From assembly GCA_001595885.1 (NCBI GenBank), contig LSSH01000084.1:1-41329 (forward strand): 41,329 bases of DNA. Reading direction: 5' to 3'. The first letter of the stretch is position 1, and each line of letters begins with the position of its first letter. Positions 1 to 41,329 of the stretch are shown in pieces. The stretch comes from Candidatus Proteinoplasmatales archaeon SG8-5 (GTDB lineage: Archaea; Thermoplasmatota; Thermoplasmata; SG8-5). The notes beneath the pieces were generated by a model that did no database searches, had not been told where the DNA came from, and saw only the letters and a program-made list of their open reading frames with translations. The translations under genes and the position numbers were made by a program.

Positions 1-2
1 TC

Positions 3-128
3 GATGGGTTCCTATTCCATCAGGTAATCAGCATACCAATCGTTACGGCTGGCATAACACTAATTTCATTTGCAGCATGTTGGGGTATCAGCAAGATACC
101 ACTGGTAAGGCGAATAATCGGAGCCTGA
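3..128 (+). CDS. 3' end of an ORF truncated by the window edge; hydrophobic C-terminus of an unidentified membrane protein
   Basis: Frame 3 is open from the edge to TGA at 126-128. It reads DGFLFHQVISIPIVTAGITLISFAACWGISKIPLVRRIIGA*, one TM-like segment plus a basic tail. Absent from the ORF track because it has no start. No family assignable. Confidence 0.25.
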   Translation, partial: DGFLFHQVISIPIVTAGITLISFAACWGISKIPLVRRIIGA

Positions 129-239
129 GATAATAGTAGCAATCCCGAATAAATGGACAGGAAAGGAGGGTCCTGAGAGATATTTCGATGATAGGCTCGA
201 AGAGGTGGAACTCAGCTGAGAGATCATGGTGATTATAAC

Positions 240-1712
240 CTACACCTCATACACATTATACCCCTCGTAGTACTCGTACGTCATATAATTGGCATCGAGG
301 TAGAGGATTACCGGGTTGAGGGGATGGTCAGGGGTTTCCCTTATTGTATCCGCATAACCCTTGCCGATTATCACGTACTGGACATAGCCCTGTTGAGTAG
401 TGTTGATGAGCGATTGAGCGTTCCAGGTCAAATTGTGGTTGACAGAGAAGTAGTAGATATTCTCGTCTGGGGGCGGAAGGTCGCACGTGAAGTAGTATGT
501 CGGGTCCTTCAACATCATTATCGTGCGATTCTCATCCACATGTTCTTTGATATAGTCAATCATCTCCTGTCGATAGGCCGTCGTCTTGAACGGTTTCCCG
601 ACAAAGAAGACGAACTGAAATATGATTACAAACGATAGTATCAGCACGGCAGCTTTCTTTAAATTACCCCACGTTATCTTGAAGTCAAGCCAGTCATCCA
701 TATAGTATGCGCAGAACACTGCAAGGAACGGCAGTGCTACAATCATGTAATGCTTGTATTGCCTGATGAGGAGCGTGGAAAGACCGACCAAGGCCAGCAG
801 CAGTATGAAGCCTAGCACCCTGTTCTTACTGGAGATATTCCTCTTCAGAATATCACGACCCAGAAGACCGCATCCCACGATGATCGGGACCCAGATTGCC
901 AGGTAGGCAAGGTCGTTGACATAATACCCTTTTATATTCTCGAATATCCCAATGGATGGCCCTACGACATAATTCGAGTTGGACGACCAGACATTGATAT
1001 AATACTCATCGAACAGCCCCAGGCCAGCGAATGTTGCCATTACCAATATCATGACGGTGAGGAATCCCAAGGCAAATGCCACAAAACTGAACAGGTTCTT
1101 ACTGAAAGCATCCTTGGACCTTTCTCCAAGGTAAAGATACAGGAAGATGAAGGGGACAGGAATGGCATAAAGGATGCCGACCTGCTTGAACTGCGATGCT
1201 ATACCTAGAGATATTCCAGCTATGAACAGGAACCTGTTGTCCCCCTTCCTTACGCCTCTCAGGAAGAACAGGGCAAATAACAGGAGGAACGGGACCATGA
1301 AAACTTCGGTCAGGAACCAGATTCCCTCATAGAAAACTGTGCTTCCGAGGAAGAGTATGGCCGCAATCATGCCCATACGCCTGTTATCGGGAAAGACCTC
1401 GTTGACCAGGAGGATTATCAGAAGGCTGGATATGAGGTTCGTGATGATCACCGATATCCGTAGAGCCAGCAGGCTGTCGGACATCCACAGGACAGAGGCA
1501 GCCACAAGATGTATTCCAGGTGGTTTGTGGTCGAAGAAGTCTCCGTAGGGTAGCTTTCCCTCAAGGATGCCCCGACCGATGACGCCGAACACGCTCTCGT
1601 CAACAGACGCCATATAATTAACATAAATGAACTGGATGACAACGGTAATCAAGTAGATGAACAGCCAGAAGTAAATGCTGCTCAGAAGTATCTCAGTTCT
1701 TTTCTGCAACAT
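240..1712 (-). CDS. GT-C fold glycosyltransferase, ArnT/PMT_2 (GT39/GT83-like) family
   Basis: 490 aa polytopic membrane protein. The first extracytoplasmic loop carries VDESVFGVIGRGILEGKLPYGDFFDHKPPG, the Asp/Glu plus DHKPP signature of ArnT/PMT-type lipid-linked sugar transferases. C-terminal soluble domain. 20-nt overlap with the upstream gene. Confidence 0.75.
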   Translation of the reverse strand: MLQKRTEILLSSIYFWLFIYLITVVIQFIYVNYMASVDESVFGVIGRGILEGKLPYGDFFDHKPPGIHLVAASVLWMSDSLLALRISVIITNLISSLLIILLVNEVFPDNRRMGMIAAILFLGSTVFYEGIWFLTEVFMVPFLLLFALFFLRGVRKGDNRFLFIAGISLGIASQFKQVGILYAIPVPFIFLYLYLGERSKDAFSKNLFSFVAFALGFLTVMILVMATFAGLGLFDEYYINVWSSNSNYVVGPSIGIFENIKGYYVNDLAYLAIWVPIIVGCGLLGRDILKRNISSKNRVLGFILLLALVGLSTLLIRQYKHYMIVALPFLAVFCAYYMDDWLDFKITWGNLKKAAVLILSFVIIFQFVFFVGKPFKTTAYRQEMIDYIKEHVDENRTIMMLKDPTYYFTCDLPPPDENIYYFSVNHNLTWNAQSLINTTQQGYVQYVIIGKGYADTIRETPDHPLNPVILYLDANYMTYEYYEGYNVYEV

Positions 1713-2679
1713 CGGTCGCCTCTCCGCGGATGCTCGTTATGTTGATGCCCGTGCTCCATCCGGCAAATGCTCCCAGGATTAATGTGTATGTATTCTTGAA
1801 TACGTGGTCGAGAACGATGATGGACAAAGCAACGTCCATGCCAACTCCGGTCAGGGAGACGAGGACGGCAGAGAATGCGACCTCGTAGGGGCCTATACCG
1901 CCCGGGGTGAGCGGGAGGACCTTGGTCATGTTGGCCAATATGATGGCGAAGAATATCACGAGCACGTCCACATCGAATCCCAGGGCGAGGGTGAACAGGT
2001 AGGTAACCAGGCATTCGAGGGTCCAGATGGCCAGCGATGCTAAGAACGATGCGGCCATCTTCCGCCTGTCCAGCGCCATTGACCGCATTGCCTTCCAAAG
2101 CTTGCTCAAGTTTTTGTAGAGCCAGGAGCTTGAACTTGTTTCATTTCCACCGTTTCCCGTTCGAAGAAGAAACAGGAGCATTATCAGAACGCATGCGGTG
2201 AGTATGAAGCAGGCCAGAAAGATGCCCGTGGTCCACGTGGGCAGTCCCGGGTTGATGACGAAAGGAAGCAGAACCAGCCCCAATATCAAAATTGCGATGA
2301 GGTCGAAATACCTGTCTATCAGTACGCTGCTCAGACCCCTGTGGTATTCTATGCCAAAGAGCTTTTTCACGGCATAAACCTTGACCATGTCGCCCAGTTT
2401 AGCGGGGACAACCAAGTTGGCCGTGTTTCCGACAAGATAGAGTTTGGTTGATGTTAGTGTCCCGACCTTCCTGTCGGATGTGGAGAGTATTCCGCCCCAC
2501 CTAAACCCTCTGAAGAGCCAGCCCAAGGTGTACACCAATGTAATGGGCACGATGAAAAGGATGTTCATCAACATCAGATTATCAAGAAAGCGTTGGTAAT
2601 CGGATATGTATATCAGTATGATGATTATCAAAATCGCGAAAAGCAATGATGCTCCATAGAGAATGCGCTTGCCTTTCAT
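1693..2679 (-). CDS. Flippase-like membrane protein (UPF0104 / lysylphosphatidylglycerol-synthase TM-region family)
   Basis: 328 aa, about 8 TM segments. N-terminal pattern LVYTLGWLFRGFRWGGIL is typical of the TIGR00374/UPF0104 family, which often sits beside GT2 genes. 4-nt overlap with the upstream GT2. Confidence 0.6.
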   Translation of the reverse strand: MKGKRILYGASLLFAILIIIILIYISDYQRFLDNLMLMNILFIVPITLVYTLGWLFRGFRWGGILSTSDRKVGTLTSTKLYLVGNTANLVVPAKLGDMVKVYAVKKLFGIEYHRGLSSVLIDRYFDLIAILILGLVLLPFVINPGLPTWTTGIFLACFILTACVLIMLLFLLRTGNGGNETSSSSWLYKNLSKLWKAMRSMALDRRKMAASFLASLAIWTLECLVTYLFTLALGFDVDVLVIFFAIILANMTKVLPLTPGGIGPYEVAFSAVLVSLTGVGMDVALSIIVLDHVFKNTYTLILGAFAGWSTGINITSIRGEATDVAEKN

Positions 2680-3383
2680 GGTCTACCTTCTATCTCTTGT
2701 TTCAGGGACTTCAACCCGCGGAGCTGTGCCTTAACCACTACCGGGATGTTCGACAACTGGAACTGGTCTGCGTTCCCTGTTGTCCTACCAAAATGTTGAA
2801 CCGGGACCCAGGATATATTAAATCCCTTCTTCTGTGAGCGGATGACCAACTCAGTGGAGAATCCGTATTTCAGATGCCGTATGTCTGGAACGACAGACTC
2901 GAGGACCTTCCTGTTCATGATCTTGAACCCTGAGTTGATATCCTTGATGTATATTCCAAACCTCGCGTAAACCAGGAGGTTATAAAGCATGGATAAGAAT
3001 TTCCTGTATAACGGGTCACACCTGTTAACCTTCACCCCGCAAACGAGGTCTGAGTTTGTCAGCCTACGGTACAGTTTCCAGAAATCCTTAGGATTGTGGG
3101 TATTATCAGAGTCAGAGTAAAAAATGATATCCCCCTTGGCCTGCAACAGAGCATCCTTCAAGCCCTGCATGTACCCTTTCCTTTCTTCACCAGTTATGAG
3201 CGTCATGGGGATCTCATCGGAGAGTCTTCGTAGTATCTCCCTGGTGCCATCGGTGCTTCCGTCCTCAACAACCAAAAGGTCGCTTCCGGGTCGCTTTCTT
3301 ATGACATCGTCATAGAATCCCTTCACCACTTCCTCTATCACTTCGGCTTCATTGTGCACGGGTATGACAATAGTGAGAGGCAT
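2676..3383 (-). CDS. GT2 glycosyltransferase (dolichyl/polyprenyl-phosphate hexose synthase-like)
   Basis: LTIVIPVHNEAEVI, VVEDGSTDGT and YSDSDN (DXD) motifs. The ORF is open to 3446, but Met22 at 3383 lies one nt after the upstream stop (3385-3387) and just before the GT-A core, so it is the preferred start. Confidence 0.85.
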   Translation of the reverse strand: MPLTIVIPVHNEAEVIEEVVKGFYDDVIRKRPGSDLLVVEDGSTDGTREILRRLSDEIPMTLITGEERKGYMQGLKDALLQAKGDIIFYSDSDNTHNPKDFWKLYRRLTNSDLVCGVKVNRCDPLYRKFLSMLYNLLVYARFGIYIKDINSGFKIMNRKVLESVVPDIRHLKYGFSTELVIRSQKKGFNISWVPVQHFGRTTGNADQFQLSNIPVVVKAQLRGLKSLKQEIEGRP

Positions 3384-3384
3384 C

Positions 3385-4725
3385 TCATCCTGGTTCTTCT
3401 CGTTTCGGCGGGAAATGCTTTTTTGCGACATGGGCAGCACTCTCAATGCATCTGTCCATATTTAGGTATTCATAGTTGGAGAAACGACCGCAGAGTATCA
3501 GACCGATGTCTGAGAAATGACTCTCGAAGGTTTGTTTGTTCGCACTATATCCGCGGTCGTTGAGCACATATGCGAACTCGTTCCTGGCGACATGAGTGAA
3601 TACGATTTCGCCTGCTGAGAAATATTCCAGCCTTTCCAGGGTATCTGAGACTCTTGAGGCAATAGTCATATCCGGTTCGTTCCACAATCCCGATCCGGGT
3701 TTACAGCTAATCTCCGCCAGAACAGAACTGTGGCCCTTTGGTGCATTATCAGGACTGAAATTCGAGGGAAAGCTGAGCCTATGAAATGGAATGTCCTTCT
3801 GCGGGAAGTAAATCCAACTCCTGTCACTGACCTGCGGTTTGTTTACACCAACTGATACGGTAATAATCGAAACGTAGTCAAGATTGCCAACGGCCTTGCT
3901 TACATCTTCAGGAATGGCATCGTATGCAGCTGCCAAATTTTGAATGGGTATAGTGGATATTAGCTTGTCGTAATGACGATTCTCACCGTCCGTTGTTTCG
4001 ACGGTCCATGCTCCATCGCGTTTACTAACCTGCTGAACCTCGGCATTGGTGATGAGTTTCTCACGACCAAATGTAGGTATGAGTGTGTCAGTTAGGGCCT
4101 GTATCCCGCCGGACACCGGGTAATAGAAGTTCAGTTGATGTTTGTAACCTTCTGTAGGTATGTTCCGGGCGGCCTTTTTCACATCATCCACAGGTGGCTT
4201 CGGAACCCGACCTTGCACCCAATCAACTCCCAGGTCTTTCGGTGAGGTGCACCAGAGCTTCTCATTGTAAGGTACTAGATACAGGTCGCTAATTCCGGCA
4301 CCGAAATTTGCATACATCCAATCCATGAAATTTTCAGGTAGGTTTTCTTTACCCTCCCGCTGCAGGGTCTCAGCTTCCACAAAGTCGTTCAAGCATTTGT
4401 CTCTCAGGGAGGGTTCAAGGTCCGCCAGATTGTTCTCAAGAGGATATTTCACGTATTTTCCTTCGAGGAATATCGCGCTGTTGCGCCTGTTCTTGACGAC
4501 ATTATCCCCAAGGATATCTAACATGAGAGCCAGGGTTGTTTCATTTCTCGAGAATATCACATGCGAACCTCCGATGTCGAAGGTGAAATCTCCTATGATT
4601 TGGCTGCGGCACAAACCGCCGGGTTCTGATCCGCCCTCAAGAATTTGGAACTCATATCCATTAGTTTTTAGAAAATAGCCTATGGATATACCGGTCAGAC
4701 CTCCGCCTAGAATTCCTACTGTCAT
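3385..4725 (-). CDS. FAD/NAD(P)-binding oxidoreductase (amine-oxidase / UDP-galactopyranose-mutase-like superfamily)
   Basis: N-terminal dinucleotide fold MTVGILGGGLTGISIGYFL..ILEG...PGGLCRS, 446 aa, glycan-cluster context. Exact reaction not assignable. Confidence 0.7.
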   Translation of the reverse strand: MTVGILGGGLTGISIGYFLKTNGYEFQILEGGSEPGGLCRSQIIGDFTFDIGGSHVIFSRNETTLALMLDILGDNVVKNRRNSAIFLEGKYVKYPLENNLADLEPSLRDKCLNDFVEAETLQREGKENLPENFMDWMYANFGAGISDLYLVPYNEKLWCTSPKDLGVDWVQGRVPKPPVDDVKKAARNIPTEGYKHQLNFYYPVSGGIQALTDTLIPTFGREKLITNAEVQQVSKRDGAWTVETTDGENRHYDKLISTIPIQNLAAAYDAIPEDVSKAVGNLDYVSIITVSVGVNKPQVSDRSWIYFPQKDIPFHRLSFPSNFSPDNAPKGHSSVLAEISCKPGSGLWNEPDMTIASRVSDTLERLEYFSAGEIVFTHVARNEFAYVLNDRGYSANKQTFESHFSDIGLILCGRFSNYEYLNMDRCIESAAHVAKKHFPPKREEPG

Positions 4726-4859
4726 GATTCATCTCCACGTGTGCTTGATGGGAATCAAATCACGCGAATTAATGTCATCATTGTGGGAACCAGGTGTAAT
4801 ACATAAATAAACCGCTTAATCTCAGCATTATCAAAAACAATAAATACACACATCAGCTA

Positions 4860-6080
4860 ATGGCGACCATGGAGTCCCTGAAGATTGCCATGCTCGCCCC
4901 GGAGTTCCTTCCGAATTGGGGGGGAGCGGGTACATATTCGATCCTTTTGGCCCGCGAGCTTTCGAAATCCGATGAGGTTCACGTTTTCACAACCCTAAGG
5001 CCAAGTAATGGCCGTGTTGGCAACAGCCCCAGGGAAATGGAGGAATATTTCAACGACAGGGTCAAGATACAACTGGTTTCGCAGGCAAGGGATAATTTCT
5101 GGTACAATGCAATCTTCCAGTTCAACGTGGCCAGGAACCTTCCCAGGATTTTATCCAAGGAGAGGTATGACATTGTGCACTCGAACCACGCTCACATGCC
5201 CGACCTCGGACTCAAGATGAGGAAACTCGACAGTGGATGCATCACGACAATCCACACGACCCTGTCGAGTCAATATAAGGGCATAAAGAGCTCTGTTAGG
5301 TCCATCGATCACATGGAGGGCTCGGAAAGGATGGTTCGGCTGGGATACCATTTCCTGAGATTGATAGAGAGATATTACCTGGCAAAATCCGATAATATAA
5401 TCTTCGTATCGGACTTCATTAGGGGTGAAACCGCACGAATTGCCAAGCGCGAATTCCACAGGACAAAGCTGATCAGGAACGGCATAGACCTGGAACATTT
5501 CAAGAACGGTGATCCTGCCCCTTCTAATAGAACGGTTAATGTCCTGTTCTGCGGACGATTACTGGCCTTGAAAGGCTTGAATAACCTCATCGAGGCGTTC
5601 AAGATTGTACACAAAAAATGCCCCAATACCCGCCTGTTACTTGTGGGCGGGGGGAACATCGAGCACTGGAAGATGACGGCAAAGCAGACAGGTATACCTG
5701 ATGATGCCATTGCTTTCATGGGTCAAATGAGATATGAGGAAATGCCAGGTATTTTCCGAAAGGGCGACGTATTTGTGCTGCCGAGCATGAGTGAGAGCAT
5801 GCCTTTGTCATTGCTCGAGGCCATGGCTTGTGGCCGGTCTGCCATCGCCTCGAACGTCGGGGGAATACCAGAAATCATCACACACGGCGAGAACGGATAT
5901 CTGGTGAAACCCGGTGATTCGGTAGAGTTGTCAAAGAGGATTATCGAGTTGGTCGGGAACCCCGATCTCCGTGATAGGTTCGGTGCAAAGGCCAGAACAA
6001 ACGTCGAGAAACATTTTGACCTGAAGAACATGGTGAAGGAGACGAGAGAGATGTTCCTGTCTGTCGCGGGTGATAGCTAA
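4860..6080 (+). CDS. GT4-family (GT-B) glycosyltransferase
   Basis: N-terminal PNWGGAGTY and C-terminal PSMSESMPLSLLEAMACGRSAIASNVGGIPEII..GENGYLV (E-x7-E region). Confidence 0.85.
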   Translation: MATMESLKIAMLAPEFLPNWGGAGTYSILLARELSKSDEVHVFTTLRPSNGRVGNSPREMEEYFNDRVKIQLVSQARDNFWYNAIFQFNVARNLPRILSKERYDIVHSNHAHMPDLGLKMRKLDSGCITTIHTTLSSQYKGIKSSVRSIDHMEGSERMVRLGYHFLRLIERYYLAKSDNIIFVSDFIRGETARIAKREFHRTKLIRNGIDLEHFKNGDPAPSNRTVNVLFCGRLLALKGLNNLIEAFKIVHKKCPNTRLLLVGGGNIEHWKMTAKQTGIPDDAIAFMGQMRYEEMPGIFRKGDVFVLPSMSESMPLSLLEAMACGRSAIASNVGGIPEIITHGENGYLVKPGDSVELSKRIIELVGNPDLRDRFGAKARTNVEKHFDLKNMVKETREMFLSVAGDS

Positions 6081-7504
6081 TGAAGATAATGCTGGTAAAT
6101 CCACCAAGGTTTCAGGGGTTATCGGTTATCCGGGAGGAGAGATGCGAGATAGTCGAGCGTTACTCCGTTCTCGAGCCCTATAGCCTGCTTCAGCTGGCAT
6201 CCATACTTCGTGAAGAGGGGCATGAGGTTTCGTTGATCGACGCCAATGGCTTCGACCTCGACTATAACGAGGTCATGCAAAGGGTGAGGAAATTCGGTCC
6301 TGACATTATGATTTTCAGATTCACACCCACGACCTTCGACCATGATATGAAATTATGTGGCTTGGTAAAAAGGTTTAATTCTGAGGTTATGACGGTGGGT
6401 CTTTGTTGGACACTGACCTCACTTGCCGAGGATGTCATGTCCTCCGCCGAGGCTCTTGACTGTTTTGTACTTGGTGATTATGAGGTCGTGGTTCCGAGAC
6501 TAGTGAAGTATGGCCCAGATAGAGTGGAAGGTATCGCTTATCGCGACACTGGCGATATCAAGATTGTGCCGCCGAATGCTGATGACAGCGTCGACCTCGA
6601 CGATCTGCCAATCCCTGCATACGACTTATTAAATTCATTGGAACCCTATTACATCAATACTCCGACGGATGAACCATTCACCATTATGTACACAAGCCGC
6701 GGATGTCCTTTCAGCTGTGTTTTTTGCACTGTAGCCCGTACAAAATGGAAATCGAGGTCTGCGGAAAGTGTAATAGAGGAACTCAGATATCTGAAGAATG
6801 AACATGGCATAGGGCTTGTCTCGTTCTTTGACGAAACATTTACAATCGATAAGGAACGGACCTTGGCCATATGCAAGTCAATGCGGGAGGGGCGGTTGGA
6901 CATCAACTGGTATTGCAACACCAGGGCCAACCTTCTTGATGAGGAACTCGTCAAGAGCATGGCCAGCGCAGGGTGTAAAGGAATTAGCTTAGGTATCGAA
7001 TCGGGAAGCCAAAGGATATTGGACAGAGTATCCAAAGGCATAGACCTTAAGGATGCGAGAACTGCCATCGAGTTATGCAAGAAGAACGGCATCAAAGTGC
7101 TGTGCAGCTTCATCATCGGCCTTCCCGGAGAGACATGGTCAACTGTTGACGAGACCATCCAATTCGTGAAGGACAGTCTGCCCACTGGTGTCCAATTCAA
7201 TGTGGCGGTCCCATATCCTGGAACTGACTTATTCGAGTCAGCCGTCGAGAAGGGGCTCCTGAAGTCCAGCGATTGGCGTCAGATGTATCAGCATGAATCA
7301 ATCGTCGGGACCGATGATATGACCCCGAAGGAGCTCAATAAGGCCAGGATCAAAGCGTACAAGGCACTGTATACGCACCCGGTCTGGTACATGGAGAATG
7401 TCAAGCACGTGCTTCGAAACCCAGATGACCTCGGTTTGGCAGTCCGGTACTCAATTAAGATAATAAACAACTTCCTCATTCATAGGATGGAACATTCACA
7501 CTGA
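6080..7504 (+). CDS. B12-binding-domain radical SAM enzyme (class B rSAM)
   Basis: N-terminal Rossmann-like B12-binding domain (MKIMLVNPP..LLQLASILREEGHEVSLIDAN), then YTSRGCPFSCVFCTV (CX3CX2C). The ATG overlaps the upstream TAA by 1 nt (TAATG). Confidence 0.85.
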   Translation: MKIMLVNPPRFQGLSVIREERCEIVERYSVLEPYSLLQLASILREEGHEVSLIDANGFDLDYNEVMQRVRKFGPDIMIFRFTPTTFDHDMKLCGLVKRFNSEVMTVGLCWTLTSLAEDVMSSAEALDCFVLGDYEVVVPRLVKYGPDRVEGIAYRDTGDIKIVPPNADDSVDLDDLPIPAYDLLNSLEPYYINTPTDEPFTIMYTSRGCPFSCVFCTVARTKWKSRSAESVIEELRYLKNEHGIGLVSFFDETFTIDKERTLAICKSMREGRLDINWYCNTRANLLDEELVKSMASAGCKGISLGIESGSQRILDRVSKGIDLKDARTAIELCKKNGIKVLCSFIIGLPGETWSTVDETIQFVKDSLPTGVQFNVAVPYPGTDLFESAVEKGLLKSSDWRQMYQHESIVGTDDMTPKELNKARIKAYKALYTHPVWYMENVKHVLRNPDDLGLAVRYSIKIINNFLIHRMEHSH

Positions 7505-7517
7505 AGCGGGTATTGAA

Positions 7518-8675
7518 ATGGAGACATTCCGTTTTCTGTTAACCAGCACATTCTATCCACCGTATCATCTGGGCGGGGATGCAATCCATGTAAAATATCT
7601 GGCCGATGAGTTGGTTAGGCGCGGACACGAAGTGCTAGTGCTTCACAGCGTTGATGCATTCAATGTAAAACGAAAGAACAATGGTCAGGTGAATTTAGAG
7701 TCTGATAAGGTAACCACACATCCCCTGAGATCACCGTTCGGTAGACTATCACCGTTGTCAGCTTACGTCTTCGGTTCATCCTTCTATGTCGAGAAGAATT
7801 TCGAACGTGTTCTGAACGAATTCCCGCCCGATGTGGTCCACCATCACAATATCTCTTTGCTTGGACACACCTTGCTTCGAAAGAGGGGCAGATACAAGCA
7901 ATTATACACAGCACACGACCACTGGCTGATATGCCCGAAAAACGATTACATGAGGAAGGGAAGAATGTGCGAGGAGAAGAGGTGTGCGTCCTGCCTGATG
8001 AGGAACATGCGCCCTCCCCAACTATGGCGGAAGAAACTGAACCTGAGTGATATCGATTTGACAATCTGCCCGTCCGCGTACATGGCAGGGCAATTGAAGG
8101 AGCTGGGCCTTCGAATGGTCGTGATCCCGAATTTCGCTCCATTTCAGCAGGTTGATCTTCCAGAAGGTAAAGAGGATTATTTTCTATATTTGGGTGTCAT
8201 CGAGGAACACAAGGGTATAAAAATCCTCTTGAATGCGTTTGCTGAATCAAAAAACGAGTTGGTTATCGGGGGAAAGGGTTCCTTATCCGGATGGTTGGAG
8301 AAGGTCATCGAAAGGGATCATTTGTCAAATAGGGTTAGGTATTTGCATGAGGTCGGTGGGGAAAAATGGACATACCTGGCAAAGGCCTCCGCCGTTGTGA
8401 TCCCATCGATATGCCTGGAGAATTCCCCATTGGTGGCCCTGGAGGCCCTTTCGGTCGGGACACCTATCATTTGTACTAACATGGGAGGTACTAGGGAGAT
8501 CGCTGAGAAGATATCCGGTAACCTTGTGATACCCGTTGACGAACTCCATGACCGTTTGAGAACACTATCACCGCCTACTATCGATAGGAACCTAATTATG
8601 AAGATATTCAATGAGGAATACACTATTGATAAATACATGGAGAGGTACATGGCAATCGTCAAGGAGGGAGTCTGA
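7518..8675 (+). CDS. GT4-family (GT-B) glycosyltransferase
   Basis: YPPYHLGGDAIHV at the N-terminus. C-terminal PSICLENSPLVALEALSVGTPIICTNMGGTREI. Confidence 0.8.
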   Translation: METFRFLLTSTFYPPYHLGGDAIHVKYLADELVRRGHEVLVLHSVDAFNVKRKNNGQVNLESDKVTTHPLRSPFGRLSPLSAYVFGSSFYVEKNFERVLNEFPPDVVHHHNISLLGHTLLRKRGRYKQLYTAHDHWLICPKNDYMRKGRMCEEKRCASCLMRNMRPPQLWRKKLNLSDIDLTICPSAYMAGQLKELGLRMVVIPNFAPFQQVDLPEGKEDYFLYLGVIEEHKGIKILLNAFAESKNELVIGGKGSLSGWLEKVIERDHLSNRVRYLHEVGGEKWTYLAKASAVVIPSICLENSPLVALEALSVGTPIICTNMGGTREIAEKISGNLVIPVDELHDRLRTLSPPTIDRNLIMKIFNEEYTIDKYMERYMAIVKEGV

Positions 8676-8701
8676 TTCACATCGTTGACTCCCATGAGTT
8701 C

Positions 8702-9889
8702 GTGGAGATGTACAGGGGAGACAAAGACTTCAGACTGGGCATCGAGCTCTGTAAAACCCACGACGTAAAATATTCTATTTTGGTGCCTGATGTCGCATCC
8801 CCGGGAGATAGAAGGTTCTTCAGAACAGTGAGATTCCCAAGAAAGCAGATACCGTCATTACCGAGGAACATGAATATAATCTATCTCAAATCCAGATTGA
8901 TATTCTTCAGTAAGAGCAATCTCAGCCTTGGGGGGTTTTTCCAATATTCATCAATGTACCCTCGTTTGATCAAGAAGCTTAAGCCGGACCTGATTCTTGA
9001 GAACCCGTACACGACGTTAACTCCAAGGTCATATCAGACATACTTCGCCTCAAAGGTCAATGAAGTACCCATGGTTTACATAGACCCGGGAGATATTCCG
9101 CCAAAGGGTGCTTTGAAGAAAATTCTCAGTCGTTTTGAAAGACCGGTCATCAACTATGCTGAACATGTGGTCGTGTATAATGAGATGGGGAGGACTAGGT
9201 TCGCCGAGGAATACGGTTTTCCGAAGGAATATATCACAGTTATCCCAAAACCCGTTGACACCAGGCAGTTCACTCCCGGCTTGCATCGGGACGAGGCCAG
9301 GAGTAGGATTGGAGCCAGGGACAGGTTTGTGGTCGGATACATGGGGCGATTATCAAATAACAAGGGCGGCATTCACATGATGGAGGTCGCCAGACGTTTC
9401 AAGGAGGACGGCCTATCGGATAGGTTCTTCTTTCTGTTCGCCGGAGGCAACATCACCGAATCGGATGCAAAACCTTTCCATGCGATGAAAAGAAAGTATG
9501 GTCTGGACAACGTTCACTTCACTGGCAAGGTCCGCCATCGTGATATGAATGCGTATCAGGCAGCCTGTGACCTGATAGTGTATCCGGACGTGACCAATCT
9601 CCCGGGTTTCTCATCCGTGTTGGCAGAGTCCATGGCCATGGGCAAGGCCATTGTCATAGGTAATAAGGGATTCGAAGGGGCAACCCCCATAAGGGACAGG
9701 GTGAACGGGATGGTCATCCAGGCAAGGAATCCCGGAGATATCATAGAGGCGATAAGGGAATTATCCGTGGATGATGTCCAAAGGAAGAAATATGAGGAAG
9801 CGGTTCGGGAATATGCGGTTAAGGAGATGGACTGGAAGGAGCAGGCTAAAATATTCAAACGGATATTTGACAAGGCGGTAGACGCATGA
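8702..9889 (+). CDS. GT4-like (GT-B) glycosyltransferase
   Basis: C-terminal GFSSVLAESMAMGKAIVIGNKGFEGATPIRDRVNGMVI. GTG at 8702 (in-frame ATG at 8708). 4-nt overlap with the next gene. Confidence 0.75.
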   Translation: MEMYRGDKDFRLGIELCKTHDVKYSILVPDVASPGDRRFFRTVRFPRKQIPSLPRNMNIIYLKSRLIFFSKSNLSLGGFFQYSSMYPRLIKKLKPDLILENPYTTLTPRSYQTYFASKVNEVPMVYIDPGDIPPKGALKKILSRFERPVINYAEHVVVYNEMGRTRFAEEYGFPKEYITVIPKPVDTRQFTPGLHRDEARSRIGARDRFVVGYMGRLSNNKGGIHMMEVARRFKEDGLSDRFFFLFAGGNITESDAKPFHAMKRKYGLDNVHFTGKVRHRDMNAYQAACDLIVYPDVTNLPGFSSVLAESMAMGKAIVIGNKGFEGATPIRDRVNGMVIQARNPGDIIEAIRELSVDDVQRKKYEEAVREYAVKEMDWKEQAKIFKRIFDKAVDA

Positions 9890-11493
9890 ACGATAAGGTC
9901 AGGCCTTTGTTATTGTTTTCCATTGTCATCGTTCTCGTCTTAATCCCGAAATTCACATTCGCCGCAAATGACATCCATGATTCGTTCAGTTACTCGAACT
10001 CTGCTCTCGCGCAAACCGCGATTAACGAAGAGAACATCGAATTCTATCCTTATGAGAACGAAGTGAATACCATCAATCGACATGCGAACGGCTGGAGTAT
10101 TCGGTGGGTCGTCACATCGATGATATCTTCCATAAGCCTTGTCACAGGCCTAAGCCCCAGAGACCTTCAGTCATTGCCGATATGTACATTCGGCATACTG
10201 ATTCTGGCATATCTGGTGGCGATGAAGTTGACGAAGGACTGGCGGCTTTCAACGTTCTACATGGTTATCATTGCCTTCGACCCGACAGTGAACAGCCTGA
10301 CCAACAGCACTTACATACAGGGTTGGGGCTTTTTATTCTTCTACATGCTGATTTATTTGGCCATGATTATTGTGGAAAGGAAGTATTACCTTGCACTCTT
10401 CAAGGAAAGGGAGGATTACAGGCCCTTCGCGTTGTTTGGTTCATTGGCCGTTTGCAGCCTCGTCATGATGTATTTCTCATACTATTCAGCCTTGATCTAC
10501 GCAGTAATCCTGCTTGTGGTCGTTGCAGGCGGCAAGATGTTCATGGGACCGACCCGGCAAATCGACCGAAGGCACATAACCATCTTCATTGCGGCTTTGG
10601 CGGCGATATTTGTAGTATTATACTTTGTGGAAGAGACTGTCAGGTTTGCCATATCCAATTTCCAGGATTTTCTTGAGACTTCATACGATTATGTAATAAC
10701 CGCGATTTCCACCGCAGGACCGCGCTTCTATGTCGGCCTCGCCTCATATATTCTGATGGGAATCCCACTTGTCTTCTTAGGATACAAATGGTTGAGGGCC
10801 ATGCGAAGGAACAAGGCTTTCCCAACCCTGAATTGGAAAGACCTCTTCATTATCGGATTCATAATTACGGGAATACTAAATTTGGCGATTTACACCGGTC
10901 TCGGCCTGGTTGATTTAAAATATATCATCATGTTCTTCTCATTGGCAGCCCTTTACTCAATAGTGAGGCTCAAGCCCTCAGACATAAAAAATTTCAATCT
11001 CTCGAAGTTACGCAGCATTCCAAAGAAACAGGCATTCGCAGCGGTTCTCGCCTTTCTATTCTTATTCAAATTCATCACCTACATTGGCCCCATAATAGAT
11101 GACAATACAACTCAGGACTCTATAGGCCTGGATTGGATCTCATATATCGGCCTTGATGCGGACTCCGCAAGCATCTCCGATCTCAGGTTGAGCGGGGAGA
11201 TAATGCTCTATCATACCGAGCAGGGACATGAAGAATTTAATTCCTATGTGTATTCAGCTTATTACCTTACAAACCTGGAAAATATGAATGCGACAAATTA
11301 TTACGAGTTAAATGAGGAAATGGATTACATAATTCTAACAGGCGCTAATGAGGAAGGCACCTTCAATGTTGGGAATTGGGATAGCTGGTCGACGGATGCT
11401 GATGTAATGGCCATGTTGGGCAATTACACATTCATCCATAAGGTGTATATTTCAAACGACATTTCTGTTTGGAGAGTTATGGTAAATCTTTAG
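9886..11493 (+). CDS. Polytopic membrane protein of unknown family; candidate Wzy-like polymerase or GT-C enzyme
   Basis: 535 aa with an N-terminal signal/anchor, more than 10 hydrophobic segments and a C-terminal soluble tail of about 130 aa. No motif I can name. The function is inferred from context only. Confidence 0.5.
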   Translation: MNDKVRPLLLFSIVIVLVLIPKFTFAANDIHDSFSYSNSALAQTAINEENIEFYPYENEVNTINRHANGWSIRWVVTSMISSISLVTGLSPRDLQSLPICTFGILILAYLVAMKLTKDWRLSTFYMVIIAFDPTVNSLTNSTYIQGWGFLFFYMLIYLAMIIVERKYYLALFKEREDYRPFALFGSLAVCSLVMMYFSYYSALIYAVILLVVVAGGKMFMGPTRQIDRRHITIFIAALAAIFVVLYFVEETVRFAISNFQDFLETSYDYVITAISTAGPRFYVGLASYILMGIPLVFLGYKWLRAMRRNKAFPTLNWKDLFIIGFIITGILNLAIYTGLGLVDLKYIIMFFSLAALYSIVRLKPSDIKNFNLSKLRSIPKKQAFAAVLAFLFLFKFITYIGPIIDDNTTQDSIGLDWISYIGLDADSASISDLRLSGEIMLYHTEQGHEEFNSYVYSAYYLTNLENMNATNYYELNEEMDYIILTGANEEGTFNVGNWDSWSTDADVMAMLGNYTFIHKVYISNDISVWRVMVNL

Positions 11494-11504
11494 GATTAAT
11501 AAAC

Positions 11505-13775
11505 ATGTCAGGAATTACTAGAAAAAATATATATTTAATATTGGCGCTGGTCATAGCGGTAATCCTGATTATCGCCACTATGTCTATTAGTTATATTAAT
11601 TTTCAAAGAATCAAGTCTTTGCCACCCTCAGTTTCTCTTGTCAGGGTGAACGACGATATCAACATAACGATATTATCCGGAACAGTCGTTACATTAACCG
11701 CAATCATCGATGATACTACAAGGGGCGACTCAATAATCCAGGGTGCAAATTATTCCGTTGGATTACGGAACTGGCCCGCATCCCAGATGGAGCCCGTAGA
11801 CGGACTGTTCAACGAGACCATTGAAACGGTGACCGTTGACATTGATACCGGGGGATGGACTGACGGCACCTATCATTTGTACATATATGGCATTGATGAA
11901 TTGGGAAACGGTAACTTCACGCCCAACGAGCATGTGACATTGGTCGTCACCGATCCTCCTCACATATCCAATGTATCGATCAATGGTCAGAGCAATATTG
12001 TCGTGGCTCCGGGTTCGGAAATAATTGTCAATGCCACTCTCGATGATTCCCTAACCGGTGGCTCAACGATCAAGAGCGCTTTCATTACTATCGATGATGT
12101 CAAGATAACCATGGAACCAGAGGATGAGGATTTCGACTCATCCACAGAATGCGTTTCCGCATCGTTGAGCACTCAGGGGTGGTTAGAAGGCAGTCATGAG
12201 ATAGTAATAAACGCTTACGACGATTTGGGAAACGAGGAGACAACTACTCGACAATCAACTTTGTTGGCGATCTCGGACCCCCCGTTAATATCGGACATAC
12301 GACTGTCCAATCGAACCGTGATTTCCGTGGCACCCGGCGTCCCTGTGGAACTGACCGCAAGAATTGACGATACTGACACAGGAAACACTCCCATATATAA
12401 CGCATGGTTCACAATAGACAATTCCACGGTTACTTTTCTAGAACCGGTTGACGGTCAATTTGATAATTCTTCTGAGGAAGTTAGGGGAACCATCATGACA
12501 GAGGGATTGTCTGATGATGTTTACGATATTCAGATCTTCGCCTCAGATACCATTGGAGGTTCAGACGTAACGGCACAAGATAACACCCTCCTTACAATTG
12601 CCGCTCCACCAGAAATCAACAATGTTACAATAGACGGCTTCTCTGAAATCATTGTTGTACCAGGAGGATTGGTAGAGGTGAGGGCGATTGTTGACGATAC
12701 CGATACAGGGAATTCTACAGTCGACGCGGCCTACATCACTTATGGCAATGGGACCGTATATATTGTAGATATGTATCCTACTGACGGTTCATATGACTCG
12801 CCAAGAGAAGAGGTCTTCAGTATAATTGATACGAGCAGTTGGCCGAACGGCACTCATTTTATCCAAGTCCGGGCCAGAGACATAAAACAAAACATCAATG
12901 AGACCGGATGTCATGCGCGCTTGATAGTTACGGCCCCATTCAGGATGTTCGAATATGATTTGATATTACCGGAATATTCGAACAGGTCTTACACCTGGGA
13001 GACTTTGAACCCGGTAATAACCACAGATGTGGATTCAGATGGAGTCCCCAAGAACTTGTTCAATGGGGAACTACATTACCATCCTGTGGCCATAGCCCAA
13101 TATGCGCTGAGAATGCTTGATTCGTACATTTTATCTGGCAATGAGAGTTATTATAATATTTCGGTATCATGCTTACACAGATTGATCAACGAATCCCATT
13201 CTATTGATGGAGCTCTGTATGTGCCCTACACTTTTGATTTTGCCCTTCACGGGCATGCTGACCAAATGATGATCGCACCTTGGTACTCTGGAATGGCACA
13301 AGGCCAGTTTTTATCATTATTATCAAGAATTATTGACATAACGGGTGACGAATACTATTTGGATGTGGCTGAAAAGGTTTTTCGCAGTTTCTACAATCTT
13401 GAGGCACATCATACAACCTGGACAGTATATTCCAATTCACATGATTATTACTGGATAAGCGAATACCCAATGATTGATAAGACCCAGGTGCTCAACGGGT
13501 TCGTGTGGGCTACCTATGGGCTTCTGGATTATTATTTCTTGGTCAACAGCAGTCTATTTGTGAACCAGTTGTTGAGAGCAGCATTAACTTCAATCCAGGA
13601 CCATGTATTGCTATACCGGAGGGTTGGAAATCTTAGTATATATTGCCTTAAACATCAGGTCGTCAGTGTAACATATCACATGATTCACATTGAACAGCAG
13701 GAGACACTATTTCACTACACGAACGAGGCCTACTTCCACGATATGTCCGTGACCTTCTATAATGATTGGCATTGA
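11505..13775 (+). CDS. Membrane-anchored extracellular protein: 4 tandem beta-sandwich repeats plus a D-glucuronyl C5-epimerase-like C-terminal domain
   Basis: ATG at 11505 gives MSGITRKNIYLILALVIAVILIIA (TM anchor); the track start at 11469 is a TTG overlapping the previous gene. Four repeats of about 108-110 aa. C-terminal HYHPVAIAQYALRM and APWYSGMAQGQFLSLLSRI..TGDEYYL resemble the C5-epimerase C-terminal domain family (PF06662-like, from memory). Confidence 0.7.
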   Translation: MSGITRKNIYLILALVIAVILIIATMSISYINFQRIKSLPPSVSLVRVNDDINITILSGTVVTLTAIIDDTTRGDSIIQGANYSVGLRNWPASQMEPVDGLFNETIETVTVDIDTGGWTDGTYHLYIYGIDELGNGNFTPNEHVTLVVTDPPHISNVSINGQSNIVVAPGSEIIVNATLDDSLTGGSTIKSAFITIDDVKITMEPEDEDFDSSTECVSASLSTQGWLEGSHEIVINAYDDLGNEETTTRQSTLLAISDPPLISDIRLSNRTVISVAPGVPVELTARIDDTDTGNTPIYNAWFTIDNSTVTFLEPVDGQFDNSSEEVRGTIMTEGLSDDVYDIQIFASDTIGGSDVTAQDNTLLTIAAPPEINNVTIDGFSEIIVVPGGLVEVRAIVDDTDTGNSTVDAAYITYGNGTVYIVDMYPTDGSYDSPREEVFSIIDTSSWPNGTHFIQVRARDIKQNINETGCHARLIVTAPFRMFEYDLILPEYSNRSYTWETLNPVITTDVDSDGVPKNLFNGELHYHPVAIAQYALRMLDSYILSGNESYYNISVSCLHRLINESHSIDGALYVPYTFDFALHGHADQMMIAPWYSGMAQGQFLSLLSRIIDITGDEYYLDVAEKVFRSFYNLEAHHTTWTVYSNSHDYYWISEYPMIDKTQVLNGFVWATYGLLDYYFLVNSSLFVNQLLRAALTSIQDHVLLYRRVGNLSIYCLKHQVVSVTYHMIHIEQQETLFHYTNEAYFHDMSVTFYNDWH
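11625..12935 (+). repeat. Four in-frame tandem domain repeats (330, 324, 327, 330 nt) within the epimerase-like gene
   Basis: Units start at 11625, 11955, 12279 and 12606, each opening with Pro-Pro (PPSVSLVRV / PPHISNVSI / PPLISDIRL / PPEINNVTI). Shared pattern: A.(I/L)DD(T/S).TG.s.I..A......v.m.P.DG.FD...E......T.gW..G.h.I...A.D..GN. Divergent at nucleotide level. Confidence 0.8.
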
Positions 13776-13844
13776 GCGCGTCGTCTGGCTCCCAGGCCGT
13801 ATCCTCGGCGCAACTGTTAAATAAATACGCCACTTGGCCCAAAT

Positions 13845-15119
13845 GTGCAAATAAAAAATGCCTTACGCAAATCGCTGTCGGTTTCAGGTATAAAGATAGA
13901 TTCGGATTTCGAGAAGAATCAATGGTTAAAGTCCGAAGAGCTCGTTCGGATCCAGAGAACGTTGGTTAGAAAATTGGTCGAGGAGGCGTGCGCGAACGTC
14001 CCGTTTTGGGGTCGTACATTCAGGGACCTGGGCCTTAGACCGTCCGACATCAAGTGTGTGTCGGATCTGGAGAAGCTGCCTGTGACTAGCAAGGCCATGA
14101 TGAGGGGCAAGGCTGAGTTTAGATCTAATATAATCAAGTCCATGCAACCGTTCATGCTCCATACAGGCGGATCCACGGGTCAGGTCTTCAGGTATTACAC
14201 CACAGGTCTAAGCCGTTCCGCTTTGGATGCTTGCAGGATCAGAGCGTGGCGGTGGGCTGGTTACAAGGACAAGGACCGGATTGCCACGTTCACAGGCGGT
14301 GGTCTGGGAAGCAGCAAAAGGAAGTTTGCCCTGGACTGCGTTGGAATGAACGAGGATACAATGGATGAGTACATACAACTGATCAAGAAATATAAAATCG
14401 ATATCCTCAGGGGCATCCCAAGCGGGCTCATGACCTTTGCGAGGCATGTTGAGAAGAGGGGCATAGACCTGAGGAAAAAGTGTGTCCTTACAACGTCGGA
14501 GACCCTTTTGCCCGAACACAGAAAATTCATCGGAGAAGTTCTGGGTGAGGTTTTCGACGGTTACGGTGCCAATGATGGGGGAAGCAGTGCATTCGAATGT
14601 TCTGAGCACAACGGCTGGCACATATCGGTTGACAAGAGCGTCTTTGAGGTCCTGGACCGGAACTGTGAGCATGCGGCCCCAGGGGAAGAAGGAATATTGA
14701 CCGTGACGTGCCTGTACAATTATGGAATGCCATGGATACGTTACATGTCAAATGACCTGGCTGTATTGACCGATGAGAAATGCGCATGCGGAAGGGGTCT
14801 GCCGCTGATGTCCAAGATCAAGGGCAGGACCACCGACCTCATAGTGACCAGGAACACAACGATGAACGGGACGGAGCTGGCCAATCATGTGATCGGTATG
14901 AAGTTGCCCATAAAGGCATTCCAGTTCATTCAGACTGCCACCGAACGCGTGACCATGAGGGTGGCACGTGAACCCGGCTGGGCGGATTCTGATGAGGGAA
15001 AACTCATCAATATGCTCCATCAATATGATCCTGACCTGGATATTCGCTTCGAATATCCGGATGATATTCCCACGACACCTGCGGGAAAAAGCGAATACGT
15101 CGTGAATATGATGGATTGA
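13845..15119 (+). CDS. Adenylate-forming enzyme, PaaK / CapK / coenzyme F390 synthetase-like
   Basis: 424 aa with HTGGSTGQVFRYY (P-loop-like S/T-G-S-T-G of the PaaK/CapK clade). N-terminal SEELVRIQRTLVRKLVEEACANVPFW is typical of CapK-like proteins. GTG start. Confidence 0.8.
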   Translation: MQIKNALRKSLSVSGIKIDSDFEKNQWLKSEELVRIQRTLVRKLVEEACANVPFWGRTFRDLGLRPSDIKCVSDLEKLPVTSKAMMRGKAEFRSNIIKSMQPFMLHTGGSTGQVFRYYTTGLSRSALDACRIRAWRWAGYKDKDRIATFTGGGLGSSKRKFALDCVGMNEDTMDEYIQLIKKYKIDILRGIPSGLMTFARHVEKRGIDLRKKCVLTTSETLLPEHRKFIGEVLGEVFDGYGANDGGSSAFECSEHNGWHISVDKSVFEVLDRNCEHAAPGEEGILTVTCLYNYGMPWIRYMSNDLAVLTDEKCACGRGLPLMSKIKGRTTDLIVTRNTTMNGTELANHVIGMKLPIKAFQFIQTATERVTMRVAREPGWADSDEGKLINMLHQYDPDLDIRFEYPDDIPTTPAGKSEYVVNMMD

Positions 15120-15190
15120 TATCGTAGAAGTTTTAATATTGGACAAATAAGTTATACAATGTAGTTATTTATCCGCACTGTGGAATTTGG

Positions 15191-16354
15191 ATGAAGCGTG
15201 TTCTGGTTGTTTTGAAATCCTCATACAAGAAATATCAGACAGACTCACGAGTCCAACGTCAGGTTCGAACCCTTTGTGACCGTGGTTTTACCGTGACCGT
15301 ATTGCTGGTTGATAATCCAAGAAATATGCCGAAGCCAGGCACTCTTCCATATGAAACTGTATGCGTTGACCTTCCGGGATTCTGGAGTTCAAAAGGTGCA
15401 TCGCGCATTAAGCAAATGTGGCTCCAAGTACGATATTTCCTAAAGGCAAAAAAGTGCATAAAGTCTCTGAATCCCGATGTCCTGATAATGAATGACGTGA
15501 ACACGCTCGTATTCTCAAGATCCAAGGCTGGTTTGAAGATCTACGACTCCCATGAGCTGTGGTACGACCTTGTTGAGTATCATGGGTATGTTCGAGGGCG
15601 TTTTGGGAGGTGGCTTTTCAAATCAATAGAAAAGCGTTACTCCAAGGATGTGGACGCATTCATCACCGTGAACGATTCCATGGCCGAGTTTTTGGGAAAG
15701 CGCCTTGGTAAGAGGTTCCACGTGATACGAAATGTGCCTTTAATCGAAGAATCGGACCGGATCGACATACGGAAGTCCAATGGATTGCCGAACACCACAT
15801 TTATTATCGTCCATTCAGGGTCGATCAGCGAGAACAGGGGACTGAATGAACTTGGCCAATTGATCACGAGATTGTACAAAGAAGAGGTTCGCAATGTGTC
15901 ATTTGTGTTATATGGTATAGATAAAGGTACAATGAAAAGACTTAGGATGATGTGCACCAAGGATGCATTAAAACAACATAGGTTTCATGGTCCGTTATCT
16001 CAAAAAGAATTATATTCTACGCTGAAAACAGCAGACCTCGGCATCTTATTAACGAAAAATACAAATCTGAACAACTACCATTCGCTGCCGAACAAGCTCT
16101 TCGAATACTTAATGAACGGATTGCCTGTCATTTGCTCTGATTTCCCTGAGATGCGAACACTCATCGAAAAATATGACGTTGGATGGTTGGTAAATCCTGA
16201 AAATACGGAAGACGTCAACGCTGCTATAACCCAGGCACATACCGATAGTTCAATGTTACGTAAATACAAAGAGAATACTACTCGTCTAACAGGAGATATT
16301 TCTTTTAAACAGGAAATGGGAATTCTCGTTGAGTTGATCGAGGCCTCTCATTAG
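15191..16354 (+). CDS. GT4-like (GT-B) glycosyltransferase
   Basis: C-terminal LPNKLFEYLMNGLPVICSDFPEMRTLIEKYDVGWLV; N-terminal Rossmann-like half. Confidence 0.75.
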   Translation: MKRVLVVLKSSYKKYQTDSRVQRQVRTLCDRGFTVTVLLVDNPRNMPKPGTLPYETVCVDLPGFWSSKGASRIKQMWLQVRYFLKAKKCIKSLNPDVLIMNDVNTLVFSRSKAGLKIYDSHELWYDLVEYHGYVRGRFGRWLFKSIEKRYSKDVDAFITVNDSMAEFLGKRLGKRFHVIRNVPLIEESDRIDIRKSNGLPNTTFIIVHSGSISENRGLNELGQLITRLYKEEVRNVSFVLYGIDKGTMKRLRMMCTKDALKQHRFHGPLSQKELYSTLKTADLGILLTKNTNLNNYHSLPNKLFEYLMNGLPVICSDFPEMRTLIEKYDVGWLVNPENTEDVNAAITQAHTDSSMLRKYKENTTRLTGDISFKQEMGILVELIEASH

Positions 16355-16365
16355 TCAGTACGACT

Positions 16366-17871
16366 TCATTCTACATCTTTCTTCACGACGACTCTGATTA
16401 TGGTTTGGATACTATCCTTAGTGAGGATGCCGGAAAAATAAAGCGCTGCCGCATATATCGGTATCAGGACCAAACCTACTATGTTCTCTGATATTCCTAT
16501 TAGAGTAATCGACAGATAAATTGAGATGATAAACAACACGAACAGGACTAGGCCTGTGAATAACATACGCATCTCCATTCTTCTTTTGAGGTATTTCGGT
16601 AAGTAGAGGAAAAAGAGGATGACCTCCACGATGAAGCTTAGGCCTATCGCTATAGCAGCACCATTCAACAGACCAAATTCAAACGAAAGCATGATTATGG
16701 ATACGGGGATGAGGACGATGCCCAAACCAATGTTCGTGATCGCCTTCATCACAGATATCTTTGAGGGGATGTCCGGCCTTCCGTGACTGGCAAAAATAAT
16801 TGTAATGGGAGTGAGCACACTGTATAAAAGCCCCAGTATCACTAGGATCCTCAAGGGAGTGATTGCCAATAGGAAATCCTCCTTTCCTGGGAAAAGTATC
16901 ATTATCAGATCGTCCACGAATATCAGGAGCAATAAAGTTAGTATGGACAGGAAGGTGAACGAGAACCTTAATATCGTGTTCACAAGCGATACTATTGTCG
17001 CCTTTTGTCGTTTGGCATAATAATATGAGATAACTGGGTAGGTTATCTTTTGTACTGCAGAAGGAGCCATCATTAAGAAGTTGAAGAACATCAATGCGAT
17101 GGCGTAGATGCCCACTGAGGAATCGGTCAGGTAGAATCCAATCAGCAGGGTGGCCGCCTGTGAGTTGATCAATGATACCACATTTGCTATGTGTAATTGA
17201 CCTCCGAAGTTCGTAATCTTCTTTGCATGATACTTGAAACGCTGAAACTTAAATCTGAATATTGACCTGTGGGTTATCAGACAGATAATCGTGACTATTG
17301 GCGGAGGAAGGGCAAGGGCGATGACAGCTCCTGTCAGGCCGTATCCCTCCGAGATGAATAACAGTGTCAGAGCCAATATCAAGCCATTTCTCAGGGCCTC
17401 GAAAGCGGTGTAATGCTTCATCAACCTCAGGCCGTTGAATAGGCTAATGTACACGTTATTGAACATTACAAATGGGAACGAAAATGCCACTATCCAGAGA
17501 TAATAACCGAGGTCTGGCATGTCGAATATCGTCTCTATGAAAGGAGCCAAAGCGATGGTGAGGATGGCTGTGATGATCCCGATAATGAAGCTCAGAACCA
17601 AGGCAGCGGTGGTTATTGAATCCCTGGTCTTTCTTCTATCCCTGAATTCGGCTATGAATTTCACTACCGCCACCGGAACACCTATGCTGGCGACCAACGT
17701 GATGATCAACATGAGTGAGAACACGATAGTGTAGGTTCCCAACCCGGCAGAATCAAAATAATTTCCCAGGATTATCTTAAGGAGAAATCCGACACTCATA
17801 ACAAGAACTGAACTGATAAAGGCCCAGCCAACATCGAACGTGAATTTTCTAGCTACTTTTACTGTTACCAT
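16366..17871 (-). CDS. wzx: Wzx-like oligosaccharide flippase (MOP superfamily, polysaccharide biosynthesis protein)
   Basis: 501 aa with about 12-14 TM segments. N-terminal KFTFDVGWAFISSVLVMSVGFLLKIILGNYF is typical of the PST/Wzx family. Embedded in the glycosyltransferase cluster. Confidence 0.8.
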   Translation of the reverse strand: MVTVKVARKFTFDVGWAFISSVLVMSVGFLLKIILGNYFDSAGLGTYTIVFSLMLIITLVASIGVPVAVVKFIAEFRDRRKTRDSITTAALVLSFIIGIITAILTIALAPFIETIFDMPDLGYYLWIVAFSFPFVMFNNVYISLFNGLRLMKHYTAFEALRNGLILALTLLFISEGYGLTGAVIALALPPPIVTIICLITHRSIFRFKFQRFKYHAKKITNFGGQLHIANVVSLINSQAATLLIGFYLTDSSVGIYAIALMFFNFLMMAPSAVQKITYPVISYYYAKRQKATIVSLVNTILRFSFTFLSILTLLLLIFVDDLIMILFPGKEDFLLAITPLRILVILGLLYSVLTPITIIFASHGRPDIPSKISVMKAITNIGLGIVLIPVSIIMLSFEFGLLNGAAIAIGLSFIVEVILFFLYLPKYLKRRMEMRMLFTGLVLFVLFIISIYLSITLIGISENIVGLVLIPIYAAALYFSGILTKDSIQTIIRVVVKKDVE

Positions 17872-17984
17872 TCAGTCCCCTTTTGAATACAACACGGTTC
17901 CATTTACCTTTACAAACAGGTGTACAGACAGAATATTGATATAGTATAGATAATATTTGCAGAGATATATTCTGGAGGAGACTG

Positions 17985-18980
17985 ATGAGGATATTGCACA
18001 TCGGAAACCTGGCCTCTGTTGGCTACAACCTAACAAAGAGGCTCAGAGAACTTGGGTACGACGCCCATCTTTTTGACTGGAGCACGACCGAAATCATTGA
18101 CAGGGAGGATGCGGACTGGGTCATCCGCCCGAAAAGGCACTTCTTCGATGCAAGTGATTTCCTTGCATTGAGACTCGGCCGATTTGACCTTGTACACATG
18201 CATACGTTATTGAGCGATTACTGTGTCCTCCAATCGATAAAATTCCTGATGAGGGCTGGAACTCCGACTAAGTTCGCGCATGCACATTGCTCCATTAATA
18301 GCGGTTCAAAGGAAATGTCCCCAAGGTTGAAATCTTATATCATTCGTTACGGCGCCAAGGCAGTCTTCTTTTCAACACCCAACATCGGTCCCAACATCCG
18401 ACGCTTCCCCCAAAGGAAGGTTTTTCTACCTAACCCCGTCAACACCGAGATATTCAGACCTGGTGGGGAGATTGAGTATACCAACAGAGTACTTTGTTGG
18501 GTGAAGATGGACCACAACAAAGGTTATGATGTCATCCTCGAAGCAATTAACCACTGTCCCGAGATTGACTTTGATATTCCTAGAATCGGTACACTGAAAT
18601 TCGATAAGATAAAATTCCCACCCAATGTACGCTTAATACCCCCTATACCGCATGACAAGGTTCCCGCTCTGTTGAACAAATATCCGCTGATTCTCGAACA
18701 GTTCCTCGTGGGGGCAATGGGGCAGTCTGGTTTAGAGGCGATGGCCTGTGGCAAACCAGTAATTTGTAATTGGAACAAGGATAATGACATTGAATATTCT
18801 GAACCGTGTCCGGTGGTGTCAGCGAAAAAACCAGAGGATATTGCCCAGAAAATCCGAGAAACAATAGATAATCACGTACAAATAGGTACAAAATCCAGAG
18901 ATTGGGTCGTGAAACACCATTCAATGCAAGTGGCTGTCGATAAATTATTGAACGAATACCGACTTCATGTTGATTTATAA
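17985..18980 (+). CDS. GT-B fold glycosyltransferase-like protein (distant GT4)
   Basis: MRILHIGNLASVGYNL start and C-terminal GAMGQSGLEAMACGKPVI. GGAGGAG Shine-Dalgarno-like sequence 6-12 nt upstream. Confidence 0.65.
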   Translation: MRILHIGNLASVGYNLTKRLRELGYDAHLFDWSTTEIIDREDADWVIRPKRHFFDASDFLALRLGRFDLVHMHTLLSDYCVLQSIKFLMRAGTPTKFAHAHCSINSGSKEMSPRLKSYIIRYGAKAVFFSTPNIGPNIRRFPQRKVFLPNPVNTEIFRPGGEIEYTNRVLCWVKMDHNKGYDVILEAINHCPEIDFDIPRIGTLKFDKIKFPPNVRLIPPIPHDKVPALLNKYPLILEQFLVGAMGQSGLEAMACGKPVICNWNKDNDIEYSEPCPVVSAKKPEDIAQKIRETIDNHVQIGTKSRDWVVKHHSMQVAVDKLLNEYRLHVDL

Positions 18981-18994
18981 TCGTAAAATACGTA

Positions 18995-19891
18995 TTAAAT
19001 AACATTTACCCATATGTGTAGTTTATAATCGGTCATCGAACCGTTGATATCCAACGACCAATCAATTTGGTAAAGGCCCGGTTCTGTAAATCCGAAAACG
19101 AAGGTGTCTTCGAATGAATTCTCTGGGACAAGTGTGATATTTCGTATGAGGACTGTATCTGCCGATAAGGAATGCGTTGACGCCCAATTTTCCTCGTACT
19201 GCACCGTTGTGTGGTTTCCCACTGCGGTTGTTATCGTGTAAACTTTCTGCTCTTCTTCATGGCAGGTTATTCCTATGATAATCGCGGCCGTTTGATTTGC
19301 GGATATGTTCACGGGATAACCGCCATAAGTCCCGTCACTGTCTAGGATATAGAATTCGGTATATGCTGGTTCTATGGATGGCATCGCAAGCATATAAGCC
19401 ATGAAACATCCGGTCATAATTAACATAATCATTATCGACATGCTAAATAGTTTATCAGTTGAATCGGCTGAACGTGAAGCGATTTCTGAGATCATTAAGT
19501 TATATCGGTCGTCCATCGGTAGCGTTGATCTCCGATAACATGCAATCCCACTAAATATGAATATAATGAGTACAAGACCTACCAGTATATTGGTCAAGGT
19601 CAGGCCTGTTAAGTAACTGGTAACCAGCCCGTTAATTGCTACAATGACAATGCTTAGACCGATGCTTAAGGCAAGACGTTCCAGGGTGGAAAGACCTTTT
19701 TCAGGCCATAAACTGGATGTCAGTGTATACCCTGGTATCACCAGAAGCAAGGGAAGGCCGAAGGCGACCCTGAGGAGATTCCCTTCCTGTAGGAACAACG
19801 CTGTTAAAACACCCACAAGAGTGAATATTATGACCAATACAAGGTCAATTGGATATCTTTGAATTCCTGGAATATTCAGACTCGCAGTCAT
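18995..19891 (-). CDS. DUF1616-family membrane protein with an extracellular beta-rich C-terminal domain
   Basis: N-terminal IDLVLVIIFTLVGVLTALFL..LRVAFGLPLLLVIPGYTLTSSLWP matches my recollection of archaeal DUF1616. 4-5 TM segments, then a soluble domain of about 130 aa with N-x-S/T sequons. Confidence 0.6.
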   Translation of the reverse strand: MTASLNIPGIQRYPIDLVLVIIFTLVGVLTALFLQEGNLLRVAFGLPLLLVIPGYTLTSSLWPEKGLSTLERLALSIGLSIVIVAINGLVTSYLTGLTLTNILVGLVLIIFIFSGIACYRRSTLPMDDRYNLMISEIASRSADSTDKLFSMSIMIMLIMTGCFMAYMLAMPSIEPAYTEFYILDSDGTYGGYPVNISANQTAAIIIGITCHEEEQKVYTITTAVGNHTTVQYEENWASTHSLSADTVLIRNITLVPENSFEDTFVFGFTEPGLYQIDWSLDINGSMTDYKLHIWVNVI

Positions 19892-19918
19892 CTACTTACA
19901 CCCAATTCTGAAGGAGAA

Positions 19919-20593
19919 TCAGTCTTTTTCCTCCTCTTTCAACTCACCTCTGTTCAGGAAGAACTTCTTCTCCACATGGCCCTCGACCACAGGGTCGTGC
20001 GAGGCTATGACGACGGTGGCTCCGAACTCCCTGTTGGCCTTCTTGAATGCGTCGATGACTATGTCACAGTTATCCAGGTCGAGCGAGGCGGTGGGCTCGT
20101 CCGCAAGCAATACCGATGGGTTGTTGGCCAGGGCCCGGGCGACCGCCACCCTCTGCCTCTCTCCTCCGCTGATCTCATCAGGATATTTTTCCGTGTAATC
20201 CTCGAGGTCGAAGGTGTGGAGGAGTTCTCTGACGCGCCAATCCCCGTCGTGCCACTTTGCGATCTTCATTGGGAGAAGAACGTTCTCGTAGACCGTCAGG
20301 TCACCTATGAGATTGTGGGCCTGGAAGACCGTGCCTATCTTGTGTAAGCGAATGTTGGCCAAATCCTTATCGGATAGACTTGCTGTGTCATACCCGTTCA
20401 GTTGGATCTCGCCCTGCGATGGAACGTCAATGCAGCCGATGAGGTTCAGGAGGGTCGTCTTTCCGCTGCCAGACCTGCCTTTAATGAGTATCATCTCCCT
20501 CGGAGCGATCTCCAGGTTTATGCCTTGAAGAACCTGCCTTTTCCCGTCATATGTCTTCCAGACATCCTTGACAACAATGTTCATCTGTTTCAT
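19919..20593 (-). CDS. ABC transporter ATP-binding protein, MacB/LolD/FtsE-like
   Basis: Walker A GRSGSGKTTLLN, signature ISGGERQRVAVARAL, Walker B VLLADEPT, H-loop ASHD. Confidence 0.9.
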   Translation of the reverse strand: MKQMNIVVKDVWKTYDGKRQVLQGINLEIAPREMILIKGRSGSGKTTLLNLIGCIDVPSQGEIQLNGYDTASLSDKDLANIRLHKIGTVFQAHNLIGDLTVYENVLLPMKIAKWHDGDWRVRELLHTFDLEDYTEKYPDEISGGERQRVAVARALANNPSVLLADEPTASLDLDNCDIVIDAFKKANREFGATVVIASHDPVVEGHVEKKFFLNRGELKEEEKD

Positions 20594-20671
20594 TCAATCC
20601 ACCGATATGGATTTAAGTCTTAAATAATATAGGCAGACTGGTTTAGGCAATGCCATATTAAAGAGTTTCGG

Positions 20672-21781
20672 GTGAGTTCTCTGACCATTATCGCCAGGTT
20701 GTCAACGAAGATGAACAAGCGGATATTCGCTACAATCCTAGGTATCGCATTCTGTGTAACCTATTTGGCAGGGACCAGCGCGATGGTAGATGGTCTCAAG
20801 GAGACCACAGGAACGATCGCCTCGACCTTCGATCAGGGTCCGGTCCTCGTGTATACGGACGAGGACTTTGCCCGAAGCGACATCAACGCTCAGGACCTGC
20901 CTAGCAATGAAACTGTGTTTGTGGCATTCAGTTTCCTGAACGTGACGCTCAGGGACAACAGCGGTAACCGGGTCGATAACGTTTATGCCGTATCAATGTT
21001 GGATACCGAGGACATCCTCGGATTGAACATGACCAATGAATCAACATCGTCACAGGTTTTGATCGGAACTCAGTTGGAGGGGATGCTGATATCGAATACA
21101 GTTAATACGGGTCAAGGCGTCCAGTATTCACTGATATATGAGAATCAAACAGCCAATGTCAATGTTGACGGCGGCTACGCCCCTGGTTCGATATTCCCGG
21201 ATGATTGGCTGCTTGTCCCGAGAAGCGTCACCAACTCTCTGAGACCGGGCATGAACGAGAGCTACTCCTTCCTGATGATCGTGGAATTGGGTGAGGCGGA
21301 CGTGGATTGGAGCATTGATGGGGCTCAGTTGAAACCCACCTCAGGCGTTGTCGGCTTCTTCGAGAGGGGCATCTATCAGGTGGAGGATGACCTGTGGACC
21401 ATAATTCTGATTACCGGTACAATCACAGCCCTTTTGGTATACTGCATCATCTCGATCGAGACCGAGTACAATGCACCTACAATCAAGATCCTCAGGGGTG
21501 TGGGAGCCACACGCGGTTTTGTCATCAGGGTCTTCCTGGTCAAGGCGCTCTTCATCACCTTCGTCGGGGGCGTGCTGGGAACCGCCCTCGGCTTCTGTGT
21601 CGCCAGCGCCATTTCGTCACTTTCCAGCATATTCGGCGTGTTCACATTCGTCACGCCGGTTGCAACCCTGGATTCACTGGGACTGCCCATCGCCATATCC
21701 CTGATATCAGGACTGATCGGTGGAGTCTGGCCGGCCGTCAGGGCCTCCAGGATATTCACGCTCAGGAGGAACGGACGATGA
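20672..21781 (+). CDS. FtsX/MacB-type ABC permease 1 with a large extracytoplasmic domain
   Basis: GTG start. TM1, then an external domain of about 210 aa, then three C-terminal TMs with the FtsX-like LRGVGATRGFVIRVFLVKAL segment. Divergent from the ATPase gene. Confidence 0.75.
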   Translation: MSSLTIIARLSTKMNKRIFATILGIAFCVTYLAGTSAMVDGLKETTGTIASTFDQGPVLVYTDEDFARSDINAQDLPSNETVFVAFSFLNVTLRDNSGNRVDNVYAVSMLDTEDILGLNMTNESTSSQVLIGTQLEGMLISNTVNTGQGVQYSLIYENQTANVNVDGGYAPGSIFPDDWLLVPRSVTNSLRPGMNESYSFLMIVELGEADVDWSIDGAQLKPTSGVVGFFERGIYQVEDDLWTIILITGTITALLVYCIISIETEYNAPTIKILRGVGATRGFVIRVFLVKALFITFVGGVLGTALGFCVASAISSLSSIFGVFTFVTPVATLDSLGLPIAISLISGLIGGVWPAVRASRIFTLRRNGR

Positions 21782-23013
21782 TGCTGGTGAGGAAGAAGAC
21801 CATTGCGGGCCTAGTCCTTTGCACCCTGGTACTCAGTGCTTCCGTTCCGCTCCTCCTGGGGATCGAATCGACCCCGAAGTCGGTCTTCGGCGGTGACATG
21901 GTGGCCGTTTCCCAGGTCAACTCCAGCGTCAGTCTGAACGTTACCTTGGCCGAGAAGATGAAGGAGCAGGCAAACGTGGTTGCCGCCAGCCCGGAGATAA
22001 CGTGCTTCTGCGTCATCGAGGACGAGCCGGTCATCGTTAGAGGGGTCCAGCTGGAGGATTTCCTCGAAATAGAGAACAGCACCCTTATCAGGGGTGAGGT
22101 TACCAATCCAGACAGGTTCGCGGTCATGGGCCGCAAGCTTACCAGGCGCGTCGGTCTGGATGTCGGCGACCGGTTCCTCATGACCGGGTCGTCATCTTCC
22201 GCGCTTTTCCAGCTCGAGGTAGATGCCGTATACAAGGGTAATTATTCTGAGGACGAGCTCCTGGTCCCGCTGCCTTATGCCAGAAGGATGGCCGGTCTCT
22301 CTTCGGAAGCCGTACTTTTCATCAGGGTCAAGACCACCAATCAAAGCGCTCTGGTCGATGAATTGGTGACCCAAGAGGCGCCGGTCATGGTTACCGACAA
22401 TACCGGGATTTCTACACCCGTGAACGTAAACATCAGCGAGGAGGACCGGGTCAAGCAGCAGCTGGCCATCAAATACCTTGACACGGCGAAGTTCAAGGCA
22501 TCGAACGGCAGTTATGTGAGCATGTTCGTCCAGGAGGGGGCGAACAGCATCAGGATCGTCGTAACCACATTCATTGTCCTGGACGGCGCTCTGGCCTTCA
22601 TCGGCTCGGCAGCCATCATCTCAAGGGCCGTGATCGAGAGGAGCACCGAGATGGGCATCCTATCGGCCATCGGGGCTAACAGAAGAAAGATAAAATCAAT
22701 GGTTGTGCGCGACGTGTTCCTTATCTCTGTCACCGCCTCCTTAATTGGGACGCTGGTCGGGTATGCTATCGTCACATGGGTCGAGAATAACGGATTACTG
22801 CTGATGTTCGGAGAGTCCATTCACGCGGTCATCGACGCGAACCTGCTCGTGATGATATTCCTAATCTCCGTGATAATCCACGTCTGTTCCGCCCTGCTCG
22901 TCGGGACAGTGCTAACCAAGGCCAGGCCGCGACACCTCATGCAAGAGGCTGAGGTGCAGGAGAAGGAGGATGCCGCTCCTGCCTTCGAATCCCTGCTGGG
23001 GGTGGATGGCTGA
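21778..23013 (+). CDS. FtsX/MacB-type ABC permease 2 with a large extracytoplasmic domain
   Basis: Real start MMLVRKKTIAGLVLC at 21778 overlaps the upstream TGA (ATGA). The track ORF from 21394 is an out-of-frame read-in over permease 1. FtsX-like GILSAIGANRRKIKSMVVRDVFLIS. Confidence 0.75.
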   Translation: MMLVRKKTIAGLVLCTLVLSASVPLLLGIESTPKSVFGGDMVAVSQVNSSVSLNVTLAEKMKEQANVVAASPEITCFCVIEDEPVIVRGVQLEDFLEIENSTLIRGEVTNPDRFAVMGRKLTRRVGLDVGDRFLMTGSSSSALFQLEVDAVYKGNYSEDELLVPLPYARRMAGLSSEAVLFIRVKTTNQSALVDELVTQEAPVMVTDNTGISTPVNVNISEEDRVKQQLAIKYLDTAKFKASNGSYVSMFVQEGANSIRIVVTTFIVLDGALAFIGSAAIISRAVIERSTEMGILSAIGANRRKIKSMVVRDVFLISVTASLIGTLVGYAIVTWVENNGLLLMFGESIHAVIDANLLVMIFLISVIIHVCSALLVGTVLTKARPRHLMQEAEVQEKEDAAPAFESLLGVDG

Positions 23014-23042
23014 ACAGGAGGCACACCATTCTCCTCGGCATA

Positions 23043-24701
23043 TTGCTATTGGTAATAGCGTTCAGCGTCAGGCTTGCTCCCCTTCACGAATCTCCGATGC
23101 CCTACAACATAGACGGCTTCCCGCTCGCACGTATCTCCGAGTCAATCATCGATACCGAACATATTCCATCCCCCTCGGGGTACGAGGGATTGATAGGTTA
23201 CAATTTGAAGCTGCCGATATTCTCACTTGTCCTGACCTGCTTCTCGTTGGTTCTCGGTGTTGAACCATTGACGCTGTTACCCTACTTCTGCGCTTTGATC
23301 GGTTCAATGGCTGTCCTGTTCATTTACGTGCTCACCCTTCACCTCACTCAGAACCGGTTGGCCGGCTTCGTAGCTGGCCTGTTCGCTGCCCTGACTGGTC
23401 TGTTCGTCTACGTGACAACCGCGGCCATGAAGCAGCTGTTGGCCATCGTTCTTCTGGTATTCGCTGTGTACCTCTTCACCAGGAGGGAAGATTGGCGCTG
23501 TCGTCTGTTGATGGTCGTTACATTGATCATGTTACCGTTCACCCATCACCTGACGACGTTGATAGCGCTGCTGATATTGTCGACTGCCATAGGCACGACG
23601 GCCATCAAGGGCAACCTTTTCAAGTTGAGGGCCCTGAGGAGCCTCGCCCTGGATGTCGTTACTGGTCCTCTCATACTGATATTATCCCTTGCCTACTACC
23701 GCAGCGTGAACCTGGAGTTTGTCAACGAAGTGGGCAACATCAACGACGTTGTCCTGCTTGGCTCGGTGTTCATACTGTTGTTCGCGGCGGCGAAGCTTAT
23801 TTCCGAAACAGCACAGAGCAAGCCGTGGTTCTTCCTGACGCGGAAGGATGGCCAGGAATTGGGAGTGGCACATATTTTCGATGAGAAGGTCCTCATCTTC
23901 GTTGTCGGGATTGGCACCCTCTACCTCAACTCCAGGATCAAGGTGTTCACGGGCAGCGTAATGACAACCGACACGCTGTTCAATCTCATGTTCCCGTATC
24001 TGATACTCACAGTCATCGGCCTCATAGGTTTCAACGTTCTACGGTATTCCCGTTTTCCCAGGAGGGACATCATCATCGGCATGTTCATGGCCCCGTTCTG
24101 CGTGATGGTCTTTGCCGTCCTCAGGGGTCTGGACATCTTTAACTTCACCCTCGTATACAGGAGCTACAACTTCATCGACGTACCAATGGCCATCGTTGTG
24201 GGCGTCGGAGCGGCCTACCTGTTCACCAGGATGAGGAAGTTCACAATCAGGCAAAGGGAGTTCAGAGTGCTTCCCTACGGTGTCCTCGCCGTGGTTGGCC
24301 TCCTTTGTGTCGCATCCGTCCCCCTCGCGTACAACAGCGAGGAGGCGTTCGGCATCCAGGAGATCACGTATCCGTACGAGTTCGAGGGCCTGGAATGGGT
24401 GGCGGAGGCTAATGTCACAGCGGTGGTAACAGATCAGAGGTACGGTGACATCATCGAGCCGTACTTCGGAGTGGATGCTGACAGAACGGGACCCTGGAGA
24501 ATGAAGAGTCAATATATCGATACCGGCGATGTCATTTTGATTTCCAATTACTGGACCGACGGCGGGGCACAGATGTCGATACTGGGCCGCGAATATTTCA
24601 CAGACCACTGGCTGGAAGACTTCTACGATAATCTGGATTTCAATATCGTATATGTGGGCGGTCCCGAAGGCAGGGAAGTGGTGGTTGCGATTGCAGGATG
24701 A
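23043..24701 (+). CDS. Large polytopic membrane protein, GT-C-like topology, unknown family
   Basis: About 13 hydrophobic segments plus a C-terminal soluble domain of about 130 aa. The first canonical start is TTG at 23043, but the open frame upstream encodes WLNRRHTILLGI, which would complete TM1 (see findings). Confidence 0.55.
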   Translation: MLLVIAFSVRLAPLHESPMPYNIDGFPLARISESIIDTEHIPSPSGYEGLIGYNLKLPIFSLVLTCFSLVLGVEPLTLLPYFCALIGSMAVLFIYVLTLHLTQNRLAGFVAGLFAALTGLFVYVTTAAMKQLLAIVLLVFAVYLFTRREDWRCRLLMVVTLIMLPFTHHLTTLIALLILSTAIGTTAIKGNLFKLRALRSLALDVVTGPLILILSLAYYRSVNLEFVNEVGNINDVVLLGSVFILLFAAAKLISETAQSKPWFFLTRKDGQELGVAHIFDEKVLIFVVGIGTLYLNSRIKVFTGSVMTTDTLFNLMFPYLILTVIGLIGFNVLRYSRFPRRDIIIGMFMAPFCVMVFAVLRGLDIFNFTLVYRSYNFIDVPMAIVVGVGAAYLFTRMRKFTIRQREFRVLPYGVLAVVGLLCVASVPLAYNSEEAFGIQEITYPYEFEGLEWVAEANVTAVVTDQRYGDIIEPYFGVDADRTGPWRMKSQYIDTGDVILISNYWTDGGAQMSILGREYFTDHWLEDFYDNLDFNIVYVGGPEGREVVVAIAG

Positions 24702-24702
24702 G

Positions 24703-25710
24703 GTGGTCCTGGACGGTTCGGTCGGTGAAGGCGGCGGCCAGGTCTTGAGGTCAGGATTGGCCTTCGCCGCCATTACTGGTAAGAAACTGGCGATCGAGAA
24801 CATCAGGGCGAACCGGCCTAAACCCGGACTGGCAAACCAGCACCTGTCAGGTCTGAGGGCCATTGCCAAGATATCGAACGCTGACGTCACGGGCGGAGAC
24901 CTTGGATCCACCAGGTTATCCTTCCATCCGGATCAGATCAAACACGGGGACCACGAGTTCGCAGTGGGGACCGCAGGAGCGGTCACACTTGTGCTGCAAA
25001 CTATTTTACCCGCGCTGGCCTCTGTCACGGGTGAGTCAAGGATCAGTATTTCCGGGGGAACCGACGTGAAATGGGCGCCGCCTGTGGACTACTACAGACT
25101 TGTGCTGTTCCCTATGCTTAGTAAGATGGGAGTGGATTGTGCCATCGATGTGAAACTGAGGGGATATTATCCCAAGGGCGGCGGTTTGATCGAGGCCGTC
25201 ATCAGGTCCCAGGGGACGATAGGACCCTTACCGGAGAGTTATGAGGACATAGAGGGGATTTCAGGTATTATCAACATCACGGGCCTGCCCATTCATATCG
25301 CAGAAAGGATCGAGCGGGAAGTGATGAACGGCATTCAGACGAAAGTGCCATGTGATGCCGACATTCGGATCGAACAAGGGGCCAAAGGGCCCAGCCAGGG
25401 TGTCGGTGTCGTCCTCGCAGCCGGGGGCGGGGATAGGGTCATCGGATCAAACTCCCTCGGGGAGCGGGGCAAAACCGCCGAGAAGGTGGGCAAGGAAGCC
25501 GTGCAAGGACTGATGGCAGATATCAACGCCCGGGCGGACTTAGATGTGCATGCGGCCGACCAGATATTGCCCTTCATGGCGCTGGCCCCGAAAGGCGGTC
25601 GCTTCACGACCCGTTCGTTGAGCAATCATGCGATGACGAATATCGACGTCATAGAGAGGTTCCTGGGTAAAACCTTCGAGGTGGATGGAACTAGGGTCGA
25701 AAGGCTTTAA
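24703..25710 (+). CDS. rtcA: RNA 3'-terminal phosphate cyclase
   Basis: LDGSVGEGGGQVLRSGLAFAAITGKKLAIENIRANRPKPGLANQHL and the His motif LDVHAADQILPFMAL. The family N-terminus begins right at ..DGS.GEGGGQ, so in-frame GTG 24703 (or TTG 24691) is preferred over the track ATG 24652, which lies inside the upstream gene. Confidence 0.85.
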   Translation: MVLDGSVGEGGGQVLRSGLAFAAITGKKLAIENIRANRPKPGLANQHLSGLRAIAKISNADVTGGDLGSTRLSFHPDQIKHGDHEFAVGTAGAVTLVLQTILPALASVTGESRISISGGTDVKWAPPVDYYRLVLFPMLSKMGVDCAIDVKLRGYYPKGGGLIEAVIRSQGTIGPLPESYEDIEGISGIINITGLPIHIAERIEREVMNGIQTKVPCDADIRIEQGAKGPSQGVGVVLAAGGGDRVIGSNSLGERGKTAEKVGKEAVQGLMADINARADLDVHAADQILPFMALAPKGGRFTTRSLSNHAMTNIDVIERFLGKTFEVDGTRVERL

Positions 25711-26489
25711 CCGTACATGGCCGGAGAGTGCTGGGTCGGCGGCTTGACGTCCTTCGCCTGCTTGTGAATGAGCTTCAGTTGTGACTCGATGCGGCCCGCC
25801 TCGTCGTACAGGGGTTTGACGTCCAGGTCTATGTGGAGGAGGAATTTGTCTATCATCTCGATGACCCGAGCGGCAGCGCGTGCGTCCGGGAAATCCGGAT
25901 GGGCCTCGGCCAGTATCGTGGCGACATTGAAGTCGCGCCTCCTGCCCTCGTTGAGTAGCACCCCCGCAACTCCCGTTATCACGCCCTCCGTGAACTCCTG
26001 GAGTCCGTTGGCGTTGAGCATGTTCCTCATCTCGTCTGTGCTTCCCACTCCGTAAACGCCCACGTCGACCTCCGCCGATTCCGAATCTTCCTCACGGTCA
26101 ATGACCAGGCCCTCGGGTGACAGGAGCATCTTGCACCGCTGCTCCTCGGTCCAATCCAGTATCGTGCTGGCTATGGGCTTCACAAGGTTTGGCGGCGGCT
26201 GGAACTCCGATATGAAGACGACCAGCTGGTCAACAGATTGCTGGCCGTCACCGAACTTCTCCCCCGCGTATATGCGCACGGGATTCTGCGGTCGGCCATC
26301 CCTGACCAACGATACCGTGGGAAAGTAGACCGAATCCATAATTCCGATCTGGGTCAGACTGAGGGTGTTTATGAGATAATTGGCTACTATTGAACTCACA
26401 AGGCCCACGCTGGGAAAACCGTCTATCACGGTCGCCCCGCGAATGTCCATTCTCTTGAGCTCGTAAATCTCTATGTCTTCTGCCATCAC
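25707..26489 (-). CDS. PAC2-family proteasome assembly chaperone (PbaA/PbaB-like)
   Basis: IRGATVIDGFPSVGLVSSIVANYLI N-terminal PAC2 signature, 260 aa. C-terminus ...PTQHSPAMYG is HbYX-like. 4-nt convergent overlap with rtcA. Confidence 0.75.
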   Translation of the reverse strand: MMAEDIEIYELKRMDIRGATVIDGFPSVGLVSSIVANYLINTLSLTQIGIMDSVYFPTVSLVRDGRPQNPVRIYAGEKFGDGQQSVDQLVVFISEFQPPPNLVKPIASTILDWTEEQRCKMLLSPEGLVIDREEDSESAEVDVGVYGVGSTDEMRNMLNANGLQEFTEGVITGVAGVLLNEGRRRDFNVATILAEAHPDFPDARAAARVIEMIDKFLLHIDLDVKPLYDEAGRIESQLKLIHKQAKDVKPPTQHSPAMYG

Positions 26490-26604
26490 GTAAGCCTCAA
26501 ACCCGCATTTCCTTGCACATACTTAAATCACACCCCGTTCAAGTTATGGTTTGGATACATTGATTCAGTACGTCTGGATTCTAAATACAAAAGTCATGCC
26601 CCCC

Positions 26605-26706
26605 TGTAAGGTGGGGTGTCTCCCCGATTGCCCAACGGGTGACAATCCCAACTCCATGACCGTCGAAAACCCCGCCTTTTAGGGCGGGGATGCTCTCCAC
26701 CCTACA
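26605..26706. ncRNA. Candidate structured RNA of about 100 nt (unclassified)
   Basis: Closing helix 26605-26616 / 26695-26706 (11 of 12 pairs, including one G-U). Inner hairpins GGGG-tgtct-CCCC (26613-26625), GATTG CCC-aac-GGG tga CAATC (26626-26647) and CCCCGCC-ttttag-GGCGGGG (26670-26689). Lies in a 265-bp divergent intergenic region. Confidence 0.25.
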
Positions 26707-26754
26707 ATAAATCTATAAATGTAAAAGGCAATTCACCGCCAGAGGAATCAGTAA

Positions 26755-28017
26755 ATGGCGAGCCTCAGCGAGCAGATCAACAGCATAATGGAGAGAGAGA
26801 TGGGCGACATCGGCCCTTTTATCGTCAAGAAACAATCAATGCTCATCGGTGCCGACCCCGGAAGCATCGGTCCGAACGACCTTCCCGAGCTTGCCAGCAA
26901 GCTGTCCGAGGTCATGAAGACCTTCGGCGGATTCGAGAAGGCAAGGAAGATCTACAACGAGATCAAGGAGCTTGAGAACCTCGACCAGATAGTCGAGGGC
27001 GAGAAGAGCGAGGCAAGGCGCAACAAGATGCTAGAGGACCTAGGAAGGACATGCATATTCGCCGGCGAGTGGGAGAAGGCCTTCGAATACTTCAATCAAC
27101 TGCTGGCCGAAGCGGAGAGGAACAGCGACAGGCATCTCATGTCCAGGTACCTGAGGAGATTGGGCTTCATTCACCAGGAGAGGGCCGAGTTCGACCAGGC
27201 GCTGGTCTACTATGAAAGAGCGCTCGAGGAGGCCGAGGAATCCGGGAACAAGAACGCCATCGCGGGCTCGTTGAATTACCTGGGAACAGTATATTGGAAC
27301 AAGGGCAACTACGATGTGGCCAGGGACTTCCACGAGCGGGCCATCAAGAACGCTGAGATAGCCAAGGACATGCCGGCCCTCGGGGGCGCCCACATTGGTC
27401 TCGGGAATATACATTCCGACAGCAATCAGTTGGAGAAAGCCATCAGGCATTATACAAAGGCTCTCGAGCATCTGGAGAAGACCGATCACCTGGACCAGGT
27501 CGCGAGGGCGTACAACAATCTCGGAGACACGTACCTTCAAATGAAGGACTGGGACAAGGCTCTGGAACAGTTCGACAAGTGCCAGGAACTGGGGGAGAGA
27601 GGCGGCTGGCTGAACATGAAGGCCTGGGGCCTGTTCAATTCCTCGGAAGCGCTCATCAACCTGGGGATGTTCGACGAGGCTAGAAGAAATCTCGACCTTA
27701 GCGATGACATCCTACAACGCATCGGTGACAAGGCCGGGATCGCGGGCATGCATCAGAATTACGGAAGATTGTTCCAGGCAAAACGCGACTGGGACCTGGC
27801 CCTCAGACATTATGACAAGGCAATTGAAATTTTCACCGAGATCAACACCCCGTCCTCGCTTGCCGAATGCAGGAAGGAGCTGGGGTTAGTCTACAAGGAA
27901 AAAGGTGATTTGGAGCAGGCAAAGGCAGAGCTCAGGAGAGCTGCCAACCTGTATCACCATTTAGGACTTGAGAGCCTCGTAAAGATGTGCCTGAAAGAGA
28001 TCGACTCGCTGGGTTAA
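26755..28017 (+). CDS. Tetratricopeptide-repeat (TPR) protein
   Basis: 420 aa. After an N-terminal domain of about 90 aa, about 8 TPR-like units follow (e.g. ALVYYERALEEAEESG, SLNYLGTVYWNKGNYDVARDFHERAIK, AYNNLGDTYLQMKDWDKALEQFDK). Confidence 0.8.
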   Translation: MASLSEQINSIMEREMGDIGPFIVKKQSMLIGADPGSIGPNDLPELASKLSEVMKTFGGFEKARKIYNEIKELENLDQIVEGEKSEARRNKMLEDLGRTCIFAGEWEKAFEYFNQLLAEAERNSDRHLMSRYLRRLGFIHQERAEFDQALVYYERALEEAEESGNKNAIAGSLNYLGTVYWNKGNYDVARDFHERAIKNAEIAKDMPALGGAHIGLGNIHSDSNQLEKAIRHYTKALEHLEKTDHLDQVARAYNNLGDTYLQMKDWDKALEQFDKCQELGERGGWLNMKAWGLFNSSEALINLGMFDEARRNLDLSDDILQRIGDKAGIAGMHQNYGRLFQAKRDWDLALRHYDKAIEIFTEINTPSSLAECRKELGLVYKEKGDLEQAKAELRRAANLYHHLGLESLVKMCLKEIDSLG

Positions 28018-28199
28018 TCCCTCACACCCTTTTCATCTATCAATACAACTGCCTCGGCCTCGGGCCAGTTCGGCGAACTTACCCTCGAGGGTTTCCTCCG
28101 CTGGGCTTAATCCCTCACACCCTTTTCGTCAATCAATACAACTGCCTCAGCTTCGGGTAAGTTCGGACTATCTATAAGTCTGACTATCCTCTTGCCGGC
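28014..28199 (-). repeat. 93-bp tandem direct repeat: radA 3' end (28107-28199) plus a degenerate in-frame extra copy (28014-28106)
   Basis: 54 of the first 60 aligned positions are identical. The extra copy reads [20 protein letters not shown] versus rad[21 protein letters not shown]. Confidence 0.85.
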
Positions 28200-29063
28200 C
28201 TTGCTCTTTCTGAGATACAACCGGAAGGTGGCCGTGTGGCCCACTATGTGGCCGCCAATGGGCCTTGTCGGGTCTCCGAAGAAGGCGTCGGGTTTTGCGG
28301 AGACCTGATTGGTCACGATGACCACCGCGTTGTTGATGTCGCCGAAACGCAGCAGGTCGTGCATGTGCTTATTCAGCTTTTGCTGGCGGTCGGCCAGCGT
28401 TCCCCTGCCAACGTACTCGGCCCTGAAATGGGATGTCAGCGAGTCCACAATCAGCAGCTTTACGTCGTGATCCTCGGCGATGTCCCTCGCCTTCTCAGCA
28501 AGAAGCATCTGGTGATGAGAATTATAGGCTCTTGCCACGTGAATGCGGGACAGGATATCCTTCACGTTCAGGTCCAGAGCTTCGGCCATCTGGGCTATCC
28601 TCTCCGGTCTGAACGTGTTCTCGGTGTCGATCATGACCACGTCGCCGTCCAATCCCCCGTCCTTCTCCTTCATTTGAACGGACACCGCGCACTGATGGGC
28701 TATCTGGGTCTTGCCGGAGCCGAACTCGCCGAACAGCTCCGTGATCGCCTGGGACTCGAAGCCCCCGCCCATCAAAGAATCAAGAGCCTTTGAGCACGTG
28801 GTGAGCTTGCCGATCTTCTGGCGGCGCTCGAGCACCACGTCCCCGGTCTCGAAGCCGCCGACGTCCGCCTCCTTCTTTGCGGCGGCGATGACCTTGATGG
28901 CCACCGCCTCCCCGATATCGCACAACTCTGCGAGGCTCTTGGGCGATTCGACAGCTATCGACATCATCGTGGTGTAGCCGGCGTCTCTGAGCTTATCTGC
29001 CGTTGCGGGTCCAACTCCAGGCAACTTCTCTATGCCGTTCTCTTCGTCGCTCATGGCTTTCAC
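28107..29063 (-). CDS. radA: DNA repair and recombination protein RadA
   Basis: N-terminal Hh[20 protein letters not shown], Walker [10 protein letters not shown], Walker B LLIVDSL, 318 aa. GTG at 29063; ATG at 29054 (MSDEENG) is an alternative start. Confidence 0.95.
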
Positions 29064-29085
29064 CGACTATAAAACCGTTCTAGGG

Positions 29086-29092
29086 TTTATAA
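29086..29092 (-). promoter_or_regulatory. TATA-like box upstream of radA
   Basis: TTATAAA on the minus strand, centred about 26 nt upstream of the GTG at 29063. This would give a leaderless or very short-leader transcript. Confidence 0.3.
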
Positions 29093-29327
29093 GGATACCT
29101 GAGGGTACACCGAAAGTATTGGGGTAAACCACCAGGCCATGGATGACACGACATTGTGATTCTTGCCTGTATGTTTACCTGTATGGCCCTGCACCTTATT
29201 TCCCGACATCTGACGGATTTCGTGTTTCTACCCCCACATGTGTACGGTGCGGGGCAGAATACTCAACTTGTGTAATCGATATAATACGTTTCAAAAAAAT
29301 TACCCTTGGGATTCATTACACACTACA

Positions 29328-30452
29328 CTAATCCTTTACAACCACTGGCTTGTGGTCCTCGTAGCCTTTGGCCGTTATCTCTTTTGTGTATTTGCCCTTG
29401 TTCATAATCATGATGCCGTCGACAACGACGCTGCACTTCCTCATCAGCAGGTCTATGTGATGGTTGCACGACCAGTTCGCGCCGGTCTTCGCGTGATACG
29501 GGTCCCCGAAGGCCACGTGCACCGTTGGGAACTTCTCGTCCTGGAGAATGTTGCCGATTATCTCCTTAAGGAAAATGTTCGTCCCAAGGCCGAGCTCGCC
29601 GACCCTGGAGGCGTTGGGATCGCCGTTGACGTAGTTCGTGAAGTCCTCGAGCAGGTCAGAGTTCTGGCAGTAAACGTTCTTGAGGAAGGACCCACCGTTC
29701 CTTTGGGTGATCTCGATCTCAAGCGGCGTTTCCATGAAATTTACAGTGTCCTTGTATTTCACCCCGATCCATTCGCCCAACGAGCCGTCCACTACCAATT
29801 TTCCGGTAAGGGTCTTGGGAGCGGTGAATACCTCTCCGGAGGGGAGATTCTGCCACTCTCCCACCTTTTCCACTATCCCGGAGTCCTCCACCCACCGTAT
29901 ACCCGGGTCAAGCGTGGCAACGAAATCCGTTCCGGCCGGCGACGTCACGTGCATCTCGCTGGCCATGGTCAAGAGCTCCTGGAGCTTCTTCGTTATCCTG
30001 AACACTTCGTCGTAATCCACGCACATTCCGGTGGTCATGATCTTGTTGGTTATACCAACCATGTGGGCGTGCCTTGCCCGTTGCGAGACGAGCTTTATCA
30101 GCGGCTCCCTCAAAGTCTGGAGCTCGCCCTCTCTGGCACCTGCGACAAAGAATGTCACGGACGATTTCTGGATCGCGTCCACGAGGGATTCGGGCATCCC
30201 CGGGATAGGGCGGCCCCCGTATGCCGGTAGGTCCAGGTTGAAGAAGCGGACCCTGTCCGTGATCTCCAGTGATGCCTTACGGATGGCCATCCCAATATCC
30301 TTGGAGTCGTCATCGGAAATTATCAAAACACTGTCCTTTGGGCCAACCTTCATACATTTGTTGACGGCTATGTCCGCTCCCTCCTTTAGCTTGCCCTTCA
30401 TCTGGTCGTGAATAATACGCCGATTATTAAATTGTTTTGCCCTCATTAGCAC
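29328..30452 (-). CDS. M29-family aminopeptidase (AmpS/PepS-like)
   Basis: 374 aa with LPSGEVFTAP, GELGLGTN and VHVAFGDP, motifs I associate with the thermophilic metalloaminopeptidase (M29) family. Confidence 0.75.
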   Translation of the reverse strand: MLMRAKQFNNRRIIHDQMKGKLKEGADIAVNKCMKVGPKDSVLIISDDDSKDIGMAIRKASLEITDRVRFFNLDLPAYGGRPIPGMPESLVDAIQKSSVTFFVAGAREGELQTLREPLIKLVSQRARHAHMVGITNKIMTTGMCVDYDEVFRITKKLQELLTMASEMHVTSPAGTDFVATLDPGIRWVEDSGIVEKVGEWQNLPSGEVFTAPKTLTGKLVVDGSLGEWIGVKYKDTVNFMETPLEIEITQRNGGSFLKNVYCQNSDLLEDFTNYVNGDPNASRVGELGLGTNIFLKEIIGNILQDEKFPTVHVAFGDPYHAKTGANWSCNHHIDLLMRKCSVVVDGIMIMNKGKYTKEITAKGYEDHKPVVVKD

Positions 30453-30487
30453 AAACTTTATTTTATCAATTAGCTAATCTCACAGCG

Positions 30488-31216
30488 ATGAAGGTTCCCG
30501 AGTCACACCCTAGATACAATTCCCTCAAGCTGAGGGAGAAGCTCATCGAAGGTTACAAGGCCGGCATCGTTGCTGAGGCAGGTCTCATCGCCCACGGCAG
30601 GGGCGAGGCGTTCGATTATCTCCTCGGTGAGGTCACGGTTCCAGAGGCGGAACTGGCGGCGAAGGCTGCGGCCAAACTGCTCCTGGGAGCCGAGAACCCA
30701 GTGATCTCTGTCAACGGTAATGTTGCAGCCTTATGTCCCGCGGAGGTCGTCACCCTGGCGAAGGAGGCCTCTGCAAAGCTGGAGGTCAACCTCTTCCACC
30801 GCACCGATGAGAGGGTGGAGACCATCATCGGGCACTTGATGAATCACGGTGCTCAAGAGGTCCTCGGAGCCAATCCTGACGCCAGAATACCGGGGCTCGA
30901 CCACGCCCGGGCCCTCTGCAGCGGGGGGGGGATCCATTCGGCCGATGTCGTTCTGGTCCCGCTGGAGGACGGCGACAGGGCCCATGCCCTCCGTAACATG
31001 GGGAAGACCACGATAGTAATTGACCTCAATCCGTTGTCCAGAAGTGCGCAATCCGCAACCGTAACCATAGTGGACGAGGTCACCAGGGCCATTCCGAAAA
31101 TTACAGGATACGTAGGGAGAATGAAGGAAGGCGCACCTGCCCACGAGTTCAATAATGCAAAAAATCTGGAAACGATTATCGACAATATCAGAACGGGCGC
31201 TTATTCAAGCGTGTAG
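30488..31216 (+). CDS. 4-phosphopantoate--beta-alanine ligase (archaeal phosphopantothenate synthetase)
   Basis: MKVPESHPRYNSLKLREKLIEGYKAGIVAEAGLIAHGRGEAFDYLLGE matches the archaeal PPS (COG1701) N-terminus. ATG 30488 is preferred over the track start 30437, which overlaps the divergent aminopeptidase gene. Confidence 0.7.
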   Translation: MKVPESHPRYNSLKLREKLIEGYKAGIVAEAGLIAHGRGEAFDYLLGEVTVPEAELAAKAAAKLLLGAENPVISVNGNVAALCPAEVVTLAKEASAKLEVNLFHRTDERVETIIGHLMNHGAQEVLGANPDARIPGLDHARALCSGGGIHSADVVLVPLEDGDRAHALRNMGKTTIVIDLNPLSRSAQSATVTIVDEVTRAIPKITGYVGRMKEGAPAHEFNNAKNLETIIDNIRTGAYSSV

Positions 31217-31908
31217 ATTATCCTCTCCCTGTCCTTACCCTTGTTCTCCTTCTTCAGTATGCTGACCTTTCCCAGCTCGCCCGTGTTCTTCACGTGCGTG
31301 CCTGCGCAGGGGCACTGGTCGAAGCCCGTCACCTCTACAACTCTGAGGTTGCTGACCGATTTGGGTATCAGGTCCAGGTTGCAGCGCTCGGGGTTCACGC
31401 GCTGCTCCAGATCGGCGCGCTCGACCTCGATGATGCGGACATCCACGTTCCCGGCAATGACGTCGTTGGCCTTCTGCTCGATGGTCCTTAGGTCATCCTC
31501 CGAGAGAGATATCGGATGCAGGTCCACCCTTGCCCTGTCTGCGTACAGCTGGTTGCCCACGGTTCTGGCCCCGTACTCGTCGTATACTATACCGGAGACT
31601 ATGTGCTGGGCCGTGTGCATCCTCATGTGACCGTACCTGCGGTCCCAGTCGAGGCTCGCCTTGACCATACCGGAGGGCAGCTGACCGTCAATGTGGTGCT
31701 TGATTATGCCCTTCTTCGTCACCTCGCGGACGCGTGCTTTTCCGCCGCTCCATTCGAGGAAACCCGTGTCAGATGGCTGGCCGCCGCCGAGTGGGTAGAA
31801 CGCGCTCTTGTCCAGGACCACGTAGTCGTCCTTTGCCTTTGTCACCTCGGCGTCCCACTCCCTGATGTAGTTGGATTCTATGTCCGGCATGTAGAGGACT
31901 TCCGTCAT
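31201..31908 (-). CDS. alaX: Alanyl-tRNA editing protein AlaX (free-standing AlaRS editing domain)
   Basis: Zinc/editing motifs MHTAQHIVSG (HxxxH) and CPCAGTHV (CxxxH), 235 aa. 16-nt convergent overlap with the PPS gene. Confidence 0.85.
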   Translation of the reverse strand: MTEVLYMPDIESNYIREWDAEVTKAKDDYVVLDKSAFYPLGGGQPSDTGFLEWSGGKARVREVTKKGIIKHHIDGQLPSGMVKASLDWDRRYGHMRMHTAQHIVSGIVYDEYGARTVGNQLYADRARVDLHPISLSEDDLRTIEQKANDVIAGNVDVRIIEVERADLEQRVNPERCNLDLIPKSVSNLRVVEVTGFDQCPCAGTHVKNTGELGKVSILKKENKGKDRERIIYTLE

Positions 31909-32008
31909 GCTCTCACCAATGCCCGATTACGATGAACATTAAAATATGTTGACCTTTTAGGCAATAGGCTTAAATCTGGAGTCTATCTTCCTTTGTCAAG
32001 GAGGAAAT

Positions 32009-33190
32009 ATGTCTGTAAAGAAGGTTTACGTTGACCATTCCGCCACATCACCGGTCGACCCCTTGGTCTTGGAAGCAATGTTGCCCTACTTCTCGGACAG
32101 GTTCGGCAACCCATCTGCATTGTATTCACAGGGAAGGGATGCTCATGAGGGGGTCGAGGTCGCCCGGGCAAAGGTTGCCGATGCCCTGGGTGCCGAGGCC
32201 GACGAGATAATATTCACCTCGGGCGGAACCGAATCGGACAATCTGGGAATCATAGGCACGGCGTTGGCTAGGGAACAAATGAAAGGGCACGTGATTACCT
32301 CCAGCATAGAACATCTGGCCGTACTGAATTCATGCAAGCACCTGGAGGAATGCGGTATAGATGTAACCTATCTTCCGGTGAACGAATACGGAGAGGTCGG
32401 GCTTGATGTGCTTCAGGACGCGATGCGGGACGATACATTTCTCGTTTCGATAGGTTATGCAAATCAGGAAATCGGTACTATACAAAAAATCGGGGAAATG
32501 GCTGAAATCGCGCATGACAACGGTGCCCTTCTTCACACGGACGCGGTCCAGGCCGTCGGTAAGGTCCCGATAAATGTTAAGGACCTGGATGTCGATCTCC
32601 TGACCCTGTCCGGTCACAAGATATACGGACCAAAGGGCATTGGTGCGCTTTACGTCAAAAAAGGCGTTTCAATAGAACCCATGCAGCACGGCGGAGGCCA
32701 TGAGAGGAGATTAAGGGCAGGAACCGAGAATGTCCCCGGTATTGTAGGATTGGGCAGGGCGATGGAGCTGGGCCAGGAATGGTTGGAGACTGATATCCCC
32801 CGAATCAAAGGTTTGAGGGACCGCCTGATATCCGGAATATTGGGCTCCATCGAGAACTCGTACCTCAACGGTCACCCTGATAGGCGATTGCCTCATAATG
32901 CACACTTCCGTTTCTCGTTCATCGAGGGCGAGGCCATTCTCCTGAATCTGGATTATTACGGTATTTCCGCCTCGACCGGATCGGCTTGCTCGTCCAGGTC
33001 CCTGAAGGCTTCGCATGTTCTCCTGGCCATCGGCCTGAAACATGAGGACGCTCACGGTTCCCTCAGGTTCACGCTTGGCAGGAGTAATACGGAAGAGGAT
33101 ATCGACTGGTTATTGGTAAAAGTGCCTGAGATAGTTGCGAAATTGAGAGAGATATCCCCGCTCGGGCGGGGTGCAGACAAGGAGCGATAA
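32009..33190 (+). CDS. iscS: Cysteine desulfurase (IscS/NifS class)
   Basis: PLP-lysine motif SGHKIYGPKGIGALYV and active-site loop STGSACSS, 393 aa. Confidence 0.9.
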   Translation: MSVKKVYVDHSATSPVDPLVLEAMLPYFSDRFGNPSALYSQGRDAHEGVEVARAKVADALGAEADEIIFTSGGTESDNLGIIGTALAREQMKGHVITSSIEHLAVLNSCKHLEECGIDVTYLPVNEYGEVGLDVLQDAMRDDTFLVSIGYANQEIGTIQKIGEMAEIAHDNGALLHTDAVQAVGKVPINVKDLDVDLLTLSGHKIYGPKGIGALYVKKGVSIEPMQHGGGHERRLRAGTENVPGIVGLGRAMELGQEWLETDIPRIKGLRDRLISGILGSIENSYLNGHPDRRLPHNAHFRFSFIEGEAILLNLDYYGISASTGSACSSRSLKASHVLLAIGLKHEDAHGSLRFTLGRSNTEEDIDWLLVKVPEIVAKLREISPLGRGADKER

Positions 33191-33191
33191 G

Positions 33192-33557
33192 ATGTACAGC
33201 GAGAAGGTTATGGACCATTTCATGAATCCCAGGAACCTGGGGGAGTTGGAAAATGCTGACGGAGTGGGAGAGGTAGGAAATCCCACATGTGGCGACCTTA
33301 TGAAAATATTCATTAAGGTTGAGAACGACAAAATAATCGACATTAAGTTCCAGACTTTCGGCTGCGGTGCTGCGATTGCCACGAGCAGCATGGTCACGGA
33401 ACTGGCAAAAGGGAAATCACTGGATGAGGCCCTTGAGATCACAAGGGACGACGTGGCCACGAACCTTGAGGGTCTACCACCTTTAAAGATGCACTGCTCG
33501 AACTTGGCCAGTGATGCGCTGAGGGCGGCCATCGAGGATTATCGGAAGAGGCACTAA
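33192..33557 (+). CDS. iscU: Fe-S cluster scaffold protein IscU/NifU-like
   Basis: MYSEKVMDHFMNPRN start. Three conserved Cys in GNPTCGDLM, FGCGAAIA and MHCSNLA. The ATG lies 1 nt after the iscS stop. Confidence 0.9.
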   Translation: MYSEKVMDHFMNPRNLGELENADGVGEVGNPTCGDLMKIFIKVENDKIIDIKFQTFGCGAAIATSSMVTELAKGKSLDEALEITRDDVATNLEGLPPLKMHCSNLASDALRAAIEDYRKRH

Positions 33558-35071
33558 TCATCCTTTGTAAGTTCTTTGAAGGACCTATAATCCCGTTGCA
33601 GGAACTCGCCTGCCAGGTAAAGGCATACACCGTAAATGATGACCCCAAGGCCAGCGAAGACGAGGACCCTGTGGACCTCAGTCGTTATTTCAAAATACCA
33701 GGCGGTGAAGGTGAGGGTGACGACGGTTATGCCGGTGCACAGAATGTGAGCCAGTATCCGCGGGTGCGGCCGGCATTCCAATCTTATCGCTGTGAAGAGC
33801 CTGACAGTTATGAAGCCTACGAAGCTTGATGCCAGCACCGCTGACGCGGTTATGTCCATCTTGCTCAGGTTTGCCGTCGAGAGCAACAGGTTCTCAGGCA
33901 GGAACAGCACAAGGATGATGACTAGGGTGAGGAAGGATAGGCCTACGGAAGCGCTCAATGGCCCGAATTTGGAATCCCTGATCATGTAGGCTATATGAGG
34001 GGATGCCAGGGCCGTGAAGAGACCGGCAGCGGCAAGCAGGCTGACCGCGAAACCGCCGCCGACAAAATCGTTGCCCAGGAAGGCTCCGAGGACATCGTCG
34101 GGGAAGTAAATGTAGAAGGCCGCAATGGGCAGGCCAACCAATGTGACGTAGCGTTCTGTCATCCTCAGTGTATCCCTCACAGCATCCTTGTCTTCCCGTT
34201 TCAGATGAAGGTCGATAGCCCCGCCGATGATGCCCTGGATGACCACGGACGATGCGGCTATGAAAACGGTGATTAGCTGGGCCCCGAAGTAAAGGCCAAG
34301 GGTGCGGAAGTCTGTGAAATACCACAACAGGACCTTGTCCAGGTTGATGAGGATTGCCCCGAGGGCGAAGAAGGGCAATATGGATTTGGAGATGTCGTGG
34401 AACTCCAGCTGAACCTCGTCGTCAACAGGGAACCTCCTGAACCGTCTTGCGTTGTTCCTGATGACCATCAGGCCGAGTACGGCGGCGACCATGTAGATCG
34501 CCGAGACCTGGAGAACCGCTGCCTGGTCCCCGATGCCGGTCAGTGCCAACGAAATGGCTCCTAAGAGCAATCCGAACTTGCCCAGCGCCTCGAGGAGGTC
34601 GTATGATTTCGCGGTCGTCTCCCTGCCCTTGGCCCTGAACGACACCACCCATATTTGCGCCATATTGACGACCAGGAAATAACCCAGGATGGCGAACATG
34701 GACATCGGATGGATCGGGGTGTGCGTCTCCGGGGCAAGCAGGAGGACGTAGACACCTATCATGATTCCCGAGACCACCCCCAGCGCGACCGTGAACTTGA
34801 TCTTGCTCATCAGGTACGCTGAATAACAATCCTTGAAGGGGTGCCCCTTGTCCAGCACCTTGACGAAGGCGAGTCCGTAGGCCAGGTCCCCCAGGAAGAA
34901 GAACAGCCCGACATAGGCCAGCATGAAGCCGAGGGCTCCGAGTATCTCCACCCCCATATTGCGGGCGATCAACAAAAGCGCGCCCGTATTGCCGACTGCC
35001 GTCAGGATGGTGCTGGCCACCAATATAATCCGCTTCTTCCCTGCCGGCGACCTGTCCGCCAAAAACCCCAT
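33554..35071 (-). CDS. MOP-superfamily flippase (Wzx/polysaccharide biosynthesis protein-like)
   Basis: 505 aa with about 14 TM segments and PST-family-like N-terminal organisation. 4-nt convergent overlap with iscU. Confidence 0.65.
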   Translation of the reverse strand: MGFLADRSPAGKKRIILVASTILTAVGNTGALLLIARNMGVEILGALGFMLAYVGLFFFLGDLAYGLAFVKVLDKGHPFKDCYSAYLMSKIKFTVALGVVSGIMIGVYVLLLAPETHTPIHPMSMFAILGYFLVVNMAQIWVVSFRAKGRETTAKSYDLLEALGKFGLLLGAISLALTGIGDQAAVLQVSAIYMVAAVLGLMVIRNNARRFRRFPVDDEVQLEFHDISKSILPFFALGAILINLDKVLLWYFTDFRTLGLYFGAQLITVFIAASSVVIQGIIGGAIDLHLKREDKDAVRDTLRMTERYVTLVGLPIAAFYIYFPDDVLGAFLGNDFVGGGFAVSLLAAAGLFTALASPHIAYMIRDSKFGPLSASVGLSFLTLVIILVLFLPENLLLSTANLSKMDITASAVLASSFVGFITVRLFTAIRLECRPHPRILAHILCTGITVVTLTFTAWYFEITTEVHRVLVFAGLGVIIYGVCLYLAGEFLQRDYRSFKELTKDD

Positions 35072-35159
35072 GACCCGAGATGGCGTTTCCCCATTATAAA
35101 ATTTTGATGACCTCCCTCGAATTATTAATCGTCTAGGACCAAACGGAGTATTTGATGCT

Positions 35160-35520
35160 AGAGAGCGCCCCGAGCAGGTGGGGGATGGTCGAAGAAGCTT
35201 GCTTCGAGAAAAAGACCAACCTCTGGTTGGTTAATGCCAGCAGAGGGGCGCAACGGTTAGGGGACGGGTATGGGGCCACATCGGCAAAGCAAAGCATTAT
35301 TTCACCGTCCAAGGCAATCATGCCCCAGCTGTAAGGCCGGGATCAGAACGCCAGATTCTTCAAATCTGGCGCAGGTGAAATCCAGATTGCATGGAGATTC
35401 CAAACCCCGCCTGTGCGAACATGATAAGGGCCCAACATATGTTGACATCCATGTGAGCGAGACCAATAGTCTGTAAACCTGTTCTATACAGATATTGGTT
35501 GCGAGGGCGGGGGTGTCAAA
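35160..35520. other. Hairpin-dense noncoding region; candidate ncRNA or regulatory element, unclassified
   Basis: Within a 492-bp gap between divergent genes. Hairpins at 35188-35206 (6 bp), 35214-35230 (7 bp), 35348-35370 (9 bp) and 35461-35498 (13 bp, one bulge). CCCCGCCTG (35404-35412) can pair with CAGGTGGGG (35174-35182), or its CCCCGCC core with GGCGGGG (35505-35511). Confidence 0.2.
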
Positions 35521-35563
35521 ATTGTAATATAGGCATAATCCTTTATCCATCAAGGTTGATATC

Positions 35564-36358
35564 ATGGACTGGGGTATGAAGAACCGCTTGTCGAAGATAA
35601 TCAAGGCGAAGGACAACAGGACGCTGATGCTGGCCGTTGACCACGGATATTTCATGGGCCCGACGACCGGCTTGGAGCAAATGGACAAGAGCATCGTACC
35701 CCTGATGCCGTACGCGGACACGCTCATGCTGACGCGCGGAGCGCTGCGCAACTACATACCTCCGGAGTCGGAGACCCCCATCGTTCTAAGGGTCTCTGGC
35801 GGTACCAGCATACTCAACGAGAATCTGCTGCACGAGGGCATCATCGCGTCAATGGAGGAGGCGGTAAGGCTGAACGTGGCTGGGGTTGCTTTCTCGATAC
35901 TCGTCGGTGCGAGCTTCGAGCGCGACACATTGCTTGCTTTCACCGAGATAGTTGATGAGGCCGAATCCTTGGGCATCCCGGTGGTGGCCGTGACCGCGGT
36001 GGGGAAGGACATGGTCCGCGACGCAAGGTACATGAGCCTCGCCTCGAGGATGGCCGCCGAGCTGGGCGCGCACATCGTGAAGACCTATTACGTCGAGGGA
36101 TTCGAGAATGTGGTTGATACCTGTCCCGTTCCCGTCGTGATTGCCGGGGGCAAGAAAATCGAGGAGCTCGAGTGCCTGAAGATGGCCTACAACGCCCTGG
36201 AGGCCGGGGCAGTCGGGGTGGACATGGGCCGCAACATCTTCCAGGCGGAAAATCCCATCGCAATGATTCAGGCCGTGCGGTCGATAGTGCACGAGAAAGC
36301 AACTCCGGAGGAGGCCTACCAGCTGCTCAGCAAGAAGCGGGGCAAGTGGTCGAGGTAG
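35564..36358 (+). CDS. Class I aldolase of the DhnA/FbaB/AroA' family (FBP aldolase or ADH synthase)
   Basis: RTLMLAVDHGYFMGPTTGLE and Schiff-base lysine context HIVKTYY, 264 aa. The paralogue type cannot be decided by eye. Confidence 0.8.
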   Translation: MDWGMKNRLSKIIKAKDNRTLMLAVDHGYFMGPTTGLEQMDKSIVPLMPYADTLMLTRGALRNYIPPESETPIVLRVSGGTSILNENLLHEGIIASMEEAVRLNVAGVAFSILVGASFERDTLLAFTEIVDEAESLGIPVVAVTAVGKDMVRDARYMSLASRMAAELGAHIVKTYYVEGFENVVDTCPVPVVIAGGKKIEELECLKMAYNALEAGAVGVDMGRNIFQAENPIAMIQAVRSIVHEKATPEEAYQLLSKKRGKWSR

Positions 36359-36372
36359 TCCGTAACAAAGAT

Positions 36373-36379
36373 TTTATAA
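36373..36379 (+). promoter_or_regulatory. TATA-like box upstream of the aIF-1A gene
   Basis: TTTATAA preceded by AAAGA, 33 nt (box centre) upstream of the in-frame TTG at 36409. Confidence 0.35.
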
Positions 36380-36408
36380 TATCGCTGGCTTATTGGGACT
36401 CGATAGTC

Positions 36409-36747
36409 TTGGCCAGAAAGTTCAAGGAGGAGAAACGGAAGGGCGACACCGAGGAGATGGTGCGCGCGCCCCTTCCGAAGGAGAACAAGCGCGAGATGTT
36501 CGGAGTAGCTGACCAGCTGCTCGGAGCGTCGAAGATCAAGATCATGTGCGCGGACGGCAAGTCCAGGATGGGGAGGATCCCGGGGAAGCTGAAGAAGAGG
36601 ATGTGGATGCGCGAGGGCGACCTGTTGATAATCAGGCCCTGGGAGTTCCAGGACGACAAGGCGGATATCATTTATCGGTACACGAGGACGCAATCGTCAT
36701 ACCTGGCGAGGAAGAAGGCCATCCCGGAGACCATCAATATTTTCTAG
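36409..36747 (+). CDS. eif1a: Translation initiation factor aIF-1A
   Basis: GRIPGKLKKRMWMREGDLLIIRPWEFQDDKADIIYRY (S1/OB core). The track ORF from 36172 overlaps the aldolase gene. Plausible starts are TTG 36409 (homologue-like N-terminal length) or ATG 36457. Confidence 0.85.
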   Translation: MARKFKEEKRKGDTEEMVRAPLPKENKREMFGVADQLLGASKIKIMCADGKSRMGRIPGKLKKRMWMREGDLLIIRPWEFQDDKADIIYRYTRTQSSYLARKKAIPETINIF

Positions 36748-36759
36748 CGAGCGAATAGA

Positions 36760-37536
36760 ATGGACATCGATGACAAGCAACTGAGAGAACTTGAAAAGAA
36801 GGTTCTGGCCTATCGTTTTCGTATCAAGGACGCTGACGAGCGAAAGACCTACGACGAGGTCTTCGACCACTCCACCCTCATGATAATCTACGACATGATG
36901 TCGTCCGGCATCTTCGACACCCTTGATTTTCCAATTGCCACTGGCAAGGAGGGGATCGTCTTCAGGGCCACCACGCCCGACGGAGGATTCGTCGCCGTGA
37001 AGATCTATCGGATATCCAACGCCACGTTCAACAACATGCAGAAGTACATAGCCGGCGACGAGCGCTTCAGGAACGTCGGAAAATCCAGGCGAAGGGCGAT
37101 ATTCCTCTGGGCGCAGAAGGAATACCGAAACCTGGAGAGGATGCATGCGAGCGGGATTCCCGTTCCAAAGCCCATCAAGTGCGTGAAGAACGTCATAGCC
37201 ATGGAATTCATCGGCATTGATGAAACCCCGGCGCTGCACCTCAAGGACACGGGCACGGAGGATGCCCAACCATTGTATGAGACCCTATACGACTGCATCA
37301 AACGTTTGTATCGGGAGGTGGGACTGGTGCACGCCGATTTTTCCGAATACAACATCCTCATGCGGGATGAGCAGCCCACAATCATCGATGTGGGTCAGGC
37401 CGTCCTGAAGAACCACCCGATGGCCCTGGAGTTCCTTGAAAGGGACATAAAAAATCTTGCCAGATACTTCCGGAAGTACGACATCAAGGCCGACGTACAA
37501 GCCCTGAAGGCCGATGTTCTGGGGGGTGATGGATGA
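36760..37536 (+). CDS. rio1: RIO-type serine protein kinase Rio1
   Basis: ATGKEGIVFRA (P-loop), VHADFSEYNIL (catalytic loop), IIDVGQAV (metal-binding loop). Confidence 0.9.
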   Translation: MDIDDKQLRELEKKVLAYRFRIKDADERKTYDEVFDHSTLMIIYDMMSSGIFDTLDFPIATGKEGIVFRATTPDGGFVAVKIYRISNATFNNMQKYIAGDERFRNVGKSRRRAIFLWAQKEYRNLERMHASGIPVPKPIKCVKNVIAMEFIGIDETPALHLKDTGTEDAQPLYETLYDCIKRLYREVGLVHADFSEYNILMRDEQPTIIDVGQAVLKNHPMALEFLERDIKNLARYFRKYDIKADVQALKADVLGGDG

Positions 37537-38084
37537 TGCTCTTCGTGAAGGTACCGAGGGAGCGCATCGGTGTCCTCATAGGTCCCGAAGGAAAGACCAA
37601 GGAGTTGATCGAGCAGAGCACCGGCGTGACCCTCCAGATAGACTCAGGCGAGGGGGACGTCACAATCATCCCTAAGGAGGAGGCCATGGCGGAAGGCATG
37701 GTCGGACTTGCGGCAAGGGACATAGTCAAGGCCATTGCCAGGGGATTCTCCCCCGACCGCGCCCTCGTCCTGAGATCCGAGGACATCTACTTCACAGTCA
37801 TGGACATTCGCGATTACGTGGGCAAGAGCCAGAAGCACATCAAGCGTGTAAGGGCCAGACTCATAGGTACAAAGGGAAAGACCAGGCGCATCATCGAGGA
37901 GCTCAGCGGCGCCGAGATGTCCGTGTACGGCAACACCGTCGCCCTCATCGGAGACCTCGATTCCATGGACGTCTCAAAGCGCGCCGTGGAGATGATACTG
38001 GACGGCAGCGAGCACAGGGCGGTCTACAAGTACCTTGAAGGGCAACGGCGGGAGCTGAAGTTCAGGGAGATGTCGATGGAGTGA
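37533..38084 (+). CDS. Double KH-domain RNA-binding protein (archaeal Dim2/Pno1-like)
   Basis: Two GXXG loops (IGPEGKTKELIE and IGTKGKTRRIIEE). 4-nt overlap with rio1. aIF-1A, Rio1, KH is a conserved archaeal gene order. Confidence 0.8.
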   Translation: MMLFVKVPRERIGVLIGPEGKTKELIEQSTGVTLQIDSGEGDVTIIPKEEAMAEGMVGLAARDIVKAIARGFSPDRALVLRSEDIYFTVMDIRDYVGKSQKHIKRVRARLIGTKGKTRRIIEELSGAEMSVYGNTVALIGDLDSMDVSKRAVEMILDGSEHRAVYKYLEGQRRELKFREMSME

Positions 38085-38107
38085 GGTTCTCCCCCGGTTG
38101 CTTCATT

Positions 38108-38250
38108 CTAAAGGGCCCTGTGATATGGGCTCGGCCCCATACCCTGCCCTCACAGGCGAGGTTTGGATTGATTGAGAAGAATGTGTTGTCACTCTGTAAT
38201 AATCCGATTCAACCACCCCGCCCTCACAGGCGGGGCATGCGGTAAATGCT
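38108..38250. other. Structured noncoding element with duplicated GC hairpin; candidate ncRNA, unclassified
   Basis: Exact 13-mer gccctcacaggcg at 38146-38158 and 38220-38232. The second copy forms a perfect CCCCGCC-ctcaca-GGCGGGG hairpin (38216-38235), the first a degenerate one (38142-38161). An imperfect long hairpin (about 38160-38214) lies between them. 214-bp gap between convergent genes. Confidence 0.2.
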
Positions 38251-38298
38251 CGTGGTTCAGCGTTAAAAAAATCTGTAGCCCCACTATGACTTCGTATT

Positions 38299-38613
38299 TT
38301 ATCCGTACATCATGCCGTCGTATTCCTCGATCGGTCCCTGGCGCTTCTTCAGCTTCTCCTGCACCTTCTTGAGCTGCTCGGTCTCCCTTCCCGTGAACTG
38401 GAAATCACCGCTGGCAAGGCTGACGAATGTCTTGTCCGGCAGGGGTTCCGTGGCGATGAGGCCTTTCACGGCCAGGACCTTCAGCGAGTTCTCCACCCGG
38501 TTCTTGGGCTCCTTCAGGTAATCGGCAATCTCGTCGACGGTTATCGGGTACACCTCGACCAGCAGGAGAAGTATCTTCGCCTCCAGGCTGCTGGTATCGA
38601 ACGTCGATGGCAT
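38299..38613 (-). CDS. Small winged-helix protein with an acidic tail ending in MYG
   Basis: 104 aa. LEAKILLLLVEVYPITVDEIADYLKEPKNRVENSLKVLAVKGLIA is wHTH-like. C-terminus is EEYDGMMYG. The ATG lies 1 nt after the upstream TAG. Confidence 0.6.
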   Translation of the reverse strand: MPSTFDTSSLEAKILLLLVEVYPITVDEIADYLKEPKNRVENSLKVLAVKGLIATEPLPDKTFVSLASGDFQFTGRETEQLKKVQEKLKKRQGPIEEYDGMMYG

Positions 38614-38614
38614 G

Positions 38615-38905
38615 CTATCCGAACATCGTGCCCGAATCGGGCTTGTCCTTCTCTTCCTTCTCCGCGGCCTTCAGGATGTCGATGGCTATGATGACGTGCA
38701 CCGGTATCACGCGGATGCGGCCGGCCATGTCCTTGTGCGACGAGTCCAGCTCGATGCAGAGGCCTTCGTCGTGGGCTATTGCCGTGTACCCGAGGAACTT
38801 CCCGTGAGTGATAAGGGGAGCGTCCCTCGATTCCAGTGATTTGATCCTGTATTTCGAGCCCACCGTCAGCATGATGCCTGAGTCGTCCTCTCTCTTTTCC
38901 TTCAT
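38615..38905 (-). CDS. Small beta-rich protein (possible SH3/Sm-like barrel) with a tail ending in MFG
   Basis: 96 aa. GKFLGYTAIAHDEGLCIELDSS...GRIRVIPVHVIIAIDIL, then a charged tail KEEKDKPDSGTMFG. The ATG lies 1 nt after the upstream TGA. Confidence 0.55.
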   Translation of the reverse strand: MKEKREDDSGIMLTVGSKYRIKSLESRDAPLITHGKFLGYTAIAHDEGLCIELDSSHKDMAGRIRVIPVHVIIAIDILKAAEKEEKDKPDSGTMFG

Positions 38906-38906
38906 G

Positions 38907-39356
38907 TCACTTCCTCTCCTTTTCAGCTAACTTCTGAATGTGGTCCACACTCTTCCTGTAGTTGCCCATGGAGACGTTGACGTTCTCCTCCACGAAGTGC
39001 CAGGCATCGGCTAGGCTCGAATATCGCAGGCGGTATCCCCTCTTCTGGCTGCCGTCGTCCTCCTCTATGTAGGATTCCTCGATCAATGTCATGGCCTTCA
39101 GCTGGTTCACGTATTTGCATACTGTAGGCTGTGTCGTTTTCAACTCGTGTGCCAGTTCCTTGATGAACCAGGTCTTGTCGCTTCGGCGCAGGAAGCAGTC
39201 GACGAAAAGCCTGAAGGCAATGCTCTTCCGGACATCGGTTCCGCGGATGCGGGGGCCGAAGTAGCCGATGTGAGTGAGGAATATCTCCGCCGCCTCCTCA
39301 AGGTCGTCGACCGAGGTCAGGGGAGTGTGCTTCTTCAGAGTTATCTCAAAGTCCAT
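38907..39356 (-). CDS. Winged helix-turn-helix DNA-binding protein (ArsR/TrmB-like fold), unknown family
   Basis: 149 aa. WFIKELAHELKTTQPTVCKYVNQLKAMTLIEES...GYRLRY is a wHTH plus wing. Confidence 0.6.
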   Translation of the reverse strand: MDFEITLKKHTPLTSVDDLEEAAEIFLTHIGYFGPRIRGTDVRKSIAFRLFVDCFLRRSDKTWFIKELAHELKTTQPTVCKYVNQLKAMTLIEESYIEEDDGSQKRGYRLRYSSLADAWHFVEENVNVSMGNYRKSVDHIQKLAEKERK

Positions 39357-39377
39357 GAAAGGGTGAATGGGTTCGGG

Positions 39378-39385
39378 CTATTTAA
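39378..39385 (-). promoter_or_regulatory. TATA-like box for the three-gene operon
   Basis: TTAAATAG on the minus strand with 21 nt between the box and the ATG at 39356, consistent with a leaderless transcript. Confidence 0.35.
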
Positions 39386-39419
39386 CGTTGAGGTTAAAAA
39401 ATTAACAGTAAGGAGAAAT

Positions 39420-39644
39420 TCATCTGCCCAAGGAATCGAGCTTCCTCTCCTCCTTGGTGGCCTTCTTGAACTTGCGGTAATGGTCCTTGCAGAGGGAGAC
39501 CTTTTTCCCTTCCCCGTCGAGCGAGAACTCCACGCTGGACTCGACTTTCTTGCGGGAAAGAGAGCGCGAGCCCTCGTTCTCGCAGCCCGCCGCTTCACAC
39601 TTGGCGCCGCCCTCTCTCTTAATGCTTTTCCGGGATGCCATCAC
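39420..39644 (-). CDS. Small basic protein with a putative C-X4-C...C-X2-H zinc site
   Basis: 74 aa, Lys/Arg-rich. CEAAGC (Cys16/Cys21) and CKDH (Cys52/His55). Minus-strand TATA-like TTTAATA at 39664-39670. Confidence 0.5.
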   Translation of the reverse strand: MMASRKSIKREGGAKCEAAGCENEGSRSLSRKKVESSVEFSLDGEGKKVSLCKDHYRKFKKATKEERKLDSLGR

Positions 39645-39695
39645 AATCTCAAAAGACCTGCCGTATTAAAGGATAACGGCGGTTCGTGGCGCGCA

Positions 39696-39704
39696 TTTAT
39701 TTAT
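39696..39704 (+). promoter_or_regulatory. TATA-like box for the EamA transporter gene
   Basis: TTTATTTAT centred about 27 nt upstream of the ATG at 39727, so a leaderless transcript is likely. Confidence 0.35.
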
Positions 39705-39726
39705 CCGAGTCATCCATCCACCCGCA

Positions 39727-40647
39727 ATGGCTGAGATGATCGGGGAAACCGCCGCGGTCCTGACTGCAACCCTCTGGACCTTCAATTCGATACTGTTCGC
39801 GTCGGCTGGCAGGAAGATCGGCTCGGTCAGTGTCAACGCCTTCAGGATTGCCATCGCCGTTGGCCTGCTCACCATCACCCACTTCATACTGCTGGGCACC
39901 TTCCTCCCGATGGCCTCGGACGAGCAATGGTTCTGGATAGGCCTGAGCGGGATCATCGGACTGGGAATAGGTGATTTCGCCCTGTTCGCTGCCTTCGTCA
40001 TCATCGGACCCAGAAGGTCGGTGCTCATGATGGCGCTGTCGCCGATCTTCGCTGCCATGGTCGCCTATCTCATGCTCGGGGAGGAGCTGTCGACCTGGAC
40101 GGGCATCGGCATTGCCGTGACCTTGACTGGAGTAATAGTCGTTATCCTTGAGAGGGAAGAGGCTTCTGACGAGAAGCCCATCTCCGATAGGACGAAGGTC
40201 TGGGGGACCAGCTTAGGCCTGATAGGGGCCGTCGGCCAGGGAGTGGGCATCGTATTTGCCAAACAAGGCATGCTGCTGTACCCGGACCCGGACAACATCG
40301 ACATCACCCTCTCGGCCACCCTCATCAGGATGATAGCCGGCGCATTGTTCGTCTGGATAGTCGTGGTCTTCGCCGGCAAGCTCCCACAATTACGGAAGGC
40401 CCTGAAGAACAGGAGGGGAATGGCCGAGACCTCCGCGGGTGCGTTCATCGGCCCCTTCATCGGCGTGACCCTCTCGATGGTCGCCGTCCTGTACACACAA
40501 GCTGGCGTTGCACAAACCCTGATGTCGCTCATGCCCGTGTTCATCATCCCGGTAATCTGGGTGCTATTCAGGCAGAGGACGAGCTGGAGAGGTATCCTGG
40601 GAGCCATTGTGGCAGTGGTCGGTGTGGCCATTCTGTTCCTTGTTTGA
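39727..40647 (+). CDS. EamA/DMT-superfamily transporter
   Basis: 306 aa, 10 TM segments in two 5-TM halves. N-terminal AAVLTATLWTFNSILFASAGRKIGSVSVNAFRIAIAV is typical of EamA domains. Confidence 0.85.
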   Translation: MAEMIGETAAVLTATLWTFNSILFASAGRKIGSVSVNAFRIAIAVGLLTITHFILLGTFLPMASDEQWFWIGLSGIIGLGIGDFALFAAFVIIGPRRSVLMMALSPIFAAMVAYLMLGEELSTWTGIGIAVTLTGVIVVILEREEASDEKPISDRTKVWGTSLGLIGAVGQGVGIVFAKQGMLLYPDPDNIDITLSATLIRMIAGALFVWIVVVFAGKLPQLRKALKNRRGMAETSAGAFIGPFIGVTLSMVAVLYTQAGVAQTLMSLMPVFIIPVIWVLFRQRTSWRGILGAIVAVVGVAILFLV

Positions 40648-40697
40648 TTAGTATCCATAACCTACATATACCTTATCCTTTTTCAGGAGGTTGGTAA

Positions 40698-40921
40698 GGG
40701 CCTGTAGCTTAGTCAGGCGGAGCGTCTGGCTCATAACCAGATGGTCGCCGGTTCAAACCGAAGGCCAGCGTCTTTGCATAACCGCTGGCAGAGCTGGTCG
40801 AGGCACGGACGAAAACGATAATGTCATACAAGCGACCCTTTTTCGTCAAGTGTCCGAAAATTGCATAGCAGTTTTCGGATTGCCTTGGAACGCCTCTTCG
40901 TTGGAAATCCGGTCAGGCCCA
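40698..40921 (+). tRNA. tRNA with anticodon CAU (elongator Met or Ile2 type), interrupted by a 150-nt intervening sequence in the T-loop
   Basis: 5' part 40698-40757: acceptor GGGCCTG, D-arm GCTT/GAGC, anticodon arm TCTGG-CTCATAA-CCAGA, T-stem GCCGG, then TTCAAA. 3' part 40908-40921: T CCGGT CAGGCCC A. It completes the T-loop (TTCAAAT), the T-stem (5 pairs, 1 G-U) and a perfect 7-bp acceptor stem plus discriminator A. No encoded CCA. Confidence 0.85.
40758..40907 (+). other. Intervening sequence (putative non-canonical tRNA intron or inserted element)
   Basis: 150 nt. The junction is ambiguous within AAA at both ends (40755-40757 / 40905-40907). Closing helix 40759-40763 / 40896-40900. Three hairpins: 40764-40789, 40808-40847, 40853-40879. 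Confidence 0.7.
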
Positions 40922-40983
40922 CTTAGTATTTTCACCCACCCCACCCCGCCCTTTTTAACCTCCATCATTTATGGGGCGGTGTT

Positions 40984-41329
40984 ATGAGCGTGTTCGAGCT
41001 TCTTGACGAGCGTATCCAGGGTTCTCTGGCGAAGTTGGGCATAACGGAACCGTCGGATGCTCAGGTAGGGGTGATACCGGAGCTGTTGAAGGGCAACGAC
41101 CTGCTCCTCGTGGCCCCGACCGGCATAGGCAAGACGGAAGCGGCCATGTTGCCCATATTGGACGACATACTGGAAAAAGGACCGGAGGGCTTCTACGTCA
41201 TATATGTAACTCCGTTGAGGGCCCTCAACCGCGACATGCTGAGGAGGCTGGAGTGGTTCGGCAAGGAGCTTGGGATCACGGTCGGGGTCAGGCACGGGGA
41301 CACCAGCCAGTATGAGCGCACAAAGCAGG
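40984..41329 (+). CDS. Lhr-like large DEAD/DEAH-box helicase, N-terminal part (runs off the window)
   Basis: MSVFELLDERIQGSLAKLGITEPSDAQVGVIPELLKGNDLLLVAPTGIGKTEAAMLPIL...YVTPLRALNRDM. Q-motif, motif I and motif Ia follow the Lhr pattern. Open to the window end, so missing from the track; the 40969-41295 minus ORF is its antisense shadow. Confidence 0.85.
   Translation, partial: MSVFELLDERIQGSLAKLGITEPSDAQVGVIPELLKGNDLLLVAPTGIGKTEAAMLPILDDILEKGPEGFYVIYVTPLRALNRDMLRRLEWFGKELGITVGVRHGDTSQYERTKQ

Follow-up and report, generated by a model that had tools for sequence, protein, structure and literature searches.

We report that a tRNA(CAU) gene in the 41,329-nt stretch of DNA analysed here (hereafter the window) is very probably a functional gene carrying an unusually long intron at tRNA position 59/60, which is predicted to be spliceable and belongs to a known class of archaeal introns, rather than a broken gene. 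We favor this reading because removal of nucleotides 40758-40907 yields a perfect cloverleaf, and the unspliced alternative is poor.

Results

A 67.6-kb metagenomic contig with archaeal markers (ENA ERZ27279932) contains the window, and the parts of the tRNA gene mapped below lie on the forward (+) strand. The host is an uncultured archaeon of the Thermoplasmata that is related to the Methanomassiliicoccales, and the relatives used for comparison are Thermoplasmata or Methanomassiliicoccales genome bins. As the original prediction had proposed, the gene is split by 150 nt. The 5' exon (40698-40757, tRNA positions 1-59) comprises the acceptor 5' strand, the D-arm, the CAU anticodon arm, the variable loop, the 5' strand of the T-stem and T-loop residues U54-A59, and its anticodon loop, CTCATAA, is unbroken, as had also been recognized. 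The 3' exon (40908-40921) supplies U60, the T-stem 3' strand CCGGU, the acceptor 3' strand CAGGCCC and the discriminator A73; CCA is not encoded. When the two exons are joined, the resulting 74-nt RNA forms a perfect cloverleaf that ARAGORN calls as tRNA(CAU), with the predicted exon-exon junction …GGUUCAAA↓UCCGGU… (arrows mark predicted junctions and cuts throughout). The intervening 150-nt intron (40758-40907) is placed at tRNA position 59/60 by its bulge-helix-bulge (BHB) geometry and by alignment of homologues. The 5' exon is 93-97% identical to orthologues that have no intron or are otherwise interrupted (L003, L005, L006 and L008), the spliced product reaches the same 93-97% identity with intron-less orthologues, and the intron is bridged by a U6:A67 pair that the window has in common with L008, the other orthologues having C6:G67.

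Gene-finding programs read the unspliced DNA differently. On the raw window ARAGORN reported a tRNA at 40697-40769, closed on the first bases of the insert, and Rfam reported one at 40702-40768 with 29.5 bits against a gathering score of 29; in this unspliced version two acceptor pairs are mismatched (1:72 and 2:71), the T-stem is reduced to 3 bp and the T-loop is aberrant. For comparison, the orthologue with a single intron in L008 scores 57.8 bits. We consider the 40697-40769 gene an artefact of the GGCC palindrome that opens the intron. Both programs missed the two-intron orthologues entirely, and one gene caller put a 95-aa 'protein' across one of them.

The gene is of the elongator type, as G1:C72 is present and the anticodon stem does not have three G:C pairs at its base. 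Its GGGCC acceptor presumably resembles that of archaeal Ile tRNAs, and a literature lookup with the 5' sequence of the tRNA returned nothing usable for the choice between Met and Ile2. Upstream, 40666-40697 is a putative promoter with an A/T-rich TATA-like box, ACATATACC, about 30 nt from the gene; its position and conservation suggest this role, and the upstream sequence CTCCTGAAAA(A)GGATAAGGTATAT is kept, in inverted orientation, ahead of the orthologous gene in L008. Downstream, the Lhr helicase gene starts 65 nt from the tRNA.

Both exon-intron junctions fall within a near-canonical BHB. Minimum free energy (MFE) folding and a geometric BHB scanner identified the same elements. The T-stem (GCCGG/CCGGU, 40747-40751 with 40909-40913) forms outer helix h, which is fully paired in the window and in the three homologous genes described below and includes one compensatory C:G to G:C change. 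The central helix H has 4 bp between UUCA of the T-loop (U54 U55 C56 A57, 40752-40755) and UGGA at the end of the intron (40902-40905), the partner of U55 being G in the window and A in L009, L010 and L012. The intron closing helix P1 (CGAAGG/UCUUCG, 40759-40764 with 40895-40900) forms outer helix h', whose length varies from 5 to 7 bp among the four homologues and whose CGAAG/CUUCG is invariant in all of them. Between these helices lie a 5' bulge, A58 A59↓C (40756-40758), with the predicted cut after its second nucleotide (40757↓40758), and a 3' bulge, A A↓U60 (40906-40908), with the predicted cut at 40907↓40908. A single unpaired U (40901), located between h' and H on the 3' strand opposite the 5' bulge and scored as extra = 1 in all four homologues, is the only departure from a strict 3-4-3 BHB. 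The motif is a relaxed BHB, with two bulges, a 4-bp helix between them and cleavage sites inside the bulges; the strict 3-4-3 hBHBh' form that alpha4 and alpha'2 endonucleases require was seen at this site in none of the four homologues. The MFE fold prefers an alternative in which A40756 (A58) pairs with U40901 to give a 5-bp central helix and a 2-nt bulge, a form that is not expected to be an EndA substrate. The closing helix at 40759-40763/40896-40900 had been noticed in the original prediction and is present in the MFE fold; the accompanying impression that no unambiguous canonical BHB could be formed is corrected by the near-canonical motif, in which U40901 is the sole deviation.

The geometry of this motif predicts cuts at 40757↓40758 and 40907↓40908, that is, at tRNA position 59/60, because the register of the BHB at the junctions matches that of 37/38 in the anticodon loop, and it thereby settles the splice-site ambiguity that had been attributed to the AAA at both junctions. 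The scanner, which recovered the strict hBHBh' of the 37/38 intron of L009 as a positive control, ranked the 59/60 site first in all four homologous genes, and among random 150-mers drawn from the window only 84/200,000 (~4e-4) could form, in register, both a 4-bp central helix and an outer helix with a minimum of 5 bp. The whole precursor (40698-40921) has an MFE of -92.2 kcal/mol (z = -4.5), and in this fold the acceptor and T stems close across the intron with bulges at both junctions. The BHB core is invariant across the four homologues and so provides no covariation, which speaks neither for nor against the motif. The same geometry accounts for the flanks caaaccg and gaaatccg, previously read as an imperfect target duplication: their resemblance follows more readily from the two-fold pseudo-symmetry of the motif, in which a bulge AA↓N precedes a C-G-rich helix, and the same flanks accompany a different T-stem in tRNA-Ala.

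The intron itself is compactly folded. In isolation its 150 nt reach -53.2 kcal/mol (z = -3.2), the homologous introns alone are likewise compact (z = -8.3, -6.4 and -4.4), and all four follow a common plan of closing helix, P2 and two-hairpin domain. Hairpin P2 (40764-40789), recognized by fold and alignment, consists of GCCAGCG, a 12-nt loop and CGCUGGC within a conserved 5' domain, and its pairing holds in 27/28 cells of the four-sequence alignment. It is followed by a conserved single-strand/helix segment, AGAGCUGGUCGAGGCACGG (40790-40808), whose core, GGCAGAGCUGGYCRAGGC, is common to all four introns, as are the unpaired U and P2. The variable domain (40809-40894) contains the hairpins GACGAAAA/UUUUCGUC and CCGAAAAUUGC/GCAGUUUUCGG, and is supported by the fold and by compensatory changes relative to L009 and L010 at pairs 64:106, 68:102, 116:138 and 122:132. 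Across the alignment, standard pairs occupy 96.6% of the proposed pair cells, compared with 30-54% when the partners are slid, and five pairs are altered on both sides, including one T-stem pair between isoacceptors as well as pairs of the variable hairpins; this comparison comprises four introns, two of which are 91% identical. A T5 tract within the intron (40839-40843), which is not kept in L012, is possibly a weak archaeal terminator.

The intron matched no Rfam family at the gathering score, and when 40600-41000 was searched with E values allowed up to 10 nothing credible emerged for it, snoRNA and sRNA families included. A box C/D guide RNA was considered and rejected: L009 and L010 have GGAUGA and CUGA, the window has GGACGA and CCGA instead, and GGAUGA of L009 and L010 sits within a perfect hairpin.

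Orthologues of the tRNA(CAU) gene adjoin Lhr in relatives, and their intron state varies. In the window, which has the 150-nt T-loop intron, the anticodon loop is free of introns. L008, whose Lhr is 86% identical to that of the window, has a 31-nt anticodon-loop intron and no T-loop intron; L009 (JGI 3300033155; Lhr 79%) and L010 (GCA_030670795.1; Lhr 71%) have both, with anticodon-loop introns of 29 and 31 nt, respectively, and T-loop introns of 140 nt each. L017 (Lhr 68%) and L002 (64%) have a 31-nt anticodon-loop intron and no T-loop intron, and L003, L005 and L006 (60%) have neither; further Lhr relatives (L011, L014-L019 and L072-L075) contained no additional T-loop introns. The tRNA together with its promoter is inverted in the window relative to all relatives, and the window copy has no anticodon intron. 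An 'X' hairpin beside the tRNA in L008 and L010 was considered as an alternative 3' exon and set aside, as it forms no BHB with the T-loop.

A homologous intron of 120 nt occupies position 59/60 of a different gene, a tRNA-Ala(CGC) with G3:U70 on a 91.6-kb JGI contig (L012). It came from a single exact-pattern metagenome scan with two matches, the other of which (L013) lies within a GC-rich bacterial coding region and is a chance match. All four introns share the 5' junction GGTTCAAA↓CCGAAGGCCAGCG and the 3' junction CTTCGTTG(A/G)AA(A/T)↓T, and these junction motifs are the same in L012 even though its T-stem differs from that of tRNA(CAU). The first 50 nt of the intron are 76-88% identical in all pairs, and 76-84% identical between the tRNA(CAU) and tRNA-Ala(CGC) copies. 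The split architecture was found in four independent assemblies (ENA, two from JGI, and NCBI), which argues against the misassembly at the junctions that had been raised as a possible refutation.

The intron is patchily distributed among its hosts. Neighbor-joining of Lhr gives the topology ((window, L008), L009) and (L010, L017), on which the T-loop intron is present in the window, L009 and L010 and absent from the sisters L008 and L017, so that at least two losses or several gains must be assumed. Between L009 and L010 the T-loop introns are 91% identical, compared with 70% for the Lhr proteins, 25% for the downstream flanks and 35% for the anticodon-loop introns, against a shuffled baseline of 28%; between the window and L009 the T-loop introns are 67% identical and the Lhr proteins 79%. 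The T-loop intron is thus conserved far above the adjoining non-coding DNA, and its similarity does not track host similarity, a pattern that would fit either selection on the intron or its horizontal spread. Conservation alone is no proof of mobility, because an unrelated sequence, the 31-nt anticodon intron, is kept just as well (97% identity between L008 and L010). Judging from these comparisons, the family has apparently been gained and/or lost repeatedly, with the direction of individual gains and losses a matter of reconstruction, and, as in transposed families of the Thermoproteales type, homologous introns occur in different isoacceptors. Across 269 kb of related DNA, a covariance model of the 5' domain matched these four copies and nothing else; BLAST and regular expressions found no further copy in the window, L001 or related loci (269 kb, a small part of each genome), and a scan of viral contigs with GGCAGAGCTGGYCRAGGC gave 52 matches, none of which had other hallmarks and all of which were judged to be chance.

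With regard to the splicing machinery, no EndA gene was found in the window, nor was there a tblastn match in the 269 kb of related loci, using a query that had been validated by a PDB search. The window does encode RtcA (24652-25710), which is not the ligase. The clade also has a 37-44-nt D-loop intron in tRNA-Val(CAC), seen at four loci. Its H helix has 4 bp (CTGG/CCAG), its h' helix shows compensatory changes and outer helix h is nearly absent, which makes it a relaxed HBh' type. Because the clade carries such other non-canonical introns, we infer that its enzyme tolerates non-canonical positions and relaxed motifs, and the near-canonical T-loop motif would be within its reach. The only structurally characterized EndA from the Thermoplasmata, the alpha'2 enzyme of T. 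acidophilum, is classed as having narrow specificity (PMC6379350), and Euryarchaeota with alpha4 or alpha'2 enzymes are described as having single, canonical introns (PMC4090602). Nevertheless, tRNAscan-SE 2.0 counts for three Methanomassiliicoccales genomes list 13 canonical and 6 non-canonical introns and one gene with two introns (PMC8450103, Table S7).

Discussion

We infer that the gene is functional and that it is transcribed, cleaved by EndA and ligated, with circularization of the intron. In the primary transcript the intron would fold on itself through its closing helix P1, hairpin P2 and the two-hairpin domain, and its last bases, UGGA, would pair with T-loop residues U54-A57. The BHB would then be composed, in order, of the 5-bp T-stem, the bulge AA↓U60, a 4-bp helix, the bulge A58 A59↓C and 5-6 bp of P1. 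The archaeal splicing endonuclease EndA would cut both bulges, at 40757↓40758 and 40907↓40908, and an RtcB-type ligase would join the exons into the 74-nt tRNA, to which CCA would be added after ligation. The intron would probably be circularized, as BHB-excised tRNA introns are in vivo (PMC12558985).

Several other readings of the locus have to be weighed against this one. One holds that the gene is a tRNA pseudogene, broken by a small non-autonomous DNA element (a MITE or a derivative of IS200/IS605 with subterminal hairpins) and backed by a functional paralogue elsewhere. Hairpins do lie near both ends of the insert, AAA stands at both junctions, the inversion of the tRNA segment relative to relatives points to a rearrangement-prone locus, and in an incomplete genome an intact tRNA(CAU) paralogue may exist. 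We nevertheless believe this to be very improbable: the exons are perfectly intact, including the pair across the insert; lineages whose Lhr proteins are 70-79% identical, and a second kind of tRNA, have kept the insert in the same place; the ends of the insert pair with the T-loop in the exact register that EndA needs; and the promoter travelled with the gene in the inversion. Moreover, dispersed copies are absent from the 269 kb, the insert does not end in long inverted repeats, and there is no target duplication apart from the low-complexity AAA; an IS200/IS605 omega-RNA was rejected since such RNAs have no BHB motifs. Of the two options left by the original prediction, the unusually long non-canonical intron is favored by the BHB and by the homologous introns at the same site; the inserted element fares less evenly, as disruption into a pseudogene is contradicted by the intact exons and by retention in orthologues, while the behavior of an element that is gained and lost is borne out. 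That the tRNA simply ends near 40769, with a coincidental 14-nt match downstream, or that the locus is an assembly chimera, we regard as barely credible. The ARAGORN and Rfam calls on the raw window would fit the shorter gene, the latter barely over its gathering score, but the mismatched acceptor, the 3-bp T-stem, the aberrant T-loop and the low score relative to L008 argue against it, and the recurrence of the split architecture in four independent assemblies argues against a chimera. We give next to no credence to the insert being a self-splicing intron of group I or group II or a small element that carries a ribozyme: bacterial tRNA genes, including those for tRNA-Ile2 and tRNA-fMet, can host group I introns (PMC8450103), but no intron or ribozyme family of Rfam matched even with E values up to 10, and a length of 150 nt is insufficient. 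The insert, moreover, interrupts the T-loop instead of the anticodon loop, sits in an archaeal host and has a BHB at its junctions.

A further reading concerns the nature of the insert. It is possible, albeit doubtful, that, instead of being a passive spacer, it is primarily a mobile or functional structured RNA element of 120-150 nt whose 5' domain is under selection. Such an element might pass from one tRNA gene to another at the T-loop site, for example if reverse splicing through the BHB led on to reverse transcription and recombination, or if the near-universal GGTTCAAAT motif served for gene conversion, and might persist as a stable circular RNA after excision. This would be consistent with the occurrence of one family in two isoacceptors at exactly the same position despite different T-stems, with its patchy occurrence among the hosts, as the window, L009 and L010 have it and L008 and L017 lack it, and with the incongruence between intron and Lhr identities (0.91 against 0.70 for L009-L010, 0.67 against 0.79 for window-L009). 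It would also be in line with the 76-88% identity of the first 50 nt next to flanks at the random baseline, with the compact fold and its compensatory changes, and with the precedent of intron transposition in the Thermoproteales (Fujishima 2010, as cited in PMC4090602 and PMC4033280). On the other hand, no copy was found outside a tRNA T-loop and none beyond the four in the 269 kb or in viral contigs, the metagenome coverage being one exact-pattern scan, and the intron is not accompanied by a reverse transcriptase or any other mobility gene. The 31-nt anticodon intron is as conserved, so that a constraint on pre-tRNA folding may suffice, and the incongruence could reflect rate variation in the window lineage, whose tRNA gene was also inverted; there is, in addition, neither an Rfam match nor a conserved C/D box. 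The full claim of a distinct structured-RNA family, with a selected 5' domain (P1, P2 and the conserved core), mobility targeted to the T-loop and a stable functional circular RNA, we think unlikely.

If the reading as a spliceable 59/60 intron is correct, genome bins of this clade will seem to be without a CAU tRNA and tRNA-Val(CAC), which would distort estimates of completeness and inferences about decoding. The locus is a further indication that the range of non-canonical and multiple introns extends beyond the lineages that have (alpha-beta)2 or epsilon2 endonucleases, and it leads to the prediction that the endonuclease of this Thermoplasmata clade is tolerant of near-canonical and relaxed BHB motifs. 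We believe that it offers a compact natural experiment on the gain, loss and movement of archaeal tRNA introns, because the orthologues are polymorphic, two unrelated anticodon-loop introns have been swapped at one site and a copy resides in tRNA-Ala. The conserved fold also raises the possibility of a functional circular RNA. Should the family prove to be mobile, it would be a tractable and recently active case in which to study how archaeal tRNA introns transpose, a mechanism that is unsolved, and this in a lineage whose endonuclease has long been taken to be strict.

The 59/60 intron class itself is already known. ARMAN-2 has introns at this position in tRNA-Cys (13 nt) and tRNA-Pro, and the epsilon2 endonuclease cleaved the tRNA-Cys substrate in vitro; 59/60 is moreover described as a major insertion site in (alpha-beta)2 lineages (PMC3239211; Fujishima et al., 2011). 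The intron described here resembles those of ARMAN-2 and Crenarchaeota in its T-loop position, in a BHB that uses the T-stem as outer helix and in the cloverleaf restored by its removal. Theirs, however, are short, the tested one measuring 13 nt, no conserved internal fold has been reported for them, and they occur in DPANN/ARMAN or Crenarchaeota with a known type of endonuclease, whereas the lineage here is Thermoplasmata. A second parallel is found in the transposed introns of the Thermoproteales, as these are presented in the articles that cite the original work: there, too, similar introns occur across isoacceptors, which implies gain by transposition, with the BHB limiting the available sites. 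In those accounts many short introns occupy many positions of one genome, while here one long family occupies one position in two isoacceptors on separate metagenomic contigs.

In being long, structured and conserved, the intron is comparable to the tRNA-Trp intron of Haloferax, Pyrococcus and Halobacterium, in which a box C/D guide RNA is nested, and whose BHB-dependent excision and circularization provide a precedent for an intron that acts as a functional RNA (PMC4090602; PMC12558985). That intron differs in lying at the canonical position 37/38 and in having C/D boxes and a K-turn, as opposed to an intron with no conserved C/D box or Rfam match. The closest agreement in lineage is with the introns counted in Methanomassiliicoccales (PMC8450103, Table S7), which belong to the same broad lineage and include non-canonical and double introns, into which L009 and L010 fit; that table gives counts only, without positions, lengths or sequences. 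Set against a range of 11-129 nt in a 2014 review, with medians of 12-25 nt, a range that the 150-nt intron of the window exceeds, the length of the present family (120-150 nt) appears to be new, as do its conserved compact fold with a 5' domain and its sharing between two isoacceptors. It is further distinguished by its occurrence in a Thermoplasmata clade, at times together with a second intron, and by its presence/absence polymorphism among orthologues.

Intron turnover and gene inversion at the tRNA(CAU) locus

Our comparison of the tRNA(CAU) genes that neighbor Lhr in related genomes indicates that introns are exchanged at a single site in the anticodon loop. Anticodon-loop introns interrupt this gene in L002 (2802-2906), L008 (4788-4892), L010 (4713-4957) and L017 (6674-6778), all on the minus strand. 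A 31-nt version, in which no strict 3-4-3 bulge-helix-bulge (BHB) splice signal was found, is 97% identical across hosts in which Lhr shares only 70% identity. At the same site, L009 carries a 29-nt intron that is unrelated to the 31-nt version and forms a perfect strict BHB, and the intron of L017 represents a third sequence that differs from both. We consider the presence of different introns in L009 and L017 versus the remaining loci to reflect intron turnover at this one position.

The locus has also been rearranged in the window, where a segment of approximately 40666-40932 comprising the tRNA gene and its promoter is flipped relative to L002, L003, L006, L008, L009 and L010, despite the collinearity of the EamA and Lhr flanks with those of all six loci. 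This lineage lacks both the anticodon-loop intron and a downstream hairpin, termed 'X', of about 72 nt that closely follows the tRNA gene on the minus strand in L008 (~4689-4760) and L010 (~4613-4686). The hairpin has a predicted dG of -24 to -27 kcal/mol, and both of its arms repeat the tRNA 3' exon (ATCCGGTCGGGCCCAT), the 3' arm in direct and the 5' arm in inverted orientation; comparison of L008 with L010 reveals covariation in the inner stem. No BHB is formed between 'X' and the T-loop. The element may serve as a terminator or a small RNA, or represent a scar left by recombination.

A D-loop intron in tRNA-Val(CAC)

In addition, we found introns of 37-44 nt at D-loop position ~20a/21 of tRNA-Val(CAC) in four further Lhr-relative loci, namely L014 (9201-9318, plus strand), L015 (between 9125 and 10000, minus strand), L019 (5300-5411, plus strand) and L074 (~1345-1457, plus strand). 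Their central helix H is CTGG/CCAG with bulges TT|A and AA|A, and helix h' displays compensatory changes (CAC/GTG, CGC/GCG, CAATAG/CTATTG). Since the outer helix h is almost missing, we assign these introns to the relaxed HBh' type.

Annotation failed at several of the intron-bearing tRNA genes. ARAGORN mis-calls the tRNA-Val(CAC) genes, for example as 'SeC', and at the gathering score Rfam missed the tRNAs of L009 and L010 and those of L015 and L019, the two tRNA-Val(CAC) genes scanned. Rfam returned a truncated 30.6-bit call for the tRNA of L012, and in the JGI gene calls the two-intron tRNA gene of L009 (4650-4937) is overlain by a hypothetical protein of 95 aa.

Other features of the loci

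Upstream of Lhr, L015 (~9400-9900) and L019 (~5400-5800) share a conserved, GC-rich intergenic stretch of ~230 nt (…GGTTTAAGCTAACCCCGCCC…GGCGAGG…CCCCGGCCTCCA…) that looks structured and matched no Rfam family at the gathering score; this stretch could represent a known RNA, either divergent or interrupted, or a novel one.

Positions 1-20000 of the window have a GC content of 0.43-0.48 versus 0.53-0.57 in the remainder and are packed with glycosylation and polysaccharide genes (PMT_2, GT2, five GT1/GT4, a B12-radical SAM protein, a C5-epimerase-like protein, a Wzx-type flippase and DUF1616). This block resembles a surface-glycan island and may have been gained by horizontal transfer.

Finally, the window encodes an RNA 3'-terminal phosphate cyclase, RtcA (24652-25710, plus strand; Pfam RTC, 4e-78), and genes for RtcB and the splicing endonuclease EndA are both absent from its vicinity. 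RtcA heals RNA ends and is frequently linked to RtcB ligation pathways.
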